Source: Polyangiales bacterium (GTDB taxonomy: Bacteria > Myxococcota_A > Polyangia > Polyangiales > Houyiibacteriaceae). Taken from it: a stretch of DNA of 64,000 nucleotides. Below are positions 1 through 64,000 of this stretch, piece by piece. How positions within the stretch are numbered: position 1 is the stretch's first letter; each line of letters starts with the position of its first letter. The notes under the pieces were generated by a model, which was not told the origin of the DNA, did not search any database, and saw nothing but the letters and a program-made list of their open reading frames with translations. Location: positions 32,001 to 96,000 of the forward strand of contig JBGCFM010000100.1 in NCBI GenBank assembly GCA_045106895.1. Reading direction: 5' to 3'. The position numbers and the translations under genes are program-made.

Positions 1-643
1 GCCCATTGTCGTCACCTACCGCGGGGACTCGTTTCCCATCACGCACGAGCTGAGCTTCGACCCGGAAGGCGGCATCATCGAGACCGACCTCTTCGTTCTG
101 GCGCCGCAGCGCATGGCCGTCGAAGACGGGGACTCCCTCGTGACCTACGCCGGAGAGTTCAGCCTCGACGTCTTCGAGGATGCCGACCTCAACCGCTTCG
201 GCCTCACTCAAGGTTGGCTTACGCGGATCCACATGGAACGCCGGATGTCCGACATCCTTCAGCTCGACACGCAACTCGTGGTCGAAGAAGGCCCCGAAGC
301 ACTGGAAGAGGTGATCCCGACGATTGAGCGAACGACGCGTGTCCGCATCGCCCAGGCGTGCTGTCCCGGCAACGCCATCCCGGACTCCGACGCACCGGGC
401 CGAATGTACAACGACTCCCGCCGCTACCGTCTCAGCGAAGCCCCCGACGACAGCACGCTCTTCTACATGACCCCTGAGATGGACCCCGACTTCTGTTACG
501 GCGGCGCGTCGTACGACGAAGTGGGCTACGGCGGAAGCGATGACTATGGCTGCACCGTCGCCGGCGCCACGGCATCGTACTCGCCGCTCTTTCTCGCGCT
601 CTTTATCGTCTGGCGTAAACGGCGACGCGCCGCGAAGGCGTAA
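1..643 (+). CDS. 5'-truncated secreted protein with C-terminal MYXO-CTERM sorting signal (possibly DUF2330-like)
   Basis: Frame open from window start (PIVVTYRGDSFP...). C-terminus GCTVAG...PLFLALFIVWRKRRR has Cys, hydrophobic stretch and basic tail. Confidence 0.7.
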   Translation, partial: PIVVTYRGDSFPITHELSFDPEGGIIETDLFVLAPQRMAVEDGDSLVTYAGEFSLDVFEDADLNRFGLTQGWLTRIHMERRMSDILQLDTQLVVEEGPEALEEVIPTIERTTRVRIAQACCPGNAIPDSDAPGRMYNDSRRYRLSEAPDDSTLFYMTPEMDPDFCYGGASYDEVGYGGSDDYGCTVAGATASYSPLFLALFIVWRKRRRAAKA

Positions 644-728
644 CCTAGACTTCACAACACACAGGCAATGCGCGACAACATTGCACCGACGTGAACGCCG
701 AGTTTTCATAAAGCACGACGTTCTCCTA

Positions 729-744
729 TGGAACGAAGCATGCA
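729..744 (+). promoter_or_regulatory. candidate sigma54 (-24/-12) promoter
   Basis: TGGAACGAAGCATGCA has GG-N10-GC spacing, with ATG 758 just downstream. Confidence 0.5.
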
Positions 745-757
745 TTGCGCAAGGGTC

Positions 758-1390
758 ATGAACCTTACCTCGCGCTTTGCAGTCGCTTCGTTTCTCGCTT
801 TATCGTCGCTGTGTTTTCAGACGTCCGCGTCGGCGCAAGATTCATTGAACGAAACGAGTTCGAGCGGCAACGATTTGCCGTGGGGTGAACGCCACGCATT
901 CGACCGAGACTTTGCTGGAGCCGTGTATGGCCTTGGCTGGGCCGGCCCCTACGAAGGATACGGTGGTGGGTTGCGCCTTCGTTGGGAGCCCTTCGACAAG
1001 CTCGGTGTCGAGGTCTACTCAGAGCACCTCCGCGTGGACGACCCCGATGGCGTTCGGCACGACCACCCGATCGGCTTCAATCTTTATGTCCCATTTCGAC
1101 TGACGGAGAACTTTCGGGTTCGTCCGCTCTTCGGTTTTTGCAGCGTCTTCAGCTTCGTTCACCCCTCGCAGACGGGCGCCGACCGCATCGACGACATTCA
1201 GTTTGGCGTCCACGCGGGGGCCGGCATCGAGTATGCGCTCGGGCGCTTCGTGTCTCTCTTCTTCGATGCCCAGATCACGTCGTACTTTGGTCATGGACGC
1301 ACCAGCGGTGGCTGGTCCACCCACGTCGGAGACAACGTCGACATGTGGTTCATCGGCGCCGGAGCTCTCGGTGTCCAGGTTCATCTCTGA
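758..1390 (+). CDS. outer-membrane beta-barrel protein
   Basis: Signal peptide (ASA-Q), alternating beta strands, FGVHAGAGIEY motif, C-terminal GVQVHL. Confidence 0.7.
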   Translation: MNLTSRFAVASFLALSSLCFQTSASAQDSLNETSSSGNDLPWGERHAFDRDFAGAVYGLGWAGPYEGYGGGLRLRWEPFDKLGVEVYSEHLRVDDPDGVRHDHPIGFNLYVPFRLTENFRVRPLFGFCSVFSFVHPSQTGADRIDDIQFGVHAGAGIEYALGRFVSLFFDAQITSYFGHGRTSGGWSTHVGDNVDMWFIGAGALGVQVHL

Positions 1391-1394
1391 GGTA

Positions 1395-2009
1395 TTACTC
1401 GGCAGTTCGTCGGCGACGACGTAGCCACGCGACGACGCCGACGAGCACGACGCCGGCGAGGACAACGTACGCCGCGCGCTGATAGCGCGAGAACATGCGC
1501 TCGAGCTCTTCGATGTTCGTTCCTACGGAAAAGCCAAGCGCCAGAATGCCGCCGTTCCACAGCGCGGCGCTGAGCCCTCCCCAGAGAATCACAGCACGCA
1601 GTCGGAGACCGGAGATCCCGGCGGCGACGAAGAAGAGCGCGCGGAACGCAGGAACGAACCGATTGATGGCGAGGTACACCGCCCCACGCTTTTCGAAGCG
1701 CTCTTGAAGCGTCACGAGGTTCTCCTGGGCGTTCGGCGTTCGCAGAAACGCGGGCCACTGGTCTTGATGGCGGCCCAGGGAACGTCCGAAGGCCCACGCG
1801 GCGACGCCGCCGACGAGGGAGCCTAACGTGAGAACCATCCAAACCGACCACCACGCCAGCCCAGCCGTGGCCGAGAGCGCGGCCCCCGCTAGCGTGACGC
1901 TGTCCCCCGGGAAAGGCGGAAAAACGTACTCGATGAGTGCGCCAAGCCCGAGAAGCGCGTGTGTGAGCACTGGCCCGAGCCCCGAAAACCAATCCAATGC
2001 CTCCTGCAC
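1395..2009 (-). CDS. DedA family membrane protein
   Basis: EYVFPPFPGDSV and INRFVPAFR DedA motifs. Confidence 0.9.
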   Translation of the reverse strand: MQEALDWFSGLGPVLTHALLGLGALIEYVFPPFPGDSVTLAGAALSATAGLAWWSVWMVLTLGSLVGGVAAWAFGRSLGRHQDQWPAFLRTPNAQENLVTLQERFEKRGAVYLAINRFVPAFRALFFVAAGISGLRLRAVILWGGLSAALWNGGILALGFSVGTNIEELERMFSRYQRAAYVVLAGVVLVGVVAWLRRRRRTAE

Positions 2010-2066
2010 CGGCTCAACCTAGTGCTGGGTGAGGGAAGGCGCATCCTCCCGTGGTAGTTTGGCAAC

Positions 2067-2924
2067 GTGCGCCGCGTGCTCCGACTTATCGCACCTTCGG
2101 GAATCGTCGCCGAAGATGACTTTCATGCTGGCGTCGCGTTCCTCCGGGAGCATTTCGAAGTCCGCTACCGAGACGATGTCTTGTCGCGGAATGGTTTTCT
2201 CGCGGGGAGCGACGAACGTCGACTCGACGAAGTGCACGAAGCTCTCGCCGACGAAGACGCCGACGCCATCGTCGCCGTCCGCGGCGGACATGGCGCTCTT
2301 CGCATCGTGGACGAACTTGACCTGGGCCTCCTACGTCGGGCCGCCAAACCCATCATCGGTTTCAGCGACATCACTGCCCTTCATCTCGCTTGGGCGCGCG
2401 TCGGTGCTCCTTCGCTCCACGCGTCCATGGTCGGTGCTCTGGGACGTAACGCGAGCATCCGAATCGAATGGCTCCGCTCCCTCGAGTCGCTCTTTCAAGA
2501 AGCTCCGACGACGTTGAACGACCTCGACGTTTGGACCCCTGGCGACGCGGCAGGGACCCTCCTCGGAGGAAACCTCCGGGTCATCGCTTCCCTCCTCGGA
2601 ACTTCCTACGTGCCCAAGTTCGACGGCGCGCTTCTTCTGTTGGAAGACGTCGGTGAGCGCGCCTACCGGGTCGACCGCCTCCTGACCACGTTGCGCCTTC
2701 ACGGGGTTTTCGACGGCATCGCAGGCGTTGTACTCGGGGACTTCTACGAATGTCATCCAAGCGAAGGGGTCAGCGCGAAAGAGGTGCTTCAGGCGTTCTT
2801 CGCCGACGCTCCTTTCCCCGTCCTAGCCGGTCTTCCTGTGGGACATGGCGAGAAGAACGCCGCGCTCGTTCTTGGCCGGACGGCGCGGATTCACTCAGGC
2901 GGCAGCCTCAGCACGGGGCACTGA
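2067..2924 (+). CDS. LD-carboxypeptidase (peptidase S66)
   Basis: IAPS, RGGHG, GFSDIT, GGNL, LEDVGE and PVGHG motifs. Confidence 0.92.
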   Translation: MRRVLRLIAPSGIVAEDDFHAGVAFLREHFEVRYRDDVLSRNGFLAGSDERRLDEVHEALADEDADAIVAVRGGHGALRIVDELDLGLLRRAAKPIIGFSDITALHLAWARVGAPSLHASMVGALGRNASIRIEWLRSLESLFQEAPTTLNDLDVWTPGDAAGTLLGGNLRVIASLLGTSYVPKFDGALLLLEDVGERAYRVDRLLTTLRLHGVFDGIAGVVLGDFYECHPSEGVSAKEVLQAFFADAPFPVLAGLPVGHGEKNAALVLGRTARIHSGGSLSTGH

Positions 2925-2934
2925 GAAGTCGCGC

Positions 2935-3519
2935 TTAGATGCGCCGGTCGAGGCCAATGAGCGTGAAGAGCTCCATCCGGGTCATCGAGCTCTCAAGGAA
3001 TGTTCCGTGGAGCTTGCTGGTCGTCGTCCACGCGCCCGGCTTTCGAACTCCGCGATGACACATGCAGTAATGCTGGGCCTGCATGATGACGGCCACGCCG
3101 AGTGGATCGAGGGCGCTCTGAATCGCATCCGCGATCTGCGCCGTAAGCTTCTCCTGAACCTGCAGGCGCTTGGCGAACACATCAACAACGCGGGCGAGCT
3201 TCGAAAGCCCGACCACTTTGCCTCGAGGAATGTACGCGACATGAGCCTTGCCGACGAAGGGCACCATGTGGTGCTCACAGTGGCTGTAGAACTCGATATC
3301 GCTGACCAGAACGATCTCATCGTAGCCTTCGACCTCCTCAAAGGTCTTCGCCAGGTATGTCTCTGGGTCTTGTTCGTACCCCGCGAAGTGCTCGGAGAAG
3401 GCGCGCATCACGCGTCCGGGGGTCTCAAGGAGACCCTCGCGGGTCGGGTCATCGCCGATGTACTTCAGGATTACCCGGACGGCGTCCATCACTTCTTGCT
3501 GCTCTTTGTCGGTGCTCAT
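2935..3519 (-). CDS. folE: GTP cyclohydrolase I
   Basis: [34 protein letters not shown] and HYCMCHRG motifs. Confidence 0.97.
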
Positions 3520-3585
3520 CGTTTGTCTCGTTTCTGGGGAGCTCGCCACACTGCGCTGTCGCGCTGACTATGGCACAATCGCCCG

Positions 3586-3795
3586 GTGACGCAGTCCGCA
3601 CTACGCAGCATTGGGGTCGTTCTCATCATCCTTGGAGCCGTCGGCTTCCTCGACGGGATGGAAATGATACAAGTTCGCTCGCGTTTCATTACGTGGATGG
3701 AAAACTGGGGCCAAGATACCGCCTGGGTCATCCGAATCGCCACTGGCCTCGTGGGCGCTTCCCTGCTTTTTCTCACGCCCCGGGCGGACGATTAG
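3586..3795 (+). CDS. small two-TM membrane protein
   Basis: 69 aa with two hydrophobic helices; fills the gap between flanking genes. Confidence 0.55.
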   Translation: MTQSALRSIGVVLIILGAVGFLDGMEMIQVRSRFITWMENWGQDTAWVIRIATGLVGASLLFLTPRADD

Positions 3796-3857
3796 ACGAA
3801 GCGAAAATCAGGTCGGGCTTGATTGAATATCGAGGGAATGCGACCGTCGCACAGACT

Positions 3858-4730
3858 ATGCGCACGCTCACCCTCATCACACTTCTCTCGGCCGCCTGCG
3901 TTCTAAGTGCCGGCCCAGCTCACGCTCAACGCGGACACTACGTCGACCCATCAAGTCAGCTTACCCAAGCCCTTGCGACGTTTTCACAGCAGGCACAACG
4001 GATTCGGGGTGGCGGCATCGCCCAAGCGGTAAATCGTCTTCAACGAACGATGAGTCGCCAACCGGGCAACATTCAACTCGTCGCCCAGCGCTACAACGAA
4101 CTTCGGCGCCTTCTTCACGGCGTCGCGATCAACGATGTACAGATTCTGGATGCCTGGGACGCGGTGGTTCACAGCTACCGTGAGTACGCCGGGTCGGGTG
4201 CGGGCGTTGTCATTCAGCCTCCCCAGGGCGTCGTCGTCGCTCCGCCGGTTCAAGGGCATCAAGGACAACACTACTTCCAGGGCACCTTCGAAAATACGCC
4301 GGTGACCTTCGCTGGCAACAGCCCGGACGAGGTCTTCCAGCGCTGCTCCCAGTTCATGTCGCACGCACGAATCACCCAGGTGGACGACATCAGCGTCAAC
4401 GGACAGCGCTACCGCAATGGCCCAAGCTTCTGGCAGAACGACGCACTCTGCAGCATCGCTGCATTGAACTCGGCGCCCGCACACACCGTTCAGATTCGCG
4501 GCGACGCGGAAGGCACACCCTTCGCGATCGGCGCTGGCCAGCAGCGAGTTCTTCAGGTCTACCTGCCGCGAGCCCTCACTTCGCTCCACGTGGATGACCT
4601 CACGATCAACGGCCAGGCCTACCACAATCAGGCCAGCTTCTGGAACGCCAACGAAGTCCTCAACATGATCCTGTCCCAGGCTCGCGGAATTCCGCAGAAC
4701 CGCGTGCGTCGCCGACGACCTCGCCGATGA
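3858..4730 (+). CDS. secreted hypothetical protein with internal duplicated domain
   Basis: Signal peptide MRTLTL...AHA-Q; repeated VDD(I/L)xxNGQxYxNxxSFW motif. Confidence 0.7.
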   Translation: MRTLTLITLLSAACVLSAGPAHAQRGHYVDPSSQLTQALATFSQQAQRIRGGGIAQAVNRLQRTMSRQPGNIQLVAQRYNELRRLLHGVAINDVQILDAWDAVVHSYREYAGSGAGVVIQPPQGVVVAPPVQGHQGQHYFQGTFENTPVTFAGNSPDEVFQRCSQFMSHARITQVDDISVNGQRYRNGPSFWQNDALCSIAALNSAPAHTVQIRGDAEGTPFAIGAGQQRVLQVYLPRALTSLHVDDLTINGQAYHNQASFWNANEVLNMILSQARGIPQNRVRRRRPRR

Positions 4731-5428
4731 GCGAAGAAGGCGCTCCTCAAGCGCCACTTGGCAAAGAAGCGCCACGCCTTGGGCCCCTTCGGGCCCTCGG
4801 GTGGCTCTTTGTTTTTGGGCTCGTCGCTGGCGGCGTGCTGGTCGGGGCCCTGGCCTACCGGATGCTGGCGCCAACGCCCGAGCCGGTGGAGACGATCATT
4901 CGCGAGACGCCGGATGTGGTTCGTGCCGTTCAAGACTTGGCTCGCCTCGAGAGCGCGCGCATGCATATGGAACGAGTCGTCGATCTCCGGGATCGCGGCT
5001 CGAGTCTCTTCGGTCTCGTCGAAACCGAAGACGCCATCCTCTTGGTTGCTGCGGCGGACGTGAGCGCAGGCGTCGACCTCACTCGGATGCAAGACGGAGA
5101 CGTCATCATCGAACCGGACCTCCAGCGCGCCACCATCGTCTTGCCGCCGCCGGAGATCTTTGAGGCGCGTTTGGACAACGAACACACCTACGTCCACACC
5201 CGAGAGACCAGCACCCTCGCCGAACCCTCGGCGGGCCTTGAGACACGCGCGCGACAGGAAGCGGAGCGGACCCTGCGTTCGTCCGCCGAAAGCGCAGGCC
5301 TTCTTGAACGCGCTCGCCAAAACGCGAAAACGACCATCATGGCGCTCGTACGCAGCCTCGGTTTCGACGAAGTCGAGGTTCGTTTTAGCGACGAAGCTCA
5401 CTCGGGAACCGTCGAGACATTGGATTGA
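4727..5428 (+). CDS. DUF4230 family protein
   Basis: N-terminal TM; VSAGVDL, IVLPPPEI and LLERARQNA motifs; ATGA overlap with the upstream gene. Confidence 0.85.
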   Translation: MSEEGAPQAPLGKEAPRLGPLRALGWLFVFGLVAGGVLVGALAYRMLAPTPEPVETIIRETPDVVRAVQDLARLESARMHMERVVDLRDRGSSLFGLVETEDAILLVAAADVSAGVDLTRMQDGDVIIEPDLQRATIVLPPPEIFEARLDNEHTYVHTRETSTLAEPSAGLETRARQEAERTLRSSAESAGLLERARQNAKTTIMALVRSLGFDEVEVRFSDEAHSGTVETLD

Positions 5429-5547
5429 GCCCGACGGGGCATCTCTGGGGTAATCACGCCCCACCTGGTGTCCACAGTCCCCGCCTAACGATGTCAGCGT
5501 GGCCTATTTGTCCGCCGATCTACGTTTCTTCGAACCGCAACGCTAAA

Positions 5548-5563
5548 TGGCACGTACATTGCT
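5548..5563 (+). promoter_or_regulatory. sigma54 (-24/-12) promoter
   Basis: TGGCACGTACATTGCT is an exact match to TGGCACG-N4-TTGCW. Confidence 0.8.
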
Positions 5564-5576
5564 GTACATGACCACC

Positions 5577-5765
5577 ATGGACGACAGACCCCAGCGCACC
5601 CTAGAGTCGCTCAAGGATGACGACGCCGGCCTTACCACCGTTGAGTACATCATCATCCTCGCGCTCATCGCTATCGCGGCGATCGGCGCGTGGAATGTGT
5701 TTGGAGGCTCCATTGAAACTCAAGCCCGCGGCTCCTCCACGACCATTGGTGGTCTTCCCCGCTGA
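5577..5765 (+). CDS. Flp/Fap-type pilin-like protein
   Basis: DDAG-LTTVEYIIILALIAIAAI: class III signal with E+5 and Y+6. Confidence 0.8.
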   Translation: MDDRPQRTLESLKDDDAGLTTVEYIIILALIAIAAIGAWNVFGGSIETQARGSSTTIGGLPR

Positions 5766-5828
5766 CCCCACCCAGTGACGCCCGCTCATTCCGCTCATTT
5801 TCTCACCCCGGCCCTTCGAAAGTCAACG

Positions 5829-7460
5829 ATGCAGATTCGCTCACGCCTTCTCATACTTCTCGCCTTCGCCCTCGCGGCATGTTCAAGCGATCCACCCACT
5901 GTTCGGGCGCCGGAGACAACGGTGGAAGTCCTGCGTGAGCCGGTCTTAGCCCCACGTGCATCGATCCCCGAAGTCGACGAAGCCGTGGAGCGCGTCTTGG
6001 TGGAAGCGGACGCGTTGACTTTCGTTTATCGCAGCGCCGGTGAAGCGGAAACACCTGCCGAGGGCGATGTGGTCGCTGGCCGTACGGATGGTGGCTACCT
6101 TCGGCGAATCACTTCCTGCGTAGAAGAGTCCCCAACACGCACGCGCTGCGAGACCGAAGTCGCGCAGCTCACGGATCTCTTCGAAGATGTTCACTTTCGC
6201 GCGAGCTTTGAACCTCGCAGCTCCTCCTGGACTCAGACCGTCGTTCGAGACGGCGTCGGCAGCCGCACGGACATGCTTGGCGGCAGCATCAAGGCAATCC
6301 CGGACATCAAGCTTTCGGAGCACTGTGACTTCCCATCCGGAGCCAATGTCGAAGTTAGCGCTGACTTCCAGCCGCGCTTCGACACGGAGGTCGACATCTT
6401 TCGCCGCCGTTCCCGTCATCTTCGGATCGAACTTGGCGGTGTAGTCTCGGTCGGTGCGACGGCCACGCTGAGCAACGGCGCCTCCGTCACCTGCTCCTTC
6501 GAGATTCCTATGGAAGACCTGCCTCAGCAGGAGTTCTCCAACTGGTTCTTCGTCGGCTGGGTTCCCGTCGCGATCACCCACACCATCGGCGCGAAGGTGA
6601 ACATTGAGGCCACCGCGGGGGTCGATGCGGGCACGTTTGAGGCGTCCGCATCGGGTGAGATCAGCTTCGGTGTCTACCTTGACTACCTCCAGGATCGCGG
6701 CTGGGAAGCCGACGGCGACGCCACTCGTTCCGCGAGCGCAACGGCGTCCACAGACCAAGAGCTCACCGCGCGAGTCGGCGTGACCGTCAAGCCTGCGCTC
6801 GTTTACCTGATGAAGATCTATGACTCCGTCGGTCCGGAGATCGGTCTCGTTCCAGAGATCGAAGCCGAGGTGTCTGCGACACTTTGCGAGTGGGATGCCC
6901 ATGTCAACGGCGCCCTCAACGTGAGCTTGGCCCCGAAGGTCGACGTCCCCGTCTTCGATGTGAACATCCTCGAGGTCAACTTCAACCTGAACCTTATCGA
7001 GAGCACGGAGCTCTGGAGCGGCGGCGGCACTTTCCCTTGGTGCGCGGACGCTGGCGGAATGCCCGATGGTGGAACCGGCCCCGACGCCGGACCTGGACGA
7101 GACGCTGGACCCTCCTCCACGGGAGACGCTGGTCCTCGACCGGACGCCGGACCCGGCGGCGACGACGCGGGACCTGTCGCCGACGCAGGATCCAGCAGCG
7201 ACCCTTGCCGGATGGAGGCCGACTGTTCCGAGTGCACCAACACACCTGGGTGCGGTTGGGGTGCGGATGGCTGTATCACTGCGAGCCCTGGCACCCCGGG
7301 TGTCACGACGCGAGCCGCGGAATGCTACGACTGCACCGGCCTCACCACATGCACCCCATGTGCTCAGGACGGCTTCTGCGAGTGGTGCCCGGGCAGCGGC
7401 TGCCACAACACATACGAAGACGCCTGCGCATCGCCGACTCCCGTCCTCATGTGTGACTGA
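5829..7460 (+). CDS. lipoprotein with beta-rich core, DAG-repeat linker and Cys-rich (PSI-like) C-terminus
   Basis: Lipobox LAAC, DAGP linker repeats, CxxCxxxxGCGW and CEWC motifs. Confidence 0.75.
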   Translation: MQIRSRLLILLAFALAACSSDPPTVRAPETTVEVLREPVLAPRASIPEVDEAVERVLVEADALTFVYRSAGEAETPAEGDVVAGRTDGGYLRRITSCVEESPTRTRCETEVAQLTDLFEDVHFRASFEPRSSSWTQTVVRDGVGSRTDMLGGSIKAIPDIKLSEHCDFPSGANVEVSADFQPRFDTEVDIFRRRSRHLRIELGGVVSVGATATLSNGASVTCSFEIPMEDLPQQEFSNWFFVGWVPVAITHTIGAKVNIEATAGVDAGTFEASASGEISFGVYLDYLQDRGWEADGDATRSASATASTDQELTARVGVTVKPALVYLMKIYDSVGPEIGLVPEIEAEVSATLCEWDAHVNGALNVSLAPKVDVPVFDVNILEVNFNLNLIESTELWSGGGTFPWCADAGGMPDGGTGPDAGPGRDAGPSSTGDAGPRPDAGPGGDDAGPVADAGSSSDPCRMEADCSECTNTPGCGWGADGCITASPGTPGVTTRAAECYDCTGLTTCTPCAQDGFCEWCPGSGCHNTYEDACASPTPVLMCD

Positions 7461-7668
7461 GTAGGTTCACCAGCCCGATGGCCTCCGTCCGACGCGATGC
7501 GTTGACGGGGGCCTTTGTCGTTTCGTGAGCGGAGCACGAGCCGCCCTTTTCTGCCCAGATCTACCGACGATCTTCGACATTCGTCGGACTCGTGTGCCAA
7601 GCCCGTCACGGCTCCGTGGTTCGCGTTGACATGCACTCCCTCTGGCGCCTAGGTTCTGCCAGCCTCAC

Positions 7669-8661
7669 ATGCGCCGCTTCGCCTTCCCTCTTGCCGCACT
7701 CGCGGCCATTCTTATGCCTGCTGCCCTGCCCTCGACGGCTGACGGGAGCCACGCTCGCACGCTGGTTTATATCAACGGGCGACCCACGGCAGTCCACTTC
7801 AACGATGGGGACAGTTTTCGTCAGCTCGACGGCCCCTACTCGGGTCGAGGGTCACGTCTGGCTGGGTTCAACACCCTTGAGAGCTTCGGGCCAGCTCACG
7901 CCTGGGGTGAGTGGCACCCCTTCGAGCTCTGGGTAAACGCGAAGATGGCCACGTACAATGGCCGCCAAGGCGTCTGGCACTGTTTCACGGAAGGCGAGAC
8001 GGACACGTACGGACGTATCCTGCTCGACTGCCCCGATCTTGCCACCGACCAGATTCGGCGCGGCCTGGCCCACGCCATGCAAATCGATGACACGCCATCT
8101 CGACCCGAGTACTTGCGGGCTCAGCACGAAGCGATGCGCGCTCGGCGTGGCATGTGGGCGCACGGCGTCCCGGACTTTGTTCTGACCTCGCTGCACTCGG
8201 CGGACGAGGATCCAACGCGTGACCAGCAATACAATCGTCTCGTCTCCACGCGAGACGGACACTCGGAGCGCTGGTCCCACAACGACCGTTACCCAGAGTG
8301 CAGCTTCCCCTGCGCCGAGACCATCGCAGCGGACATGCCTCGAGTGGAGGCCTACGCCCAGCGTCTTCGCGCGGACCGCGAACTGGCACCAGCCATCGCG
8401 GACCTGCCAAACATTCTTTTGATCGAAGCCGTGTCTCGCTACGCCCGCCTCGCAAACCTCCCCGAGTACCTCTCGGAAGAAGCGACGGCAGCACTTGAGC
8501 CACGCCTCGCCGAGGCGCGCGAGTCTGGCCAACTCGGCCAAACGACGATGACCACTGGCGCCTGCATGGTGTACGCCGATTTCCGGCGTCGCTATGGGCG
8601 AGAGCGTGCCGCGTGCCTCAACGGCCGCGGACTTGATTCCCCGGTAAGGACAGCCCGATGA
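7669..8661 (+). CDS. secreted thermonuclease (SNase-like) family protein
   Basis: Signal peptide; NDGDSF, RLAGFNTLE, DTYGRIL, GLA and ARRGMW motifs. Confidence 0.8.
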   Translation: MRRFAFPLAALAAILMPAALPSTADGSHARTLVYINGRPTAVHFNDGDSFRQLDGPYSGRGSRLAGFNTLESFGPAHAWGEWHPFELWVNAKMATYNGRQGVWHCFTEGETDTYGRILLDCPDLATDQIRRGLAHAMQIDDTPSRPEYLRAQHEAMRARRGMWAHGVPDFVLTSLHSADEDPTRDQQYNRLVSTRDGHSERWSHNDRYPECSFPCAETIAADMPRVEAYAQRLRADRELAPAIADLPNILLIEAVSRYARLANLPEYLSEEATAALEPRLAEARESGQLGQTTMTTGACMVYADFRRRYGRERAACLNGRGLDSPVRTAR

Positions 8662-10028
8662 GTAAGCTCCAAGCTACAGCTGCATGTGCACTCGTGCTCG
8701 CGCTGACGCCCGCTTGTTTTGACGTCGACCGCGTCACAAACGGCCCCCCAGTCGGCTACGAAACCAACTCCATCGAGTGCTCCGATGGGCGCGACAACGA
8801 TCAGGACGGCTTCATCGATTGCAGCGACCCCGACTGCATCTCGCGAAACTTCTGCGGTGAGATCATCCCCTTCGCTCCACCGAGTGGCTTTGAGGGCGAC
8901 TTCGAGAGCTGTACCGATGGCATCGACAATGATGACAATGGGCAGTTCGACTGCGGCGACCGTAAATGCCAGGGCATTCAGGAGACCTGCTGCGTGACGG
9001 AGTTCACCGATGGCGCGTGTTCCGACGGAATCGACAACGACGGCAACGGCTTTGGTGACTGCATGGACTTCGCCTGCCGAAACGGAACCTTCACGACCGT
9101 GTGTTCGCGCGAAACCGAGTGCGACGACGGCATCGACAATGACGCCGACGGTTTTGAGGACTGCGACGACCGTGACTGCGAGTCGGTCTCCGTTTGCATC
9201 CCGAGCCCGGGCCCGGAGAACACCGCCGAGCGCTGCATCGATGGCTTCGACAACGACGGAAACGGATTTTCCGACTGTCGAGAGTTCGCTTGTTGTGATG
9301 GAGGAAGCCTTCCGTGCATCGACCCCATCGTGGATGAGCACTGCAGCAACTTGCCTTCGGAGACCACCGCCGAGGAGTGCATGGACGGCATCGACAACGA
9401 TGGAAATGGCTTCTTCGACTGCGCCGAATTCGGTTGTTGCGGCCGCGCCGGCTGCATCCTCCCTGAGGTACAAGCGTACTGTGACTCTCGCCCCGCCGAG
9501 GACACCTTCGAGCTATGTACGGATGGTATCGACAACGACGGAAACGGTTTCCTCGACTGCAACGACAACAGCTGCAGCCAGAGCGACAACCCTGACCTCA
9601 AGCGTCTGTGCGAAGCCGACTACGATTCCTGCACAGACTTCATCGACAACGATGGCGACGGCTTCCTCGACTGCTCGGACCGGAGCTGCGAGGGGCTGAC
9701 GGAGATTCGCCCGACGCCCGCGGGCAACCGTCCGTTGAGCCCCTGCCTCGAGTCCGTTTTCACACCTGAGGACATCGACGTTCGCACGCCTGGACGGGAT
9801 GAAGAGAGCCTCCGACGCATCGCCATTCAGGGCTGCAGCGACGGATTCGACGGTGACTCTGACAACGTGATCGACTGCGATGACTGGGACTGCCAGTACA
9901 ACCCGCTCCTCAATCCACGAACGAACAACCCGAACTCCACAGCCTTTGGCTTCTGCGAGGGCGCGACCTTCGAGAGTGGACAGTGGGTCGGCGGTAGCGC
10001 CGACACCCTCACCCTTCACTGCCAGTAA
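8658..10028 (+). CDS. lipoprotein with nine CxDGxDNDxxGxxDCxxxxC repeats
   Basis: Lipobox-like TPAC; nine repeats counted; ATGA overlap with the nuclease gene. Confidence 0.85.
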   Translation: MSKLQATAACALVLALTPACFDVDRVTNGPPVGYETNSIECSDGRDNDQDGFIDCSDPDCISRNFCGEIIPFAPPSGFEGDFESCTDGIDNDDNGQFDCGDRKCQGIQETCCVTEFTDGACSDGIDNDGNGFGDCMDFACRNGTFTTVCSRETECDDGIDNDADGFEDCDDRDCESVSVCIPSPGPENTAERCIDGFDNDGNGFSDCREFACCDGGSLPCIDPIVDEHCSNLPSETTAEECMDGIDNDGNGFFDCAEFGCCGRAGCILPEVQAYCDSRPAEDTFELCTDGIDNDGNGFLDCNDNSCSQSDNPDLKRLCEADYDSCTDFIDNDGDGFLDCSDRSCEGLTEIRPTPAGNRPLSPCLESVFTPEDIDVRTPGRDEESLRRIAIQGCSDGFDGDSDNVIDCDDWDCQYNPLLNPRTNNPNSTAFGFCEGATFESGQWVGGSADTLTLHCQ

Positions 10029-10109
10029 CCACGCGCCAAAAACTCGCCCCCTTCCAGCGCGCCCATATTTCCAACGCTGCATAGCCTTTTGCCTCACCCC
10101 CACTAAGCG

Positions 10110-11768
10110 ATGAACTCCATGCTCGGCTTTCGCCTTACCCTCCCTGCTCTTCTCTTGGCTCTCGCAGCTCCAGCCCTCGCCCAGGACACCACGGCTTCGG
10201 ACGCCCCAGCCGCAGGCGCCCCGATTCCTGTCCAAGCGGAGATGACCGCTGAAATCCCGCCTCCTCCACCGCCTGTTCGGAGTCGTCCCGCGACGGAGTC
10301 TCTGTGCACAGATGGCACCGACGATGATGGCGACGGAATGACGGACTGCGCCGACGCTGACTGCTTTCAGAACGCCCAGTGCCAGTTCGGAAGCGGTAAC
10401 GAGCAGAGCGACGAAGCCTGTAGCGACTGGCTCGACAACGACAACGACGGCGCCGTCGACTGTGAAGACGAAGACTGCGGTGGGAACGCGATCACCGTGT
10501 GCCACGGCTCGCACCCCGACGACGCTGGTCACACGGCGCCAAACCAGTCGACGCACATCCCAACGACCTCCGGCGACGAGATGCCCGCGGACCTCATCGC
10601 CACCGGCGACGACTCCGACGGTGAGCGCAACGACTACACATGCTCTGATGGCATCGACAACGACGGCGATGGCCGCACCGACTGCGCAGACTTCGGTTGC
10701 CGTTTCGACCCGCAGGTGACGGTGTGCACCGTCAACCCAGGCTTCCGCGCCAGCATCGTTGTCGGCATCGGCGCCAGCTACGACCTTGAGGAGGAGAACT
10801 CCGCCGAAGCCGCCGAGGTTCGCTTTAGCCGCCTCCAGCTTCGAGTCCTCGGCTCGATTCCTTATATCAACAACTCGTTCTTCTTGCTCTCGATGCGCCT
10901 TGAACGAAGCGTTCGCCTCACCTTCGCTCACTTCCAGGTGCCGATCGGTCCCAACGGTCATTACTTCGCCCTCAACAGCGGCGGTGGAAACCTCTCGGCG
11001 CAGGTCATCGTCTCGGCGGCAAAGCAGCCCCTCCTCAACCCTGCGTTCCTCCTAACGAACGCCTTCGAGCAGGGCAACGGTGCTGCTCTTGAGCTTGGTG
11101 GCCCCCTCACTAGCGATGGCTTCCTGACCTACCGCGCCTTCGTCGCGGGTGGTTCAGGCCGAAGCAACGGCAACGTCGGTGGCCGCTTCTTCCCCGGCGA
11201 GAACGAGAACTTCACGTACACCGGTGGTGCTGCCGTGACCTTCAACTTCATCGGTCACTTCAACCGCCTCGACTCGCCGATGCTCTACACGAAGGCGCCT
11301 CTGGCTCTCGCCGTGTCCCTTGGCGGCAAGTACGACCAGCGAGCAACGGAACGCTACCCAGCCGGTCACGCGATGCTCCACTTCTCGCACTCGTTCTTCC
11401 TGCTTCGTGCCGAAAACTACTTCAAGTACACCCTCGACTTCGGTGGGTCCGTGCAGAACGCGTTCTTGGTTCAGACCTCGATTCTCCTTTGGCCCAAGCA
11501 CATTCTCCTCGCCGCCGACTTCGGTATGTACAGCGCCGGTGCATTCTCGGACCTTCCTGGAAGCAGCGACCAGGACCAGCCACTCAACGAGCTTCAAGGT
11601 CGCGTTGCGCTTCACTGGTACTGGTACCGCAACATCGGCACGCTTTCCCTGCTCTACACGCATCACCGGGTACAGGGCGAGTTGCTCAACCCGATGGATC
11701 TCGAAGGCGACCGCGTGGACACCGAAGTTGAGCAGAGCATCCAGCTCGAGGCTCAGTTCCGCTTCTGA
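10110..11768 (+). CDS. outer-membrane protein: three Cys/Asp repeats plus C-terminal porin-like beta-barrel
   Basis: Signal peptide ALA-Q, three CxDxxDxDxDGxxDCxDxxC repeats, amphipathic strands, C-terminal EAQFRF. Confidence 0.8.
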   Translation: MNSMLGFRLTLPALLLALAAPALAQDTTASDAPAAGAPIPVQAEMTAEIPPPPPPVRSRPATESLCTDGTDDDGDGMTDCADADCFQNAQCQFGSGNEQSDEACSDWLDNDNDGAVDCEDEDCGGNAITVCHGSHPDDAGHTAPNQSTHIPTTSGDEMPADLIATGDDSDGERNDYTCSDGIDNDGDGRTDCADFGCRFDPQVTVCTVNPGFRASIVVGIGASYDLEEENSAEAAEVRFSRLQLRVLGSIPYINNSFFLLSMRLERSVRLTFAHFQVPIGPNGHYFALNSGGGNLSAQVIVSAAKQPLLNPAFLLTNAFEQGNGAALELGGPLTSDGFLTYRAFVAGGSGRSNGNVGGRFFPGENENFTYTGGAAVTFNFIGHFNRLDSPMLYTKAPLALAVSLGGKYDQRATERYPAGHAMLHFSHSFFLLRAENYFKYTLDFGGSVQNAFLVQTSILLWPKHILLAADFGMYSAGAFSDLPGSSDQDQPLNELQGRVALHWYWYRNIGTLSLLYTHHRVQGELLNPMDLEGDRVDTEVEQSIQLEAQFRF

Positions 11769-12421
11769 TGGTCGCTCGCTTCACACCTTGGTGTGCAGCA
11801 TCCCTGGCGCTCGTTCTGAGCGCCGGCGCCTTGAGCGCCTGCGGCCCAAGTATCCCCGCGCGCTTCGTCCTTGAACGCGACGTCGGGGACTTTCAGTACA
11901 GACGTTACCAAGAAGTGTTGGACGTTGAGTTTCCCATCGAGGGGAACACCGCGAATGGCCACACGGCCACCTACCTTCGTCGTGGTACCCGCGAGGACGG
12001 CGCCGACCTTCGCGTCGCGACGGCGTTCGTGACGGTCTACGCCAAGGCACCATCCCTGGCGGCGGAGATACGCCAACGTTTGGAGACCCTTCACAGCTAC
12101 GAGCTTGCGGTGCGCCGAGTCAACGGCGAATGGGTCTGGGTTCTCGATGGCGGGGACATCCCATGGGTGATGTGGGTAAGCGGACGTCACCTCATCAAAC
12201 TCGGCGGCTCTCCCGAGGAGGTCGACGACGAAGACAGCGACACCGAGTTCGGCATCCCGGATGACATCCTTGATGCATACACAGACCTCTTCTCCAGCGA
12301 CCTCAACGAACACGGCCAAGCACGCGAAGGCAGCCCCAGCTTTGGTGCCTCCAGCGCTGAGCTTGAAGATAGCGAAGAGCTTGAGATCCCGGCATCCCTT
12401 CGAGACGACGCGCCGATCTGA
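11768..12421 (+). CDS. hypothetical lipoprotein
   Basis: Lipobox LSAC; TGATG overlaps with both neighbours. Confidence 0.75.
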   Translation: MVARFTPWCAASLALVLSAGALSACGPSIPARFVLERDVGDFQYRRYQEVLDVEFPIEGNTANGHTATYLRRGTREDGADLRVATAFVTVYAKAPSLAAEIRQRLETLHSYELAVRRVNGEWVWVLDGGDIPWVMWVSGRHLIKLGGSPEEVDDEDSDTEFGIPDDILDAYTDLFSSDLNEHGQAREGSPSFGASSAELEDSEELEIPASLRDDAPI

Positions 12422-13536
12422 TGTCGTCCGCAAGAAACGATGAGATTCTGGCACGCCTGCGCCCCGAACTCTCGACGCTGAAGGCATACGCGGTTCCGAA
12501 AGACGTGCCGGCGATCAAGCTCGACGCCAACGAGAGCCCCTTTGAGTTGCCCGCGGACGTGCGGCGAGAGCTCGGCGAGGTCGTCGCTGCATGCTCCCTC
12601 AACCGCTACCCGGACGGCAGCACCGGTGCGCTGCGGGAAGCGCTCGCCAGCCATCTCGGACGCGGGTCTAGTCCCCTCGACGCGGAACGCATCCTCCTAG
12701 GCGTCGGCTCCGACGAGGTCATCACCATGCTGATGAACGCGCTGTCGACGCCCGGCTCCAAGGGCACGCCAGCCAGCGTCGTGTTCCCTTCGCCGACCTT
12801 CGTGATGTATGACGTAAGTGCTCGCTCTCATGGGCTGCGACCACTTCCGGTTCCCATGGACGCGCAGTTTCATTTCGACGAAGCAGCGTTCGCAGCCGCG
12901 CTTTCTCGTGAGCCAGTCCTGGCCTTCTACGCCACACCGAACAACCCGACGGGCCGCCCCATCGATGATGCCGTGCTCCGCCGGCTCATCGAGGCGTTTC
13001 CGCGAACGCTGCATATCATCGATGAAGCCTACGGGCCCTTCGAGCGCGGCCCGGACGAACAGGCCAAGACCCGCCGCATGTGGGCCGATGAGTACCCGAA
13101 CGTCGCGGTCATGGGCACCCTATCCAAAGTCGGACTCGCGGGGCTTCGTATCGGCCACCTCTACGCGAGCGCGGCGCTCATCGACGAGCTGCAAAAGGTG
13201 CGGCAGCCATTCAACCTCAACGCTCCGGCTCAAGTCATCGCTACGCATCTACTGACCCGGCATGCCCCGCTCCTTGAGTCCCACGTACGCGGCATCGTTC
13301 TCGAGCGCGAGCGTATGTTCAACGCTCTTTCCGCACGCGATCCGATTCCATCGATGGCGAACTTTCATCTTGTTCGAATGAGCGCAGAAGTCGGCCGAAG
13401 TCTGCGGGCGGGCGGCATCGGCGTTCGTATTTTCCGCGACAAAGCGCTCGAAGGCTGGGCACGCGTCACCGTGGGGACTCGCGCCGAGAACGACGCACTC
13501 CTCGCCGCGCTAAGCGGCGAGCCGTCTACCGCGTAA
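12421..13536 (+). CDS. hisC: histidinol-phosphate aminotransferase
   Basis: KLDANESP, NRYPD, GSDE, PNNPTG, DEAY and TLSKVGLAGLRIG motifs. Confidence 0.92.
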   Translation: MSSARNDEILARLRPELSTLKAYAVPKDVPAIKLDANESPFELPADVRRELGEVVAACSLNRYPDGSTGALREALASHLGRGSSPLDAERILLGVGSDEVITMLMNALSTPGSKGTPASVVFPSPTFVMYDVSARSHGLRPLPVPMDAQFHFDEAAFAAALSREPVLAFYATPNNPTGRPIDDAVLRRLIEAFPRTLHIIDEAYGPFERGPDEQAKTRRMWADEYPNVAVMGTLSKVGLAGLRIGHLYASAALIDELQKVRQPFNLNAPAQVIATHLLTRHAPLLESHVRGIVLERERMFNALSARDPIPSMANFHLVRMSAEVGRSLRAGGIGVRIFRDKALEGWARVTVGTRAENDALLAALSGEPSTA

Positions 13537-13538
13537 TC

Positions 13539-15227
13539 TTACTGACCGTCGTCGGTCTTTGGGTCCCGCCCGGCGCCAGGGCCGCCGAGAATTTCGCGCG
13601 CGTCTGACGCCGAGGGCGTAGACGCTGCTTTCGTCTCTGAAGCGTTCGGAAGCAGTATCGGCATATGACTCTCTCGAGGAAGGTCACCGAACCATGCAAA
13701 GAACACCTTGAGCGCGTCTTTTCGCTCGGGCGTGAGGAAGTCGAAGTTCACGCCGCGGTCCGAGATCTCCCAGAACTCGTCCGTCATGACGTTGAGGAGC
13801 TCGTCGCGGATGCTTGCGAGTCGGTCTCGGCGTTCACCCTCCATGTCCCGAAAGATCTCTCGAGCCAGGTCTTCGGCGTCGTTCACAAGGTAGTGGGTCG
13901 CGAGTTTGAGCTGCGCTTTTCGTACGCCACGGAGGCTCACCTCCTGGACTTCACCCTCGGACTCCTTGTCGACCTCCAGGAAGATACGCAGAAGCTCCCT
14001 CGATGCCTCGGACTCTTCGTTGAAGGCGATCTCATTGAGTTCGCAAAGGTCGTAGGCGACTGTCTCCAAGAGAAACGGCAACTTGGCGCCGAAGCTGGTG
14101 AGTCCGTAGTACTTAAAGTAGCGAGCGATCTCGATGCTCTGAGCGCCACCGTTGTGGTGTAGGACGCTCTCTGCCATCAGGCGGTACTGGTGCAGGACGT
14201 TGTAAGCGGTTCGCACGTCGCGCGCGTTGACCGTGGCGCGCAGGTAAGTGTTGAAGAACTTCACCACGAGCGCGAAGAGCTCTTCGTTGCCGACACGCAC
14301 GGCCTCTTCAGCGATGTGCCGGGTGTTGATGGCGATGAGGTAGTTGATGTCCCTCATTCGGTTGAGCGCATCGTTGTAGATGGTCTGGTACTTGCGCAGC
14401 ACCTTCATCTCGAACCACACGCGGCTCTTGCTCACTTCGCGGAGGACTTGCTCACTCATGGAGACGAAGTCCGGGTTCTGTGCAAGCGCGCCATCCACCC
14501 GGAACCACTCCTTGGCGAGTCCGCTGCGAACCGGCTGGTAGTCGATGACCATGTTCATAAGCGCGTTCACACTCGCCATCGACACGCCCTTGTCCTTGTG
14601 CTCCATGGCGTTCAAGCCGACGTCGGCGAGCTGCTCAACGCCGCGTACCGCTTCCGCCTGACGCGCTTTGACCGGCATCTGACGCTTTCGGCCGACGACC
14701 TTGAGCGTGTGACGGCGAATGCGATCCACGATCTGAATGGGATTGAGGAAATCGAAGACGAACGCGAAGTAGGGCAGCAAGAGCAGCAGACAGACGCCGA
14801 GCATGCTCATGGACACGGTCACGCCGAGGTATGGAACGAAGCCAGTCCCGCCGGGCCCGGTGTCGAAGACGAGGCTCACGGCGATAGCCTGCAGCGCCGT
14901 CACGACGAAGAAACCCATCACGAAGAAGTTAACGGGCTCCGAGACGAAGAGCTCGGTGACGCGGTGCGTATAGCGATTCGACGCAAGCTCCACGATAATG
15001 GCGACAACGGTGATGGCGATGCCAAGAACCGCCGCGACAATTTCGCCCGCGTTGGCCATCGTCATGGCCGCCGCCTCGGGGTTCGGGTTTACCAGCAGAG
15101 AGAGGTTGCTGAGCACTCCGCCTGAGTCGACCCAGAAGCAGAGGACGAAAATCGCGACCGCGCCCCCAAAAAGGAGGCTGAAGGGCAACAACCAAATGCG
15201 AAAGGACCTGTCGCTCCCGTGAGCCAT
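13539..15227 (-). CDS. DUF2254-like membrane protein
   Basis: Four N-terminal TMs with IVELASNRYT motif, followed by a helical domain. Confidence 0.65.
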   Translation of the reverse strand: MAHGSDRSFRIWLLPFSLLFGGAVAIFVLCFWVDSGGVLSNLSLLVNPNPEAAAMTMANAGEIVAAVLGIAITVVAIIVELASNRYTHRVTELFVSEPVNFFVMGFFVVTALQAIAVSLVFDTGPGGTGFVPYLGVTVSMSMLGVCLLLLLPYFAFVFDFLNPIQIVDRIRRHTLKVVGRKRQMPVKARQAEAVRGVEQLADVGLNAMEHKDKGVSMASVNALMNMVIDYQPVRSGLAKEWFRVDGALAQNPDFVSMSEQVLREVSKSRVWFEMKVLRKYQTIYNDALNRMRDINYLIAINTRHIAEEAVRVGNEELFALVVKFFNTYLRATVNARDVRTAYNVLHQYRLMAESVLHHNGGAQSIEIARYFKYYGLTSFGAKLPFLLETVAYDLCELNEIAFNEESEASRELLRIFLEVDKESEGEVQEVSLRGVRKAQLKLATHYLVNDAEDLAREIFRDMEGERRDRLASIRDELLNVMTDEFWEISDRGVNFDFLTPERKDALKVFFAWFGDLPRESHMPILLPNASETKAASTPSASDAREILGGPGAGRDPKTDDGQ

Positions 15228-15309
15228 GGGGCAGCATACCCTTGCGGGCTGGACCGTGGCACCCTAAAGCGGCCCCTCCCACAAACCGCCCTTTTCTATT
15301 CAGGCCGCC

Positions 15310-16266
15310 ATGAGCGTTTCCACCACCGATACTCAACCTAGCGAAGTTCCGCAGCCCGTCAGCCCAGAAGCTGCGCGGGTCGCCGCCGCATGGATTGCGA
15401 GCGTGGGCGCCGACCCGGAGCTTCTGGCTTCACCGCCGCCAAAGCCAACGCCCGCCGAGTGGCGCGCCTTGCCCGTGGAGGAACTTCGTCCGCACCTCGA
15501 CGCGATGCTCACTTCCAAGAACCCCGAGCCAGGCCTAGACGCTTGCGCGGAATGTGGGGTTCTCGATGTGTGGATGCCGGAGGTCGCGAAGATGATCGGC
15601 TTTGGCGACGGTGAATGGCGCCACAAGGACGTGTGGAAGCACACAAAGCAGGTCGTCAAACAATCCGTTCCTCGACTCGAGGTCCGCTGGGGCGCTCTCC
15701 TTCACGACATTGGTAAGCCGCGCACGCGAAAGATCGATGCAAAGGGGCGCGTGACCTTTCACGGACACGCCGAGCTTGGTGCGCGCATGTACCGCCGCAA
15801 GATGGAGTCGCGCCTTCGCTTCGAGGAGCAGCTCAGTGAGCGGATCCACTTTCTAATTCTCCACCACCTGCGCCCGAGCCAATACGCCGACGACTGGACG
15901 GACGCGGCGGTCCGTCGCTTCTATAAGCAGATGGGAGATGGTCTCAAAGATCTCTTGGACCTATCGCGCGCAGACATCACGACGAAGCGACCCGAGAAAC
16001 GAAAGCGTGGCGTGCACAACATCCACGCTCTTGGTCAGCGCATCGCCGGGATCCGTGATGAAGACGAGAAGCCCAAGGCCCTTCCGAAAGGTCTCGGTCA
16101 GCACATCATCAAGCGTTTTGACGTTCCTCCGAGCAAACGCCTGGGCAACCTCATCAAGAAGCTGCAATCGGACGTGGACGAAGGCCTTGTCGAAGCGGGT
16201 CTCGAGTTCGAGGACTACCTCACGTATCTCGACGGCAACCGGGCGCGCTTCGACATCGACGCCTAA
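15310..16266 (+). CDS. HD-domain protein related to the CCA-adding enzyme C-terminal region
   Basis: HKDVWKHT, LLHDIGKP, FHGHAELG, ILHHLRP and ADIT motifs; no nucleotidyltransferase head. Confidence 0.8.
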   Translation: MSVSTTDTQPSEVPQPVSPEAARVAAAWIASVGADPELLASPPPKPTPAEWRALPVEELRPHLDAMLTSKNPEPGLDACAECGVLDVWMPEVAKMIGFGDGEWRHKDVWKHTKQVVKQSVPRLEVRWGALLHDIGKPRTRKIDAKGRVTFHGHAELGARMYRRKMESRLRFEEQLSERIHFLILHHLRPSQYADDWTDAAVRRFYKQMGDGLKDLLDLSRADITTKRPEKRKRGVHNIHALGQRIAGIRDEDEKPKALPKGLGQHIIKRFDVPPSKRLGNLIKKLQSDVDEGLVEAGLEFEDYLTYLDGNRARFDIDA

Positions 16267-16269
16267 GCG

Positions 16270-17610
16270 TTACTCCGAGGCGATGACGACATTGCCGTGA
16301 GCATGCACGGGAGCGCCTTCCCCGCTCTCGACGACACACACAGAGAAGAGGGCTCGCGTGGGCTCGTCCACCAAGAACGCCTGGGACGTGCCCGATATCG
16401 TCACGCCCGCGAGGTCGAGGCGGGCGCCGCTCACGCTCAATGCGACGCTGCCGCGAATCGAGCCCCCCGTCGCGCGCAACACTCCGCCGACAAGGACTAC
16501 GCCGATGCCGCTTCCTGCGTCGACCTCGACATTCTCCATCGTGACGTTCGACTCATCGACGAGAAGCTCCCGGATACGCGCATTTCGAATCTGCGCCCCT
16601 TCGCATCCGCGTAGCTCCACGCGGCCGTATTCCCCCTCAAGCTCCACGCCGTCCTCACCATCGCAGGTGTAGTCACCACGCCTCTCAAACGCGTCCGGAG
16701 ACGCCGTCGAGGATCCGCCAAAATGAGCGCTCACGGCTTCAACAAAACGTTCCGGCGCATCGGACATCGGAACGTGAGCGACACCTTCAAGAAGGTGCAG
16801 CGGCGTGCGGAGCCGACCTTCCAGAACGTGCGCCGTACGAAGCGGCGCGATGCGATCATTCTCTCCCCAAAGCAAAAGCGTCGGCGCCTGAATGTTGGAA
16901 AGCGCCGGCCCGACGTCGGTCACAATGAGTGAGAGTGCGGCAATCTTTCCGGGGTCGTCGCCGAGAATCACCGAGCGCATGCGCGGCCCAGCAATGATCA
17001 TTTCCGGGTCGGGCTCGACGGAACGCCCGATCGACAAGAACGTCTCCATCATACCCACGGGCATGGCGGTACCACCCTGCGCACGTAGCGGATCGATAAA
17101 CTGAGATGCCGCCCAAGCCTCGCGGTGGAGTACGCCGGCAACGTCCACGAGGGCGAGGCGGGAGACGAGCTGTGGGTGGCGGCCCGCGATGAGTGCGGCG
17201 ATGGCTCCGCCCATCGAATGACCCAAGAGAAATACGGGGCGCCCTCCGAACTCACGCGTCATGAAGCGCGCGATATCGTCGGCGTAGTCCGACGGGTGAA
17301 ACGAATGCTCCGCCGCATCGGAGGCGCCGAAGCCCGGCAGGTCGAGGGCCAGTACGTAGAAGTTCTGCGACAAGGTTTCTGCGACGCCCTCAAAGTCCGA
17401 CGAGGCGTTTTCGCCGAGGCCATGAATCATCAGGAGCGCAGGCGACGACGCATCCCCCCATCGGCGAACGTTGAGCGTCCCGCCGTACGGCGCTCCCGGG
17501 TCACGTTGAGCGCTCTGGGGAAACGTGGTGGTCGGCGGCCGCGGTACGCTCCCGCAGGCGCTGCTGGCTAGAACGAGAAAGCACCAAGCGGATGGGGAAA
17601 GGCGAGTCAT
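16270..17610 (-). CDS. alpha/beta hydrolase lipoprotein with C-terminal beta-helix-like domain
   Basis: SSAC lipobox-like; HGL, DLPGFG, GHSMGG, WGENDRI and AHVP motifs. Confidence 0.85.
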   Translation of the reverse strand: MTRLSPSAWCFLVLASSACGSVPRPPTTTFPQSAQRDPGAPYGGTLNVRRWGDASSPALLMIHGLGENASSDFEGVAETLSQNFYVLALDLPGFGASDAAEHSFHPSDYADDIARFMTREFGGRPVFLLGHSMGGAIAALIAGRHPQLVSRLALVDVAGVLHREAWAASQFIDPLRAQGGTAMPVGMMETFLSIGRSVEPDPEMIIAGPRMRSVILGDDPGKIAALSLIVTDVGPALSNIQAPTLLLWGENDRIAPLRTAHVLEGRLRTPLHLLEGVAHVPMSDAPERFVEAVSAHFGGSSTASPDAFERRGDYTCDGEDGVELEGEYGRVELRGCEGAQIRNARIRELLVDESNVTMENVEVDAGSGIGVVLVGGVLRATGGSIRGSVALSVSGARLDLAGVTISGTSQAFLVDEPTRALFSVCVVESGEGAPVHAHGNVVIASE

Positions 17611-17684
17611 CGACGTCGTTGTACCTCGCCCCAAAGCGCATGCGCCAGCTCGTTTGCTAGGTGTCGTTTGGGGCCGCCTCGCGG

Positions 17685-20369
17685 CTACTCGCTCCGAAAG
17701 AGCACAGAGCTCGTTCCAACAGCGCCGCGATCGACGACGAGGTGCTGCCAGGCGTTGTCGACGCGAACATCTCGCACATGCGTGCCGAACTGGCGGACGA
17801 GGTAATGAGAGAGCTCGCCAGCTGTAAGCAAACCGTCGCGCGGCGCCATATCCGCTTCGCCGGCGATGCCTGTTCGCAAGAAGTGACTGAGGTAGCCGCC
17901 GGCTTGAAACTGGCCCGCAACCGATGAGAGGACGTCCTCTTCAGATGAGAAAAGACCCATGCGGCCGGGGCGCGTGATCACGTCTTTGGCGAACCCGCCG
18001 GAGAAGCAGGCGTCGAGGGCGATGAGGCCAAGGCCCTGGATACTGTCGAACATCTCCGCCATGCGGTCGTCCACCATGGGGCCGTCGTAGAGAACCAGGG
18101 TCTCGTCCGTGCCGTCGATTTCACGGGGGTCCTGGCTGCCGTGCTGCTGTCCGCCGTGACCCGAGTAGAAGAAAATGAAAGTGTCGTTGGGCTGTACGCG
18201 CGCGGCCATCTGCTGGAACGCCTGTGTGAGTGCGGCGTTCGTCACTTGGCCGTCGGTGAGAACGATCTGATTGGCCTCCGGCATGTGATCGGCTTCCCGT
18301 AGAGACTGCGCGAGCTTGATCGCGTCGTTCGCGCATTCCGGCAGGTCGCCGCCTCCGGGATAGTCGCTGATGCCAGCGAAGATGCCGTAGACGTTTCCGC
18401 TCCCGCCGGTGGGCGCGCCGCTAGGACGCGGCCCAGGCAGGTTGTTGCCACTGCGCAGCTCGTAGGAGCCCGTCTCGCCGGGCTGGTAGCTGGTGACCAT
18501 GACGGTGTAGGCCCCTGGCTCCGCAGCCGGGATATCGAGGCCAGAGTTGAAATTTCCGGAGACGAGGTCGTCGTTGTCGAGCTGCTCGCCGGCTGGAGTA
18601 CGAGCGATGAGGTAGGTATCAAAGTCCGAGGAGTTCAATCGGAGCTGAACGGCTTCGCCGGGCTCAAAGTTCATCGAGTAGCGGTCCACAAACTCGCCGC
18701 TCTCCAGCTGCGAGTCGCCGCTCGCCAGTGCTCCGCGAACGACTTCCCCGGCCGCCGCGTTTGTAGCGGACGCCGTGGTCGCCGTAGTCGCTGTGGCCGC
18801 CGTGGTCGCCGTGGTCGCCGTGGTCGCCGTAGTCGCCGTAGTCGCCGTCGTTGTCGTGGGTGCCTCCGTCGACGCTTCCGCGTCTCCCCCCTGAATACGG
18901 AGTTCGTATTCGCCAACCTCCCCCGGCTGGTACGAGGTCACCGCCACCTGGTAACGCCCGCCGGCGGCGGCGACGAAGTCGAGGGCGGCGTTGGTATCGC
19001 CAGACCGCCGGTCATCGTTCTGCTCGGACTCTCCGCTCGGGCTTCGTACAATTAGGTACGTGTCGAACGCGCTGCTGTTCGCCTCAAGGCGGACGTGGGC
19101 CCCAGCAGAAAGGTCCAAAGGGAAGGTGTCCACGAACTCGCCGCTCTGCAGCTGGCGGTCGCCGTTTGCGAGGGCCCCGCGCTGCGTATTCCACCGGTCA
19201 GCACTCGTCGCCTCGACCGTCGAAGGTGCTCGCGACGCGGCGAAGAGCTTCAGCTCGTAGGCGCCGGTCATTCCCGGGCGGTACGTCGTCGCGAGGAGGC
19301 GGTAAGTTCCGCTGGTGGCGGCGGTAAAATCGAGCCGGGAGTTGAGCCCTTCAGCGTCGTCGTTCTCCCATAGCTGACCGCTCGGACCGACCACCATCAC
19401 GTAGCTATCGAGAGCAGCGGATTCCATCTCCACCGTCAGCGCTTGGCCCGCCGTTGCGCGAAACGAGTAGAGGTCCGCGGACTCGTCTGTTGGGAGACGT
19501 GTGTCCGAAGCGTCGATCGTCCCCTCACGTCGCTCGCCAACATTGATCGGTGTCGCGCCCTCGGCCCCGGAAGCCGGCTGGTGGTGTTCGCGAGCAAGTG
19601 CGGGGTCCGGCGCACCTGCGTTGCTCTCCTCCGTCGCCGGAATGAACGAGAGTTGGTAACGCAGCGGCTGCTCGCTCGCTGCCGGCGCCACGACCTGAAC
19701 GCGATGAAGTCCCTCCTCCGTAAGACGTGCTCGCCCCCCCTCGGAACGAACGGCTCGACCCTGGGGGTCGAGGATCACCAAGTTTGGCGGGCCAGCTTCC
19801 GCCGACGCGATAAGCTCGTGGGGCTGCCCGCTTGGCACCTCGACGGAGAACACATCAAGTCGATTTCCGTCGTGCTCCGCGTCGCCGGGCTCGAAGGTGC
19901 CAACGGCCGACTGGCCGGAAGCAAGGCTAAAGCTCTCGGGCGAGGCTTCTTCCTGTGGCCGAGAGACGACGAGACGGTAGGCGCCTGTGGCTCCCGGCCC
20001 GTAGCTTCGCACGCTGATCTTAACGACGCCGGCGGCGGACGCGACCATCTCCACCAACGAACGGGTGCGGTCTCCTTGGTAGTCATCGTTCACCATCGGC
20101 GCCGATCCGGGTGGGGTGACTTCCAAGAACGGGTCGAATTCGTCCGACGTCAGCTCGATGGAAAGGGCGACGCCTTCCTCGACTTCGACTTCGTAATGGT
20201 CAACGAAGGCTTCGCCGACTTGCTGGTCACCCTCGCTGAGAGCACCAGCCTCCGAAAGCACCATACCGTCGGCGGATTCGCCGCCGCCGGAAGCGCCCTC
20301 CGAAGGCGATGCCGCAGGACCGCAAGCGCAGAGGAAAATCATCACAAGAAGGAAGGAGTGGAAGCGCAT
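17685..20369 (-). CDS. lipoprotein with ~5 PPC-type repeats and C-terminal caspase-like (C14) peptidase
   Basis: FLCAC lipobox; DxY...NDD...GxYxL repeats; FYSGHG and LDACFSGG catalytic motifs. Confidence 0.85.
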   Translation of the reverse strand: MRFHSFLLVMIFLCACGPAASPSEGASGGGESADGMVLSEAGALSEGDQQVGEAFVDHYEVEVEEGVALSIELTSDEFDPFLEVTPPGSAPMVNDDYQGDRTRSLVEMVASAAGVVKISVRSYGPGATGAYRLVVSRPQEEASPESFSLASGQSAVGTFEPGDAEHDGNRLDVFSVEVPSGQPHELIASAEAGPPNLVILDPQGRAVRSEGGRARLTEEGLHRVQVVAPAASEQPLRYQLSFIPATEESNAGAPDPALAREHHQPASGAEGATPINVGERREGTIDASDTRLPTDESADLYSFRATAGQALTVEMESAALDSYVMVVGPSGQLWENDDAEGLNSRLDFTAATSGTYRLLATTYRPGMTGAYELKLFAASRAPSTVEATSADRWNTQRGALANGDRQLQSGEFVDTFPLDLSAGAHVRLEANSSAFDTYLIVRSPSGESEQNDDRRSGDTNAALDFVAAAGGRYQVAVTSYQPGEVGEYELRIQGGDAEASTEAPTTTTATTATTATTATTATTAATATTATTASATNAAAGEVVRGALASGDSQLESGEFVDRYSMNFEPGEAVQLRLNSSDFDTYLIARTPAGEQLDNDDLVSGNFNSGLDIPAAEPGAYTVMVTSYQPGETGSYELRSGNNLPGPRPSGAPTGGSGNVYGIFAGISDYPGGGDLPECANDAIKLAQSLREADHMPEANQIVLTDGQVTNAALTQAFQQMAARVQPNDTFIFFYSGHGGQQHGSQDPREIDGTDETLVLYDGPMVDDRMAEMFDSIQGLGLIALDACFSGGFAKDVITRPGRMGLFSSEEDVLSSVAGQFQAGGYLSHFLRTGIAGEADMAPRDGLLTAGELSHYLVRQFGTHVRDVRVDNAWQHLVVDRGAVGTSSVLFRSE
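18772..18852. repeat. 9-bp coding tandem repeat (GCCGTRGTC x ~9) encoding a TTA linker
   Basis: Units start at 18772, 18781, 18790 and continue to 18844. Confidence 0.9.
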
Positions 20370-20440
20370 CGCCAGAGTGTACCTACTTCGGCGCCTTTCG
20401 AGCTAGCTTGGTGAGTCGCCCCCTCACTTGAAAACGCGCA

Positions 20441-20473
20441 TAAAAAAAGGGGACCGGCCACGCCAGTCCCCTC
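20441..20473 (-). terminator. rho-independent terminator of ahcY
   Basis: AGGGGAC...GTCCCCT stem followed by a T-run on the minus strand. Confidence 0.85.
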
Positions 20474-20492
20474 TCCTTCGTATCGCCGCTGA

Positions 20493-21851
<1,359 letters not shown>

Positions 21852-21907
21852 GGGTTCTCCTGTCGTCGCGCTAAGCGCGAACGTTACTTTCGTTTTCTTC
21901 GGTCGTC

Positions 21908-22894
21908 TTAGTTGCGTTTCGTGGGGCTGCTTTTCTTGGCAGAGAGAACCTGCCAATCGAGGTGCCCATCGGGTCCATCGCCGCAGCGAATGGCCGGAAT
22001 CGGGGAGACATGAATGTCACAGAGGCCCGCGCTCTTGGCGAAGCGCGTGAGCTCTCGAGGCGAGAAGCCAAGCCAGGTGTCGGCTTGTTCGTCGCGCATG
22101 CTCTCGTCGCCGTGCGCGACGTAGTCAAGCACCAAGGCAACGCCTCCCGGCGCGACGAGTTCGGCAATCGCCGCCATGGCCGCAGTGGGCTTCGGCGCGT
22201 GGTGAAGCACGCGCGCGGCGAAGACGGCATCCGCGCCCCCTCGCTCCGCGACGGCCTTCGCCACGGCATCGTCGCCAAGCTCTGCGTTGAAGACGGTGAT
22301 GTGTGAGTAGTGACGTCTGGCGAGGCGCTCCTGCGTGGCGACGAGCTGCGCCTCGGAACGGTCGAATGCGATGACCTCGTCGAACACCGGAGCGATGACC
22401 TCGAGGAGAGACCCATCGCCGGTTCCAACGTCGACGGCGAGGCCGCGTTTTGAGATGAGCGGAGCGAGGGCGGAGAGGTACGCGCCGAGTTCGCTGGGCC
22501 AAGCGCTGCCATCTCCGCGCGCCTGGGCGAAGAAGTCTCGGGCCGGCGCCTCACGTGCGGCGAGAACGTCGGCGATGCGCGCCATGCTCTGGTCGTCTTC
22601 GCACAGAGAGTGTCCGGTTCGGAGCGCGTCACTCACGACAGCGTCGTTCTGTCTGGCTGGATTGAGGCGTACGTACACGCGCGTGCCCTGCTTACGTTCG
22701 ACGAGCAGGCCTGCGCCGCGGAGGGGCTTCAGATGGCGAGAGACATTCGGCTGGCTTTCGCCGGTCAGCTCTGCGAGCTCACCGATGGCGAGCTCCTCCT
22801 GCGCGGAGAGGGCCAGGAGGCGAAGGCGGATCGGCTCAGCGAGGAGCTTGTAGAGCTCCCAACGAGGGGCCAGAACCGCTGCACTTGTTGGCAC
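21908..22894 (-). CDS. sahR: ArsR-HTH plus SAM methyltransferase-fold regulator (SahR-type)
   Basis: [19 protein letters not shown] and VLHH motifs; lies directly upstream of ahcY. Confidence 0.85.
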
Positions 22895-22905
22895 CCCAAC
22901 TGTAT

Positions 22906-22921
22906 ATGCGCGAATACGCAT
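22906..22921. promoter_or_regulatory. candidate SahR operator
   Basis: ATGCG-N6-CGCAT inverted repeat about 11 bp upstream of the sahR start. Confidence 0.5.
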
Positions 22922-23042
22922 GGACGCAACTATTGATTTACTAGGCGTTTTTGGCCGCAAACCATCCCAGCTGGCGTTTCCGGGCGCAGAATGCACTAAG
23001 TACGGGAATGCCCAGACGCCCTCCCACCCCCTCTCCGAGGCG

Positions 23043-24392
23043 ATGAGCCTGCGAACCCGCCTGGCCGCGCTCTGGCTCGTGGTGCCGCTCTTTGGATGCG
23101 TGGATAGCGAGAGGATCTACGTTGAGGTCGGCGCCGGGGTGGCCATGAGCGCCGGGGCCACGGTGCTCCTTTGCTTTGGCTTGGCCGCTGCGTGGCGCCG
23201 CTGGAAAGGGCGAAACAGAAGCGACACGGTCTTCGCTCGTGTGGTGAGCCGGACGCTTATCGGGCTCGCCCTTGTCATCCTCGTCATCGCAACTCTTGGC
23301 TTGCTTCGCGTAGCCGTCATCGGGCGACCTCTGGCACTAACGGGATACATTTGGCTCTACGCCTCGCCTTTGATCTGGGCCGCCATCCTCGTCTACGAAG
23401 CGCGGATCCGAGAACACACGTCTGCGCTTCGGGGGACGTTGTGGGCCACGCTTGCCTACGTGCTTCTCTTCAGCGCGGTGTGCGTGACGTTCTGGCCGGG
23501 CCCTCGGATCCCGTCCGCCGCCGTCGTGGAAATCGCCGTCTCGAGACAGAGCGTATGTGAACGCTTCGACGGAGGCGAGGTCGTCTGTCGCGGCGTCCAA
23601 CAAGGCGCGCCCGGGCGCTGGCCTATTCCCATCGACGCTCCGAGCGCCGACGCCATCTACCTGGTGAATGGACAAGCCTGCTTGCGAACAAGTACGCCCC
23701 CCAGCGAAGTGTGGTGCTGGACGCAGGCGACACCCAGCCGACAAGAGACGTCGCTGGATCCGGTGGCGGCTCGCGCGTCCTGGATAGTCAGGCATGAAAC
23801 GCTCGAGCGCGCCCTCCATGAAGCGGAGGAAAGGTCGTTCAGCCCAAGCCGCGCCTGCCTCATCAAAGACCAACAAGTTCAGTGCGCGACGGCGCCGGGA
23901 TTCTCAGCGGAGCCCCCATCGCTTCGCCCGGTGCAGGCGCTCTCACCCGCGGACCATGTTGTGGTGGACGGCGAAGCGGCCTGTTCGTGGCTTGGACCTT
24001 TGGTGCGGTGCGATGGAGCGCAAGCTGCCGGAGAGTTCCGCTTCGAGGCCAACGTAGAGAATGTCACGCTCGGACGCTCGCACGCCTGCGCGCTCTCGGA
24101 CAAAGAGGTTCACTGCTGGGGGCTCGGTCGCAACGGTGCTCTCGGCACGGGCACCGAGGAAGACCAAGCTGCGCCGGAGCGGGTCGACCTCGACGACGTC
24201 GAGCAGTTGGCTGGGGCTGGTACATTCACCTGCGCAAGGACAGGTGGCGAAGACGGCGCGAACTATTGCTGGGGCATCGCACCTCCGAGGGTCACCTTCA
24301 ATGAGGAGCCTACGCGAGTCCCAAACCGCCGTCTCCGCGACATCTTTCGTCGGCAGGTTTTCCGCGCTCGGCCAACGCTGTTGAGGCAATGA
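23043..24392 (+). CDS. membrane protein with RCC1-like repeats
   Basis: N-terminal TMs; HACAL...VHCWG...GALG and FTCA...YCWG motifs. Confidence 0.7.
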   Translation: MSLRTRLAALWLVVPLFGCVDSERIYVEVGAGVAMSAGATVLLCFGLAAAWRRWKGRNRSDTVFARVVSRTLIGLALVILVIATLGLLRVAVIGRPLALTGYIWLYASPLIWAAILVYEARIREHTSALRGTLWATLAYVLLFSAVCVTFWPGPRIPSAAVVEIAVSRQSVCERFDGGEVVCRGVQQGAPGRWPIPIDAPSADAIYLVNGQACLRTSTPPSEVWCWTQATPSRQETSLDPVAARASWIVRHETLERALHEAEERSFSPSRACLIKDQQVQCATAPGFSAEPPSLRPVQALSPADHVVVDGEAACSWLGPLVRCDGAQAAGEFRFEANVENVTLGRSHACALSDKEVHCWGLGRNGALGTGTEEDQAAPERVDLDDVEQLAGAGTFTCARTGGEDGANYCWGIAPPRVTFNEEPTRVPNRRLRDIFRRQVFRARPTLLRQ

Positions 24393-24557
24393 CGCTGGCC
24401 GCCCGCCGCCGCCGTTGCCCTCAGAGCACTGATTTGAGCCTTGGCTTTTTCGGCATTTTTCGCCTCTTGAACGAGTTTATGGGCACGAAATGCGGCGTAG
24501 TTAGGCAAGTCTTGCTCGATATTCGAGGGGAGATGACCAAAATCAGAGACAAATGCC

Positions 24558-24573
24558 TGGCACGTCCACTGCA
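24558..24573 (+). promoter_or_regulatory. candidate sigma54 promoter
   Basis: TGGCACGTCCACTGCA has GG-N10-GC spacing. Confidence 0.65.
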
Positions 24574-24660
24574 CTAGCGCGTTGTACTTTTATCCAAGAC
24601 CGCATACACACGGCGCACTGCTGCTCGTCCCACAACGACGAGCACACGAAAAGGAACACC

Positions 24661-25113
24661 ATGAAGAAGATTCTCCTCATCACGCTCGCCTCCACTCTCT
24701 TCGCTTGTGGCGGCGGTGGCGGCGACGCTGTCGCGCTCGCTCCTGGCTTCACGGCACCCAACATGGTCGAAGGCCGCGCGGGCGGACTCACGGACGCCTC
24801 CTCCCTCGGCGAGGGTTGCATCGGCAGCATCGCGTCGGACCCGGACCACGTCATGACGCTCAGCGCCGCGATTCCAAACCTTCGAATCTTCGCCACCGCT
24901 GGCGAGGACATCACCCTTGTCATTCAGCAGCCCGACGGCTCCTACATCTGCAACGATGACACCGAAGGCCTCAACCCCCTCGTGACTCAGCCTTCCTTCG
25001 CCGCTGGTGAGTACAAGATCTGGGTCGGCAGCTACTCCACCGAAGAAGGCGGAGCTGCATACAAGCTCGGCTTCTCCGAGGACGCAGCAGCGATGCCTTC
25101 CTCCCTTCAGTAG
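24661..25113 (+). CDS. small lipoprotein, PPC-like domain
   Basis: AAGGAA RBS, MKK...LFAC lipobox, CNDD...GEYKIWVG motif. Confidence 0.8.
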   Translation: MKKILLITLASTLFACGGGGGDAVALAPGFTAPNMVEGRAGGLTDASSLGEGCIGSIASDPDHVMTLSAAIPNLRIFATAGEDITLVIQQPDGSYICNDDTEGLNPLVTQPSFAAGEYKIWVGSYSTEEGGAAYKLGFSEDAAAMPSSLQ

Positions 25114-25129
25114 GCCTCTCGGCTACGCG

Positions 25130-25160
25130 AAAAGGCACATCTTCGGATGTGCCTTTTTTG
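25130..25160 (+). terminator. rho-independent terminator
   Basis: AAAAGGCACATC-TTCG-GATGTGCCTTTT followed by TT. Confidence 0.9.
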
Positions 25161-25207
25161 CTTTAAGCACCCATTGCTCGTCCTGCACCACCGTGGCAGT
25201 GAACCCC

Positions 25208-26437
25208 GTGCGCCTTCTAGCCCTTCTCTTGTTGTGCGGTTGTTACGTATCCCACTACCCCGAAGACGCCAGCGTCGACGCGCCGGCGGACGTCTTTGAC
25301 GCCGGCGTCGATTCCCGGGTCGTGGACGTTGGCCTTGATGTCCCCGTACTCATCGAGCCGGATCGCCCCGTCACTGAGCGCTGCGACCTGACTCGGCCGC
25401 CAACCTTCGCCGGCGAACTGCCTGCGGAGTGCAATCTCACTGGAGCCGGCGACAACGACGACGACGGCTTCAGCAACGAGGCGGACTGCAACGACTGCTC
25501 GCCACAGGTGAACCCGGGAGCATTCGAGATCCCGGGCAACGGCGTCGACGAAGACTGCGATGGACGCGACGTCTACCGCTGCGAGGACGTCGCCGAGTCG
25601 CCGGACGCCTTCGCCGCAGCACGCGCCATCGGCCTCTGTGAACGAACGACGGCAAGCGAACGCGAGTGGGGCGTTCTCGATGCGCGCATCACGCGGGCCA
25701 ACGGCGAAGGGGCCCCCGAGGGGTTTCAGTGGGAGATCCTCGAGCGCCTCGGCGCCGCCACGCCGCGAATCGGCGACGCTATGCTCTCATTGTCCAACGC
25801 CTCCGCCGGAGAGATCGGAGTCGCCGCCAACCGCTGCCAAGAGATCGTCGATGACGGCGATGCGCGCCCCGAACCGACCCCTCCGGGACACCCTTACCCG
25901 TCGACATCTTGCCCTGGCGCCGGGAACGGCGACGTCCTTCAGTCCGCCGCGCTTGAGGTGCGACTCCGCGTCCCGACGAACGCGGCGGGCTACCGCGTTG
26001 GGACGAACTTCTACACGCGCGAGTTCCCGGACTTCGTCTGTGATCGCTTCAACGACGCCTTCGTGATCCTCGAAGAACGCGAAGGTACTTGGCGTAACGT
26101 CGCCTTCGACGCCGAAGGCAACACCATCAGCGTCAACAACGCGCTTCTCGAAGTGTGCCGGCCGGGAACGCATCGTGGACGCCGCTTCGACTGCGCTGAG
26201 GGAGCAGCAGCTCTGAGCGGCACGGGATTTGACCTCGACTGCAGCCGTCCACCCACGCGGGAGACGCCGGGGGGCGCGACGGGTTGGATCTGCACCGATG
26301 TTCCTGCTTCCCCGGGCGAGATCATCACGCTCCGCTTTGCCATTTGGGACACAGGCGACCCCTACCTTTCTTCCTTGGCCCTCATCGACGGGTTCAGCTG
26401 GTTGCCCGCGCGTTTTCAAAGCGTGTCCCCCGAGTAG
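25208..26437 (+). CDS. lipoprotein with Cys/Asp metal-binding repeat and choice-of-anchor L-like domain
   Basis: LCGC lipobox; DCND...NPGAFEIPGNGVDEDCDG, EFPDFVC..FNDAF and LRFAIWDTGD motifs. Confidence 0.75.
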   Translation: MRLLALLLLCGCYVSHYPEDASVDAPADVFDAGVDSRVVDVGLDVPVLIEPDRPVTERCDLTRPPTFAGELPAECNLTGAGDNDDDGFSNEADCNDCSPQVNPGAFEIPGNGVDEDCDGRDVYRCEDVAESPDAFAAARAIGLCERTTASEREWGVLDARITRANGEGAPEGFQWEILERLGAATPRIGDAMLSLSNASAGEIGVAANRCQEIVDDGDARPEPTPPGHPYPSTSCPGAGNGDVLQSAALEVRLRVPTNAAGYRVGTNFYTREFPDFVCDRFNDAFVILEEREGTWRNVAFDAEGNTISVNNALLEVCRPGTHRGRRFDCAEGAAALSGTGFDLDCSRPPTRETPGGATGWICTDVPASPGEIITLRFAIWDTGDPYLSSLALIDGFSWLPARFQSVSPE

Positions 26438-26460
26438 GGCTCCTTTGCTAAGCTCCCCGC

Positions 26461-28278
26461 GTGTCGCAGGAAGACGGAACCCAGCTCGAAGCGATTCGGC
26501 AGACTCTCGCGGCCCTTGGTGTTCAAGACACCCATCTCGCGGAAGCCACCATTGGCGGCCTCCCAAACGGGACCACCAGCGAGGACCTCGAAAACGCCAA
26601 ACTCTCGGATGTTGAAGCTCAGGGAGACGATGAGTTCGTCATCCGCGAGGAGCTCGGGCGAGGCGGCATGGGCATCGTAGAGCTTGCGACACAGCGCGCC
26701 CTCAATCGCGAAGTAGCCATCAAGCGCCTCATCTCGCCGAGCCCGCCACACGTCGCGGCCCTCCTCCGCGAGGCGACCATCGCGGGCCAACTGGAACATC
26801 CAAACATCGTTCCCGTGCACGCACTCGTCACCACCGGCGAGGGCCCAAGCGTCGTGATGAAGCGGGTGTCGGGCACGGACTGGCAGGTCTTGATTCGAGG
26901 CGGCGAGACCCCCCTTGAGACGCACATCGACGTGCTCATTCAGCTCTGCCGCGCCCTCAGTTTTGCCCACAGTCGAGATGTCGTGCACCGAGACATCAAA
27001 CCCGCGAACGTGATGATCGGCGAGTACGGAGAGGTGTACCTCGTTGACTGGGGCCTCGCACGGAGGCTCACGAACGGTAAGCTCAAAAACAAACGCATGG
27101 CTGGAACGCCGGCGTACATGGCGCCGGAGATGGTCAGCGGCAGCATCGACGCGCGCACGGATGTGTACCTTCTGGGGAGCTGCCTGCATGAGGTGCTCGT
27201 TGGCGTGCCTCGACACGTCGCCGAGTCCGTCATGGAGGTCGTCATGGCGGCACAGGACTCAAAGCCGGCGGCCTACCCTCCTTCGGTGCCGGCGGAGCTC
27301 GCCGCCATCTGCAACCGAGCATGCAGTCGTGACCCAGAGCGTCGCTACGCAAGCGCGAGTGACCTAAGACAAGCGCTTCAGAGCTACCTCAAGCACCGCG
27401 CAGCGACAGAACTCGTCCGCGTCGCCGAGGAACGCGTCACAGAGCTCACTGCGCTAGCCCGCGAAAGCGAATATCGGCGAGCCCAACAGCTCTTCCATGA
27501 AGCCCGCTTCGGGTTCGAGCAGGCGCTCGCGGCTTGGCCCGCGTCGGCGCGTGCGCAGCAAGGCCGCGAAGAGTGCCTGAACTGGATGGCGGAGTACGAG
27601 CTGGAGTGCGGCCACGAAAAGAACGCCTCAGCGCTCGTCGATGCGATGAAAGACCCATCGCAGAAGCTCCGGCGAGACCTCGCGGAGCTTCAAACGGAAC
27701 TCAGCGACGAACGACGGCGCGTGCAGAAGCTCAAGCTGGACCGAGATCCCCAGGCCGGCGCAGCGGAACGTAGCCGGGCCACTCTTTGGCTCGCCGTTGC
27801 CATCGTCGTCCTCGTGCTGGCGTTCGGCTCCGTTCGCGCGTTCTTTCCAAACTACGCCACAAGCAAGATACGTCTACCCCTCGTCGCCGCCGTCGTCCTC
27901 GGCATCGTGTCCGCCACGATCTGGCGCTGGCGAAAGACCGCGGCGCTCAATCTGATCAACCGCCGTATCACGCAGGTCGTCCTCTCGACGCTCTCGCTCT
28001 CTTTCCTCAACCGCGTCCTCGACTACATCACAAATCGCGACCCCACCACCACGCTTCACACGGACGCTCTCATCGTCCTCGGCGGCGGTCTCGCGCTGAC
28101 CCCCTTTCACCGCGCCGGCCCAGGACTTGCGCTCCTCGCGGGGCTTGTCGCCTGCGTCGGTGCGCTTCGGCCGGCTTGGCTGGAGGCCATGTTTATCGGT
28201 CTCTCCCTCGCTGTGCCGCTGCTCTTTCTCGGCGTCCGTTTGAGACGCGGAGTCGACCTCAAAGAACCTCGCTTGTAA
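26461..28278 (+). CDS. Hanks-type Ser/Thr protein kinase with C-terminal TMs
   Basis: LGRGGMG, VAIK, HRDIKPAN, DWG and GTPAYMAPE motifs. Confidence 0.95.
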   Translation: MSQEDGTQLEAIRQTLAALGVQDTHLAEATIGGLPNGTTSEDLENAKLSDVEAQGDDEFVIREELGRGGMGIVELATQRALNREVAIKRLISPSPPHVAALLREATIAGQLEHPNIVPVHALVTTGEGPSVVMKRVSGTDWQVLIRGGETPLETHIDVLIQLCRALSFAHSRDVVHRDIKPANVMIGEYGEVYLVDWGLARRLTNGKLKNKRMAGTPAYMAPEMVSGSIDARTDVYLLGSCLHEVLVGVPRHVAESVMEVVMAAQDSKPAAYPPSVPAELAAICNRACSRDPERRYASASDLRQALQSYLKHRAATELVRVAEERVTELTALARESEYRRAQQLFHEARFGFEQALAAWPASARAQQGREECLNWMAEYELECGHEKNASALVDAMKDPSQKLRRDLAELQTELSDERRRVQKLKLDRDPQAGAAERSRATLWLAVAIVVLVLAFGSVRAFFPNYATSKIRLPLVAAVVLGIVSATIWRWRKTAALNLINRRITQVVLSTLSLSFLNRVLDYITNRDPTTTLHTDALIVLGGGLALTPFHRAGPGLALLAGLVACVGALRPAWLEAMFIGLSLAVPLLFLGVRLRRGVDLKEPRL

Positions 28279-28282
28279 GTGG

Positions 28283-28963
28283 CTAGTTTTTCTTCGCGCG
28301 CTTCTTCGGCGCGTTCATCGCAAGCTCTTCGGCGATTCGTTTTTTCGAGGCTGCCCATCCGCAGATGGGGCACGTGGACAAATCGTGGCGACGCGCCGGG
28401 CAGTACTCACGTCCGAAGAAAATGATCTGCAGGTGCAGGTCATTCCAGATGGACTCATCGAAGAGTTTCTTCAGGTCTTTCTCCGTCGTCAGCACGTTCT
28501 TCCCGCTCGAAAGCCCCCAACGGGTGGCGAGGCGATGAATGTGTGTATCCACAGGAAACGCCGGAACGCCGAACGCCTGAGCCACGACGACCTGAGCGGT
28601 CTTATGACCGACGCCGGGGAGCGCCTCGAGCTCTTCGAGGGTCTCGGGCACCACGCCGCCATGGCGCTCCATGAGAAGCTCGCTGGCACGTTTGAGGTTT
28701 TTTGCCTTGGTCGGCGCAAGCCCCACCTGACGGATAAGCTCCCGAATCGCCTCGACGTCCATCGCGGCCATTTCCTTCGGCCCCGGAGCGGCCCGGAAGA
28801 GCGCCGGTGTCACCTCATTCACCTTTTTGTCCGTCGTTTGTGCGGAAAGTGCCACGGCGACGAGCAAGGTGAAGGGATCCGTGTGGTCCAGGGGAACAGG
28901 AACCTCTGGGTACAGGCGCTGCAGAATAGAGGCGATCTTCTTGGCTTTTTCCGCGCGCGTCAT
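28283..28963 (-). CDS. nth: endonuclease III
   Basis: LSAQTTD, LPGVGHKTA and PVDTH motifs plus C-terminal Cys residues. Confidence 0.93.
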   Translation of the reverse strand: MTRAEKAKKIASILQRLYPEVPVPLDHTDPFTLLVAVALSAQTTDKKVNEVTPALFRAAPGPKEMAAMDVEAIRELIRQVGLAPTKAKNLKRASELLMERHGGVVPETLEELEALPGVGHKTAQVVVAQAFGVPAFPVDTHIHRLATRWGLSSGKNVLTTEKDLKKLFDESIWNDLHLQIIFFGREYCPARRHDLSTCPICGWAASKKRIAEELAMNAPKKRAKKN

Positions 28964-29059
28964 AGGAGCGTTCGTACGGGCCAGTGAGGGAGCCCGCAAG
29001 GTCTGCGTTTCCACACGACACGATGCGGTTTGGCGGCAGAGCGTTGTAAGGTCCGCCCC

Positions 29060-30730
29060 ATGGCGGAAACCAGCAGCACCCAGAGCGAAACGAAACTCGA
29101 GACCACACCGGACACCTACCGGCATTGGAGCCTAAAGGTCGAAGGCGACACAGCCCGTTTGACCATGAACGTACAGCCCGATGGCGGTCTTCGTCCGGAC
29201 TACGAGCTCAAGTTGAATAGCTACGACCTCGGCGTCGATGTTGAGCTCTCGGATTCGATCCAGAGGCTCCGATTTGAGCACCCCGAGGTGAAGGTGCTTG
29301 TCGTGGACTCCGCCCTCGACCGTGTGTTCTGCGCCGGCGCGAATATTCCGATGCTCAGTTCCTCGACGCACGCGTTCAAGGTGAACTTCTGCAAGTACAC
29401 CAATGAGACGCGCCTCTACCTTGAGAACATGTCTTCGCAGAGCGGCATCAAGACCCTCGCCGCTCTCAATGGAACGTGCGCCGGCGGTGGATACGAGCTG
29501 GCCCTCGCCTGCGACGAGATCCTTCTCATCGACGACGGCTCGAGTGCCGTGAGTCTCCCGGAGGTTCCGCTCCTCGCTGTGTTGCCCGGAACCGGCGGAC
29601 TGACGCGCGTCGTCGACAAGCGACGCGTCCGTCGCGACCAAGCAGACATCTTCTGCACCACCGCCGAAGGCATTCGCGGGAAGCGAGCTGTGGAATGGAA
29701 CCTCGTCGACGCCATCGCACCGCGCAGCCGTTTCGCCGAAGCCGTCAAGGAACGCAGCGAGAGCCTCGCGGCTGGAGCGCCGAGCGCGTCGAAGGGCCCC
29801 GGAATTTCGCTTCCCGCCGTCGCTCCACGCGTTGAAGACGGAACTCACCACTACGAGTTCGTCGAGCTCAGCATCGATGACGACCAGCGCGTCGCGACAC
29901 TCACCATGAAAGCGCCGACGGAATCCGCCCCCGCGGACGGCGCCGCGATTCAAGCCGCCGGCGCTGGGCAGTGGAACCTCAGGGCGTTCCGCGAGCTCGA
30001 CCACGCTCTTCTTCGACTGCGCTTCGACTTCCCCGCCGTTGGCCTCGTTCTTCTGCACACGCGCGGAGACGCGGAGAAGGTCCTCGAACACGGCAACGCA
30101 CTTTTGGCCAACCAAGACCATTGGCTCGCCAAGGAGATCCTGCTCCTCCAGGCGCGAGTCCTCCGGCGACTCGACCTTACCTCGCGTAGCTTCTTCGCCA
30201 TCATCGACGAGGGCAGCTGCTTCGCAGGCACTCTTCTCGAGCTCGCCTTCGCCGCCGACCGCGCATACATGCTCGAAGACGACGACGAGGCCGTGACCTT
30301 GTGCCGAAGCGCAATCAACGGCGACGCCGAAACAGCGCACCTTCCAATGTCGAATGGCCTCTCGCGACTCCAGACTCGCTTCTTTGAGCGCGACGACGAG
30401 CTCAAAAAAGCCCTCTCCGCCGACGGTCCGATCGCCGCGAGCGCCGCGACGAAGCTTGGCCTTGTGACGGTCGCCGCAGACGACATCGACTGGGAAGACG
30501 ACGTGCGCATCGCCATCGAAGAGCGAGCGTCCATGTCCCCGGATGCCCTCACGGGGATGGAGGCGAGCCTTCGCTTTCCGGGCCCTGAGACCCTTGAGAC
30601 AAAGATCTTTGCTCGTCTGAGCGCATGGCAAAACTGGATCTTCCAGCGCCCCAACGCGGTGGGTCCTGCGGGCGCCCTGACGAAGTACGGTCAGCCCGAA
30701 CGCCCATCCTTCGACTGGCGACGCTGCTAG
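29060..30730 (+). CDS. boxC: 2,3-epoxybenzoyl-CoA dihydrolase
   Basis: KLNSYDLGVDVEL, KVNFCKYTNETR and LSAWQNWIFQRPNA motifs. Confidence 0.93.
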   Translation: MAETSSTQSETKLETTPDTYRHWSLKVEGDTARLTMNVQPDGGLRPDYELKLNSYDLGVDVELSDSIQRLRFEHPEVKVLVVDSALDRVFCAGANIPMLSSSTHAFKVNFCKYTNETRLYLENMSSQSGIKTLAALNGTCAGGGYELALACDEILLIDDGSSAVSLPEVPLLAVLPGTGGLTRVVDKRRVRRDQADIFCTTAEGIRGKRAVEWNLVDAIAPRSRFAEAVKERSESLAAGAPSASKGPGISLPAVAPRVEDGTHHYEFVELSIDDDQRVATLTMKAPTESAPADGAAIQAAGAGQWNLRAFRELDHALLRLRFDFPAVGLVLLHTRGDAEKVLEHGNALLANQDHWLAKEILLLQARVLRRLDLTSRSFFAIIDEGSCFAGTLLELAFAADRAYMLEDDDEAVTLCRSAINGDAETAHLPMSNGLSRLQTRFFERDDELKKALSADGPIAASAATKLGLVTVAADDIDWEDDVRIAIEERASMSPDALTGMEASLRFPGPETLETKIFARLSAWQNWIFQRPNAVGPAGALTKYGQPERPSFDWRRC

Positions 30731-30847
30731 CGTCGGACCTGTAAGAAGGGACCTGCAGAGTGTGGCGACTCACGCCACTGGGCCAATTCGGCCCCTCCAG
30801 TGAGTCGGCGCACGGCCCCGAGCCGTCGGTAGTCCCACAATCGGTGT

Positions 30848-32272
30848 ATGTCGCTCACCGATTCGATTCCCAACAATGTCGACCTTGGCTCCGACCGAAA
30901 GCTGCTTCGTGCGCTTGAGAAGTGGCAGCCCAACTTCCTCTCCTGGTGGAACGATATGGGCCCCGAAGGGTTCCAAGAAGACCGAATCTGGCTGAGGACG
31001 GCAACGAGCGTCGATGCCAGCGGATGGGCGAACTACGACTACGTGAAGATGCCGGACTACCGGTGGGGCATTTTCCTCACACCGCGCGACGGCGAACGAA
31101 ACATTGGTTTTGGTGACACCGCAGACCAGAAAGTCTGGGACGAGGTCCCCGGCGAGTTCCGCGGCATGCTTCGGCGCATCATTGTGACCCAGGCAGACAC
31201 GGAGCCTGCGAGCGTCGAGCAGCAGCGCCTTCTCGGCAAGACCGCACCGAGCCTCTACGACCTGCGAAACCTCTTCCAGATCAACGTCGAAGAGGGACGT
31301 CATCTTTGGGCGATGGTTCACTTGCTTCACCAGTACTTCGGCCGCGATGGTCGCGAAGAGGCGGAGGCACTCCTCGAGCGCCGCAGTGGCGACGTCGACA
31401 AGCCACGTATCCTGAACACCTTCAACGAAAGCACCGATGAGTGGCTCTCGTTCTTCATGTTCGCGATGTTCACGGACCGCGACGGTAAGTACCAGCTCTC
31501 GGCCCTGAGCGAATCTGGCTTCGACCCGCTAGCGCGCGCCACGCAGTTCATGCTCACGGAAGAGGCGTTCCACCTCAGCGTCGGTGAAAACGGCGTGGGC
31601 CGCGTTGTGCAGCGCGCCGTGGAGGCGACGATCAAGGACTCCAATGGTGACGCCCGCGCCCAAGGCGCCGTCGACCTTCCGACGATTCAGAAGTGGATCA
31701 ACTTCTGGTTCTCCAGCGCCGTTGAACTCTTCGGCGGCGAGATCAGCTCCAACGCCGCCGACTACTTCGCGACGGGTCTCAAGGGCCGGCATCAGGAGAT
31801 GAAGAAGTACGAAGACCACACGAGCCTCGGCGGCGTGTACAACATCCCCGTTCTGAAGAACGGCAAGATCACCCACGAAGAGGTCCCAGAGCGAACGGCG
31901 ATGAACGAGCTGCTTCGCGACGAGTACGTGGCGGACTGCGAACGCGCCTGCGCCCGATGGAACAAGATCATCGCTGCCGGCGGCATCACGGACTTCCAGC
32001 TCAAGATTCCAAATCGCCGCTTCAACCGGCAGATGGGCATCTACGCCGGCACGCACTTCTCTCCCGAGGGAGAGCTCATCAGCGCCGCGGAGTTCACCAA
32101 GGGCGCTGAGCAGTGGCTGCCCACGCCGTCGGACCGAGACTACGTGCGCTCTCTCATGACGCCGGTTTACGAAGCAGGTGAGTTCGCCTCTTGGATCGCC
32201 CCTCCGCGCAAGGGCGTGAAGGGCAAGGCCGTCGACTTCGAGTACGTTCAGTTCATGGACGCCGCAGAATAG
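30848..32272 (+). CDS. boxB: benzoyl-CoA 2,3-epoxidase diiron subunit
   Basis: IPNNV, KMPDYRWGIF, DTEPASVEQQ, EEGRH and EEAFH motifs. Confidence 0.95.
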   Translation: MSLTDSIPNNVDLGSDRKLLRALEKWQPNFLSWWNDMGPEGFQEDRIWLRTATSVDASGWANYDYVKMPDYRWGIFLTPRDGERNIGFGDTADQKVWDEVPGEFRGMLRRIIVTQADTEPASVEQQRLLGKTAPSLYDLRNLFQINVEEGRHLWAMVHLLHQYFGRDGREEAEALLERRSGDVDKPRILNTFNESTDEWLSFFMFAMFTDRDGKYQLSALSESGFDPLARATQFMLTEEAFHLSVGENGVGRVVQRAVEATIKDSNGDARAQGAVDLPTIQKWINFWFSSAVELFGGEISSNAADYFATGLKGRHQEMKKYEDHTSLGGVYNIPVLKNGKITHEEVPERTAMNELLRDEYVADCERACARWNKIIAAGGITDFQLKIPNRRFNRQMGIYAGTHFSPEGELISAAEFTKGAEQWLPTPSDRDYVRSLMTPVYEAGEFASWIAPPRKGVKGKAVDFEYVQFMDAAE

Positions 32273-32402
32273 CGATTGATACGGGGTTTTTCCCCGTTCC
32301 AACGCGATTTTGACGCTTGCCCGCAAGGTCCGAACGCCCCGTCCCAAATCGAGGTGATCGGAACTTGAGTTTCTGGGCCCGCCCAGGGCACTATGCGCGC
32401 TC

Positions 32403-34235
32403 ATGGGGCGCGTCATTGGCATCGATCTCGGTACCACCAACTGCTGCGTCGCGGTGATGGAAGGGAATGTCCCTGCGGTCATCGCCAACAAGCAGGGGTA
32501 CACGACGACGCCTTCCATCGTGGGTATCGCCGAGGACGGGAAGCGCGTCGTCGGACAGCTTGCCTCGCGGCAGGCGATCACGAATGCAGAGCACACGGTT
32601 TACGCGACGAAGCGGCTGATCGGTCGCCAGTTCGACTCGCCCCAAGTTCAGCAGTCGCAGCAGTCCGTTCCGTTCAAGATCGTCGCCGGCCCCTACAACG
32701 ATGTGCGCATCGAGCTTCGTCAGAAGCAGTACAGCATCCCCGAAATCAGCGCGATGCTGCTTCAAGAGATGCGAGTCATCGCCGAGGAGCATCTGCAGGA
32801 GGAAGTCGATCAGGCGGTCATTACCGTCCCCGCTTACTTCAACGATGCGCAGCGTCAGGCGGTGCGCGACGCGGGGCTCATCGCTGGCCTCGATGTGCTG
32901 CGCATCATCAACGAACCGACGGCGGCGGCGCTCGCCTACGGTTTTCATCGCTCCGAGAACCGCACCCTCGCGGTGTACGACCTCGGTGGCGGCACCTTCG
33001 ACATCTCCATCGTTCAAGTCACCGAAGGCGGCGTGTTCCGCGTCATCGCGACGACGGGCGACTCCTTTCTCGGCGGCGAAGACTTCGACGCTCGTATCAT
33101 GGCGTGGCTTATCCGCGGGTTCCAGGTTCAAGAGAACATCGACCTGCGGAAGTCCCCCGTTGCACTTCAGCGACTCAAGCAAGCGGCCCAAACCGCGAAG
33201 TGTGAACTTTCAGAACTCGATTCCACCGAGATTCAGCTTCCGTTCATTCATTCCGGGACCAGCGGTCCGCTCAACATGCACTACGCGATCACGCGGGCTC
33301 AGCTGGAGAAGCTGACTCGCGACCTGGTCGAACGCACGCTCTTCATCTGCGAGCGTGCCATGCAAATCGGGAGCTTGCAGAAGCACGACATCGACGAAGT
33401 CGTTCTCGTTGGAGGCATGACCCGCATGCCGCTCGTGCAGACTCAGGTCGCAGAGTTTTTCGGTCGCTCTCCCAGCAAGGGCGTACATCCCGACGAGGTC
33501 GTAGCCCTTGGCGCGGCGATTCAGGGAGCCGCCCTCGCCCACGAAATCGACGACGTCTCCCTCGAGGACGTCACGGCACACGCTCTGGGCATCGCCACCG
33601 CGGGCGACCACTTTGACGTGATCATTCCAGGCAACACACGTGTGCCTTGCCGTGTCCCAAGCCTGTTCACCACCTCACGTGACGGCCAAGACCGGGTTAA
33701 AATTGTCGTGCTCCAGGGCGAGAGCACGAGCGCGAGCGATAACGACTTCTTGCAAGAGTTTGCCCTCACAAACCTTCGACGTGCCCCGGCGGGTGAGCTG
33801 GAAGTCGAGGTCGCGTTCACCATCGACGAAGACGGAATCTTCAGCGTCAACGCCAAGGACCTTGAGACCGGCGAAGAGACCTACGTCGAGATCACCGGCG
33901 ATTCGATGGATGACGAAGAGCTCGACCGCATGAGCTCCGAGAGCACGGAGTACCTGGAGGAACGCCGCGCCGAAGAGGCGGCGGAACGCATGACCCAGGG
34001 AGTGCACACCCTCATCGCAGACCTCGAGCGGATGTTCCCCGATGCAGAACGATGGGCCGCTGGAAACCCAATGCACACGTTGACCATCACCCATGCGCGA
34101 CACGCGACGGCGACGGCCCGAGGCTCCCTCGCGACGGGACGCCGCGGAGAGCTCGCCGAGCAGCTCGTCATCCTCGAGGACGCCAAGGCGATGCTTGAGA
34201 AGCTCCTCCGTGAATCCGACGGCCAGCGCCGCTAG
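32403..34235 (+). CDS. Hsp70/DnaK-family paralogue
   Basis: GIDLGTTN, TVPAYF, DLGGGTFD and LVGGMTR motifs; divergent linker and lid. Confidence 0.93.
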   Translation: MGRVIGIDLGTTNCCVAVMEGNVPAVIANKQGYTTTPSIVGIAEDGKRVVGQLASRQAITNAEHTVYATKRLIGRQFDSPQVQQSQQSVPFKIVAGPYNDVRIELRQKQYSIPEISAMLLQEMRVIAEEHLQEEVDQAVITVPAYFNDAQRQAVRDAGLIAGLDVLRIINEPTAAALAYGFHRSENRTLAVYDLGGGTFDISIVQVTEGGVFRVIATTGDSFLGGEDFDARIMAWLIRGFQVQENIDLRKSPVALQRLKQAAQTAKCELSELDSTEIQLPFIHSGTSGPLNMHYAITRAQLEKLTRDLVERTLFICERAMQIGSLQKHDIDEVVLVGGMTRMPLVQTQVAEFFGRSPSKGVHPDEVVALGAAIQGAALAHEIDDVSLEDVTAHALGIATAGDHFDVIIPGNTRVPCRVPSLFTTSRDGQDRVKIVVLQGESTSASDNDFLQEFALTNLRRAPAGELEVEVAFTIDEDGIFSVNAKDLETGEETYVEITGDSMDDEELDRMSSESTEYLEERRAEEAAERMTQGVHTLIADLERMFPDAERWAAGNPMHTLTITHARHATATARGSLATGRRGELAEQLVILEDAKAMLEKLLRESDGQRR

Positions 34236-34314
34236 TACTCCATCTCAGAAGTTCTGACTGGTTGAGCGCGAGATTCGTCCGCCCCCTTGCACGGGGTCAT
34301 TCTCGGCCACATGC

Positions 34315-34340
34315 TTTTATTGACCACTTGGTCAATAAAA
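34315..34340. promoter_or_regulatory. candidate TetR operator
   Basis: Perfect 12-bp inverted repeat TTTTATTGACCA-CT-TGGTCAATAAAA just before the RBS. Confidence 0.8.
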
Positions 34341-34354
34341 AGGAAAACTTCGAC

Positions 34355-35197
34355 ATGAAACGAATCTGGATTGCAGGATCGACGGGATATTTGGGTGCGT
34401 TTGTGGTGCAAGAGTGTGTCGACGCAGGGTTTGAGGTGGATGCACTGGTTCGGCGCTCGCCGGAACGCATGGAGGCGATGGGTGCGAAGGCCGTGGTGGC
34501 CGAGGCCACCATCCCCGCGTCCTTTGCGCACTCCCTCGACGGCGTGGATGTGGTGATCAGCTGCCTCGGGATCACGCGGCAGAAGGACGGGCTGTCCTAC
34601 GAGGACGTCGACTACCAGGCGAACCTCAACATCCTCGAGGCCGCGAAAAGCGCGGGCGTCGGACACTTCATCTATGTCTCCGTTTTCCGAGGAGATGAGT
34701 TGCGGCACACCTCGATGGTCGGCGCCAAAGAGCGCTTCGTGGAGGCACTGCGCAAGTCCGGAATCGCCTACTCCATCGTTCGGCCAACAGGCTTCTACTC
34801 CGACATGGGCGAGTTTCTAACGATGGCAAAGGCAGGCCGCGCCTGGCTCTTTGGGGATGGTAGCCAACGGCTCAACCCGATCCACGGCGCCGACCTGGCG
34901 GAGGCCATCGTGAGGCTCGTGGATCAACCCACCGAAGTCCTCAACATTGGCGGCCCCGAGGTGCTTACCATGCGCGAGATCGCGGCTCTTGCATTTGAGG
35001 CCATCGACGAACCGATGAAGGTGTCTTCCGTTCCGATGTGGGTCGCCCGCGCCGCCGAACACGTCCTGCCTTCTGTCACCCCGCGCTCTTTCTACGGACC
35101 CGTCGAGATGTTCTTGGCGGCGGCGCGCCTTTCGATGGAAGCCCCATGCTATGGGTCACGCACCCTCGCCGACTACTACCGCGAGGTCGCCGACTAA
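34355..35197 (+). CDS. atypical SDR / NAD(P)H-binding oxidoreductase
   Basis: AGSTGYLG, VDYQAN and RPTGF motifs. Confidence 0.9.
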   Translation: MKRIWIAGSTGYLGAFVVQECVDAGFEVDALVRRSPERMEAMGAKAVVAEATIPASFAHSLDGVDVVISCLGITRQKDGLSYEDVDYQANLNILEAAKSAGVGHFIYVSVFRGDELRHTSMVGAKERFVEALRKSGIAYSIVRPTGFYSDMGEFLTMAKAGRAWLFGDGSQRLNPIHGADLAEAIVRLVDQPTEVLNIGGPEVLTMREIAALAFEAIDEPMKVSSVPMWVARAAEHVLPSVTPRSFYGPVEMFLAAARLSMEAPCYGSRTLADYYREVAD

Positions 35198-35199
35198 CC

Positions 35200-35730
35200 A
35201 TGCCAAAAATCGTCGACCACGAAGCTTATCGAGCAGAGCTCGCCGCCGGCGCGATTCAAGTGTTCCGCCGACATGGCTTTCATGGGCTCGGCATGCGGAA
35301 GATCGCCGAAGAGCTGGGTGTCTCAAAAGGCACGCTCTATCACTACTTTCCGAGCAAGAAGGCGCTCTTCGAGGCGTGCTCCGCCGTCGTCACGGAGTTC
35401 GATTTCGACGCTCTCCCAGCCGGTGCTAGCGCGAGCGTACGTTTCGAGGCCTTGGTCGCGGTGGCGCTTCAGCTCGACGCCGACTTTCGAGGAGAGCTCT
35501 CTTTGCTGGTGGACTATGTTCGGCCGCTTTCGCAGAAAGACGTTCGGGTCAACCCTCTCTTGCGGCGCGCGCTCGGAGCATTCGAAGACGCAGTCGCCAA
35601 AATCGTGGGCGAGGAGCAAGCCTCCGCGGCTCTGCGCCAGCTCCTCGGGATTCTGGTGATGCGTATCTTCGACGGCGGCCAAAGTGACTTTGAGACCCTT
35701 CGGCCCTTCTGCGAAGACAAGGCTCAATAG
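35200..35730 (+). CDS. TetR family regulator
   Basis: MRKIAEELGVSKGTLYHYFPSK HTH. Confidence 0.93.
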   Translation: MPKIVDHEAYRAELAAGAIQVFRRHGFHGLGMRKIAEELGVSKGTLYHYFPSKKALFEACSAVVTEFDFDALPAGASASVRFEALVAVALQLDADFRGELSLLVDYVRPLSQKDVRVNPLLRRALGAFEDAVAKIVGEEQASAALRQLLGILVMRIFDGGQSDFETLRPFCEDKAQ

Positions 35731-35780
35731 ACGCAAAGAGAAGCGGATGTGTCAGTGCCGTTTGCTATAGCGTGGGCGAG

Positions 35781-37010
35781 ATGTTCCGCGCGCTTCACAC
35801 CTCAGACTGGCACCTCGGGCACATGCTCCGAAACCGTTTCGATCGCGCCGCGGAACATGACGCGTTCTTGGCGTGGCTCCTCGAACAAATAGCGACGCAT
35901 GAGGCAGATGCCCTCCTCGTCGCCGGTGACATCTACCAAACGTCCAATCCACCAGCGCACGCCGAACAACGCTTCTACGACTTCTTAGCGCGTCTCCGCG
36001 GGGTCGCGCCGGATACCGACGTCGTGATCATCGCAGGCAACCACGACTCAGCGTCCCGGCTTCAGGCGGCACGTGGTCTCTACGGCGCGATCGGCGTCCA
36101 CGTCGTTGGCGCACTCCCCGTCGGCTCGGATCTTTCGGCCGCGGTGGTGCGCCTCGAAGGACGAACGGGGAGTGTCTGTGTGGCAGCGGTGCCTTTCCTG
36201 CGTCCGTCGGACCTCTCGCCGGAGCTCGTGCGCGAGGGCGGACTCGCCGCCGGCGTCGAGGAACGCTACAGGTCCACGCTGGAGCTCGCTCGAAGTAGAC
36301 GTCAAACAGATGACGCGCTCATCGTCATGGGCCACGGTCACTTGCTAGGCGGCCACACCAGCGAGCACTCCGAACGCGACCTGGTGCGGGGCAACGAAGA
36401 CGCGCTCCCGCTGACGATCTTTGGTGATGACTTTAGCTACGCGGCGCTCGGACACCTCCACCTCGCGCAGAGCGTCGAGGGAGGTCCCGCACCAGTGCGC
36501 TATTGCGGCTCCCCCATCCCGCTCTCGATGGGCGAAGCCTCCTATCCGCACCAAGTCTTGCGGGTCGACTTTGAGGGTCGAGATGTGTCTCAGATCGTCC
36601 CGCTCCTCATTCCCCGCGCCGTAGAGTTGGTGCGCATTGGTGCCGGCGACGCGAAGCCCCTCGATGAGACCCTCCAAACGTTACGCGAGTATGACTTCGG
36701 CGAACTTCGACAGCCGGCTTTTCAACCGATGCTTGAAGTCAGTGTGTTCATCGACGCCCCCACGCCAGACCTCAACGAGCAGGTCCACGCCGCCATCGCC
36801 GAGCGAGGCGTGCGCCTCGTTCGTATTCACCCGGTGCGAGCGGCCTCTATGGAGACTCGCCTCGGAGACACCCTCGTCGAAACGGACCTAAGCGACCTCG
36901 ACCCAGAACACGTGCTCATCGAGATGCACCGTCTCCGACACGACTCGCCGCCGCGTGACGAACTTCTCCGCGCGTTCCGTGAGCTACGTGCAGAAGTCGA
37001 GGCGCGTTAG
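35781..37010 (+). CDS. sbcD: exonuclease SbcCD subunit D
   Basis: HTSDWHLG, AGD, AGNHD, LGHLH and YCGSP motifs. Confidence 0.95.
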   Translation: MFRALHTSDWHLGHMLRNRFDRAAEHDAFLAWLLEQIATHEADALLVAGDIYQTSNPPAHAEQRFYDFLARLRGVAPDTDVVIIAGNHDSASRLQAARGLYGAIGVHVVGALPVGSDLSAAVVRLEGRTGSVCVAAVPFLRPSDLSPELVREGGLAAGVEERYRSTLELARSRRQTDDALIVMGHGHLLGGHTSEHSERDLVRGNEDALPLTIFGDDFSYAALGHLHLAQSVEGGPAPVRYCGSPIPLSMGEASYPHQVLRVDFEGRDVSQIVPLLIPRAVELVRIGAGDAKPLDETLQTLREYDFGELRQPAFQPMLEVSVFIDAPTPDLNEQVHAAIAERGVRLVRIHPVRAASMETRLGDTLVETDLSDLDPEHVLIEMHRLRHDSPPRDELLRAFRELRAEVEAR

Positions 37011-40000
37011 GTGCGTATTCTCGCTATTCGAGGAGAGAACCTCGCCAGCCTCGCGGCGCCCTTCGACCTACGCTTCGATGAGCCGCCCATTGAGTCGAGC
37101 CGGATCTTCGCCATCGTCGGGGCCACCGGAGCGGGCAAGAGCACCATCCTCGACGCCCTGTGCCTTGCGCTCTTTCACCGGACTCCGCGGCTCGGCGACA
37201 TGGCCGGAGGAACGGACGTTAGCGACGGGGACGAACGCATCAAAAGCTACGACCCGCGCGCGCTCTTGCATCGCGGCGCCACCGCCGCATTCGCCGAATG
37301 CGACTTTGAGGGACAAGATGGCGGGCTCTATCGAGCACGCTGGAGCGTCCGTCGCGCGAAAAGCGGACGCCTCCAACCCGCGAAGCCAGAGCTCTTTCAC
37401 TTGGACTCGGGCGTTGCCATCGGCCGTACGAAAGGCGAGGTCGCGGCGGAAGTCGGTCAACGCCTAGGCCTCGACTTCGAGCAGTTTCGGCGCTCCGTGC
37501 TCCTCGCGCAGGGAGACTTCGCCGCGTTTCTTCGCGCCTCACCGACGGAACGCGGAGAGCTCCTCGCGAGCATGACGTCGACCATGGTGTACGGCGAGTT
37601 GAGCCGCGCCGCTCACCAGCGAGCTCGCGACGAACACATCAAGCTCCGCGAGCGGCGCGTTTCCTCCGAACAGCTCGCCCCGCTAAGCGACAAAGAGCGC
37701 CAGAAGCTCGATTCGCAAACGAAGGAGTTGGACGCCAAGCGAATCGTGCTCTCTCAGTCTCTTCTAGAACGCCGAAAACGCGTCGATGTGTTGGCGCAGG
37801 ATGAGAGGCTACAGCTCGCCGTCGACTCCACCGCGTCGCTCGTCGAGGCGGAGAGGCAGCGCGCCCGGGACATCGGCCCGCGACGTCAGGCGCTCCAAGA
37901 CGCGCGCTCCGCAGACCGTTTTCGGGACGTGATTCGCGCCGTTGAAGAACGGCGCGCCGCCCATCTCAAGACCGCCGGGCAAGTCGAAGTGGCGCAAGGC
38001 ACCGTGCGCGAACGCGAGCGCCACCTGGTTGTTCTTCGGCAAAAGAGCGACGCCCATCTTGAGCGTCGGCGCAGCTTCGATGCGCAGGCTTCTCCCTTTG
38101 AAGCCGAACAAGAACAAGCCACCAGCCTTGATGCTGCGATTTCCGCTGCGAAAGACACCGTTGCGCGCTGCGACGATGAGCGGAGCAAGGCCCGAACAGA
38201 GCGCGACACCCTAAAGGCAACTCAGAGCGGCCGGCGAAAAGCGATGGCGCGGCTCGAGGCGGAGGAGGCTCTCGACACAGCGTGGCTGAATGAACGCACA
38301 TATCGCGCACGCGGTCTCGTCGCCATGACGCTCGAGAAGGTTCAGACGCACGCCGGGTTATCCGCTGAGGTCCTCACGAATGAGGCCGAGGAAGACGGAA
38401 CTCGGCGCGCCCTCGTGTCGCTTCGAGCGGAAGCGCTCGCCCTTGGCGAAGAGGTCACGAGGGCCAAGCAGGCGTGGACGGCCGCTGACACGGCCATGCG
38501 CGCCGGTGAGGCCGGGGTCGTCGCGCCTCGGCAGGCGCGCCTCGAGAGGCTGCAGGAAGCGTTTCAAGCCCGAGGGGCGCTGACGCGGGCGGCAGAGACT
38601 CGACGCGACGCGGAGAGGGAACTCGCGACGCGCGCGAAAGCGGCGGAGGACGCGCACCGACAACAGGAAGCGATCCGTTCTGAGAGCGGCCTCAGCGCGG
38701 CGGCGCTGAAGAAGGCACAGGCAGAGTTCGCTCAGCGCACGGCGGCGTTCGAAGAAGCGGAACGCGCCCGCGTCGCGCAGCACCTTGCCGAACACCTCAT
38801 CGACGGCGAGGCCTGTCCTGTTTGTGGGTCGCCGGAGCATCCATCTACGCCCGAGATTGTCGAAAGCGAGGAGGCAACGTCCCTTCGCGAAGCCAAAGAG
38901 CACGCCGCCACTCTGGCGCATTCGCTTAGTCAGTCGCATGCGGATATCCGTGAACGAAAGGGAGCCGCCGACACTCAAGCACGTCTGAGTGTCGAAAGGC
39001 AGGCGGCGGCCCAGGCGGTCTGCGAGGAGGGCAAAGCCAGCGAGGCGGTGCTCGCAGAAGCCTATCGGCGGGCACTTCTCGCGACGGATGGAACCCTTCC
39101 GGCAGACTCCGTCCCTGGCCTCGTTCACGCGACAAAGAGCCTCGCGCTGCAGCCGAGCGACGCCCTTGATGAGGCCCTCAAACGCGCAAAGGCGGAGCTC
39201 GCCGACGCCCTCGCCGCAAGCGCACAGGCGCAGGCAAACAATGCGCGCCGCGACCGAGCTTACGCCGTCCGTGAGGCCGCCGAGCGGGCTCTCGAGCGCG
39301 TGGCCGAACGAATCAAGGCCGCCGATGGGCGCCTCCGAACTCTTCAAAAACGACTCAGCGAAGTCCGCGCCACGCAGGAGGCCCTCGAGAGGGAACTCGA
39401 CGAGTTGGCGGGCCCTTCTTGGCGTGACGCCGGCTTCGTAGACACACTGGAAAGCGACCGGGTCAAACTCCCGTCGCTCCGAGAGAACTTCGACGAGCGA
39501 CGAATGCGGCTCGTTCAACTGCACGCTCGCGCGAGTGATGCAAGCGAGCGCGAGCAAGAGCTCGTGGCATTGGCTGCGATGCGCGAGAAGGCTGCCGATG
39601 ACGCACGTTCCGCGCTGGACGAACTACAGACATCACGGACCAAGCTCTTGGGCGGGCTTAGCGTGGCAGCCGCCCGCGCGAAGCGAGCGCTCCAAGACAA
39701 CGAGCTGCGCGAGAACGCGAACACGCACCAAAGCCTGGTGGGCGAAGCAGAACGATTGAGCGTCGCCGGGCACGCGAACCTCGATTCTCTTCGAGACGAA
39801 CTCGCGCGCCGCAACGAAGCCCTCACCGCTGCAGAGGCAGAGCTAAAGACTAGGCTTGCCGAAGCTCGCGTGGACGAGGCCTTCGTGCGTACCCACCTGG
39901 CCTCACCCCTCGACCGAGACCACGAAGAACACGCCTTGCGAAAGATCGACGAAGCGTTGAGCAACGCGGGGGTGCGTCATGACCAAGCGAAAAAGGAGCA

Positions 40001-40811
40001 ACGACTTCACCGTGAAGCCCACGCCGTCGTTTTCGGCGAGCCTCAAGCTGTGCCCTTGCAGGGAGACCTCTTTGCACCGCCCGTCGTCGAGATTCCGGTG
40101 CTCGATATCGCCGCGCTACGGGCATCAGAGACGGAGGCCCTCACGCGGACTGAAGGCGAGAGCCGACACCTCGAACGTCAGCTCATCGACGCGCGAGCCG
40201 CACAACAGCGCGATGACGAGGCGCGCCGAAACGCTGCGACCTTGGACGATGACCTAAAGGCGCTGGAGGCAGGAACCAAGGTCTGGGATGAACTCGCCGA
40301 CCTCATCGGCTCCAGCGATGGGAAGAAGTTCCAGCTATTCGCTCAAGGTCTGACTCTGGACATTCTTCTGGGTCACGCCAACGTTCAGCTGAGGCGCCTG
40401 TTCCCACGCTACGAGCTGGAGCGAACGCCGGGCAGCGACCTGTCCATCCAGGTCGCCGACCAGGACATGGGCGGCGTGATCCGCAGCATCGATACTCTCA
40501 GTGGCGGCGAAACATTCATCGTGTCCCTCGCCCTCGCGCTCGCGCTCGCGGGTTTGTCGGCGGGCCAGATGCCTCTGCGGACACTCTTCATTGACGAGGG
40601 ATTTGGAAGTCTCGACGCCGCTTCCCTAGAGACCGTCCTCGATGTGCTCGATGCCGTTCAAGCCGAAGGCAAACAGATCGGTATTATCTCCCACGTGGCA
40701 GACATCGCCGAGCGCTTCCGCGTACGGGTCACCGTCGAACGCGAAAGCGAAGGTCGGAGCCTCGTCACCGTTCATCCGCGCCCGACTCCAGCGCTACGAG
40801 AAGCCCGGTAG
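37011..40811 (+). CDS. sbcC: SbcC/Rad50 ATPase
   Basis: GATGAGKS, LAQGDF, CPVCGS zinc hook, LSGGE and IDEGFG motifs. Confidence 0.95.
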   Translation: MRILAIRGENLASLAAPFDLRFDEPPIESSRIFAIVGATGAGKSTILDALCLALFHRTPRLGDMAGGTDVSDGDERIKSYDPRALLHRGATAAFAECDFEGQDGGLYRARWSVRRAKSGRLQPAKPELFHLDSGVAIGRTKGEVAAEVGQRLGLDFEQFRRSVLLAQGDFAAFLRASPTERGELLASMTSTMVYGELSRAAHQRARDEHIKLRERRVSSEQLAPLSDKERQKLDSQTKELDAKRIVLSQSLLERRKRVDVLAQDERLQLAVDSTASLVEAERQRARDIGPRRQALQDARSADRFRDVIRAVEERRAAHLKTAGQVEVAQGTVRERERHLVVLRQKSDAHLERRRSFDAQASPFEAEQEQATSLDAAISAAKDTVARCDDERSKARTERDTLKATQSGRRKAMARLEAEEALDTAWLNERTYRARGLVAMTLEKVQTHAGLSAEVLTNEAEEDGTRRALVSLRAEALALGEEVTRAKQAWTAADTAMRAGEAGVVAPRQARLERLQEAFQARGALTRAAETRRDAERELATRAKAAEDAHRQQEAIRSESGLSAAALKKAQAEFAQRTAAFEEAERARVAQHLAEHLIDGEACPVCGSPEHPSTPEIVESEEATSLREAKEHAATLAHSLSQSHADIRERKGAADTQARLSVERQAAAQAVCEEGKASEAVLAEAYRRALLATDGTLPADSVPGLVHATKSLALQPSDALDEALKRAKAELADALAASAQAQANNARRDRAYAVREAAERALERVAERIKAADGRLRTLQKRLSEVRATQEALERELDELAGPSWRDAGFVDTLESDRVKLPSLRENFDERRMRLVQLHARASDASEREQELVALAAMREKAADDARSALDELQTSRTKLLGGLSVAAARAKRALQDNELRENANTHQSLVGEAERLSVAGHANLDSLRDELARRNEALTAAEAELKTRLAEARVDEAFVRTHLASPLDRDHEEHALRKIDEALSNAGVRHDQAKKEQRLHREAHAVVFGEPQAVPLQGDLFAPPVVEIPVLDIAALRASETEALTRTEGESRHLERQLIDARAAQQRDDEARRNAATLDDDLKALEAGTKVWDELADLIGSSDGKKFQLFAQGLTLDILLGHANVQLRRLFPRYELERTPGSDLSIQVADQDMGGVIRSIDTLSGGETFIVSLALALALAGLSAGQMPLRTLFIDEGFGSLDAASLETVLDVLDAVQAEGKQIGIISHVADIAERFRVRVTVERESEGRSLVTVHPRPTPALREAR

Positions 40812-41159
40812 GCTCCAGCGTTTCTCAAGCCACGAGAGAAGCTCTCGCTCCGCGTCATCGATCCCATCTGAGAGTGCGATGCGCGTCAGGACTCCGTAGA
40901 TCCACTCGCGCATTTCTGGCCGAACCTCATCGATGAGCACGACGAGTTCCGCTCGCTCCAGGAGGCTCGTTTCGTTCATCCGCGACCACAGGTCCGGCGC
41001 CTCGATCTCGCGCGCGAGCGCCGACACGGCGACGACCTCTTCGGGGGAAAGGACGCCGTCCATTCGGGTCATCAGGCGAACCAGTCCCGCAAAGGCGGTC
41101 TGCTCCTGCTCACTCATGTCCGCGTACGGGGTCACATCCGCACCATACACGGCCTCCAC
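40794..41159 (-). CDS. TerB-like small protein
   Basis: MDGVLSPEE and IALSDGIDDAE motifs. Confidence 0.65.
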   Translation of the reverse strand: MEAVYGADVTPYADMSEQEQTAFAGLVRLMTRMDGVLSPEEVVAVSALAREIEAPDLWSRMNETSLLERAELVVLIDEVRPEMREWIYGVLTRIALSDGIDDAERELLSWLEKRWSLPGFS

Positions 41160-41262
41160 GCTCCGCGTCTTCGGTGCCGTGCAGATGCGCGGTATGACCG
41201 ACTAGTGAGGCTCGCCTTAGATCGGCCTTGACCCGGCCCCGTCCGACATGTTTAGGAGAGGC

Positions 41263-42027
41263 ATGAACATCGAAGGCTCAGTTGCACTAGTTACCGGAGG
41301 CGCCTCGGGCCTCGGTGAGGCTACCCTCCGCACCCTCGTCAAAAAGGGCGCAAAAGCGGTCATCCTAGACATGAATGAAGAACGCGGCGCGGCCGTGGCG
41401 GCGGAACTTGGCGACGCCGTGCGCTTCGTCAAGACCGACGTGACTGACGAAGAGCAGGTCCTCGCCGCCATCGAGGTCGCGAAGTCCCTTGGCACCCTCC
41501 GCATTGCCGTCAGCTGCGCGGGCGTGGGCTGGGCTGCTCGAACGCTCAAACGCGACGGTACCCCGCACAAATACGACCTTTTCAAGAAGGTCATCTCCAT
41601 CAACTTGGTCGGAACCTACAACGTCCTGCGCCTCGCGGCGTCCGCGATGAGCCAGAACGACCCCGTCGACGGCGAGCGCGGCGTCATCATCAACACGGCG
41701 TCCATCGCTGCCTTCGACGGCCAGATTGGCCAAGCCGCCTACGCAGCTTCGAAGGGTGGCGTCGTCGGCCTCACCCTTCCCGCGGCGCGCGACCTCTCGA
41801 AGGTCAATATTCGCGTGATGACCATCGCGCCGGGCATCTTCGCGACGCCGATGCTCGCGGGGCTGCCGGAAGAGGTTCAGACCGCCCTGGCTGCAGGCGT
41901 GCCCAACCCTGCGCGACTGGGCGACCCCGCCGAGTACGCCGCGTTGGCAGCTCACATCGTCGAGAATGGCTACCTGAACGCGACGGTGATTCGCCTCGAC
42001 GGCGCGCTCCGAATGCCCCCTAAATAG
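41263..42027 (+). CDS. SDR, 3-hydroxyacyl-CoA dehydrogenase type II-like
   Basis: [26 protein letters not shown] and IRLDGALRM motifs. Confidence 0.92.
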
Positions 42028-42138
42028 CCTCTTCTCCGTTGCGGAACTCCGAGCCTAGCCCCGACATTTCGAGGAAGAGCAACGCAGCCATCGGGCTGCA
42101 GGACCAGTCAGGTCCCCTCTAGCTTTCTGAATCGCACA

Positions 42139-43032
42139 CTAGATGTCGTCATCCTCGGTTCGTACGGGCATCGCTTCGTTGCCGGTGAAGGTCACGACGA
42201 CGGTACTTCGCCCCGCTGCAGCTTCTTCGAAGGTGTGGCGGGCGAGGAAGCGACGAAGACATCGCCCCCCCCGCTCGTCGGCGACTGTGCTTGAGCGAAC
42301 TTGAAGTCGGGTTCGACCCCGTCTCGGAACCGTCGCGATAAGTGTGATGTCGCCCGCTGGAGAACTCCGGCGGGCTGCTTTGCGTCGGCAATCCAGAAGG
42401 ATCGGAATCGCTGCGCGGAAACTGCGCTGCATCGCGGCGACGCGTTCTTCCGTGGCACGAGCACCACGCCCGAGGACACGAAAGGACACTTCGCCCGTCG
42501 CGTTTCCTCCGGTCGCTTCGAGGTCTCCGTCGGCATTGCGGGTGACCTCGACTTCGTCTTCCACCGCGCGGCGGGCCTGCGTCGCTGCCACGCCGTCCGC
42601 CGCGCTATTCGAATAAGTGAGGGTGATGAACGCCGCGCCGGGGGCTGGGATACTGCCCAACGCCGCTCGACGAAGTGCCGCGAGGGAGCAGTCGGCGAGC
42701 TCCTCGTCGTTTAGTTCATCGCGGGAGATCTCGACCTGGCCCCCGCCTTGCACATCGACCATCAGCCGCAGCGTGCCTTGGACCTGCGGCCGTACGCGAA
42801 CAACTCCGCGATAGCACTCACGGATGGCACCGATCTGACCGCCGATCGCCTCTCCGATCATCGCGAGCTTCGAGGAGCGCGTTGCCGGCCCACTCTCGAT
42901 GGACATCCGGACATCGGAGCGCGCCGTGACTCGTCCTGAATCCTCAACCGCATCCTGCGCGCTCGCCGATGAGCCAAGACTCGCGAGCAAGCAACTTATG
43001 AACACCAGCCGGACTGCGATTTCGTTCCCCAT
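42139..43032 (-). CDS. secreted protein with two AgmX/PglI (TonB-C-like) domains
   Basis: Signal peptide; IRECY...G...C and LLDC...G...C repeats. Confidence 0.65.
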   Translation of the reverse strand: MGNEIAVRLVFISCLLASLGSSASAQDAVEDSGRVTARSDVRMSIESGPATRSSKLAMIGEAIGGQIGAIRECYRGVVRVRPQVQGTLRLMVDVQGGGQVEISRDELNDEELADCSLAALRRAALGSIPAPGAAFITLTYSNSAADGVAATQARRAVEDEVEVTRNADGDLEATGGNATGEVSFRVLGRGARATEERVAAMQRSFRAAIPILLDCRRKAARRSSPAGDITLIATVPRRGRTRLQVRSSTVADERGGRCLRRFLARHTFEEAAAGRSTVVVTFTGNEAMPVRTEDDDI

Positions 43033-43075
43033 GCCTGTCATCATCACCGATAGACCGCGGAACGTCACGGAAGCT

Positions 43076-43717
43076 TCAATCGACCCGAAAAAGCGTGCGA
43101 ATTTCGGCTTCTCCGTAGCGACGCGACGCGTCGACATCATAGAACTCCGTGGTTGTCTCGTCGCCGCTGACCTCGCGCATGCGCATGCGCATTAGACGCA
43201 CCCCCTCCCCTTCGAGGACCATCTCTCGTAAGAATCGCTGCAGGTCGCGGTTTTTGGGGCGCATCGTGAGCACCCACGAGGAGCCTTCAGTCCGAAACTC
43301 GAGCTCATACGCCGCCTCGAGGGCTCGCCGCTCCCCGGCGAGAACATGACGGATAGACCCGACGAAGCCAGCGACGACGGGGTTGTCGCGAAGAGCGATC
43401 ACCTCGTGCGTATCGCCTGAACGAATCGTCAGCTCTTGAGCGTCGATGAGCGCACGACTCTCGGAAGGTGAGCTCGTCGTTCGAAGAAGTCGTCCCGGCG
43501 TGTAGTAGATACGCCCTTCGCTTCGAATCGGAAGCGCCATCAGCGCGATGCGTTTCTCCTCACGAAAACGAGCGCTCAGCCCCGGGATCGAAGAGAACGA
43601 ACTGAGGAGTCCATCCAACGTCGGCGCGTCCTGCGCTTCCGCCGGGGCGCTTAGCAAGCCGCTGAAGAGCGCCGAGAGAGCGAGGTATCTAAGAGCGAAG
43701 TCTCGAAACGATTTCAC
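43076..43717 (-). CDS. LolA-like carrier protein (aryl-polyene-cluster type)
   Basis: Signal peptide; ARFREEKRI...SEG, W.L...P and E.SGD.T motifs. Confidence 0.8.
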   Translation of the reverse strand: MKSFRDFALRYLALSALFSGLLSAPAEAQDAPTLDGLLSSFSSIPGLSARFREEKRIALMALPIRSEGRIYYTPGRLLRTTSSPSESRALIDAQELTIRSGDTHEVIALRDNPVVAGFVGSIRHVLAGERRALEAAYELEFRTEGSSWVLTMRPKNRDLQRFLREMVLEGEGVRLMRMRMREVSGDETTTEFYDVDASRRYGEAEIRTLFRVD

Positions 43718-44099
43718 GGGGAGTCTCCAACAGCATCTCGCCGTCGCGGGTTGTCACGAGTGTGGTCCATGCACGGGCCACACGTTTGTTTTCGTCGCTG
43801 AGGTTACGAATCTCGTAGCCGAGATGAAGGCGTTGTTCCAAATCGAGGACTCGCGCTTCCACGCGGAACTTGTCGCCGTGACGAAGCGGCGAGGCGTAGC
43901 GACACCGGCTCTCGATAACGACCATCGCGTATCCAAGCTCGATGAGGTCTGGAACGTCCAAGCGCCGCGGTCGAAAGAGCGCCTCTCGGGCAATCTCCAG
44001 GTACTTATAATAGTGTCCATGCCAGACGATTCGGAGTGGGTCGCAGTCGTGAAACGGAACCACCCCTTCGTAGACCGCACGCGCCTTCTCTTGATTCAT
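43689..44099 (-). CDS. acyl-CoA/ACP thioesterase (hotdog fold)
   Basis: PFHDCDPLRIVWHGHYYKYLE motif. Confidence 0.9.
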   Translation of the reverse strand: MNQEKARAVYEGVVPFHDCDPLRIVWHGHYYKYLEIAREALFRPRRLDVPDLIELGYAMVVIESRCRYASPLRHGDKFRVEARVLDLEQRLHLGYEIRNLSDENKRVARAWTTLVTTRDGEMLLETPREIVSRLRS

Positions 44100-44108
44100 G
44101 CGGTCCGG

Positions 44109-45077
44109 CTATTCTTCGAAAAAGTCATAAAAATTGAACCAATTGTCGGGGTACTTCTGGCAAAAATCCGCCAGAACATCGGCATATTGCTGGGCGTATT
44201 CGGCCATGGCCTCCTCGCGACGCCCGCGTGGAAGAACGATTCGTTTGGCGAACGGGATGCAGTGCAAGTCGTAGCGGTTCCCGCCGCGGTAGACTCCGAC
44301 GGTGAAGTAGACGGGCCGTCTCAGACTCGCCGCCAGCAGATAAGGACCAAGCGGTAGTTTCGCCTTCCCGCCCAAGAAGTCGACGCTGACCGAGCGACCT
44401 TCCGGCTGGACGCGGTCACCTAAGATCGCGACGAGTGCTCCATCGTCGACACGGTCTCGGATCTTCAGCATGAAAGCGACCTGTCCGCCTTCGCCGATTT
44501 CGATGAGTCGTGTGGTGGAGGTGGGGTCGAGTGATTCGATAACCGCGTTAAACTTACGCGCGTTCTTCGTGTAAACGATGGGGTTGAGGGCGAGGCGCTC
44601 ATCCGCCGACGCCGCGCGCATCGCGTAAAACGAGCCGAGGTGTGCCCCGAGTAGGATCGCGCCCGACCCCGAGCTGCGTAGCTCTTCCAGGTGGTGGTGG
44701 CCGGTCTGCGTGACCTCAAAAAGATCGGTGCGTCCGCGCATGAAGAAGAGCGCATCGAGGGTGCACTGCGAGAAACGGAGAATGTGACGATAGCTCGCGA
44801 GGAAGCCGTCCGGGAGGGAGAGACGTCGCCGAAAAGCCACCACGCTCGCACGGGAGCGCCGCGAGAAGAGTGCGTAGTAAAACGCGACGAAAGCTACGAT
44901 GACGCGTACGGCGGGCCGCCCGAACATCGTCGCAGCCACGACGAGCGCGTGAATGCCGACGGCGCTGCCGCTCTCTTCAACATCTTGCCACCCTTCTTCG
45001 TTGGCGTCCTCCGAAACAACCCGACAAAGGCGACCGCGTCGCTCGAGGCTGACATCGCGATGTTCGATGCTGCTCAC
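44109..45077 (-). CDS. lipid A biosynthesis-type acyltransferase (aryl-polyene-cluster type)
   Basis: W...E.G, AHLGS, ILGDR and WFNFYDFF motifs. Confidence 0.85.
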   Translation of the reverse strand: MSSIEHRDVSLERRGRLCRVVSEDANEEGWQDVEESGSAVGIHALVVAATMFGRPAVRVIVAFVAFYYALFSRRSRASVVAFRRRLSLPDGFLASYRHILRFSQCTLDALFFMRGRTDLFEVTQTGHHHLEELRSSGSGAILLGAHLGSFYAMRAASADERLALNPIVYTKNARKFNAVIESLDPTSTTRLIEIGEGGQVAFMLKIRDRVDDGALVAILGDRVQPEGRSVSVDFLGGKAKLPLGPYLLAASLRRPVYFTVGVYRGGNRYDLHCIPFAKRIVLPRGRREEAMAEYAQQYADVLADFCQKYPDNWFNFYDFFEE

Positions 45078-45694
45078 ACGTCCCTCGGGGGCGGAAAGAG
45101 TTTCGCCAGGAGCCGGTCGTGGGGCGCGCGGCTGTACTCACGAAACCTTGCTTTGCGGATGATGTACTCCCCTGCGAAGAGCACGCCCATCAACGCGTAT
45201 GCGATCCCGCCTGTGTAGGTAGCCCACCACGACACGGGGGCGAAGAGAGCAAGCAAGGCGGCGCTCGCTCCGTTGAAAACAAAGAAGGCGCACCAAACGA
45301 TGGTCACACGTCGGCAGTGCTCTTGCTTGACGGGTGTCAGGTCTGGGTCCTGGAGGCGTGCAAAGCGCTCCACCATCGGCATCTCGCCGCGAAGTGAAGC
45401 GCCGAAAGCCACGAGGAGCGCCACGCTGATCAAAACAGGCATGGCCTTGATGTACAGGGCGTTATTGCTCGCGACGCCGACAAGGATCAGCGCCATGACA
45501 CCGAGGGGCAGGCGAAGCACCGGCCACATGTGCTCACGCTTCGTGCGCCACAAACGCAACGCCATCAGCGGGACCAAGAGACCGAGAACAACGAGGCCCG
45601 TCATGCGCGGAGAGAAGTGAGTCAGGGACCACCACACGGCGAGCGGGTACGCCACCGTCAACACAGCATTCAGGACATGAATCGCGACCCGCAC
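45074..45694 (-). CDS. conserved membrane protein of aryl-polyene/fatty-acid clusters
   Basis: AYP, ERFAR, RRVTIVWCAFFVFNG, W..Y.G..AY and FAGE motifs. Confidence 0.8.
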   Translation of the reverse strand: MRVAIHVLNAVLTVAYPLAVWWSLTHFSPRMTGLVVLGLLVPLMALRLWRTKREHMWPVLRLPLGVMALILVGVASNNALYIKAMPVLISVALLVAFGASLRGEMPMVERFARLQDPDLTPVKQEHCRRVTIVWCAFFVFNGASAALLALFAPVSWWATYTGGIAYALMGVLFAGEYIIRKARFREYSRAPHDRLLAKLFPPPRDV

Positions 45695-45699
45695 GAGCC

Positions 45700-46425
45700 T
45701 TAGCCGAGGCCTCCGGCCATTGTGATGACCTGCCCCGTCACGTATCCGGCGGGGTCGCTGGCAAGCCAAGCCACAAGCGACGCAACTTCGTCCGGCGTGC
45801 CGATTCGGCGCATCGGAATGTGCTTGAGAATCAGGTCCACAGGGGCGCCTTCGATCATCTCCGTGTCCACCAACCCCGGCGCCACCGCGTTCACCGTGAC
45901 ACCGCGTTTTGCCACCTCGATGGCGAGGGCCTTCGTCGCCCCAATAAGACCCGCTTTCGCTGCGGAGTAGTTCACCTGACCGCGATTGCCGGCGACACCA
46001 CTCACGCTCGAAATATTGATGATGCGCCCACGGCGTTTGCGAACCATCGGCATCACGAGGGGCTGCGTGACGTTGAAGAATCCGTCGAGGGTGGTTCGTG
46101 TCACGCTCTCCCACGCGTCCCAGCTCATCGCGGGAAAGCTATCGTCCGCGGCGATTCCAGCATTGTTCACGAGCACGTCGACGTGAAGCCCTTCTTCATG
46201 CAGACCCGCGATGGCGGCATGCACCGCCTCCCTGTCCGTCACGTCGAAGGGCAACAGACGCGCGGTACCGCCGGCGGCTTCGACGGCGTCTTTCACGTCC
46301 GTTGCAGCCTCGACATTGCTGCGGTAGTTGATCAGAACTGGACAACCTTGGGCGGCGAGGGCCTTCGTGATGGCCGCCCCAATCCCTCGGCTTCCACCGG
46401 TGACAAGCGCCCAGCCGTTACTCAT
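45700..46425 (-). CDS. fabG: 3-oxoacyl-ACP reductase
   Basis: TGGSRGIG, NNAGI and GNRGQVNYSAAK motifs. Confidence 0.9.
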   Translation of the reverse strand: MSNGWALVTGGSRGIGAAITKALAAQGCPVLINYRSNVEAATDVKDAVEAAGGTARLLPFDVTDREAVHAAIAGLHEEGLHVDVLVNNAGIAADDSFPAMSWDAWESVTRTTLDGFFNVTQPLVMPMVRKRRGRIINISSVSGVAGNRGQVNYSAAKAGLIGATKALAIEVAKRGVTVNAVAPGLVDTEMIEGAPVDLILKHIPMRRIGTPDEVASLVAWLASDPAGYVTGQVITMAGGLG

Positions 46426-47344
46426 TGGATGCCGCCTCGTTCGCGTCGACTTCGGGGATCGCCGCTGCGTACTCCGCTGCGAGCGACTGGCCGCCGACCT
46501 GGACGCGAAGCGCTTCCTGGATGACTGGGGTCCAGCTGACCCACGAGTGGTCGCCGTCGTATACGAACGCGTTGTGGGTGATCTCGTGCTCGCGCATGTG
46601 GCGAACGAATCGACGGTTACTGATGCCGATGCCGTTTCGATCCCCGGTGCCCCAAGAGATGAACATAGGCATTCCAACGTCGCGAGCGCTCTGCCAACGG
46701 GCGTAGAAGTCTTCATCTCGCAGACTCCGATCCGAATCCGCCGGACCGAAGATCCGTCGCATCGGGATGAACATCGCGAAGAGTCGGTTCTCTGCGAAGT
46801 CGCGCATACGTGGCGCGTCAAAGATCGGCGCGCTCAGCGCCGTAACACTCGCGAAGGACTCTGGACGATGCAGCGCGAAGCGAAGCGCCCCATGGCCGCC
46901 CATGGAGACGCCCATGACGTGGCAAGCCTCCGGGCAGGACGCGGTATGCCAGCGTTCCGTCACTTCCGGCATCAGCCGGTCGACGATCCAGTCTTCGTAA
47001 CGCTTGGTACCGTCGTGCCAGTTGACCCAGAACCCGTCGTCCCCCTGGGGAAACACGATGACGGCGCGCGGAATCGTCCCGGCGCTCACAGCCTCGTTCA
47101 GCTTTACGGCGAGTCCACGTTCTTCGAAAGTACGGGCGTCATCTCCACCTCCATGGAGAAAGACCACGAGGGGCAGCTCTTCATCGTCACGAAAGTCCGG
47201 CGGCGTCCACACACTGTATTCGACGGCGACTCCGCCGAGGTGCTCCGGACGGGTGGGCACATGCTCTACGTTCGGGGTCGTGACCGTCGAGCAGCCGAGC
47301 ATGCTCAAAATCACGCCGAAGGCGCTAAGTAGGGGAAGACGCAT
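46418..47344 (-). CDS. esterase-family alpha/beta hydrolase lipoprotein
   Basis: MLGC lipobox; FLHG, GVSMGG and GDHSW motifs. Confidence 0.85.
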   Translation of the reverse strand: MRLPLLSAFGVILSMLGCSTVTTPNVEHVPTRPEHLGGVAVEYSVWTPPDFRDDEELPLVVFLHGGGDDARTFEERGLAVKLNEAVSAGTIPRAVIVFPQGDDGFWVNWHDGTKRYEDWIVDRLMPEVTERWHTASCPEACHVMGVSMGGHGALRFALHRPESFASVTALSAPIFDAPRMRDFAENRLFAMFIPMRRIFGPADSDRSLRDEDFYARWQSARDVGMPMFISWGTGDRNGIGISNRRFVRHMREHEITHNAFVYDGDHSWVSWTPVIQEALRVQVGGQSLAAEYAAAIPEVDANEAASNE

Positions 47345-47457
47345 GCAAGAGCCTTAGTTCCACGGCTCCACCGGTCAAGGCTGCGTGGTTTCGTGTAAAA
47401 TTCCACGCAAAATTCCATAGGCCGCGCCACCGATGGATGCGGTACCCTCGGGCGGCG

Positions 47458-48954
47458 ATGAGCCCCGTTTCTGTCTTCCTCTTGGCGATTGCCACCATCT
47501 TCGTCGTCGGCATCGTCGGTGAGATCGTCTTTTCCAAAACTGGCGTCCCCGATGTCGTCTGGCTCATCGCCGTCGGCGTCATCCTTGGACCGGTGAGCGG
47601 ACTCGTCGACCGCGACGGTCTCATGGGCATTGCACCCTTCTTCGGTGCCCTCACCCTCGTCATCGTCCTCTTCGACGGCGGCAGTGAGCTACGGCTCGCC
47701 GACCTGAAGAAAGCCGCCGGGCGCGGCACTTTCATGGCCGTATTTGGTTTCATATTGGCGGTCATAGCCGTCGCTGCGATCACGAAGGCCGCCTGCTGGG
47801 CTGGGATTCTTCCGTCCAACTGGACATGGATGCACGCAATCCTGGTCGGGACCATCTTGGGCGGCTCCAGCTCCGTGGTCATCATGCCTGCTCTAAGCAA
47901 GGCAGGGCTCTCGCCCAAAATCTCCAATCTGGTGAATCTTGAGTCGGCCCTCACGGACGTACTCTCCGTCGTCGCCACGGGTGCGGTTATTCAAATCCTC
48001 GCTTCTACCGGCGCCGACGCAGGCGGTGCCGGCGCGGCGGCGGCGACCCTCGGCAAGTCCTTCGGAATCGGCGTCGGCGTGGGCGCCGTCGCCGGCCTGC
48101 TCACCGTTCTTGTGCTCAACCGACTCGAGACATCCGAGTACGCCTATCCGCTCCTCCTGGGGTTTTTCCTTGTCGTCTACGTCATCGTCGACGAAATGGG
48201 CGGAAGCGCGGCCCTTGCGATCCTCACCGCGGCGGTGATGGCCGGCAACGCGCCGGCGCTGTCGAAATCCATCGGCCTTGCGCAGGCTGCCCACCTTGGC
48301 CGGAACGTCAAAGGCGTTCACGGGGTCATCACCTTCATCATCAAGAGCTTCTTCTTCTGCTTCATCGGCGCGATGCTCGGCCCTCCGTGGAGCTTGCTCT
48401 TCTTCGGCGTGGGCATCGGCCTGGTTCTTCTTCTCGCGCGTGTGCCCAATATCGCCCTCGCGACGGCTCGCAGCGACATGTCGAAGCCCGCTCGCTCCTT
48501 GGTCGGGGTTCTCTTCCCGCGCGGTATGGCCGCCGGCGTACTGGCGATGATGCCGCACCAGGCCGGCATCGAGGGCACCGAGAATCTTCCCGTGGTGATC
48601 TTCTCTGCGGTTCTGACAACAATCCTCATCTTCGCCATCGGGTTCCCAATCCTGAAGAAACGGCTCCCGGCCTCAGACCTCGCGGACGGTGGCGGCACCG
48701 CGACGGGCACCCTCGCAGGTTCCTTCCAAGGCGACGAAGCAGCCCCCGCCCTCGCCCGCGCCCTTGAAGGCCGGCCAGAAATATCGGGAGACGCGGCCAC
48801 CGTCGCGGCCCCCGCCGTCGCGCGTGAGGCCGCAAAGGGGTCGATGCGCATCCCAATGGGCCCGGCCGACGCGACGTCGGTGGATCCTGGCGGGCCCGCC
48901 GCACGCGCCGCCGTGCCGCTGAGCCCCATCGATGACTCGGAGGAAACCAAGTGA
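47458..48954 (+). CDS. cation:proton antiporter (CPA1/NhaP-like)
   Basis: Many TMs; LFDGG, LESALTD and PRGMAAG motifs. Confidence 0.9.
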   Translation: MSPVSVFLLAIATIFVVGIVGEIVFSKTGVPDVVWLIAVGVILGPVSGLVDRDGLMGIAPFFGALTLVIVLFDGGSELRLADLKKAAGRGTFMAVFGFILAVIAVAAITKAACWAGILPSNWTWMHAILVGTILGGSSSVVIMPALSKAGLSPKISNLVNLESALTDVLSVVATGAVIQILASTGADAGGAGAAAATLGKSFGIGVGVGAVAGLLTVLVLNRLETSEYAYPLLLGFFLVVYVIVDEMGGSAALAILTAAVMAGNAPALSKSIGLAQAAHLGRNVKGVHGVITFIIKSFFFCFIGAMLGPPWSLLFFGVGIGLVLLLARVPNIALATARSDMSKPARSLVGVLFPRGMAAGVLAMMPHQAGIEGTENLPVVIFSAVLTTILIFAIGFPILKKRLPASDLADGGGTATGTLAGSFQGDEAAPALARALEGRPEISGDAATVAAPAVAREAAKGSMRIPMGPADATSVDPGGPAARAAVPLSPIDDSEETK

Positions 48955-49757
48955 GTGATGTGAGCGAAGAGAAGCGAGTCGAAGTCAGCATCGAGGGCGG
49001 CGTCGCTCACGTGGAGATGAACCGCGGGTCGAAACGAAACGGCCTCGATATGGACATGTTCGATGCCATGATCGAGACCGGCACAAGCCTCGCAGCCCGA
49101 AACGACGTCCGGGCCATCGTGCTCAGCGGCCGCGGGCCGGCGTTCTGCGCGGGCCTCGATTTTCAGGCGATCATGAGCGACCCAAAAGCCATGAAGCGTC
49201 TGCTCTCACGCGACGACAGCGCCGCCAACATCGCCCAGCGAGTCGCTTACGTTTGGCGTGAAGTTGAAGTCCCGGTCATCGCTGCGATTCACGGTCCGTG
49301 TTTCGGCGGAGGTTTGCAAATCGCCCTCGCCGCTGACATTCGTTTCGGTTCTCCGGACGCCCGCCTCAGCGTCATGGAGATCGAGTGGGGCTTGATTCCG
49401 GACATGTCCATCACGCAGACGTTGCTGCGTTTGGTGCGACCTGATGTGGCCAAGGAACTCACCTTCACGGGCCGCATCGTCGACGCCCCCGAAGCCCTCG
49501 CCCTCGGCCTGCTCACCCAGTTGTCCGACGACCCTGTTGAAGCAGCCAAACTCTGCGCAAAGCAGATCGCGGCTCGCTCACCGCAGGCGATTCGTGAGAC
49601 CAAACGCCTTTACGATCAGGCCCCTTTCCTCAACGCCGCCGACGCCTTGGCACTCGAGACGGAGCTGCAGCTCAAGATTCTCGGCACGCCGAATCAACTA
49701 GCAGCGGTCCAGGCCCGCATGCTCCGCAAGACCGCGACGTTTCGCGACCCCGAATAA
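48951..49757 (+). CDS. enoyl-CoA hydratase/isomerase family
   Basis: AFCAGLD, GGGLQIAL and EIEWGLIPD motifs. Confidence 0.92.
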   Translation: MSDVSEEKRVEVSIEGGVAHVEMNRGSKRNGLDMDMFDAMIETGTSLAARNDVRAIVLSGRGPAFCAGLDFQAIMSDPKAMKRLLSRDDSAANIAQRVAYVWREVEVPVIAAIHGPCFGGGLQIALAADIRFGSPDARLSVMEIEWGLIPDMSITQTLLRLVRPDVAKELTFTGRIVDAPEALALGLLTQLSDDPVEAAKLCAKQIAARSPQAIRETKRLYDQAPFLNAADALALETELQLKILGTPNQLAAVQARMLRKTATFRDPE

Positions 49758-49763
49758 CGCCGC

Positions 49764-50882
49764 TTAGAAGCCGAAGAACTCAAAGACGTCGGCGAGCTCT
49801 CGACGCACTTCGTCTTCCGTCACGCCAAACTCTTCCAAGCTGTACTTGTGCTTGCTCTGGTACCGACGCTGTTTTCGTGTCGCTTCGTTCAGGCGCGCTT
49901 GGTACGGCTCGCTCATTGGCAAGGACATCCAGTCGTAGAGGCCTTCGACGACGGCGCGAGGGTCGGAAACGAGGTCGGGATAGCGAACGACGCGAATACG
50001 CTCTTCCGGCAGGTCGCGGACAAGGGCTGCCCCGGCGCGATAGTACGCGTATCCCATATCGATCATTTCTCGGGACGCGTTCGTTGCTTTGCCTAGCTCC
50101 GGCGAATGAGTCTGCCATTTCGCGTGGTACATGCTGGCAAACGACGGCAACGCCTCGAAGGGGTGACGCAGCAAGTAGACGAAACGTGCGTCGGGAAAAC
50201 GCGAGAGCATCGAGCGAACACGCGGCGCGAAGAACACGTTCTTGTTCAGGAAACGTTTGTTACCTCCCACGGAGTACAGATGCTTCTTCACCGTCGCTTC
50301 GTAGAAGTCCATGAAGGCTTCGCGGTCCGCTTCGGGATGCGAATCAAGCCACGTCAGGCGCGTGTAGTTGCGCATGAAAGGGTTGAGTAAGGACAGCGAA
50401 GGTGACTCAAAGCAGTAGACGAAAGTCGTCTCGTCTTCCTCTTCTTTGTCGATGCCCATCGCGTGGATCCCGTCCCACGCGTTGTTGTCGAAGAAGGTCT
50501 TGTTGATCGTCTTCACGCCCTGCTTCCACAGAGGAGCCAGGCGCCCTTCGCCGAGGGCTGCGATGGAACGCTGAATGGACACCGCGCTAAACATCGATTG
50601 GTGGAGTTTGAAGCCTGCGAAGTTCTCTTCATCGAGGCCCATCAAACGATGAAGCATCGTGGTTCCGCTTCGACCGTTCGCGAAGATGAAGACGGGTTGC
50701 TCGACCTTTTGCTCGGCCCAATCCGGAAACGCAAAGTCGTCTACTTTGCGCGCCCCTTCGAGGAGAGTGCGCATTCCCACGAGTCCAGCGGCGTACCCTC
50801 CCCAAGTGAGGGCCCGCCTCGGGGTGAAATTCGCCGCGGCGCTGGTCAACATCTCCGAGAACACTTTTTGATTCACGTACAT
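49764..50882 (-). CDS. PAPS-dependent sulfotransferase
   Basis: 5'-PSB GRSGTTML and 3'-PB LLRHP..ALPS motifs. Confidence 0.85.
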   Translation of the reverse strand: MYVNQKVFSEMLTSAAANFTPRRALTWGGYAAGLVGMRTLLEGARKVDDFAFPDWAEQKVEQPVFIFANGRSGTTMLHRLMGLDEENFAGFKLHQSMFSAVSIQRSIAALGEGRLAPLWKQGVKTINKTFFDNNAWDGIHAMGIDKEEEDETTFVYCFESPSLSLLNPFMRNYTRLTWLDSHPEADREAFMDFYEATVKKHLYSVGGNKRFLNKNVFFAPRVRSMLSRFPDARFVYLLRHPFEALPSFASMYHAKWQTHSPELGKATNASREMIDMGYAYYRAGAALVRDLPEERIRVVRYPDLVSDPRAVVEGLYDWMSLPMSEPYQARLNEATRKQRRYQSKHKYSLEEFGVTEDEVRRELADVFEFFGF

Positions 50883-50948
50883 GGGGTGTCCTCAACCTGT
50901 CCCGCGTCGAGGGGGGCCGCAACCCCGCGGGCGTGCTATCGCTGCCCT

Positions 50949-52229
50949 ATGAAATACGGGTCCTTGTTTCTTGCGTGTGCCGTCGTCGTTGGATGTGGCG
51001 ACGACGACGTTCTGCCAATCCTCGATGCCGGAGCCATCGATGCCGCCAGTCCTGACGTCGGCAACGACGCGGGGAACGACACGGGCCCCGACCCCGACGC
51101 AGGTCCCGTTTGCGAAGCCGGCGAGGTGCCCCTCGGGCGCGGCGAACACTCCATGATCTACGACACGCGCCGCGACCGCCTGGTCGCCTTCGGCGGCACC
51201 GTGGCCTTCCCCGAGATGTGTATGCCGCGCTACGAGTACACCGACGAAATCTGGCTCTTCGATCCAGTCTGCCAAACCTGGACACAGGACACTCCTTCGA
51301 TTGGAGGCCCCGGACGCCGCGCGCGCCAGGCCATGGTGCACGACGCAGCCGGTGACCGTGCCATCGCGTTCGGGGGCCGGACGTACGAAGGCGGCTTCTC
51401 CTTCCGAATTCGCGCCGACATTCATGTCCTCGACCTGGAGACCTTGGCATGGACTGAGCTCATCCCAGCGAACGAAACGCTTCCACCTCGCTCCCACGCC
51501 GCGATGGCCTTCGACGAAACCGGCAATCGTCTCGTCGTGTTCGGCGGCAACCTTGGAGGCGGCGTCTTTAGCCCGGAACTCACCAACGACACGTGGGAGT
51601 ACGACCTGACGACGAACGAGTGGACGGAGCTGACGCCGGCGGAGTCGCCGGGCGCCCGCTACGGCCATGCCTTCACGCAAGTCGGTCGAAAAATGTACGT
51701 GTACGGCGGATCCGGACCCATGGGCAGCTTCGTGAACGACGTGTGGGAGTTCGATCTGGACACGAACGAGTGGACGGGCGTGCGCGGTGGTGGACCCGAC
51801 TCGCCGCCAAGTCGCTTCGGCGCGGCCCTCTTCGACGATGGTGCCGGCGGTCTCCTCATGGCTCTCGGACACGACGCGACGGACCTCGGAAACGTCAACG
51901 ATCTTTGGCACCTCAATCTGGCCACCAACGCTTGGACGGAGCTTCGCCACGGAGATGTACTGAGCGGAGTGGCGAACGGCATCTGCGACTTCCCCGCGGA
52001 CTTCACGACGCCGGACCTCGAGGGTCCTGAGCGCCGCAACTTCCAGGGCTACGCCGCCGGTGGGGGCCATGCCTTCATCAGCTTCGGCAAGACGGACTGC
52101 GGTAACGCCAACGACATGTGGACAATTGATCTCGCTGCGCCGGACTTTGCCCTCGCCGGACCCGCCACAACGAGCGGCGAAGCCTGCAATCGCTCTGGCC
52201 GCGAGGACTGCACCTCGCTCTGCTTCTGA
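50949..52229 (+). CDS. Kelch-repeat beta-propeller lipoprotein
   Basis: VVGC lipobox; repeated R..H..., FGG, NDxW and W motifs. Confidence 0.85.
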   Translation: MKYGSLFLACAVVVGCGDDDVLPILDAGAIDAASPDVGNDAGNDTGPDPDAGPVCEAGEVPLGRGEHSMIYDTRRDRLVAFGGTVAFPEMCMPRYEYTDEIWLFDPVCQTWTQDTPSIGGPGRRARQAMVHDAAGDRAIAFGGRTYEGGFSFRIRADIHVLDLETLAWTELIPANETLPPRSHAAMAFDETGNRLVVFGGNLGGGVFSPELTNDTWEYDLTTNEWTELTPAESPGARYGHAFTQVGRKMYVYGGSGPMGSFVNDVWEFDLDTNEWTGVRGGGPDSPPSRFGAALFDDGAGGLLMALGHDATDLGNVNDLWHLNLATNAWTELRHGDVLSGVANGICDFPADFTTPDLEGPERRNFQGYAAGGGHAFISFGKTDCGNANDMWTIDLAAPDFALAGPATTSGEACNRSGREDCTSLCF

Positions 52230-52356
52230 GCAGAGGCGGAGGTCTGGAGTAGCCGCGGCGATTGGCCAAAACGGGTCCAAACTAGACTTTTTTGACCATT
52301 TCCCCTATTGTGACAGTTGTGTGACACGGCTTTGGGCCCTAAAACACACGTGATTC

Positions 52357-54012
52357 ATGTCCGCCCCACGCCAAGAGCGCCGCAAACGAGAGCGGCATGT
52401 CACTCATCAGAGGGCGTCCGCGGTTCCACCACCTCCAGGGCCTCCACAGCCACGCAAGGCCAAGAAGGCGGCGAAGACCGTCGCCCGCCCCCAGGTTGCC
52501 GCCGACGATGGCATCCTGGCGGACGTTCTTGAACCTACCACCTCGCTCCTCGACGAAGACGAGTGGTCTTTTCGCGAGCCCAAGTGGCGTATCCACGACC
52601 GAACCCATCTCGAGTTCGCCGTGGACTACGAAATCCCCAAGGAACAGAAGAAGGAAACCTACGTCTGGGAGGCGTACTTCTTCATTCCTCGCAGCTTGAA
52701 GGTCAACAGCGACACCTTTGAAAAGCGGCACATCTACCGCGACCTGCAGTCCTACGTGCGCCTCGCCCTCCCGGCGATGCCCCTCGCCGAAGTGGCGGAG
52801 CTTCCCAAGAGCCGAATACAAGCGGCGCTTGCGGACAACACCCTTGGTATTCAGGAACTTCGCCTCTTCGCTTGTCAGCTCCGGCGGTCCGCGTCGGAGG
52901 CTCTTCGCACGATTCGAAAAGACATCGAGCGAGGAGACCTGGACGAACTTGAGCCAACCTGCACATCCTTTGCCGTGCTCCTCCGCGACTTGCTCGCGGC
53001 CTTTCGCGAAGTGATTCCCTCCGCCGTCCACGAAGAGACTCGCATCACCGCGAGCTGGATCGACGAAGACTGTTCACGCATTGTCGAGTCAACGCTGGGG
53101 CAACTCAGTATCCTTCTACGCCGCAGCGGTCACGAGAGACTCGCCGCCACCGTCGCCGGCGGCGCCGTGGAGGAGGCCGTCTATCGGCGAGACAATGACG
53201 TGGGCAGCGTCGGATATGGGGACTCCGACAAACGCGACGTCGAACACCTGGAGTTTCGTCGCCACCTCCTCAAACGATTCAGCGCGTCCGTGCTGTGGCT
53301 GCACCGCGAAGTTTCCGAAGCGGGCAAGTGGACGCTCCAGGCGCTCTACGCCATCGCCGCCAGCGTCGCGATGGCCTTCACCGTCGGTGCCGCCTTCTAC
53401 CACGGCACGCCCGACGCGAACGCATTCAATAATCTCTGGAAGTGGGCGACGATCGTCATCCTGGCGTACGCAGGAAAGGACCGCATCAAGGCGACGCTTC
53501 AGGGCGTGTTTACGAAGTGGGTCCACAAGTGGATGCCAGACCGGCGCTGGCGACTCGAAGACCGGCTCAAGCGCATCACCGTTGGAACGGTCCGCGAACG
53601 CTCGGAGTTCCTCAAGAAGAAGGACATTCCAAACGCGGTTCACACCGCCCGTGTCAGTACACATCAGCACCGCCTCGAAGAACAAGCGCGGCCCGAGCAT
53701 GTCCTGTGGCACAAGAAGGACTGCGCCGTGAATGCCGAAGCAGTTCGCGGCATGGACGAGCGCTACGGCGCCATCACGGAGATCTTTCGCCTCAACCTCC
53801 GTGAGTGGCTTGTTCATACGGACAACGCCAAGCAGCGCGCCGTCTTCGCAGACCCGGATGACCAGCACATCTACACGGCGATGGCGCCACGAGTTTACAA
53901 CATCGCCGTGGTCTACCGTCTCCGCTCGTCCACCGATGACGCCGCACCTTGGCGCCGCGTTCGCGTGATTATCTCACGCAAAGGCATCAAACGAATCGAG
54001 CGCGTTCTGTAG
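52357..54012 (+). CDS. hypothetical membrane protein (two TMs)
   Basis: 551-aa ORF with IHD...EF, YFFIP.SL and AY..KDRIK motifs; function unknown. Confidence 0.7.
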   Translation: MSAPRQERRKRERHVTHQRASAVPPPPGPPQPRKAKKAAKTVARPQVAADDGILADVLEPTTSLLDEDEWSFREPKWRIHDRTHLEFAVDYEIPKEQKKETYVWEAYFFIPRSLKVNSDTFEKRHIYRDLQSYVRLALPAMPLAEVAELPKSRIQAALADNTLGIQELRLFACQLRRSASEALRTIRKDIERGDLDELEPTCTSFAVLLRDLLAAFREVIPSAVHEETRITASWIDEDCSRIVESTLGQLSILLRRSGHERLAATVAGGAVEEAVYRRDNDVGSVGYGDSDKRDVEHLEFRRHLLKRFSASVLWLHREVSEAGKWTLQALYAIAASVAMAFTVGAAFYHGTPDANAFNNLWKWATIVILAYAGKDRIKATLQGVFTKWVHKWMPDRRWRLEDRLKRITVGTVRERSEFLKKKDIPNAVHTARVSTHQHRLEEQARPEHVLWHKKDCAVNAEAVRGMDERYGAITEIFRLNLREWLVHTDNAKQRAVFADPDDQHIYTAMAPRVYNIAVVYRLRSSTDDAAPWRRVRVIISRKGIKRIERVL

Positions 54013-56017
54013 TCTGTGTCGCTGTGCTGGTCGCACTCGCGCGTGTCTCGCTCATCGCCAGCGCCCAGAGCGGGAAGTAACGACGATAGAGGCGGTAGTC
54101 CAAGAGGGCCGTTCGGAAGAACACGCCGGTCATCATTGGCGCCGCCCAGTCACCATTCTCGGCCTGCAGAGAGCGCAACGCGCTGGCGGCGGATTCAAAG
54201 GACGAGGCGAAGGCTTGTCCACCTTCGACGAGCGTCATCGCTGCCCAAGCTGTTTGTGTTGGATGAGACGCGTCACCTTCGATGTAGCGATCTTCAAGAC
54301 AGCTGCGCCACGACTCACTGAAGGAGCCGTCGTCACGCTGCTTCGCCGCGACAAAGGAACATGCCTTTTGAATCGCGGGGTCGTCTGGGGTCGCACCCGC
54401 TGCGACCAGACCGCGTACGCCGAAGAGCGTCCCGTAGAGGTAGGCCACGCCCCAAGCTCCGTCCCAGCTTCCGTCGGCGTTTTGTGAGGCACGTAGGTAC
54501 TTCTCCGCACGCTCGATGGCTGCGTCGATGTTCGCGCGCATCATCGCTGGGTAACGACTACGAACCGCAGCGAGGGCCGCCAGGTTCGAAGCCGTGCACT
54601 CGAAGTAGGACAGCTCCGTCATCGAGTCGCCGAACATCTCCGCGGGATTCATCCACTCAAGCCCGGCGCGGACCTTTCGCGACTCATAGGAACCAAAACC
54701 TCCGTCGAAATTCTGCGCCTGCAAAAGGAAGCGTACTCCGGCTTCGATGCGCTGTGGCTTCGGCGTGTATAGCTCCTTCGGCGCTTCGAGGAACGCAAGG
54801 AGCGCCTCTGCCGTGCAGTCGCTGACAGGCCAGCCGTGCCAAATGCCGGCGAAGCAGAAGCCGCCTGTGGGGTCGACGCGATCTTGAGCCGCGTACGCGC
54901 TCACGTCCCCGCCGCTCGGCTTCATGATCTGTTGCGTCTCAAGCCACGCGAGGCCGCGAAGGAGGGCTTCGTCGACGTCGCGTCGTGCGTTTCCTTGCAG
55001 GTTCGCGCGCGCTTCGGAAAGCGCCTGCAGAGCGAATGAGGTGTCCCAGGTCGCGCTACGAGCACCGGTGACACGAAGACCTTCTTCGTCGTCTTCCCAG
55101 ACCCACCCTTTGACCGCCGCGTCGTCTTCAACGTCGCCGCCAAAACGGGCGAGCTGCGCGTGGAGGTCCGAGTCGTTTGGATCCATCGCGTGAAGTGTGA
55201 GCGCAAAGAGCAGCCCATTCACCGGCGAGAGACACGTGTAGTCTGTGCTTCGAAGCTCAAAACGAATGCGTTTGACGAAGCGCTTGAGGAGCCAGCCACG
55301 AAGGCGCGGTGAGTGGAGCCGTTCCGCGACGTTGACCGCCGCGTACACTCCCTTGAGTATCGTGCCCGGCGGCGCCCAGAGATCATTCTCGCGAAGCCGG
55401 CCTCGCGACCCCTGGAAATCTAAGGTCTCGAAACGCCGCCCTGGATAGAGTTCACTCCGCAACTCGTGGGTGAGGTTCGTGATCGGCGCCTGGACCTTCA
55501 GCGAACGAACGCTGGCCATGCCCATGTAGATCAAGCGCGTGTGGCAGTAGTAGTTCGCCGGGTGCAAAGGCACCTTCTCCGGCAGGAGCCAGGCTTCTGG
55601 AGGGACCGCGTTGACGCCTTCCCAGCGGTAGAGGCCTGCGATGGAGAGCCACACCTTGCCCCAGCTCGGGATCGTCAAGGTGTCCTCTCGCTCGAAGAAC
55701 TGCCGGGCGCCAGAGAGCAATGGGTCTGACGCGTCCAGACCGCTCATTCGCGCGGCGACATAGCAGAGCGCGGTCACGAAGAGCGATGCTTCTCCGTGAC
55801 GGTGCATGCCCCAGCAGCCGCTGCCGTCCTCAAGCTGCATCGCCGCCAGCTGCGTGATGAGCCCTGTCCTACGTCGCGGCGGAATCTCCCGTCCCATCGC
55901 ATGCATCGCGATGACATATTGCGCCGCGAGCATGGGATTCCACACCACTTCGCCTTCCCAGTGTTCTCCTTCGTTTCGCAACGAAACAAGGTGAAGGGCC
56001 GCGGTATGAAGCGTCAT
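53987..56017 (-). CDS. osc: 2,3-oxidosqualene cyclase
   Basis: VSDCTAE catalytic motif (not DXDD), YYCHTR, WGK.WL and QW repeats (QNADGSW, QAENGDW). Confidence 0.95.
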   Translation of the reverse strand: MTLHTAALHLVSLRNEGEHWEGEVVWNPMLAAQYVIAMHAMGREIPPRRRTGLITQLAAMQLEDGSGCWGMHRHGEASLFVTALCYVAARMSGLDASDPLLSGARQFFEREDTLTIPSWGKVWLSIAGLYRWEGVNAVPPEAWLLPEKVPLHPANYYCHTRLIYMGMASVRSLKVQAPITNLTHELRSELYPGRRFETLDFQGSRGRLRENDLWAPPGTILKGVYAAVNVAERLHSPRLRGWLLKRFVKRIRFELRSTDYTCLSPVNGLLFALTLHAMDPNDSDLHAQLARFGGDVEDDAAVKGWVWEDDEEGLRVTGARSATWDTSFALQALSEARANLQGNARRDVDEALLRGLAWLETQQIMKPSGGDVSAYAAQDRVDPTGGFCFAGIWHGWPVSDCTAEALLAFLEAPKELYTPKPQRIEAGVRFLLQAQNFDGGFGSYESRKVRAGLEWMNPAEMFGDSMTELSYFECTASNLAALAAVRSRYPAMMRANIDAAIERAEKYLRASQNADGSWDGAWGVAYLYGTLFGVRGLVAAGATPDDPAIQKACSFVAAKQRDDGSFSESWRSCLEDRYIEGDASHPTQTAWAAMTLVEGGQAFASSFESAASALRSLQAENGDWAAPMMTGVFFRTALLDYRLYRRYFPLWALAMSETRASATSTATQTTERARFV

Positions 56018-57331
56018 CTAAACGGCCTTTTGGCGAGCCGTGGTGAGCAACTCTCGAGCGACGTCCAGTTTGACCTGGCCGGCGTCGACAAGCTGTGCCG
56101 CGATGAGGTCCACCTCGTGGTGTTCCGCACCGGCGGCGAGCGCAACGCTGCGTGCGTGGAGCGTCATATGGCCTCGTTGAATGCCTTCAGTCGCCAACGC
56201 GCGAAGCGCACCCATGTTCTGTGCGAGACCCACCGTGGCCATGACCATTCCAAGCTCCGCGGCGGAACCTACGTCGAGGATCTTTCGCAAAACACGAATC
56301 GTTGGGTGCACTTGAGTGCTTCCGCCAACGACACCGACGGCCATGGGCAGCTCGATGCTCCCCATGAGGTAACCATCTTCGCGCCACCACTTGGTGAGAG
56401 AAGTGTAGCGGCCGTCACGAGCGGCGTACGCGTGCGCGCCCGCTTCAACACTTCGCCAGTCGTTGCCCGTGGCAATGGCCACAGCATCGATGCCGTTCAT
56501 CACGCCCTTGTTGTGTGTCGCCGCACGATAAGGGTCGACTGCCGCAAATCGGTATGCCTGCACGATGCCCTCGGCCACCTCGGCGCCGGAGTAGCCGTTG
56601 CCCGCCAAGTGAATCTCTGGAACGCGACAGGAGGCGCGCGCACAGCGGCGGTCCGCCAGGTTCGAGAGGATGCGCAAGTTCACGCGCCCCTTCGTCAGCT
56701 CTTCAATGCGACCCGCAACGCCTTCGGCCATCGCGTTGACCGCGTTGGCGCCCATCGCTTCGCCGCAGTCGACGAGGAGATGAACGACGAGCATTGGGAA
56801 CTCGTCATCGAAGCGCCGGACCTCGATGTCACGTGCACCGCCGCCGCGCTTCTTCATGTTCGGATGAACACGGTCAGCGAGAGTAAGCAGCTCTTCCTTC
56901 GCGTCCTCCAAAGCCTTCACAGCGGCATCGACGTCGGGAAGGTCGAGGACCTGGACCTGACCGATCATCATCGATGGATCGGCAGAACCCGTGAATCCGC
57001 CGGCTTTGCGAACGGTCCGCGCCATGTTCGAGACCGCCGCGACAACACTCGGCTCCTCGACGACCATCGGAATGACGTAGTCACGTCCGTTGAGGTGGAA
57101 GTTCAGACCGAGTCCAATGGGGAGTCCGAAGACGCCCACACAGTTCTCAACCATCTTGTCCGCGCGGCCCACGCCAAGACGTCCACCGTCGCGGAGGACG
57201 TCGAGGTCTTCGCTGGTGAGACCGAAGCGCTTACCGAGTTCGGCGTGACGCTCGCCCACTTCGAGGCGGTAGAAACCGGGGATTCGCGACTCACGTCGCC
57301 GACTGGAGGAGTTGATCGTTTCTTCGGTCAT
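56018..57331 (-). CDS. mvaA: HMG-CoA reductase, class II
   Basis: MVEN, EEPSVVAA, EAMGAN, ILSNL, YRAATHNKG and GIQRGHM motifs. Confidence 0.95.
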   Translation of the reverse strand: MTEETINSSSRRRESRIPGFYRLEVGERHAELGKRFGLTSEDLDVLRDGGRLGVGRADKMVENCVGVFGLPIGLGLNFHLNGRDYVIPMVVEEPSVVAAVSNMARTVRKAGGFTGSADPSMMIGQVQVLDLPDVDAAVKALEDAKEELLTLADRVHPNMKKRGGGARDIEVRRFDDEFPMLVVHLLVDCGEAMGANAVNAMAEGVAGRIEELTKGRVNLRILSNLADRRCARASCRVPEIHLAGNGYSGAEVAEGIVQAYRFAAVDPYRAATHNKGVMNGIDAVAIATGNDWRSVEAGAHAYAARDGRYTSLTKWWREDGYLMGSIELPMAVGVVGGSTQVHPTIRVLRKILDVGSAAELGMVMATVGLAQNMGALRALATEGIQRGHMTLHARSVALAAGAEHHEVDLIAAQLVDAGQVKLDVARELLTTARQKAV

Positions 57332-58476
57332 GCCGACACCTGGTCTTCCGTGGACTTTTTGGGCTTCGAGCTGAGCTTCGTGAGCCCTTTTTCGTCGAGG
57401 TATTCCTGCCATTTACGAATCGTCAGATCTTGGAAAGACCGAACGACGGGGTTGATCTCTGCGAGGGGTTCGTCCCAGAAACGCTCCCAACCCCTTTGTT
57501 CTTCCTCAACAGCGACAGCATCTTCACCAAGGAGTGGTTTGATGGTCAGTTCATTGGCGATTTGCATGAAAGGACGCATCAACGCCTTCGGGATTCGCGC
57601 GGAAGTGAAAGGAACCTTGAAGCTCTTGAAGCAGAAAAGGAAGAACGCGCGTGATGTGCGTTCGTCGATGGGCAGCACGAAGAGCCAATGCTTGATCTGG
57701 TCGTCCGTGTTCGAGAACTGGTAGGGGTACTGGTAACCGAGCTTCATGCTGCTCGTGTCGATGGACTTCCGGTCGATGAAGAGACCGCTGAAGCGGCCCG
57801 TTCCAACCTTCGTGTCGTACTCAAGATGTACCGTGTCCCCGACGGTCTCGTAGCTGAGGAGTTCCGCGTCGGTGAAGGGACGGAAACGTCGATGCAGATA
57901 GGCGTGGGTAAAGTCGCTCACGTTGTCGAGAATCATCGAGTGGTGTGCTTGCCAGGTGGCATCCACGGGAACGCAGGTCCAAGCGTCCGGTCCCTCGAGC
58001 TCTGGAATGCTCGGCATCGGTACGCTTTCTGCGCGCTCCGCGTCACCGAAGAACACCCAAATCAGCCCGTACTTCAGCTTCACCGGCAGGTGAGGAACCT
58101 TGAACTTGGGAAACTTCCGCCCGAAGAGCGAGTGCGGAATGTCTACAACGCGCCCTTCCCCATCGTAGGTCCAGCCATGGTAGGGACAGACAAGGTTGCA
58201 TCCATCGACATGCCCCGTGGAGAGCCGCAGCTGGCGGTGAGCGCAGCGATTTTCGATGGCACGAACGACGTCATCTTCGCCGCGAAAGACAGCGATGGAG
58301 CGCTTCCAAAACACCACCTCTTTGACTTCGCCCTTGGGCAGAGCCTTCTCGTACTCAACGGCGTACCAGTAGTTTGGGTTCATCCCCGCGGAGCGGACCT
58401 TTTGGCGAACGTTCTTTGACTCCTCAAAGGACGGCGGAGGCGTAGCGGATCGAACGTAGGGGTTTCGCTTGCTCAT
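57328..58476 (-). CDS. Rieske non-heme iron oxygenase, probable sterol C-4 methyl oxidase (SdmA-like)
   Basis: CAH...CPYHGW Rieske motif and DNVSDFTHAYLH iron site; SdmA identity inferred from context. Confidence 0.75.
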   Translation of the reverse strand: MSKRNPYVRSATPPPSFEESKNVRQKVRSAGMNPNYWYAVEYEKALPKGEVKEVVFWKRSIAVFRGEDDVVRAIENRCAHRQLRLSTGHVDGCNLVCPYHGWTYDGEGRVVDIPHSLFGRKFPKFKVPHLPVKLKYGLIWVFFGDAERAESVPMPSIPELEGPDAWTCVPVDATWQAHHSMILDNVSDFTHAYLHRRFRPFTDAELLSYETVGDTVHLEYDTKVGTGRFSGLFIDRKSIDTSSMKLGYQYPYQFSNTDDQIKHWLFVLPIDERTSRAFFLFCFKSFKVPFTSARIPKALMRPFMQIANELTIKPLLGEDAVAVEEEQRGWERFWDEPLAEINPVVRSFQDLTIRKWQEYLDEKGLTKLSSKPKKSTEDQVSA

Positions 58477-58487
58477 GACGGGTGTTC

Positions 58488-59588
58488 CTAAGCGTGAATC
58501 GTTACGTGAGGGACGCTCGCCGATGGCGAGTTCGTCGGCTGTGGTGCACGTGCGTTCTTGTTCGTGATGCCGCCTCGACCCCAGTGGAACGCGTAGGCGT
58601 CGGCGAAGGCGTCTTCAATGGAGCCCGGAACGAACCCGAGCTCGTTCTTCGCTTTGGAGGTGTCCGCGTGACGCATCAGACGCAGGCGGCGGATCGCCCC
58701 AGGTGTGAGCAGCTGTGGCGCCTTGGGTCGGAAGCGCGTCATGAAGAAGCTCGTCGCTTCGGCGATGGGAAGCATCAACTGGTTCGGTACGCGGAAGCGC
58801 GGGCGAGGCTGACCGGTGATCTTCTCGAAGATCGCGAAGATGTCGTCGAGCGTCATGAACTTCGTCGCGATGATGTACTTCTGACCCGAGCGTCCCTTGT
58901 CGAGGGCCAGCAGGTGACCTTGAACGAGGTCCTTCGCGGCCACGAACTCGAAGCCGCCATTGACGTAGGCGTTCAACTCCCCGTTGGCGAAACGACAGAG
59001 CGTCCGACCCATGCGGGAAGGCAAGTAGTCATGGCCACCCACCACGGCGCAGCTCGTCACGATGAGAGCGTCCTGTCCTTCAGCGACGGCCTTCAAGACT
59101 TCGTGCTCCTGGAGCACCTTGCTGCGCTCGTAGGGCATCGCGCGGTGGTAGGGGTAGAAACCCATGGACTCGTCCGCCGGGAGGTCCGTCTGGTCGAGGT
59201 CGTATCCAACGGCGGAGAATGACCCCGTCACGATGGTCCGGCGCACGTTGTTCTCGCGTGCGATGCGCAGCAAGTGACGGGTGCCGATCACGTTCGTCTC
59301 GTAGATGGTGCGCCGATGCGCAGCGTCTCCATCAATAGTGGAGACCATCGATGCGACGTGAATGATGTCCCGGACACCCTTGATAGCAGGCGTGAGCGTG
59401 GAGGGGTCGCGAAGGTCGCCGTACGCTTCTTCAACGGGCAATGAACGGATGGCTTCGTTGTTCTCTCCGCGGCGCAGAAGAACGCGAACGCGCTTTCCTT
59501 CTTCGACAAGCTGGTGGACGACGTTCGCACCGACGTGGCCGGCGCCACCTGTCACGAGAATCGGAGCATCTTTTTGGGGTTGGGTCAT
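58488..59588 (-). CDS. extended SDR (3beta-HSD/decarboxylase-like), probable SdmB
   Basis: TGGAGHVG and YERSK motifs; adjacent to the Rieske gene inside the sterol operon. Confidence 0.75.
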   Translation of the reverse strand: MTQPQKDAPILVTGGAGHVGANVVHQLVEEGKRVRVLLRRGENNEAIRSLPVEEAYGDLRDPSTLTPAIKGVRDIIHVASMVSTIDGDAAHRRTIYETNVIGTRHLLRIARENNVRRTIVTGSFSAVGYDLDQTDLPADESMGFYPYHRAMPYERSKVLQEHEVLKAVAEGQDALIVTSCAVVGGHDYLPSRMGRTLCRFANGELNAYVNGGFEFVAAKDLVQGHLLALDKGRSGQKYIIATKFMTLDDIFAIFEKITGQPRPRFRVPNQLMLPIAEATSFFMTRFRPKAPQLLTPGAIRRLRLMRHADTSKAKNELGFVPGSIEDAFADAYAFHWGRGGITNKNARAPQPTNSPSASVPHVTIHA

Positions 59589-59603
59589 AGTCTTCTCTCA
59601 GGC

Positions 59604-62600
59604 TCAGTTCGCGCTCGCGCTGCGCACTTGTTCTTGCGCAGGCAGTTTCCATAGCTGGTCGTAGTGCGCACGAAGCGCAGCGTCGTCTCCGACGCGCGCC
59701 ATGCACTCACCGATAAGTCGTTCCACTTCTTCTCGGGCAATCTTCACCGGCGCGCCGGCGACGAACATAGCGTCGTTGCCCCGCCCGTGTACGAGTGTCC
59801 GAACGGCCATCCAAAGTGGCAGCAAGCAGAACAGCCGCACGGACGTCTGCTCTTTCGGAATCGTCAGCGTGTATTCAAGGGCGCGGTCGAGGTGCTCTTG
59901 TGCTCGGTCAAAGAGGGGTGCGACGGCGGCGTGGGCCGCGTCTCTCTTGTTCTCGTCGACGAGGTTCTGAATCGTCAGTCCGGCGGCTGCACAGGAAGTG
60001 CGGGGCACGTAAGAGACGTGCCGTGTTCGGTCGTCGGTCACATCTTTGAGAATGTTGACGAGCTGAAGACCGAGTCCAAACGCTTCTGCGTTCTTCCGCA
60101 GGTCGAGTTCCAACGACGCGCTCTCCCGCCCGAACTCTTCAACGAAGAGGTCCGTCAACATGTGACCGACGGTACCCGCGACGAAGAAGCAGTAACGCTC
60201 AAGGTCTTCAACGGTATGCATCGCGTTGAACCCATCGGCTTCGTTGCCGCGATGCGAGTAAAGCTGCATGCCCCGAACCATCTCTTCAATCCAGCGGGTG
60301 GCCTTGCGCTGCATCTCGCTTGGGATGGACCGATAGACACGCATCACGACGGAGAGATGGCGCGCCAAATCGGCTTCCGTTTCGTCGCCGCGGACCCCTT
60401 CGAAGAGGCGCTCGAAGCGTTTGACTTCGGCGCTCTCGGGCGATGCCTGCAGAGCGCTGAGGAACACGTGGTAGCGCTCGTCGCGTTCACTCATGGTGAA
60501 GAACGCGTTGTCTTCGATGGTGTCGGCGATACGGCAGAGAAGGTAACCGCACATTACTGCGGAGCGAAGGTCTCCAGGGAGCATCTCAATGGGGCGCGCG
60601 AAGCTTCGTGAGACCGCCAGGAGCGCGTCGTGGCAGTAAGCGTGGTCTGCGGCACTGGCGCGCCCTGCTCTCTGCTTTCCAGGAGCCTGAAGACGCGAAG
60701 TGCGCATGTCGCGGTAAAGCCGAAGCGCCTCACCAGCCAACTCGTCCAGTGAGTCTTCGCTAGAAAGCGACACAAGACACGCCGCGGCGGCGTCGACGTA
60801 GGGCGCGCCGGTTCGCAAAATGGCGCGGGCAACAAGAGTGGTCGTCCGCAAGTCACCGATGCGACCGGTGTCTTGCTGAGCGGCGGCCACGTGCCGAAAG
60901 GCACGGCGAATGCGCGGATGAAAGACCGGCATGCCTGCCGTGACAAGGCATTCGGCGGCGAGAGCTGTTCGTCGTAGATCTCCGAAAGACCCGCTCGCCT
61001 CTTGCTCGCGTTCGAGGCGCTCGCGCAAAGGAATCAGCGCCGACTGCAAGAGACTGGCGCGAAGTCCGGGGAGTTCGGTCGCGACCTCGGCGAGAACGAG
61101 GACGCTCTTGCTCGTTGCTTGGAGGTCGAGGTCAGCCTTCGAGGCAACCTGCGCTGCGACGCGGCGGGCGACACTCTGCGCGAGCGCAACCGTTTCGCCG
61201 AGCGCGGGCCCTCCAATGGAGCGCCGAAGTCGCGTCTCTTCGTCCAGCGCATCACTCGACTCACGCACTCGCGCGATGAGAGCGTCTACATCGACGTCGA
61301 CGGATGCAGGCGCCGGGGCGCGTCCTCGTTCCGGCGCAGCGGGGCGGATTCGAAGGCCCGCAAGGGGATGCGCCGCGGAGCTCTTGTCACGAACGCGTTG
61401 GCGCAACGCCGTGGGCAAAAGGCTCGCCGCCGGCCACTGCGCGAACTCCATGAAGGTGCCGAGTTTGTGGGCTTTCCCGGAAGTGATCTGCCCGGCAGCG
61501 GCGCCCGCCGCCACGCGCACAAACGCAGCGCCAAACTGACCGAGTCGAAGCTCGTCGCCGCCGAGGATGCGCATCGTTCGGTCTCGCTCGGCGCGGCTAT
61601 TTCGCCACGTCGAGTACATCGAGTCGCGGATGGCCACGGCGGCCTCGTCGTCGCGATTAAAGACGTGGTGGAGCGCGTTTGCGAGTAGCTCCGGCGTGTA
61701 GCTGCGGGGCTCACGCTTGGCCGCGTAGCTCGCGGCGTCGTCACTCTCAACGAGGGCGGCGGCGTCCTTGAGCCCGATGGTGATCCCGCTGGCGGTCAGC
61801 GGATGGTAAAAGCCCACGGCGTCACCAACGAGAGCGACGTGTCCTTCTCCGTACGCCGCGCGCGGCGAGAAGCGATTGCACGCCCAGATGAGGCGCTGGG
61901 TCTCAAGAGCGCGCCTGAATGCGCCGCGAAGAGAGACAGGGAAGCGATCGCCGAAGGCTTCCCAGAGGTAGCGCGCGTCCCGCCGTGAACCCGGGTAGTC
62001 GACGGGCACGTCGATGCAGGCGCGTACTCGCCCTGGAGCGATGCGGTAAAGAAGAACCGGACCGGGACCGCCGAGCAACACATGGCCGAACCCCTCGAAG
62101 GGAAGTTCAACGTCCTCGAGCTCAAGCCCCGCCATGTAGGAGACGATGTCGGCGTTGGTGGGTCCGTAGAGGCTCTTGCGAACAACGGACGAGCGACCGT
62201 CAGCACCGACGATGCGCCCCGCATGTACCACGGTCTCGGCCTCACCCTTGCGCTGAAGCGTCACGTTGTGACCCTCAATCTTGGTGACTCGGACCCCTTC
62301 GATGTACTCGAGGCCAGGAATCTCACTCGCCTGTGCGCGTAGACCCGTGACCAGCTCCCCATGCTCACACGTGAAGCCGAGCTGGCGATCCGTATACTCA
62401 AGACGAATTGGATCCGTGCCATCGTCCGGGAACACCGCGAACCCCTCACACGCCAGGTGACCTGCCGTGATGCCGTGGGGAGTCAGCTCAAGTTTCGCCA
62501 GGGCGGCGGCGCCTGCGGGGTGAATCCACTCACCAGCGAAGCGAAAGGACGCTTTGGGATTGGCCTCAACCAGGAGAACGCTCAGGCCGCGTCGGGCAAA

Positions 62601-62672
62601 ACCAGCGGCCGCAGCGACACCAGCAGGGCCGGCTCCGGCGACGAGGACATCGTAGTGTTGGGACGTGCTCAT
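59604..62672 (-). CDS. squalene epoxidase - squalene synthase fusion protein
   Basis: N-terminal GAGPAG, GEWIHPAG, GADG and GDA...HPLTASG; C-terminal VSRSF, RIADTIED, YCFFVAGTVG and LQLVNILKD. Confidence 0.88.
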   Translation of the reverse strand: MSTSQHYDVLVAGAGPAGVAAAAGFARRGLSVLLVEANPKASFRFAGEWIHPAGAAALAKLELTPHGITAGHLACEGFAVFPDDGTDPIRLEYTDRQLGFTCEHGELVTGLRAQASEIPGLEYIEGVRVTKIEGHNVTLQRKGEAETVVHAGRIVGADGRSSVVRKSLYGPTNADIVSYMAGLELEDVELPFEGFGHVLLGGPGPVLLYRIAPGRVRACIDVPVDYPGSRRDARYLWEAFGDRFPVSLRGAFRRALETQRLIWACNRFSPRAAYGEGHVALVGDAVGFYHPLTASGITIGLKDAAALVESDDAASYAAKREPRSYTPELLANALHHVFNRDDEAAVAIRDSMYSTWRNSRAERDRTMRILGGDELRLGQFGAAFVRVAAGAAAGQITSGKAHKLGTFMEFAQWPAASLLPTALRQRVRDKSSAAHPLAGLRIRPAAPERGRAPAPASVDVDVDALIARVRESSDALDEETRLRRSIGGPALGETVALAQSVARRVAAQVASKADLDLQATSKSVLVLAEVATELPGLRASLLQSALIPLRERLEREQEASGSFGDLRRTALAAECLVTAGMPVFHPRIRRAFRHVAAAQQDTGRIGDLRTTTLVARAILRTGAPYVDAAAACLVSLSSEDSLDELAGEALRLYRDMRTSRLQAPGKQRAGRASAADHAYCHDALLAVSRSFARPIEMLPGDLRSAVMCGYLLCRIADTIEDNAFFTMSERDERYHVFLSALQASPESAEVKRFERLFEGVRGDETEADLARHLSVVMRVYRSIPSEMQRKATRWIEEMVRGMQLYSHRGNEADGFNAMHTVEDLERYCFFVAGTVGHMLTDLFVEEFGRESASLELDLRKNAEAFGLGLQLVNILKDVTDDRTRHVSYVPRTSCAAAGLTIQNLVDENKRDAAHAAVAPLFDRAQEHLDRALEYTLTIPKEQTSVRLFCLLPLWMAVRTLVHGRGNDAMFVAGAPVKIAREEVERLIGECMARVGDDAALRAHYDQLWKLPAQEQVRSASAN

Positions 62673-62775
62673 AGGGTAAATCGAGGGTGAGGGAGGGCCT
62701 TTGGCAAGGGCGCCAGAGGGGCTATTCCACGATTGCCTCGTAGCATTCGACCTCCCAAATGGAACGTGTTTCGGC

Positions 62776-62825
62776 TGAGCTGTGCTGTGGTACGGCTGAG
62801 CCGTTGTGCAGGATCGGTGAACCGT
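62776..62825. repeat. three TGARCYGT direct repeats at 21-bp period
   Basis: TGAGCTGT at 62776, TGAGCCGT at 62797 and TGAACCGT at 62818. Confidence 0.55.
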
Positions 62826-62931
62826 GTTCCAAAAACGGCACCCGGTTTCCCGTAATTCCTAATAGTTTCGTTACGTTATCGAAATACTGTGTTCGAAGCC
62901 GGGCCCTCTGGCGCACGATCGTGCTTAACGG

Positions 62932-62965
62932 AAAAAGGCCATTCCCGACTGGGAACGGCCTCTTC
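62932..62965 (-). terminator. rho-independent terminator of the OmpA-family gene
   Basis: Minus strand reads GAGGCCGTTCCC-AGTC-GGGAATGGCCTTTTT. Confidence 0.8.
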
Positions 62966-62984
62966 ACGTCAAAAAGGGGAGACG

Positions 62985-64000
62985 CTAGATCTCGGGGCGG
63001 TAGCGACGACCGGCCGGGCAACCCAGCTCAACGCCCGTTGGGCCATTCTCCGTGGAGATGATCTTGAACACAACGCGTCGGTTCTGCTCCCAGGCAGCTG
63101 CATTGCTTCGCTGATCAAGAGGGCAGACCTCGCCGTAGCCGGCGCTGATGAGCCGGTCCCGGGCAACGCCGCGCTGAACGAGGGCTTCCACAACGGATGC
63201 CGCACGGTCGCGGGTGAGGCGCAGGTTGTATTCGTCGGCTCCACGCTCATCTGCGTGGCCTTCAACCTCGATCTGCGTGATCTGTGGGTTGCCGTTGAGC
63301 GTCGCGGCGACGGCATCGACGATGGAGTAACTGACCTGTTGAATCACAGCGCTGTCGGTCTCGAAGAGGATCTTGTCGAGAATGATGATCTGGTCATCTT
63401 CGACGATGACGGTGCCGCGGTCGGGACAACCATCTTCATCTTCGAAGCCGTTGTACGACTCTGGGTCGACAGGACATGAGTCGTCACCATCCAAAATACG
63501 GTCGCCGTCATTGTCGGGGTCCGGACAACCGTCTTGGTCCTGGAAGTTGTCCACGTCCTCGGGGTCGTTTGGACAGAGGTCGTCGGTGTCGAGAATTCCG
63601 TCGTTGTCGTTGTCGGGATCGGGGCAACCGTCCTCGTCCTGGAACCCGTCACGGTCTTCAGGGTCGTCTGGACACTCGTCGACCTCGTCGAGGATGCCGT
63701 CACCGTCGCGGTCACCGCTGTTGCCTTCGGGACAGCCGTCTTCATCGGCGTCGCCATCACGGTCCTCGGGAACCAGCGGACACTCGTCGTCATCGTCGAG
63801 GATGCCGTCACGGTCATTGTCGGGATCCGGACAGCCGTCTTCGTCGGCGAAGTTGTCGAAGTCCTCGGGCTCGTCAGGACACTGGTCCACGTCGTCCTTG
63901 TAGCCGTCGCCATCGCGGTCGCCGATGCTCGGCTCGAAGATGAAGCCGGCCATCGCGCGGAAGTTGGCGGACTGGAATGCGTTGAAGGGAGGCAAGTTGC
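62985..64000 (-). CDS. 5'-truncated OmpA-family protein with thrombospondin type-3 repeats (TraB-like)
   Basis: Five DxDxDGxxDxxDxCP...DGCP units, then IEVEGHADERG, NLRLTRDRA and NRRV. Confidence 0.88.
   Translation of the reverse strand, partial: NLPPFNAFQSANFRAMAGFIFEPSIGDRDGDGYKDDVDQCPDEPEDFDNFADEDGCPDPDNDRDGILDDDDECPLVPEDRDGDADEDGCPEGNSGDRDGDGILDEVDECPDDPEDRDGFQDEDGCPDPDNDNDGILDTDDLCPNDPEDVDNFQDQDGCPDPDNDGDRILDGDDSCPVDPESYNGFEDEDGCPDRGTVIVEDDQIIILDKILFETDSAVIQQVSYSIVDAVAATLNGNPQITQIEVEGHADERGADEYNLRLTRDRAASVVEALVQRGVARDRLISAGYGEVCPLDQRSNAAAWEQNRRVVFKIISTENGPTGVELGCPAGRRYRPEI

Follow-up and report, generated by a model that had tools for sequence, protein, structure and literature searches.

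To our knowledge, no other bacterial group has sterol pathways as deep and as eukaryote-like as those of Myxococcota, a group that has been considered as a potential origin of sterol synthesis in eukaryotes. Cholesterol is produced by the cultured Sandaracinaceae member Sandaracinus amylolyticus, in which SdmAB carries out full C-4 demethylation (PMC12004948). In Enhygromyxa salina, by contrast, SdmA and SdmB by themselves did not remove any methyl group; SdmC, a third protein, was additionally required (PMC10202945). The described systems remove one methyl group in the methanotroph type, both in the Calothrix and S. amylolyticus type, and none without SdmC in the E. salina type (PMC10202945; PMC12004948).

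Here we analyze a stretch of 64,000 nucleotides (the window) from the genome of an uncultured Polyangiales-like myxobacterium. The window very probably holds a sterol-biosynthesis operon, with five proteins acting as proposed below and encoded on one transcript. In the proposed pathway, the class II HMG-CoA reductase (HMGR) would yield mevalonate. The squalene synthase (SQS) domain of a fusion protein would condense two molecules of farnesyl diphosphate to squalene, which the squalene epoxidase (SE) domain of the same protein would convert to 2,3-oxidosqualene, with a presumably non-catalytic, cyclase-like toroid placed between the two domains. The oxidosqualene cyclase (OSC) would turn 2,3-oxidosqualene most likely into lanosterol, and an SdmB-like SDR and an SdmA-like Rieske oxygenase would oxidize and remove the C-4 methyl group(s) by the bacterial route. 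Finally, a CYP51-ferredoxin fusion and two delta-14-type reductases, encoded on other contigs, may lead from lanosterol to C-14- and C-4-demethylated sterols. A sequence-only reading of the window had already traced this route from HMG-CoA reduction to C-4 demethylation; family scores, matches to solved structures, motifs intact in each of the five proteins and conserved synteny agree with it, and the predicted functions are well supported by homology.

Gene Organization and Boundaries

Five co-oriented open reading frames on the minus strand, as read from their coordinates in the sequence, span positions 53987-62672 (~8.7 kb; Table 1). From 5' to 3', the junctions consist of a gap of 15 nt, a gap of 11 nt that separates the SDR gene from the Rieske oxygenase gene downstream of it, a 4-nt ATGA overlap (-4), and a direct contact of stop and start codons (0 nt, TAGATG). 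Coordinates and junctions coincide with those of the sequence-only reading, and Pfam and NCBIfam agree with the identities that it had assigned (SE-SQS fusion, SDR, Rieske oxygenase, class II HMGR and DCTAE cyclase). A GC3 between 0.71 and 0.77 identifies each of the five frames as coding. The longest possible frame of the HMGR gene would begin at 57412.

Table 1. Features of the sterol locus, in window coordinates.
Feature	Position	Strand	Remarks
SE/SQS fusion gene	59604-62672	-	1022 aa, three domains
Squalene epoxidase domain, FAD-dependent	61356..62672	-	fusion residues 1-439
All-helical linker, partial alpha/alpha-toroid (terpene-cyclase-like) fold	60657..61355	-	fusion residues 440-672
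One-step (eukaryote-type) squalene synthase domain	59604..60656	-	fusion residues 673-1022
SdmB-like extended SDR	58488-59588	-	366 aa; sterol C-4 decarboxylase / 3-keto reductase type
SdmA-like Rieske non-haem-iron oxygenase	57328-58476	-	382 aa; sterol C-4 methyl oxidase type
Class II HMG-CoA reductase	56018-57331	-	437 aa with the ATG in the ATGA overlap as start codon
Oxidosqualene cyclase, lanosterol-synthase type	53987-56017	-	676 aa, free-standing
Spacer upstream of the fusion gene	62673..62984	-	312 nt; presumed promoter/leader region
Terminator-like hairpin with U-run	62925..62972	-	directly after the upstream OmpA-family gene (62985-63995)

A terminator scan of the locus returned five terminator-like sites, compared with 8.9 expected, all of them within the fusion gene and none at any of the four junctions. 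At the sequence level, the locus displays the marks of an operon, namely co-orientation, minimal or overlapping spacers and junctions free of terminators, and from the spacings we infer a single transcript with translational coupling.

The hairpin on the 5' side has a minimum free energy of -31.7 kcal/mol (z -7.5), and none of 200 shuffled sequences was equally stable. Its stem is retained in a close relative (L007), and it delimits the operon from the OmpA-family gene. The upstream spacer is 86% identical to that of L007, with some 50 invariant nucleotides preceding the ATG, a comparison of two close sequences that carries little weight. A promoter scan gave no sigma-70-like site in 53500-63200, and the leader RNA had no Rfam match at E≤1 within 62600-63050. 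A TGGAAC...TTCAC block in the leader was considered as a sigma-54 site and dropped, being a poor match by eye to the consensus.

On the 3' side, a convergent plus-strand gene (52357-54012) overlaps the end of the OSC gene by 26 nt. This gene and another on the plus strand (50463-52229) are the real genes of the region; three minus-strand frames downstream of the cyclase (53116-53868, 52339-53031 and 50892-52280) were set aside as shadow frames, with an antisense-type GC pattern and without Pfam or NCBIfam matches. The source genome assembly comprises 288 contigs (96% complete, 2% contamination) and, therefore, statements on single copies in this genome are provisional.

Oxidosqualene Cyclase and Dispersed Sterol Genes

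The cyclase ranks with oxidosqualene cyclases and not with squalene-hopene cyclases (SHC), in line with its initial assignment. In NCBIfam it scores 629.4 bits with TIGR03463 (cut-off 851), 437.8 bits with TIGR01787, above the cut-off of 322.7, and 207.5 bits with the SHC model TIGR01507; the cyclase domains of Sandaracinaceae likewise fall under the TIGR03463 cut-off (669-701 bits). Against solved structures, human lanosterol synthase (1w6k) is matched with an E-value of 1.6e-106, compared with 1e-45 for the SHC 1gsz. The catalytic motif PVSDCTAE occupies residues 397-404 (DCTAE at 400) and aligns to the human VSDCTAE, whereas squalene-hopene cyclases carry DxDD.

The active-site motif GIWHGWPVSDCTAE is identical in the Sandaracinaceae loci L036 and L076. 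A valine takes the position of human V453 in the window cyclase, and an isoleucine in those of Cystobacter fuscus (L064) and Archangium (L047). Among the bacteria that Wei et al. (2016) tested, lanosterol was associated with V453 and cycloartenol with I453 (PMC4919349). At the positions of human T381 and C449, the window cyclase has alanine and histidine, which lie outside both the lanosterol and the cycloartenol sets given in PMC4919349.

A whole-genome search with PF13243 had one match, giving a single triterpene cyclase and no squalene-hopene cyclase in the source genome. The window contains no CYP51 or sterol reductase genes, as had been observed from the sequence, and both are present elsewhere: a genome search for cyp51 located a CYP51-ferredoxin fusion on another contig (best match CYP51 6mcw, E 1e-153), and two ERG4/ERG24 proteins have the delta-14-sterol reductase 4quv as their best match, all dispersed on contigs other than that of the operon. 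Neither an EBP-type C-8 isomerase nor an orthologue of the Bsr-type C-24 reductase was found in the source genome, which makes the sterol end product uncertain. GGR-family candidates (C9, C205 and C225) were rejected as Bsr; all score under the cut-off, and the best is 29% identical to a Bsr-like protein, so that none of the three is an orthologue. The single cyclase, the lack of an SHC, the CYP51, the two delta-14-type reductases, and a complete mevalonate pathway in a genome without DXR together fit an organism that makes sterols.

Some OSC homologues of bacteria are arborane synthases, as in Eudoraea adriatica (PMC7306690), and the window cyclase might similarly form an arborinol-type or another pentacyclic or tetracyclic triterpenol, so that the locus would be a triterpenoid rather than a sterol cluster. 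The score under the TIGR03463 cut-off and the alanine and histidine at the two positions outside both residue sets are compatible with such a product. It would nonetheless be very surprising in view of the valine at position 453, the active-site stretch shared with the Sandaracinaceae cyclases, the SdmA/B-like genes in the same operon, and the presence in the genome of CYP51 and two delta-14-type reductases, which are enzymes of sterol nuclei. Lanosterol is the most likely predicted product.

Predicted Sterol C-4 Demethylation

The SDR has SdmB (NF052578) as its best NCBIfam model, with 288.6 bits under a cut-off of 600, followed by HpnA with 238.9 bits; in Pfam it matches PF01370 and PF01073 (3Beta_HSD). 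Its NAD(P)-binding motif (GGAGHVG at residue 14) and the catalytic YxxxK (YERSK at 153) are intact. The Rieske oxygenase comprises the Pfam domains Rieske and VanA_C and reaches 419.6 bits with the 4beta-methylsterol monooxygenase model NF052579, also under a cut-off of 600, with the next family at 40 bits. The cluster ligands CAH...CPYH (CxH...CxxH) are found at residue 78 and the iron site DFTHAYLH at residue 188. Because both scores lie under the 600-bit cut-offs, the proteins are labeled SdmA-like and SdmB-like, and not as equivalog members. Neither the epoxidase nor the Rieske oxygenase has a redox partner encoded within the operon.

A search of the source genome detected no close SdmB paralogue (best identity 28%) and, given that E. 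salina needs SdmC, the C-4 methyl groups might be removed incompletely or not at all. The failure of the E. salina SdmAB pair to demethylate by itself (PMC10202945), the scores under the equivalog cut-offs and the second rank of HpnA for the SDR would also suit a pair engaged in other triterpenoid tailoring, such as hydroxylation or 3-keto/3-hydroxy interconversion, or an SDR of the HpnA kind. We consider this improbable. The SdmA model stands far above the next family, the two genes are adjacent as in known SdmAB systems, and homologues of the pair (60-63% and 47-52% identity) reside within Sandaracinaceae sterol clusters; S. amylolyticus is reported in PMC12004948 to achieve full C-4 demethylation with SdmAB. 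Moreover, an HpnA-type role would have no substrate, since the genome lacks a squalene-hopene cyclase. Removal of one or more C-4 methyl groups is thus the function that we predict for the pair.

HMG-CoA Reductase and Isoprenoid Supply

The operon HMGR belongs to class II, with 395.8 bits for the NCBIfam model TIGR00532 (cut-off 259.95) and at most 40 bits for the class I models, and scores 363.5 bits with Pfam PF00368. It is the only match to PF00368 in a search of the whole source genome, in which tblastn also revealed no HMGR paralogue. The initial description of the operon as covering mevalonate supply is right in that it includes an HMGR, but overstated, as the other mevalonate genes are on contigs C262 and C285. 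The former carries HMG-CoA synthase. On the latter, genes for prenyl diphosphate synthase, mevalonate kinase and diphosphomevalonate decarboxylase are clustered with a phosphomevalonate-kinase-like gene and accompanied by a divergent type 2 IPP isomerase. The mevalonate pathway is complete in the source genome, and HMGR is its sole gene inside the operon. DXR was not found in this genome and, being the sole copy, the operon HMGR must also serve housekeeping. Of the 15 family genomes that have the fusion, SdmA and HMGR colinear on one contig, 12 contain a second HMGR (49-55% identity) elsewhere, which suggests an original dedication of the operon copy to the sterol pathway.

An enzyme that is required for all isoprenoids in a genome without DXR, and that was perhaps once pathway-dedicated, might be expressed from an internal promoter of its own inside the upstream gene; the five genes would then be adjacent without forming one transcription unit. 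This appears unlikely, since HMGR has no intergenic room on either side, its start overlapping the stop of the Rieske gene by 4 nt and its stop abutting the cyclase start, no junction has a terminator-like site, and the SdmA-HMGR-OSC order is retained in 14 of 88 family genomes. An internal promoter would, in addition, supplement read-through transcription and not substitute for it. We retain a single transcript as the preferred reading.

The SE-Toroid-SQS Fusion Protein

The epoxidase domain of the fusion scores 88.7 bits with Pfam PF08491 (SE; cut-off 20.1) and also matches PF01494. Its closest solved relative by sequence is human squalene monooxygenase (6c6n, E 2.4e-29), which Foldseek retrieves with an E-value of 2.3e-20 and a TM-score of 0.81 on the target. 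The FAD fingerprint GAGPAG is located at residue 13.

The SQS domain reaches 148.2 bits with Pfam PF00494 (SQS_PSY; cut-off 26). Its best NCBIfam model is TIGR01559, with 116.6 bits under the equivalog cut-off of 286.75, ahead of HpnD (67.9), HpnC (53.1) and CrtB (48 bits). Among solved structures, SQS 7wgh (E 1e-19) and human SQS 3vj8 (3.9e-15) precede CrtM (1e-8) and HpnC (6e-4). The Asp-rich substrate- and Mg-binding motifs are DTIED at residue 717 and DVTDD at 877, of which D717, T718, E720, D721, D877, T879 and D881 are invariant across 40 aligned fusions.

The linker between both domains contains degenerate QW-like repeats (QEASGSF and QQDTGRI) and lacks the DCTAE motif. It is predicted by AF2 with a pLDDT of 86.1 when modeled alone, and with values above 90 over most of residues ~490-650 in the model of the whole protein. 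The best VIA-align match is human OSC 1w6k (Z 15.5, rmsd 3.1, 199 aligned residues), followed by SHC 1gsz (Z 13.6). With Foldseek, the linker alone matched nothing in the PDB at E≤0.001, and all of the weaker hits were alpha/alpha-toroid proteins; clear values came from VIA-align only. No Pfam match lies in the linker of the window fusion itself; the longer linkers of two relatives exceed the SQHop_cyclase_C cut-off of 26.1 (L064, 34.3 bits; L030, 36.6 bits).

In a Kyte-Doolittle profile of the fusion, no 19-residue segment exceeds 1.42, compared with a usual transmembrane threshold of about 1.6, and we thus read the protein as having no transmembrane anchor. The fusion is widespread in Myxococcota, including the cultured Cystobacter fuscus and S. 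amylolyticus (protein P0076, 1143 aa). One genus of the window organism's family has SE and SQS as separate adjacent genes. A full-text literature search found no mention of a natural SE/SQS fusion or of this operon, and the words fusion or fused, in the SE/SQS sense, are absent from the main texts of PMC8237579, PMC10202945, PMC12004948, PMC10152446, PMC4919349, PMC7306690 and PMC12324236. This absence concerns main texts; the gene-context figures (Figure 5 of PMC7306690 and Figure 2a of PMC12004948) may show the fusion.

Tentatively, the fusion may be envisaged as a three-domain "oxidosqualene synthase", jointly with an operon HMGR that replaced the housekeeping copy in the window's genus, a combination that we regard as possible but rather doubtful. 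A single protein, soluble or peripheral, would take farnesyl diphosphate all the way to 2,3-oxidosqualene with no release of squalene. The toroid joining SE to SQS would be cyclase-derived and catalytically dead, and would act as a hydrophobic conduit or as a membrane-docking or cyclase-docking module. A Rosetta-stone argument, built on the SE-like::OSC fusion of Sandaracinaceae and on the genus with separate adjacent SE and SQS genes, would point to a physical SQS-SE-OSC assembly line in Myxococcota. If the joint reading were true, all isoprenoid synthesis would depend on the sterol operon.

Conservation and Significance

A synteny survey across Myxococcota revealed that, besides one close relative, 12 of 80 related public loci share the identical gene order, with fusion identities of 53-59%; two further truncated loci agree with it. 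In the window organism's family, 14 of 88 genomes, representing 8 of 18 genera, carry the fusion, SdmA, HMGR and OSC genes in colinear order on a single contig. The recurrence of the order indicates that the arrangement is more than chance. It also removes the novelty initially ascribed to the arrangement, which is shared by many public Myxococcota MAGs, and a related cluster of S. amylolyticus has been published (PMC12004948). The operon is real and conserved, but of an already known kind of bacterial sterol gene cluster.

The locus adds an uncultured lineage in which HMGR, SQS, SE, OSC and the C-4 demethylase pair travel as an 8.7-kb unit, compact enough to be a convenient cassette for heterologous expression, and it shows how a sterol pathway may move between lineages. 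The widespread SE-toroid-SQS fusion, and the presumably sterol-dedicated HMGR paralogue that is now the sole HMGR in the window's genus, deserve specialist attention; neither overturns current understanding.

Comparison with Known Systems

The S. amylolyticus cluster resembles the window in that sterol genes are joined with isoprenoid-precursor gene(s), SdmAB and a lanosterol-type cyclase (J Bacteriol 2025; PMC12004948), and its fusion protein P0076 matches that of the window. In MAG loci labeled as Sandaracinaceae, HMGR, SdmB, (SdmA), OSC and the fusion are likewise found together, but the order is HMGR-SdmB-(SdmA)-GGR-[SE-like::OSC]-[SE-toroid-SQS] instead of the [SE-toroid-SQS]-SdmB-SdmA-HMGR-OSC of the window's minus strand. 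Two features of these loci are missing from the window, namely a Bsr-like GGR gene (15 loci) and the fusion of an SE-like domain to the cyclase, and the proteins of the two types share just 37-63% identity. In the Sandaracinaceae loci, the SE-like segment that precedes the cyclase was considered as Bsr, the published GGR-type C-24 reductase, and rejected; it forms one frame with the cyclase, and GGR is a separate frame before it.

The window shares with SdmA/SdmB of Methylococcus capsulatus an adjacent Rieske oxygenase and SDR with SdmA and SdmB as best models and intact motifs. It differs from the SdmAB systems in its scores under the equivalog cut-offs, and has no SdmC-like paralogue, whereas E. 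salina has SdmABC. Human FDFT1, SQLE and LSS (3vj8, 6c6n and 1w6k) are among the nearest solved relatives of the three catalytic modules of the window, with the same predicted chemistry from farnesyl diphosphate through squalene and 2,3-oxidosqualene to lanosterol. However, the window places SQS and SE in one polypeptide with an extra toroid domain, whereas the eukaryotic squalene synthase and epoxidase are separate, anchored proteins of the endoplasmic reticulum.

The 21-kb cluster of Calothrix sp. NIES-4105 similarly unites oxidosqualene production, cyclization and SdmAB in a single bacterial locus (PMC10202945). The Calothrix cluster also comprises genes for C-14 demethylation and C-8 isomerization (PMC10202945), whereas the organism studied here has its CYP51 and reductase genes dispersed on other contigs and its HMGR gene inside the operon.

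Operon architecture and borders

ORF reading of the minus strand yielded five genes (see table). The squalene epoxidase/squalene synthase (SE/SQS) fusion and the short-chain dehydrogenase (SDR) genes are separated by 15 nt, and the SDR and Rieske oxygenase genes by 11 nt. The Rieske and HMGR genes share a 4-nt ATGA overlap, and the HMGR TAG is followed directly (0 nt) by the cyclase ATG. The spacing of 15, 11, -4 and 0 nt between co-oriented genes claimed by the sequence-only reading was thus recovered at all junctions. Read from the ATGA start, HMGR comprises 437 aa; its longest possible ORF starts at 57412. All five frames display GC3 values of 0.71-0.77 and GC2 values of 0.40-0.50. A scan of 53500-63200 revealed no terminator-like site at any of the four junctions; the 5 sites detected all lie within the span of the fusion gene (8.9 +/- 3.2 in shuffled sequences).

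Coordinates of the operon, its neighbours and related genes (window coordinates unless a genome, contig or locus is named)
Feature	Coordinates	Strand	Remarks
Sterol operon	53987-62672	-	five ORFs
SE/SQS fusion	59604-62672	-	gene 1
SDR (SdmB-like)	58488-59588	-	gene 2
Rieske oxygenase (SdmA-like)	57328-58476	-	gene 3
HMGR	56018-57331	-	gene 4
Oxidosqualene cyclase (OSC)	53987-56017	-	gene 5
OmpA-family gene	62985-63995		upstream neighbour; family search
Terminator-like hairpin and U-run	end of OmpA-family gene		-31.7 kcal/mol, z -7.5, 0/200 shuffles as stable
Leader/spacer	62673-62984		312 nt, after hairpin, before operon
Gene without family	52357-54012	+	551 aa; converges on cyclase, overlaps its end by 26 nt
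Kelch-repeat gene	50463-52229	+	downstream neighbour
Sulfotransferase-family gene	49764-50882	-	PF13469, 88 bits; ~3 kb from operon
CYP51-ferredoxin fusion	G000:C246:15304-17019 (= L102:10305-12020)		G000, the window's genome
229-aa ORF	L102:12033-12722		12 nt after CYP51-ferredoxin gene
Split ERG4/ERG24 gene	C228:25444-25818; C51:3-968		C228 end; C51 start
SIP/ferredoxin-reductase-type gene	L104:996-1838		on C51, directly downstream of split ERG4/ERG24
Unfused SE and SQS	G047:C5 35229-36503 and 36523-37581		cluster 35229-40780
SE-like::OSC ORFs	L027:6444-9986; L076:7112-10621; L078 about 5126-8527		Sandaracinaceae-type loci
Unfused SQS-SdmB-SdmA-HMGR-...-SE-OSC	L086:10001-20973		SQS and SE 7 kb apart

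The operon is delimited on both sides. Upstream, it is separated by a leader from an OmpA-family gene that ends in a terminator-like hairpin. The leader is 86% identical between the window and its close relative L007, with long invariant blocks such as the ~50 nt immediately preceding the start codon; neither an Rfam family nor a sigma-70-like site was found in it. The true downstream neighbours of the cyclase are the two plus-strand genes, and minus-strand ORFs below the cyclase were rejected as shadow frames. The 551-aa product of the nearer neighbour contains hydrophobic stretches and has no Pfam family; in three related loci (L010, L032 and L015), homologues with 53-62% identity lie downstream of the cyclase, within a distance of ~1-3.5 kb. 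A link of the nearby sulfotransferase gene to sterol conjugation is conceivable; its homologue was found only in L019, where it is partial and at a contig edge.

Identity of the cyclase, HMGR and putative C-4 demethylation proteins

The last gene encodes an oxidosqualene cyclase, which scores 629.4 bits with TIGR03463 and 207.5 with the squalene-hopene cyclase (SHC) model. Among solved structures it matches human lanosterol synthase with an E-value of 1.6e-106, against 1e-45 for SHC, with the VSDCTAE motif aligned, and it carries a valine at the position of human V453. By profile and structural match the cyclase is closer to OSCs than to SHCs, and grouping with SHCs, which would have refuted the sequence-only reading, was not observed. 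Among the bacteria that Wei et al. (2016) examined, Val453 is reported to accompany lanosterol, and isoleucine at this position cycloartenol (PMC4919349). In the loci compared, the position is occupied by isoleucine in Cystobacter fuscus and Archangium, and by valine in the window and all Sandaracinaceae-type loci.

HMGR lies above the class II equivalog cut-off (395.8 > 259.95). The top NCBIfam model of the SDR is SdmB (288.6 bits), the partner of the Rieske sterol C-4 methyl oxidase SdmA, and that of the Rieske protein is SdmA, 4beta-methylsterol monooxygenase (419.6 bits; runner-up family 40 bits). Both scores fall under the respective 600-bit equivalog cut-offs; the cofactor and catalytic motifs are intact in both proteins.

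The three-domain fusion

The first gene encodes a protein of 1022 aa with an N-terminal SE domain (PF08491, 88.7 bits) and a C-terminal SQS_PSY domain (148.2 bits). The best solved relative of the SE part is human squalene monooxygenase (6c6n, E 2.4e-29), and those of the SQS part are 7wgh (1e-19) and human 3vj8 (3.9e-15), with CrtM (1e-8) and HpnC (6e-4) far behind. The protein retains the FAD fingerprint and both Asp-rich motifs; in 40 aligned homologues, the Asp/Glu residues of these two motifs are invariant. An AlphaFold2 model computed on a 40-sequence alignment reached a pLDDT of 89.4 and a pTM of 0.81 for the whole protein, and its N-terminal part superimposes on human SQLE with a TM-score of 0.81 on the target. 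The fusion is read as devoid of a transmembrane anchor, because no 19-residue window exceeds 1.42 on the Kyte-Doolittle scale.

Residues ~440-672, between the two catalytic domains, are confidently predicted to fold into an all-helical domain (pLDDT 86.1 for this segment modelled by itself), here called the toroid. A VIA-align comparison with 48,161 chains returned human OSC as the top match (Z 15.5, rmsd 3.1, 199 residues); next came SHC at Z 13.6, ent-copalyl diphosphate synthase at 12.8 and an SHC-like protein from Archangium at 12.7. Helical repeats can reach Z ~13 merely through their arrangement. Foldseek retrieved nothing at E<=0.001. Independent support at the sequence level for a cyclase-type kinship comes from the longer linkers of relatives, which score above the Pfam cut-off for SQHop_cyclase_C (34.3 bits in C. 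fuscus L064, 36.6 in L030), and from repeated Q-x-x-D-G-S-F/W units in the linker alignment. The shorter linker of the window is taken to be non-catalytic, because it retains only degenerate repeats and no DCTAE motif.

Sterol and mevalonate genes elsewhere in the genome

The operon cyclase is the only PF13243 match in the window's genome, which therefore lacks an SHC. One of the six P450s of this genome, encoded on contig C246, contains the CYP51 hallmark motifs AGHHTS and FGGGKHKCTG and ends in a ferredoxin domain. Among solved structures it is closest to CYP51s (6mcw, E 1e-153, with the match extending through residue 531). The 229-aa ORF that follows has no Pfam or NCBIfam family, and the other neighbours are unrelated to sterols. 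Two ERG4/ERG24 proteins were found, both with delta-14-sterol reductase 4quv as best match. One is encoded on C219 and the other is split between two contig ends; since these share an identical stretch of ~47 residues, C228 and C51 probably join within the gene. The SIP/ferredoxin-reductase-type gene on C51 is a possible redox partner. The genome contains nine FA_hydroxylase genes; searches in it for EBP and for an orthologue of a GGR like Bsr, the published GGR-type C-24 reductase, were negative, and no SdmC-like paralogue was recognized (best identity 28%).

The remaining mevalonate-pathway genes lie outside the operon: HMG-CoA synthase on C262, and on C285 a cluster of a prenyl diphosphate synthase, mevalonate kinase (216.8 bits), diphosphomevalonate decarboxylase (279.8 bits), a phosphomevalonate-kinase-like gene and a divergent type 2 IPP isomerase (377 bits). 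DXR was not found in the genome. A profile search of the 7.7-Mb, 96%-complete assembly gave the operon HMGR as sole PF00368 match, and tblastn detected no paralogue. Where family genomes have the sterol-cluster HMGR (63-94% identical), it usually supplements a 49-55% identical copy, which also occurs in genomes without sterol genes; most genomes with the operon have two or three HMGR genes. A single match, of the sterol-cluster type, was obtained in the window's genome, its congeners G027 (74% complete) and G028 (83%), and G023. The pattern in the window's genus (3/3 genomes) suggests that a pathway-dedicated paralogue became the sole HMGR, a provisional reading, as all three assemblies are fragmented.

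Distribution of the fusion and of the gene order

A protein search retrieved 175 fusion homologues at E<=0.001; among the matches listed, 120/120 contain both PF00494 and PF08491. These include C. fuscus and Sandaracinus amylolyticus proteins whose annotations read only 'squalene/phytoene synthase family protein' or 'FAD-dependent oxidoreductase'. A one-genome-per-species scan confirmed 555 stretches, the best 80 of which were classified according to their tblastn matches to the five proteins of the operon. The exact order fusion-SdmB-SdmA-HMGR-OSC is present in 12/80, and 2 loci cut short are consistent with it. The closest is L007, a Polyangiales-labelled MAG (91-94% identical); the fusion is 53-59% identical in the other exact-order loci. 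The remainder comprise SE/SQS-HMGR-OSC (13), SE/SQS-OSC with a 31-40% identical, mostly Ile-type cyclase (15), the Sandaracinaceae order HMGR-SdmB-(SdmA)-GGR-[SE-like::OSC]-fusion (15), fusion-SdmB-HMGR-OSC (1), the unfused L086 arrangement (1), and SQS or fusion only, or loci cut by contig ends (21). The Rieske-less variant occurs in L019 and on contig C20 of the family genome G004, where SdmA was matched nowhere at E<=1e-40.

The Sandaracinaceae-type loci contain a continuous ORF of ~1130-1190 aa in which an SE-like FAD domain is joined to the OSC (its C-terminal ~640 residues score 669-701 bits with TIGR03463); a separate SE-toroid-SQS fusion adjoins it. Two SE-type domains are therefore encoded in such genomes, one joined to the cyclase and the other to SQS.

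The GTDB family of the window (88 genomes, 18 genera) was also surveyed, with matches to the fusion in 48, SdmA in 31, HMGR in 86 and the cyclase in 45 genomes. By coordinates, the four are colinear on one contig in 14/88 genomes from 8 genera, including the window's own and G023, where ~1.5 kb is inserted before the cyclase. The fusion-to-SdmA distance of 1.1-1.4 kb would accommodate SdmB. In G001, G019 and G027, contig ends interrupt the cluster, which is otherwise consistent with the order; G012 has a fusion fragment-SdmA-HMGR without a cyclase match. In one genus (g17), the fusion query matches 20/55 genomes. Where both halves are assembled, SE (~470 aa) and SQS (~390 aa) are separate adjacent ORFs without a toroid linker, and HMGR and the cyclase come next. 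This suggests that the fusion arose later, by the joining of neighbouring genes, and that g17 shows the unfused precursor state. SdmA homologues of g17 (35-38% identical) are located on other contigs.

Proposed pathway and comparison with known clusters

The functional reading made from sequence alone is sound. In the proposed pathway, the operon HMGR would supply mevalonate, the SQS domain would make squalene and the SE domain epoxidise it, and the cyclase would form lanosterol. Removal of the C-14 methyl would fall to the CYP51-ferredoxin fusion and a delta-14 reductase, both encoded outside the operon, and that of one or both C-4 methyls to the Rieske/SDR pair. According to the text of PMC12004948, SdmAB alone accounts for full C-4 demethylation in cultured S. 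amylolyticus and Minicystis rosea; PMC10202945 describes an additional requirement for SdmC in E. salina and removal of one C-4 methyl in methanotrophs.

The high novelty earlier claimed for the arrangement was not upheld; the order recurs in the loci and family genomes surveyed. The fusion, the toroid and the gene order are unmentioned in the literature text searched, and the gene-context figures (PMC12004948 Fig. 2a, PMC7306690 Fig. 5) may show the fusion. The three-domain fusion and the history of the HMGR paralogue are modest, testable additions.

Bacterial sterol clusters are already established, including one of 21 kb in Calothrix (PMC10202945). The S. amylolyticus cluster as described is matched by the Sandaracinaceae-type loci, including its GGR gene, whose YxWxFP motif reads YGWLFP in 15 loci. 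The window operon differs from these in gene order, in the absence of Bsr and in its free-standing cyclase, and represents a separate uncultured clade.

Follow-up and report, generated by a model that had tools for sequence, protein, structure and literature searches.

A five-gene locus headed by a three-part protein

The window, that is, the whole 64,000-nucleotide stretch of Polyangiales DNA analysed here, carries on its minus strand five genes in the order fusion gene, SdmB, SdmA, HMG-CoA reductase and oxidosqualene cyclase (Table 1). The first of these, which is our subject, encodes a 1022-aa protein in which a predicted squalene epoxidase (residues 1-430), a shortened relative of oxidosqualene cyclases (431-675) and a predicted squalene synthase (676-1022) follow one another. 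The strong hairpin and U-run found after the upstream OmpA-family gene is likely to be a terminator, so that the fusion gene, which starts about 250 nt further downstream, would be the first of a separate transcription unit. Cyclase, epoxidase and homologues of both SdmA and SdmB are found together, as in bacterial sterol clusters with SdmAB-type C-4 demethylation. The HMG-CoA reductase ORF as listed overlaps the end of SdmA by 85 nt, which leaves its true start uncertain. Because the matches to the TIGR01559, SdmA, SdmB and osq_cycl models (the last, TIGR03463, at 5.7e-189 for the cyclase) are all below the cut-offs of these models, naming at family level rests on best match and motifs. The operon shows no evident electron donor for the epoxidase; in eukaryotes, squalene epoxidase takes electrons from cytochrome P450 reductase.

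In the genome to which the window belongs (96% complete), the fusion gene is the single PF08491 match and one of two PF00494 matches, the other being an HpnD/CrtB-like gene. The operon's oxidosqualene cyclase is the single PF13243 match and the sole triterpene cyclase found. Three ERG4/ERG24 sterol-reductase matches lie elsewhere in this genome.

Table 1. Features of the fusion gene and its neighbours (window positions; motif counts are regular-expression matches in 121 family proteins from the database relatives listed)
Feature	Position	Strand	Basis or remark
Likely terminator hairpin with U-run, after OmpA-family gene	62925..62970	minus	-29.7 kcal/mol, z -7.75, 0/200 shuffles as good
Whole fusion gene	59604..62672	minus	1022 codons + stop, ATG start; ORF, translation, Pfam
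FAD-dependent squalene epoxidase domain, residues 1-430	61383..62672	minus	PF08491, PF01494, human SQLE match
GAGPAG, residues 13-18	62619..62636	minus	Dinucleotide-binding GxGxxG of FAD fold; 117/121
GEWIHPAG, residues 47-54	62511..62534	minus	Aligned to human SQLE GEFLQPGG; G47, E48, H51 invariant
GDAVGFYHPLTASG, residues 283-296	61785..61826	minus	Aligned to human SQLE GDAYNMRHPLTGGG; 115/121
Middle region, residues 431-675, shortened oxidosqualene-cyclase alpha/alpha-toroid relic	60648..61382	minus	Profile matches, hhalign
Residues 491-668, aligning with long-form domain, hence oxidosqualene cyclase C-terminal end	60669..61202	minus	
Squalene synthase domain, single-enzyme, eukaryote-type, residues 676-1022	59607..60647	minus	PF00494, TIGR01559, PDB matches
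DTIED, residues 717-721	60510..60524	minus	First Asp-rich motif = human SQS D80-D84; 119/121
Tyr827 in ERYCFFVAG	60192..60194	minus	Aligned to human SQS Tyr171; invariant; motif 121/121
DVTDD, residues 877-881	60030..60044	minus	Second Asp-rich motif = human D219-D223; 121/121
Phe948 in FCLLP	59829..59831	minus	Aligned to human SQS Phe288; nearly invariant; 119/121
SdmB-like NAD(P)-dependent sterol C-4 demethylation protein	58488..59588	minus	15 nt past fusion's stop; NF052578 9e-86 (below own cut-off of 600 bits); Pfam Epimerase, 3Beta_HSD
SdmA-like Rieske 4-methylsterol monooxygenase	57328..58476	minus	NF052579 8.9e-126 (below cut-off); Pfam Rieske, VanA_C
HMG-CoA reductase (mevalonate pathway)	56018..57412	minus	PF00368 1.6e-108
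Oxidosqualene cyclase, last operon gene	53987..56017	minus	TIGR01787 437.8 bits (cut-off 322.7)

An unbroken reading frame under purifying selection

The initial annotation had described one unbroken ORF encoding a fusion of two enzymes, and the frame is indeed real and unbroken. Its 1022-aa translation contains no internal stop, and both domain junctions, at about nt 61385 (X2 record 14 and X1 record 6) and nt 60647 (X1 record 2), are spanned without indels or joints by Logan contigs of at least 99% likeness from two runs, which possibly stem from the window's own source sample. In loci from other assemblies, complete genomes included, the fusion is in frame and free of stops in 52 cases out of 80. 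No RNA run carrying the gene was found.

An orthologue of equal length (L016) differs at 96 of 1022 residues. Comparison of the two genes gives dN/dS values of 0.036 for the epoxidase part, 0.078 for the middle and 0.031 for the synthase part (dS being saturated, at >1), and purifying selection acts on all three parts. No transmembrane segment is predicted in the protein, the maximum 19-residue Kyte-Doolittle mean being 1.42.

Two enzyme domains around a cyclase remnant

The SE, FAD_binding_3 and SQS_PSY domains all score above their Pfam gathering cut-offs, well outside what chance would give, which bears out the two enzymes named in the initial annotation. In the N-terminal part, PF08491 (SE) matches residues 155-372 (4.4e-25, 88.7 bits, cut-off 20.1) and PF01494 (FAD_binding_3) residues 7-308 (3e-17, 63.3 bits, cut-off 22). 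Human SQLE (6c6n) matches residues 5-352 at 2.4e-29 in HMMER, the next-best flavoprotein being VisC at 4.7e-7 and other monooxygenases reaching 1e-5 or weaker, so that by likeness this part sides with a proven squalene epoxidase and not with other hydroxylases of the flavoprotein class. The hallmarks of the family, i.e. GxGxxG, GE(F/W)xxPxG, DG (158-159) and GD....HPLTxxG, are all present and align to the human enzyme, and across 51 aligned sequences G13, G15, G18, E36, R44, G47, E48, H51, D158, G159, G283, D284, H290 and P291 are invariant. The motifs quoted in the initial annotation (GEWIHPAG, the HPLT-containing stretch and DTIED) are where it read them, and their eukaryotic counterparts align as it proposed, except that the GELLQPGG it cited is one letter off the human GEFLQPGG.

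The C-terminal part is a single-enzyme squalene synthase domain of the eukaryotic type. PF00494 (SQS_PSY) covers residues 686-979 (4.7e-43, 148.2 bits, cut-off 26), and the best NCBIfam model is TIGR01559 (1.3e-33), ahead of HpnD (6.9e-19) and CrtB (7e-13). At 116.6 bits the match misses the TIGR01559 equivalog cut-off of 286.75, which is an annotation threshold rather than a biochemical feature, yet this model still ranks above HpnD, HpnC and CrtB. Solved structures give the same picture, with SQS 7wgh at 1e-19 and human SQS at 3.9e-15, as against CrtM at 1e-8 and HpnC at 6e-4. In an alignment to human SQS (1ezf/3asx), on which all residue correspondences were counted, SRSF (residues 688-691) falls on S51-F54, and D717, T718, E720, D721, D877 and D881 are invariant among 51 sequences. 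The synthase hallmarks, SRSF included, recur in 119-121 of the 121 family proteins. The roles of the Asp-rich motifs, the SRSF flap and the equivalents of Tyr171 and Phe288 are presumably those given in the literature on the rat and human enzymes. The FCxxP motif that holds the Phe288 equivalent is typical of squalene synthases.

Between the two enzymes lies a third part, so that the two-part protein of the initial annotation has to be redrawn: profile searches and hhalign point to a cyclase-derived domain. Pfam finds no cyclase match in this region of the window protein, even at E up to 1, while a profile of 20 middle sequences of the same class (A3) matches squalene-hopene cyclase 1gsz at 1.5e-11, and hhalign relates the region to the longer middle domain of other family members (profile A2) with a probability of 99.6% (E 8e-24), residues 61-238 of the P0001 middle aligning to residues 148-370 of the Cystobacter fuscus middle. 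The A2 profile itself matches 1gsz at 2.2e-21 and 1w6k at 4.3e-21, PF13243 is present in 19 of 29 long-form middles, and when A2 is aligned to squalene epoxidase-cyclase fusions (probability 99.3%, E 1.8e-20), the match begins directly behind DCTAE and extends to the C-terminus of the cyclase. The sequence therefore shows homology to the cyclase repeat fold, but it has neither the two complete alpha/alpha-toroid domains (PF13249 and PF13243) of a cyclase, only ~180 residues aligning to the C-terminal end, nor the catalytic acid of a DxDD or DCTAE motif, the homologous stretch starting just after DCTAE. There is no invariant acidic residue in the A2 or A3 alignments, in which the invariant positions are L196 and L303 (A2) and P6, R159, R160, R186, A187 and L206 (A3), and by our reading of both the domain has no conserved polar residues. 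About 140 columns at the start of the long domain are also missing from the window version, which cannot close a toroid. The middle is what is left of the C-terminal third of an oxidosqualene cyclase, cut short and no longer catalytic.

A widespread family of variable architecture

Fusion is common in Myxococcota rather than rare. PF08491 and PF00494 occur together in all 120 database relatives listed, among which the linker between the enzymes ranges from 24 to 528 residues, and full-length single matches to the middle domain are confined to fusions or fragments of fusions. An oxidosqualene cyclase homologue accompanies the genes in nearly all loci of at least 15 kb, whether the linker class is medium (13/13), long (19/19) or short (2/3) or the form is split (8/8), and the window's gene order is conserved in medium-class loci.

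The split form occurs in relatives of the same taxonomic family and consists of two genes in different frames that overlap by 11 nt, the epoxidase upstream of the synthase. It was found in genus g2 (genomes G017, G029, G155, G200, G205, G320, G335 and G350; loci L014, L082 and others) and forms one clade of 19 rows in the synthase-domain tree (FastTree, support 100, midpoint root without outgroup). Its halves are 44-53% identical to those of the window protein and are likewise followed by HMG-CoA reductase and cyclase genes, but there is no middle domain. The initial annotation had spoken of two steps fused in reverse order; the later step is N-terminal, as it stated, but this order merely mirrors that of the split genes. 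It had also suggested that the fusion could channel squalene; such a range of linkers, together with a whole clade of overlapping separate genes, shows that the pathway can do without a fixed geometry between the two domains.

The architecture is already present in public databases, where it is widespread under inconsistent names. Full-text literature searching found no paper describing an epoxidase-synthase fusion and no published enzyme assay for any family member. The fusion is real, widespread yet undescribed in the literature found and very probably bifunctional.

A putative bifunctional enzyme of sterol synthesis

We propose, with a probability of roughly 0.8, that the product of this gene is a three-part enzyme with two activities, which serves bacterial sterol synthesis. 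What the data show is the identity of the domains, the conservation of their motifs, the operon around the gene, its uniqueness in the genome, the purifying selection on it and how fused and split forms are distributed; both activities, the products and any kinetic benefit of fusion are inferred. Conversion of FPP to oxidosqualene in one polypeptide is the natural reading, owing to the operon context and to the fact that the genome's only SE and SQS-type domains are found here. The C-terminal domain would (i) condense two farnesyl diphosphates into presqualene diphosphate and reduce it to squalene with NAD(P)H, (ii) the N-terminal FAD domain would use O2 to turn squalene into 2,3-oxidosqualene, (iii) the operon's cyclase would form a protosterol and (iv) SdmA and SdmB would carry out its C-4 demethylation. 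The middle 245 residues would be retained by selection as a structured spacer or scaffold, and fusion would secure 1:1 synthesis and co-location of two enzymes that share a water-insoluble intermediate. It would cost nothing here, since the genome is without a squalene-hopene cyclase competing for squalene.

Several alternatives bear on this proposal. Joining of two adjacent genes by misassembly or a frameshift has some appeal, because one indel could join separate genes that overlap by 11 nt, and a few assemblies do show breaks (one in-frame stop in L034, a frame change in L043, and a C. fuscus assembly in which the gene is annotated as two pieces). With a conserved 245-residue domain between the halves, which is not what read-through of an intergenic overlap would leave, with intact frames in most independent loci and with both junctions bridged, we regard such an artefact as practically negligible. 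That one half is a catalytically dead scaffold or regulator, the real activity coming from elsewhere, is very unlikely: pseudo-enzyme halves are often kept in domain fusions, and one relative (L097/L069) has a cyclase-fused epoxidase-like domain with altered motifs (GGSVAG, GADCRP, GEAVG...PQLT), but in the window protein every hallmark checked is intact and invariant across the 51 sequences, dN/dS is 0.03-0.04 in both halves and the genome has no other SE or SQS-type domain. Slightly less probable still is another head-to-head product for the C-terminal domain, be it presqualene diphosphate only (as for HpnD), dehydrosqualene (CrtM) or phytoene. PF00494 spans all these enzymes and the TIGR01559 score is sub-threshold, but true squalene synthases match best by wide margins, the FCxxP motif is kept, the domain is physically joined to a squalene epoxidase, its operon also encodes an oxidosqualene cyclase, and one other PF00494 gene is too few for an HpnC and HpnD pair.

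The middle domain invites a more ambitious reading, which we consider unlikely, namely that it is an active module that binds squalene or oxidosqualene, or that associates with the operon's cyclase in the way two cyclase subunits associate with each other, giving a synthase-epoxidase-cyclase complex that hands on intermediates without release. Its purifying selection (dN/dS 0.078), its confinement to fusions, its derivation from the cyclase segment between DCTAE and the C-terminus, and the epoxidase-cyclase fusion gene directly upstream of the long-form gene in Sandaracinaceae-type loci would all suit such a role. Against it speak linkers of only 24-141 residues in 13 of the 121 family proteins (relatives listed), the clade that manages with separate genes and no middle domain, the open toroid of the window version and, by our reading, the lack of conserved polar residues. 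Equally doubtful is the broader scenario in which the middle is a docking or hand-over module, for the hydrophobic intermediate or for the operon's cyclase, and synthase, epoxidase and cyclase make up one membrane-surface complex leading from FPP to protosterol. In this scenario the family would go back to the duplication of an epoxidase-cyclase fusion, the cyclase of which was trimmed to its C-terminal third and joined to the downstream synthase gene.

All sterol synthesis passes through squalene synthase and squalene epoxidase, which in eukaryotes are separate membrane-anchored drug targets, and myxobacterial sterol genes are central to present arguments for a bacterial origin of eukaryotic sterol synthesis. 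The fusion, with no predicted transmembrane segment, could be (i) an off-the-shelf module for the bacterial production of oxidosqualene-derived triterpenoids and (ii) a convenient subject for experiments on whether one active site passes squalene straight to the other, and (iii) the range of the family, from overlapping separate genes through direct fusions to short and long cyclase relics, could serve as a natural test of what fusion and relic contribute. Where trees and annotations take such a protein for 'the epoxidase' or 'the synthase', the fusion needs to be reckoned with.

Comparison with known systems

The best solved relatives are human squalene monooxygenase (6C6N, 2.4e-29) and squalene synthase (1EZF, 3VJ8, ~4e-15), to which all hallmark motifs align. 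In humans the two enzymes are distinct polypeptides tethered to the ER membrane; in the bacterial fusion, prediction gives no transmembrane segment. Many bacteria make squalene by the three-protein HpnCDE route, which feeds polycyclic triterpenoids; here, in contrast, a single SQS-type domain scores far higher as squalene synthase than as HpnC or HpnD, and PF00494 occurs in just one further gene of the genome.

Among family members, those of C. fuscus DSM 2262 (D187_003106 = EPX59202.1/WP_002623688.1, UniProt S9PAC1, 1163 aa, 'Squalene monooxygenase') and Sandaracinus amylolyticus (AKF09140.1, UniProt A0A0F6W7B2, 1146 aa, 'Squalene synthase') carry public names that give one enzyme or the other, never both. 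Like the window protein, they combine epoxidase, cyclase-like middle and synthase in that order, and their genes adjoin an oxidosqualene cyclase. For the cluster representatives P0073 and P0077 the match to the window protein has E values of 1.6e-226 and 2.5e-225; the best local BLASTP alignment, at 46% identity, takes in 43% and 50% of the query, respectively. Their middle is of the long form (358-382 residues), whereas that of the window has 245 and lacks the first part, and their loci do not show the window's fusion-SdmB-SdmA-HMGR-OSC order. According to Wei et al. 2016 (PMC4919349), both species are sterol producers, cycloartenol was detected in C. fuscus and D187_003106 is given simply as the squalene epoxidase of that species. 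In a complete C. fuscus genome the fusion is the sole strong PF08491 match (6.6e-19, the other being 9.1e-4), but there are two other PF00494 genes, so that the synthase half does not have the genetic anchor of the epoxidase half.

A precedent for the architecture comes from squalene epoxidase-oxidosqualene cyclase fusions, of which MsbE and others figure in one study (Mar Drugs 2020, PMC7074536) and 'fused SMO/OSC homologs' in a later one (Nat Commun 2023, PMC10070321). Genes for such fusions (~1150-1180 aa, with VSDCTAE intact) lie directly upstream of long-form members, and it is with their C-terminal end that the window's middle domain shares homology. Both types are natural fusions with the epoxidase N-terminal to a cyclase fold, but MsbE-type proteins lack a synthase and have both cyclase domains in full, equipped for catalysis, whereas in the window protein a cyclase fragment without the catalytic Asp is followed by a synthase.

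A three-part protein in an intact frame

The fusion gene is a single, uninterrupted ORF of 1022 codons, as the initial annotation had proposed and as both the ORF listing and its translation bear out. The motifs reported for it were located (GEWIHPAG at residues 47-54, GDAVGFYHPLTASG at 283-296, and DTIED), and Pfam places an epoxidase domain at the N-terminus and a squalene/phytoene synthase domain at the C-terminus. Both enzymes of the proposed two-domain fusion are therefore present, but a third part had been missed, the cyclase-derived residues 431-675.

The fused frame is genuine and not an artefact. Contigs from two public runs, which are short and possibly stem from the source sample itself, span both domain junctions with 0 indels, an orthologue in another assembly (locus L016) has a length identical to that of the window's protein, and an in-frame, stop-free fusion is found in 52 of the 80 loci fetched from other genomes. 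In a few assemblies, the gene of the class with the longest inter-enzyme stretch (long form) is interrupted within or near the middle domain: there is one in-frame stop in L034, a frame change in L043, and in one C. fuscus assembly the gene is annotated as two pieces, of 529 and 650 aa (records MFY0575675.1 and MFY0575674.1). These broken genes could be either sequencing errors or true fission events.

Features of the window, of the fusion protein and of related loci (human squalene synthase counterparts were counted along the alignment)
Feature	Position	Strand	Remark
Fusion gene	window 59604..62672	minus	ATG start
Hairpin with U-run, 3' of OmpA-family gene	window 62925-62970	minus	-29.7 kcal/mol, z -7.75
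SdmB-like reductase	downstream of fusion	same as fusion	9e-86
SdmA-like Rieske oxygenase	downstream of fusion	same as fusion	8.9e-126
HMG-CoA reductase	downstream of fusion	same as fusion	1.6e-108
Oxidosqualene cyclase	downstream of fusion	same as fusion	TIGR03463, 5.7e-189
551-aa ORF	window 52357-54012	plus	no Pfam family; converges on cyclase gene, overlap 53987-54012
Kelch-repeat protein	window 50463-52229	plus	
Sulfotransferase	window 49764-50882	minus	~3 kb past cyclase gene
Ser/Thr protein kinase	window 26461-28278	plus	
Caspase-domain protein	window 17685-20369	minus	with PPC domains
SRSF	residues 688-691		human S51-F54
DTIED	residues 717-721		human D80-D84
Y827	residue 827		human Y171
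DVTDD	residues 877-881		human D219-D223
F948	residue 948		human F288
Second PF00494 gene of the window's genome	contig C98, L096:8772-9731		
Epoxidase-cyclase fusion	L097:3925-7458 (genome G355)		upstream of long-form gene
Epoxidase-cyclase fusions, further loci	L043, L044, L047-L049, L053, L058, L066, L068, L069, L076, L092		
HMG-CoA reductase/SdmB-like frame	L097:29-2728		899 aa

The two enzyme halves

The PF08491 squalene epoxidase domain of the N-terminal half (residues 155-372, 4.4e-25) is underlain by an FAD_binding_3 fold (residues 7-308), and the closest solved structure is human squalene monooxygenase (6c6n, 2.4e-29, residues 5-352), other flavoprotein hydroxylases coming in at 4.7e-7 or weaker. 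An alignment of 51 family members shows no variation in GxGxxG, the Glu at the end of strand 2, GE(W)xHPxG, the DG pair or GD....HP, and outside the fusion gene PF08491 has no match in the window's genome (7.7 Mb, 96% complete).

A link to sterol-producing species comes from the long-form cluster, which contains Cystobacter fuscus DSM 2262 D187_003106 (1163 aa). UniProt names this protein 'Squalene monooxygenase', and gives the name 'Squalene synthase' to a C. ferrugineus member and to the S. amylolyticus orthologue. In the available text of Wei et al. 2016 (PMC4919349), D187_003106 is listed as the C. fuscus squalene epoxidase, cycloartenol is reported in C. fuscus and lanosterol and zymosterol in Sandaracinus amylolyticus, and the fusion goes unmentioned. 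Since the fusion is the sole strong PF08491 match in a complete genome of sterol-producing C. fuscus, the predicted epoxidase half is very likely active. The synthase half has no comparable anchor there because C. fuscus possesses two other PF00494 genes.

In the C-terminal half, which harbours the PF00494 squalene/phytoene synthase domain (residues 686-979, 4.7e-43), TIGR01559, for squalene synthase, scores best among the NCBIfam models (1.3e-33; 116.6 bits, below the equivalog cut-off of 286.75), followed by HpnD (6.9e-19), HpnC (3.1e-14) and CrtB (7e-13). Solved structures give the same order, true squalene synthases coming first (7wgh, 1e-19; human, 3.9e-15), far ahead of CrtM (1e-8) and HpnC (6e-4). 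The human counterparts of SRSF, DTIED, Y827, DVTDD and F948 are residues whose roles are described in the enzyme literature, and these motifs are kept in 119-121 of the 121 family proteins. The sole other PF00494 gene in the window's genome is HpnD/CrtB-like (9.4e-60 and 1.6e-55, both below cut-off), with no terpenoid genes among the neighbours scanned and no HpnC, HpnE or CrtI adjacent to it. The genes around it are unrelated (a metallopeptidase, a lysyl/asparaginyl-type tRNA synthetase and a methyltransferase).

A cyclase relic between the enzymes

By length, the segment separating the two enzymes forms three classes in the 121 family proteins: short (24-141 residues, 13 proteins), medium (233-294 residues, 31 proteins including the window's, with 245) and long (317-528 residues, 77 proteins). 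A profile of 29 long-form middles matches squalene-hopene cyclase (1gsz, 2.2e-21) and human lanosterol synthase (4.3e-21), and PF13243 is detected in 19 of these middles. A profile of 20 medium-form middles matches 1gsz at 1.5e-11 and aligns with long-form columns 140-331 (probability 99.6%), so the window's middle keeps about the second half of the long domain (residues 491-668). In a profile of 12 epoxidase-cyclase fusions (probability 99.3%, E 1.8e-20), the counterpart of the long middle extends from directly after the catalytic DCTAE to the extreme cyclase C-terminus. No acidic or other polar residues are conserved in the long form, and the medium form conserves just a few Arg, Pro, Ala and Leu. 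Among 1.84 billion representatives, the middle domain is matched over its full length in a single stretch only by fusions of ~1100-1200 residues or their fragments, ordinary cyclases matching through repeats only.

Two other readings of this region were considered. A low-complexity linker is ruled out by the cyclase profile homology together with a dN/dS of 0.078, which compares with values of 0.036 and 0.031 in the enzymes on either side (dS being saturated). A weak BLASTP hint (E 0.033) had lined the middle up with the N-terminal cyclase domain in epoxidase-cyclase fusions, a placement overturned by the profile comparison, which points to the cyclase C-terminus. On this sequence evidence, residues 431-675 are a non-catalytic relic, specific to this family, of an oxidosqualene cyclase's C-terminal third; they have been shortened further in the window's clade, yet are still under constraint.

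In Sandaracinaceae-type loci, epoxidase-cyclase fusion genes are the immediate upstream neighbours of long-form genes. Their ~1150-1180-aa products combine an epoxidase-like domain (33-41% identity to the window's) with a complete oxidosqualene cyclase in which VSDCTAE is intact. In L097 and L069 the motifs of the epoxidase-like half are altered (GGSVAG, GADCRP, GEAVG...PQLT). Degeneracy of this half in all such fusions beside long-form genes was rejected, being true for these two loci only; the consensus of the 12 fusions keeps GxGxxG, GEWLHP and GD..HHPLT, with GATGR versus the window's GADGR. L097 also encodes, in one frame, an HMG-CoA reductase domain (residues 14-388) and an SdmB-like epimerase/3beta-HSD domain (residues 537-765), which may be another fusion or two genes joined by a mechanical ORF call.

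Operon and genomic context

Because a strong hairpin with a U-run lies after the OmpA-family gene upstream, the fusion gene appears to be the first of its own unit. This hairpin is absent from the list of the consensus terminator scan, whose 5 sites, fewer than in shuffles (mean 8.9), are all within coding sequence. The promoter scan returned 0 sites, an Rfam search of the 600 nt upstream of the fusion gene yielded nothing beyond a chance miRNA match (E 0.35), and no RNA runs containing the fusion gene were among the matches listed. Four same-strand genes follow the fusion; three of the junctions have gaps of 15, 11 and 0 nt, and at the remaining one the genes appear to overlap. The HMG-CoA reductase ORF as listed (start 57412) shares 85 nt with the end of the SdmA-like gene (57328), and its true start is probably a later codon.

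The order fusion-SdmB-SdmA-HMG-CoA reductase-cyclase is repeated in medium-class loci. Where the locus is 15 kb or longer, an oxidosqualene cyclase homologue is present with 13/13 medium, 19/19 long and 2/3 short forms, 8/8 split forms (separate epoxidase and synthase genes), and 0/2 stand-alone synthases. Apart from the operon's cyclase, the window's genome has no PF13243 match, which leaves no squalene-hopene cyclase to compete for squalene; three ERG4/ERG24-family matches lie elsewhere in this genome.

Distribution and split forms

Of 7999 candidates scored in a word-indexed search, 175 were relatives, and both Pfam domains are present in 120/120 relatives listed, the named ones being Myxococcota. 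Scanning a single genome for each prokaryote species yielded 490 relatives; nearly all of the best 80 are labelled Myxococcota or bear an older name of that phylum, the nearest among them being a Polyangiales MAG locus (91% identity, best tblastn segment). The ESM Atlas holds a cluster of 60 members with both domains. Within the phylum, 93 of 401 genomes match at E <= 1e-10, weaker matches being other flavoproteins.

In the window's own family, the fusion is found in three genomes (G220, G240 and G330) and adjacent separate genes in eight genomes of one genus. In these split forms the two genes occupy different frames, with an 11-nt overlap between the epoxidase gene and the start of the synthase gene, and since the epoxidase gene comes first, the fusion's 'reverse' arrangement of domains is plain gene order. 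Split forms make up a single clade (support 100) in a FastTree phylogeny of the synthase domain, and medium forms group together next to a long form (support 97); with 91 rows, a midpoint root and no outgroup, the tree does not order fusion and fission.

Functional implications and known relatives

From the observed domain identities, motifs, context and selection, we infer the following enzyme activities and products. The C-terminal domain would condense and reduce FPP from the mevalonate pathway to squalene, which the N-terminal FAD domain would epoxidise, the operon's cyclase would then produce protosterol, and SdmA and SdmB would demethylate it. No transmembrane segments are predicted in the fusion protein (maximum 19-residue hydropathy 1.42). 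Putative squalene channelling between the two enzymes is plausible; the wide linker range and the split clade speak against the need for a fixed tunnel, and conservation of the relic domain speaks for a spacer that does more than tether.

No mention of the epoxidase-relic-synthase architecture was found in the papers reached by full-text searches, with supplements only partly covered, and an epoxidase-synthase fusion is undescribed in the available text of PMC10152446, PMC12146001, PMC8237579, PMC7306690, PMC12414744, PMC10070321, PMC7766473, PMC4919349 and PMC7074536. In the same available text, MsbE is a published epoxidase-cyclase fusion (PMC7074536) and 'fused SMO/OSC homologs' are in print (PMC10070321). 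The epoxidase-relic-synthase protein is an undescribed variant made of known kinds, and is widespread rather than singular.

Follow-up and report, generated by a model that had tools for sequence, protein, structure and literature searches.

Class II triterpene cyclases (PF13243; PDB 1W6K for human oxidosqualene cyclase, OSC, and 1SQC/2SQC for SHC) are built from helical hairpin repeats carrying the signatures Q..(D)G.(F/W)G and T.A..AL. Single-toroid class II cyclases (PDB 8PAK and 8PAJ, 361-365 aa) are small cyclase-derived alpha/alpha proteins, some of them myxobacterial, and by their deposited names, and for the DMS-1 type by PMC12414744, they are enzymes with a full single barrel. Bacterial cyclases fused naturally to squalene epoxidase (SE, also SMO) appear in the literature as 'fused SMO/OSC homologs', a phrase from the methods of Brown et al. 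2023 (PMC10070321). Among bacteria, the Myxococcota, in which we found the protein described below, have the sterol pathways most like those of eukaryotes, and it has been discussed whether early eukaryotes could have received sterol synthesis from them (PMC8237579 and 10.1101/2024.11.01.621555). Our searches of the literature and of text passages found no description of a fusion of SE, a cyclase-like middle and squalene synthase (SQS); the phrase on fused SMO/OSC homologs was the sole related text.

Here, we analysed such a fusion, encoded in a 64,000-nucleotide stretch of a Polyangiales bacterium contig (JBGCFM010000100.1; called the window for simplicity). Its middle, which we call the relic, shares the hairpin repeat and both signatures with class II triterpene cyclases, is colinear with OSC residues 402-668 and, by Foldseek (no match at E<=0.001), probably belongs to the same fold class. 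It differs from them in that only ~190 residues, roughly a third, are left and the second barrel is absent, in that the DCTAE/DxDD acid and the cavity aromatics are missing (in the window protein also the QW tryptophans), and in that it sits between two other enzymes. Like the SE-OSC fusions, the window protein has an N-terminal SE followed by cyclase-derived sequence, and the SE domains of the two belong to neighbouring clades; those fusions, however, contain a complete, presumably active OSC, no SQS and a free OSC in 0/20 loci, whereas here an evidently dead fragment is all that remains of the cyclase, an SQS has been added and the locus also encodes a free OSC. The relic profile matches the single-toroid cyclases 8PAK and 8PAJ weakly (3e-6 and 3e-5), but the relic is shorter and without the acid motif, and its match to OSC is better and colinear. 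A check showed that 8PAK does not correspond to the middle of the Cystobacter fuscus fusion in excised form.

Our preferred reading, to which we assign as a whole a probability of roughly 0.6, is that residues ~480-665 are a pseudo-enzyme domain that would descend from an OSC and span the stretch from the catalytic DCTAE helix to the C-terminus, so that roughly four hairpins of helices from the C-terminal alpha/alpha barrel would be retained. Cyclisation would be carried out by the separate OSC gene 3.6 kb downstream. The fragment would have arisen once, early in a Myxococcota lineage of SE-SQS fusions, its likeliest source being an OSC like those that the neighbouring clade carries fused to SE, and would have been kept since then as a folded, selected module.

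Architecture of the fusion and its operon

The fusion, its parts and the neighbouring genes are listed in Table 1. The N-terminal part matches Pfam SE PF08491 (E 4.4e-25; 88.7 bits vs a cut-off of 20.1) and FAD_binding_3 (E 3e-17; 63.3 bits vs 22), and its GAGPAG nucleotide-binding motif (residues 13-18) is invariant across nine fusions; by profile match and FAD-binding GxGxxG it is a predicted squalene epoxidase. The C-terminal part matches Pfam SQS_PSY PF00494 (E 4.7e-43; 148.2 bits vs 26) and TIGR01559 (E 1.3e-33), in the latter case with a score of 116.6 that lies under the equivalog cut-off of 286.75. Two Asp-rich stretches, DTIED (717-721) and DVTDD (877-881), which we take to be the SQS aspartate-rich motifs, are invariant across the same number of fusions, and profile and motifs together predict a squalene synthase. 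Residues 431-676 between the two enzymes gave no Pfam match above threshold, the sole match to the middle of the window protein being Cobalamin_bind at E 0.063. The full-length AlphaFold2 model of the fusion has a mean pLDDT of 85.6, with linker blocks 451-480 at 65-85, and a pTM of 0.64, a value that says little on a connector role since it comes without an error map.

Table 1. Coordinates in the window of the fusion gene, its parts and the genes next to it.
Feature	Position	Strand	Description
Whole fusion ORF, P0001	59604..62672	(-)	1022 aa; SE + relic cyclase domain + SQS
Squalene epoxidase (FAD monooxygenase) domain, predicted	61383..62672	(-)	residues 1-~430; Pfam SE PF08491 + FAD_binding_3
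Linker	61236..61382	(-)	residues 431-479; HPL and VDVDAL motifs conserved; lower model confidence
Relic of C-terminal OSC barrel part	60678..61235	(-)	residues ~480-665; hhalign, PDB profile matches, AF2, Foldseek
Squalene synthase domain, predicted	59604..60644	(-)	residues ~677-1022 + stop codon; Pfam SQS_PSY PF00494, TIGR01559
SDR/3-beta-HSD-type gene	58488-59588	(-)	Pfam
Rieske oxygenase	57328-58476	(-)	Pfam
HMG-CoA reductase	56018-57412	(-)	Pfam
Free complete OSC, P0002	53987..56017	(-)	676 aa; DCTAE at residues 400-404

Three genes (56018..59588, (-)) lie between the fusion and the free OSC. The SDR/3-beta-HSD-type gene and the Rieske oxygenase presumably form an SdmB/SdmA-type C-4 demethylation pair. 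The free OSC matches TIGR03463 at E 5.7e-189 as well as Pfam SQHop_cyclase_N and SQHop_cyclase_C, and D400 to E404 are invariant across 21 OSCs.

Homology and fold of the middle domain

The earlier note, which placed a relic cyclase domain at 60700-61300 (residues ~458-657, inside the stretch blank in Pfam), had aligned two of its segments by eye with the operon's own OSC, namely residues 553-564 and 575-605 (window 60858-61016) with OSC residues 507-518 and 536-566. This alignment held up. BLASTP of the middle against the OSC gave 31.2 bits (E 4e-5; 27% identity over 108 residues) and Smith-Waterman a score of 85, compared with a mean of 37.9 (sd 5.2) for shuffled middles. The shuffle statistics that had been proposed yielded 0/1000 scores of at least 85 both for shuffled middles and for shuffled OSCs, with a Gumbel P of about 5e-6 to 1e-5; the controls scored 50 (reversed middle), 40 (SE part) and 42 (SQS part) against the OSC.

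An exhaustive phmmer search with the single sequence among 1.84 billion representatives retrieved 2 relatives only, so the evidence for remote homology comes entirely from profiles. In hhalign, the profile of the relic (A3, 19 sequences) aligned with the OSC profile (A4, 21 sequences) with 99.2% probability (E 7.6e-20, 193 columns), and the alignment was colinear, placing relic residues 480-665 on OSC 402-668, from the TAE of DCTAE to the cyclase C-terminus. Profile A2 against A4 gave 98.6%. Controls stayed at 0.1-0.4% (relic vs SE, SQS or reversed OSC; reversed relic; SE or SQS vs OSC). When the OSC was divided, the relic profile matched residues 401-676 at E 5.9e-22 vs 1.2e-6 (64 columns) for residues 1-400, and hhalign found no colinear match of any part of the middle to OSC 1-400. 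A MAFFT placement that derived the first relic repeat from an N-terminal OSC helix was rejected in favour of the colinear hhalign solution. A relative, L070, passes the SQHop_cyclase_C gathering score with 26.9 bits. Membership in the class II terpene cyclase superfamily is shown by the family profile, the window protein alone failing in Pfam, and we regard descent of the middle from the same ancestor as the C-terminal part of OSC as nearly certain.

The middle might instead be a generic alpha/alpha-toroid repeat (a prenyltransferase, an SHC-like protein or a stand-alone cyclase C-domain) without specific OSC ancestry, and might bind an isoprenoid, for example sensing or holding squalene. Searching the PDB with the relic profile, hmmsearch returned class II terpene cyclases in all of the best ten rows, with SHC at 1.4e-17 and lanosterol synthase at 1e-9; the summed score of SHC exceeds that of OSC through multiple repeat matches, in a comparison that included no SHC profile. 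There are also weak matches to transcobalamin and alpha-2-macroglobulin TED domains, and the nearest named ESM-Atlas clusters (0.93) are squalene-cyclase C-terminal-domain proteins that stand alone with 240-320 aa. Against these points, relic and long-form profiles align colinearly with OSC over 193-239 columns, starting at SD..AE in the catalytic motif and running to the C-terminal end of the cyclase, and the longest single-stretch PDB match is to lanosterol synthase (profile 89-206 on residues 533-677). Real OSCs reach up to 124 bits per domain vs 36 for the single non-OSC cyclase compared. What favours OSC over SHC as the parent is colinearity, genomic context and this single non-OSC comparison (L072, best domain at 36 bits). 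The conserved cavity aromatics are all lost, which speaks against ligand binding in the old pocket. Taken together, we consider a generic toroid improbable.

The AlphaFold2 model of the middle is confident (pLDDT 88.9, pTM 0.83) and all-helical, with eight main helices (491-659) arranged in hairpin repeats. The best Foldseek rows are alpha/alpha toroids with probability 1.00 and TMq 0.45-0.58, none at E<=0.001 in the PDB, and they serve only as support for the fold class; they comprise transcobalamin, the C4b TED, SHC (TMq 0.58) and human OSC (TMq 0.52, rmsd 4.0 over 196 columns). The model can represent only a partial barrel. The profile match of 99.2%, the PDB cyclases and the Foldseek toroids are matches of the kind whose absence the earlier note had named as speaking against its idea.

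Catalytic features and origin of the fragment

Of 53 near-invariant OSC columns, 13 are kept in the relic; among the aromatic ones the count is 0/12. C401, T402 and E404 of OSC are lost, and the window residues at TAE are unrelated. The QW repeat motif is Q-x2-5-G-x-W. It was sought in the middle of the window protein and is absent there, the repeats reading QEASGSFG and QQDTGRIG; neither W nor DCTAE occurs anywhere in residues 431-676, in agreement with the earlier note, which had seen that the QW tryptophans and DCTAE are absent. In the relatives P0008, P0009, P0012 and P0013, the second repeat still contains a W (DGGWGD or DGSW). The ~650-aa architecture of two barrels with an aromatic-lined cavity is missing, only OSC 402-668 being present, with loops deleted, and the relic lacks the features of an active oxidosqualene cyclase (TIGR03463), catalytic DCTAE included. 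Since the acid motif, the cavity aromatics, several loops and the N-terminal two thirds are all gone, the relic should be unable to cyclise, and we hold it very probable that the domain is catalytically dead. Profiles, fold and lost columns support the proposed division of the protein into SE, dead cyclase fragment and SQS.

Relic-bearing relatives are numerous in Myxococcota, and every relic examined begins at the DCTAE position. A long form of ~1130-1200 aa with a middle of ~360 aa (e.g. Cystobacter fuscus P0077 and Sandaracinus amylolyticus P0081) has the same architecture and relic boundaries as the window form and belongs to the same SE clade; a profile of 70 long-form sequences aligns with OSC at 99.7% (E 3.1e-27). 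Homology also extends to the N-terminal linkers (99.1%, long form vs short form). Only the long form has an extra helical segment of ~113 aa, and its first repeat is clearer. Where the motif lies, it retains SD.AE, whereas the window form does not keep the motif, and it reaches the Pfam cyclase threshold in 6/8 proteins scanned, whereas the 1022-aa form of the window is invisible to Pfam and more eroded.

In the tree of relics and OSC C-terminal regions, a branch with SH-aLRT 100 separates 19 relics from 21 OSCs, which at the level of these sequences shows a single origin of the relics; the point at which the relic stem attaches to the OSC tree falls in a polytomy. The earlier note had proposed a remnant of an ancestral SE-OSC-SQS fusion, and this idea gains circumstantial support. 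SE-OSC fusions do exist (21/80 loci, the full OSC scoring 467-653 bits), and their SE domains form one clade (98) adjoining a 50-row clade (95) with all relic bearers, in an SE tree from a quick LG+G4 search on loci whose selection by two SE peptide patterns makes the sampling biased. The long-relic HMM scores highest on SE-fused OSCs (median best domain 111 bits, n=20), free OSCs reaching 58-88 bits and the OSCs that neighbour the relics themselves 67, while hhalign with fused vs free OSC subsets (140.9 vs 136.9) gives no separation. As to the ancestral protein itself, among the 120 fusions listed, neither an SE-full-OSC-SQS protein nor a fusion with more cyclase than residues ~380-668 was found, and the four largest (529, 469, 425 and 423 aa) of ten middles of at least 400 aa match only OSC ~380-668. 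The window protein has a 190-aa fragment in place of a complete OSC after SE, and no junction homology was detected between SE-OSC linkers and the N-terminal linkers of the relic (0.2-0.6%).

The lack of junction homology and of an intermediate with a fuller cyclase would also fit a donor other than an SE-OSC fusion, namely a partial 3' duplicate of a neighbouring free OSC that was captured between SE and SQS and thereby created the fusion. In many loci the gene immediately downstream of the SE-SQS unit is a free OSC (e.g. L018, L029, L059 and L070), and rooting the SE tree on the Actinomycetota rows makes the two fusion classes separate sisters, which fits independent events. However, the relics form one clade instead of grouping with the OSC of their own genome, and their own neighbouring OSCs reach 60.5 and 73.4 bits with the long-relic HMM vs the SE-fused median. 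We therefore view capture from a free OSC as a possible but unlikely route, and give descent of the relic from an SE-OSC fusion even odds. If it was gained once, the SE tree requires four later losses of the relic in lineages that retained both SE and SQS, which indicates that it is not essential for catalysis.

Selection, distribution and present role

Purifying selection, with a dN/dS of ~0.08, acts on the relic. Between the window protein and that of L001, dN/dS is 0.079 for the relic, 0.036 for SE and 0.029 for SQS, values that are rough because dS of the closest pair is near saturation (1.1-1.9). The relic has features without an OSC counterpart, namely an invariant RR at 589-590, a PGL motif and LYRD. 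The use that comes first among those weighed is that of a structural connector in the SE-SQS fusion, which we put forward tentatively, at slightly under even chances.

The relic could alternatively be a docking module, as the earlier note had also suggested, its kept cyclase surface bringing the free OSC, or some other enzyme of sterol synthesis, to SE-SQS; the enzymes of the first three committed steps would in that case be assembled at the membrane surface and pass squalene and oxidosqualene on without release. The selection on the relic and its own conserved features are consistent with this, as is the free OSC in the same locus in 16/18 loci with SE-relic-SQS (both exceptions sit on short contigs) and in 2/2 long-form loci. 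Free OSCs are, however, just as frequent at loci with a short linker (4/4) and with unfused SE and SQS (11/12), so the co-occurrence is not specific to the relic, and the fourfold loss of the relic also counts against docking. A predicted complex between the free OSC (A4) and the relic (A3), with a score of 0.00 in both runs and without controls, carries no weight either way. We judge docking to be rather unlikely. Only a little less doubtful is the broader proposal that the half-barrel is no passive spacer and has become a neo-functionalised module holding the SE-SQS fusion, the free OSC and the hydrophobic intermediates together; such a module could bind the free OSC, or it could cradle squalene and oxidosqualene between the active sites.

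Under our preferred reading of an OSC-derived dead fragment, a 'cyclase' Pfam match in the long-form relatives should not be annotated as cyclase activity. The fusion may offer a natural bifunctional SQS-SE scaffold for engineering the production of squalene and oxidosqualene, and, should the structural role hold, it would be a clean example of an enzyme domain retained for structure once its chemistry was gone. If the neo-functionalised module were real, the first three committed sterol steps would run in these Myxococcota as one machine built around a pseudo-cyclase. The pseudo-cyclase between SE and SQS would record past fusion and rearrangement of the first three sterol genes and, if it does derive from an SE-OSC fusion, would be a datable fossil of a time when SE and OSC were one polypeptide in the lineage proposed as a source of eukaryotic sterol synthesis.

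Architecture of the fusion and its sterol operon

The fusion is a single long ORF with a squalene epoxidase (SE)/FAD-monooxygenase module at its N-terminus and a squalene synthase (SQS) domain at its C-terminus. A Pfam scan left residues ~431 to ~676 blank, and the middle scanned alone matched only Cobalamin_bind (E 0.063). The same strand continues downstream with an SDR/3-beta-HSD-type gene, a Rieske oxygenase, an HMG-CoA reductase and a complete oxidosqualene cyclase (OSC), a gene set that constitutes a bacterial sterol operon. The nearest genome record is a Polyangiales MAG (locus L001, 91% identity). As called, the HMG-CoA reductase, which separates the Rieske oxygenase gene from the OSC, shares 85 nt with the Rieske ORF at its start, and its true start is therefore probably further downstream. 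Just past the OSC end are a sulfotransferase-family and a multi-Kelch-repeat ORF, both of which may be real since they lie on opposite strands and overlap only at 50463-50882; the position of a sulfotransferase beside sterol genes might point to sulfation of sterols. Candidate ORFs of 230-551 aa immediately downstream of the OSC (52339-54012, both strands) gave no Pfam match at E<=1e-5.

Coordinates of features in the window, the fusion and related genome loci (L-numbers, loci with SE-bearing ORFs)
Feature	Position	Strand	Remark
Fusion ORF, 1022 aa	59604..62672	-	holds the relic
FAD_binding_3	fusion residues 7-308		Pfam
SE, PF08491	fusion residues 155-372		Pfam
Squalene/phytoene synthase, PF00494	fusion residues 686-979		Pfam
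Peptides resembling OSC	fusion residues 553-564, 575-605		window 60858-61016
Matching OSC peptides	OSC residues 507-518, 536-566		
Predicted relic helices	fusion residues 491-510, 517-533, 539-556, 566-578, 586-597, 608-621, 626-638, 644-659		full-length model
Free complete OSC	53987..56017	-	TIGR03463, E 5.7e-189
HMG-CoA reductase	56018-57412	-	Pfam, E 1.6e-108
Sulfotransferase-family ORF	49764-50882	-	
Multi-Kelch-repeat ORF	50463-52229	+	
Candidate ORFs by OSC	53116-53868, 52339-53031, 50892-52280	-	
Candidate ORF by OSC	52357-54012	+	
Commonest SE-relic-SQS form	L018:8999-12424, L029:3985-7416		
SE-OSC fusion loci	L019-L026, L028, L031, L033, L036, L038, L039, L042, L044, L048, L056, L061, L064, L077		
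ORFs upstream of SE-OSC genes	L020:12211-13341, L028:12017-13138, L026:8743-9957, L061:8736-9884, L077:7430-8647		
ORFs extended ahead of SE	L025:3852-8519, L059:8193-12368		

Homology of the middle to the C-terminal part of OSC

The earlier note had aligned two peptides of the middle by eye with the operon's OSC, and this alignment was borne out by pairwise statistics. BLASTP gave 31.2 bits (E 4e-5) at 27% identity across 108 residues. The Smith-Waterman score was 85, a value that none of 1000 shuffled middles attained (their mean was 37.9, sd 5.2), nor any of 1000 shuffled OSCs. Together with the scores of the reversed middle (50), the SE part (40) and the SQS part (42) against OSC, this indicates that the resemblance is real and confined to the middle.

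A word-indexed search with the middle retrieved 8 full-length fusions, and exhaustive phmmer over 1.84 billion representatives only 2 matches, one of which (P0015) contains three textbook, very clean Q..DGSFG repeats. P0015 is a divergent fusion of 1200 aa with Pro/Ser/Gly-rich tandem inserts, PSSDRPSSDRPSPDR-like within SE and GGEPRGGEPLGSEP-like between relic and SQS. Among eight relatives, Pfam detected sub-threshold SQHop_cyclase_C in the middle of four (best 5.6e-5), Cobalamin_bind, also an alpha/alpha toroid, in two and nothing in the remaining two. When a profile of ten middles (A2) was run against PDB sequences, class II cyclases filled the first ten rows, among them squalene-hopene cyclase (SHC, 2e-16), ent-copalyl diphosphate synthase and lanosterol synthase; transcobalamin and the alpha-2-macroglobulin TED came next. 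With the broader A3 profile (19 middles), SHC reached 1.4e-17 and lanosterol synthase 1e-9, the latter as one stretch (profile positions 89-206 versus enzyme residues 533-677). Profile-profile comparison of A3 with an alignment of 21 OSC sequences (A4) gave 99.2% probability (E 7.6e-20, 193 columns) and a colinear match of fusion residues ~480-665 to the region from T402-A403-E404 of the OSC DCTAE motif to OSC residue 668, eight residues short of the cyclase end. Controls stayed at 0.2%, 0.4% and 0.1% for the relic against SE, SQS and reversed OSC, and at 0.1%, 0.1% and 0.4% for reversed relic, SQS and SE against OSC. The relic matched OSC 401-676 far better (E 5.9e-22) than OSC 1-400 (E 1.2e-6, 64 columns), the latter being a generic repeat match.

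Predicted fold, catalytic losses and conservation

AlphaFold2 on A2 predicted an all-helical fold (pLDDT 88.9, pTM 0.83), and in the full-length model (whole-protein pTM 0.64) the relic, at pLDDT ~90, is flanked only by short low-confidence linkers. Foldseek of the relic model against the PDB gave no match at E<=0.001; the top rows, all above this threshold, were alpha/alpha toroids: transcobalamin, C4b TED, SHC (TMq 0.58), drimenyl diphosphate synthase and human OSC (TMq 0.52, rmsd 4.0, 196 columns). An independent ESM-Atlas feature search ranked squalene-cyclase C-terminal-domain clusters first (0.93).

As the earlier note had stated, the QW tryptophans and DCTAE are missing: the middle contains no tryptophan at all. 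Between OSC residues 396 and 676, 53 columns carry one and the same residue in 20 or more of the 21 OSCs. The window's relic retains 13 of these, namely the Q, G, T and L that make up the repeat scaffold and one doubtful D, but 0 of the 12 aromatic ones; C401, T402 and E404 have gone, and several loops are deleted. Because two thirds of the cyclase are missing, catalysis by the relic is not credible. The core of the three-part reading proposed before (SE, dead cyclase fragment, SQS) is supported, and the middle is a pseudo-enzyme remnant of a class II cyclase within a pathway fusion. Between the window and L001 the relic shows pN 0.136, pS 0.69 and dN/dS ~0.08 (SE 0.036, SQS 0.029); these ratios are rough since dS is close to saturation, but they speak against unchecked decay of the domain.

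Relatives, descent and role of the relic

SE-bearing ORFs at 80 genome loci, sampled with two SE peptide patterns, were sorted by architecture into SE-relic-SQS (19, window included), long-relic forms (2), short-linker SE-SQS fusions (4), adjacent SE and SQS genes (12), SE-OSC fusions (20 plus L042, excluded from the tree) and SE only (20, six being contig-truncated proteins with relic-like tails). A free OSC was found in the locus of 16/18 relic, 2/2 long-form, 4/4 short-linker, 11/12 adjacent-gene and 0/20 SE-OSC cases. A whole-protein search listed 120 SE...SQS fusions out of 175 at E<=1e-20; among those listed, the middle measured <100 aa in 12, 220-300 aa in 31 (the window's class), 320-420 aa in 74 and other lengths in 3. 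The commonest form has a ~360-aa middle (P0037-P0125), and the long class (320-420 aa) has members in Cystobacter fuscus (P0077) and in Sandaracinus amylolyticus (P0081). Six of eight long-class proteins scanned reached the Pfam gathering score for SQHop_cyclase_C, and a long-class profile (70 sequences) matched OSC with 99.7% probability (E 3.1e-27), once more spanning the region between the motif position and the C-terminus. Long forms retain 'SD.AE' at the position of the OSC SDCTAE. The extra conserved helical N-terminal segment of ~113 residues in the long forms (motifs like GPAMRMMRAI...GRRRL) had no OSC match.

The SE-OSC fusions are single ORFs of ~990-1555 aa that join SE to a complete OSC (467-653 bits versus the window's OSC), from Myxococcota, Dehalococcoidia/Chloroflexota, Pseudomonadota and Spirochaetota MAGs; a free OSC is absent from every one of these loci. 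Immediately upstream of several of them is a ~375-405-aa ORF, weakly similar to the SE FAD-binding part, that may be another squalene-pathway FAD oxidoreductase. ORFs at L025 and L059 extend ~410-420 residues ahead of SE without a Pfam match; this stretch may represent further domains, or the start may have been called too early in GC-rich DNA.

A tree built from relics and the C-terminal regions of OSCs set all 19 relics apart from the OSCs by a single branch (SH-aLRT 100). The relics did not group with the OSC of the genome they come from, and their stem met the OSCs in a polytomy. A quick LG+G4 tree of SE domains (77 rows, after removal of seven ORFs with <330 residues of SE coverage) was rooted on Actinomycetota rows, which fail to form one side of a branch. 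Here all 20 SE-OSC fusions formed one clade (98) adjoining a 50-row clade (95) into which all relic bearers fall, the earliest-branching one (L016) among them. The long-relic HMM scored best with SE-fused OSCs (median best domain 111 bits, n=20). Free OSCs gave 58-88 bits, the OSCs encoded next to the relics 60.5 and 73.4 bits, and the single non-OSC cyclase available 36 bits. Tree adjacency and HMM ranking favour, but do not prove, descent of the relic from an SE-OSC-type fusion. Comparison of SE-OSC and relic fusions revealed no linker homology, and among the 120 listed fusions no protein was found in which more of the cyclase separates SE from SQS. One relic gain requires four losses in the SE tree, and such repeated losses show that SE and SQS chemistry can do without the domain.

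Full-text and passage-level literature searches found no description of the SE-cyclase-like-SQS architecture; trimming of 'fused SMO/OSC homologs' is mentioned in the methods of Brown et al. 2023 (PMC10070321). Automated annotation already picks up the relic faintly in longer relatives, but the literature searched does not describe it. It is a conserved, catalytically empty cyclase fragment, predicted to be folded, flanked by two apparently intact enzymes and with a complete OSC nearby. Our best inference is that it serves as a structural connector within a bifunctional SQS/SE enzyme; a role as putative OSC dock or putative handler of intermediates is possible.
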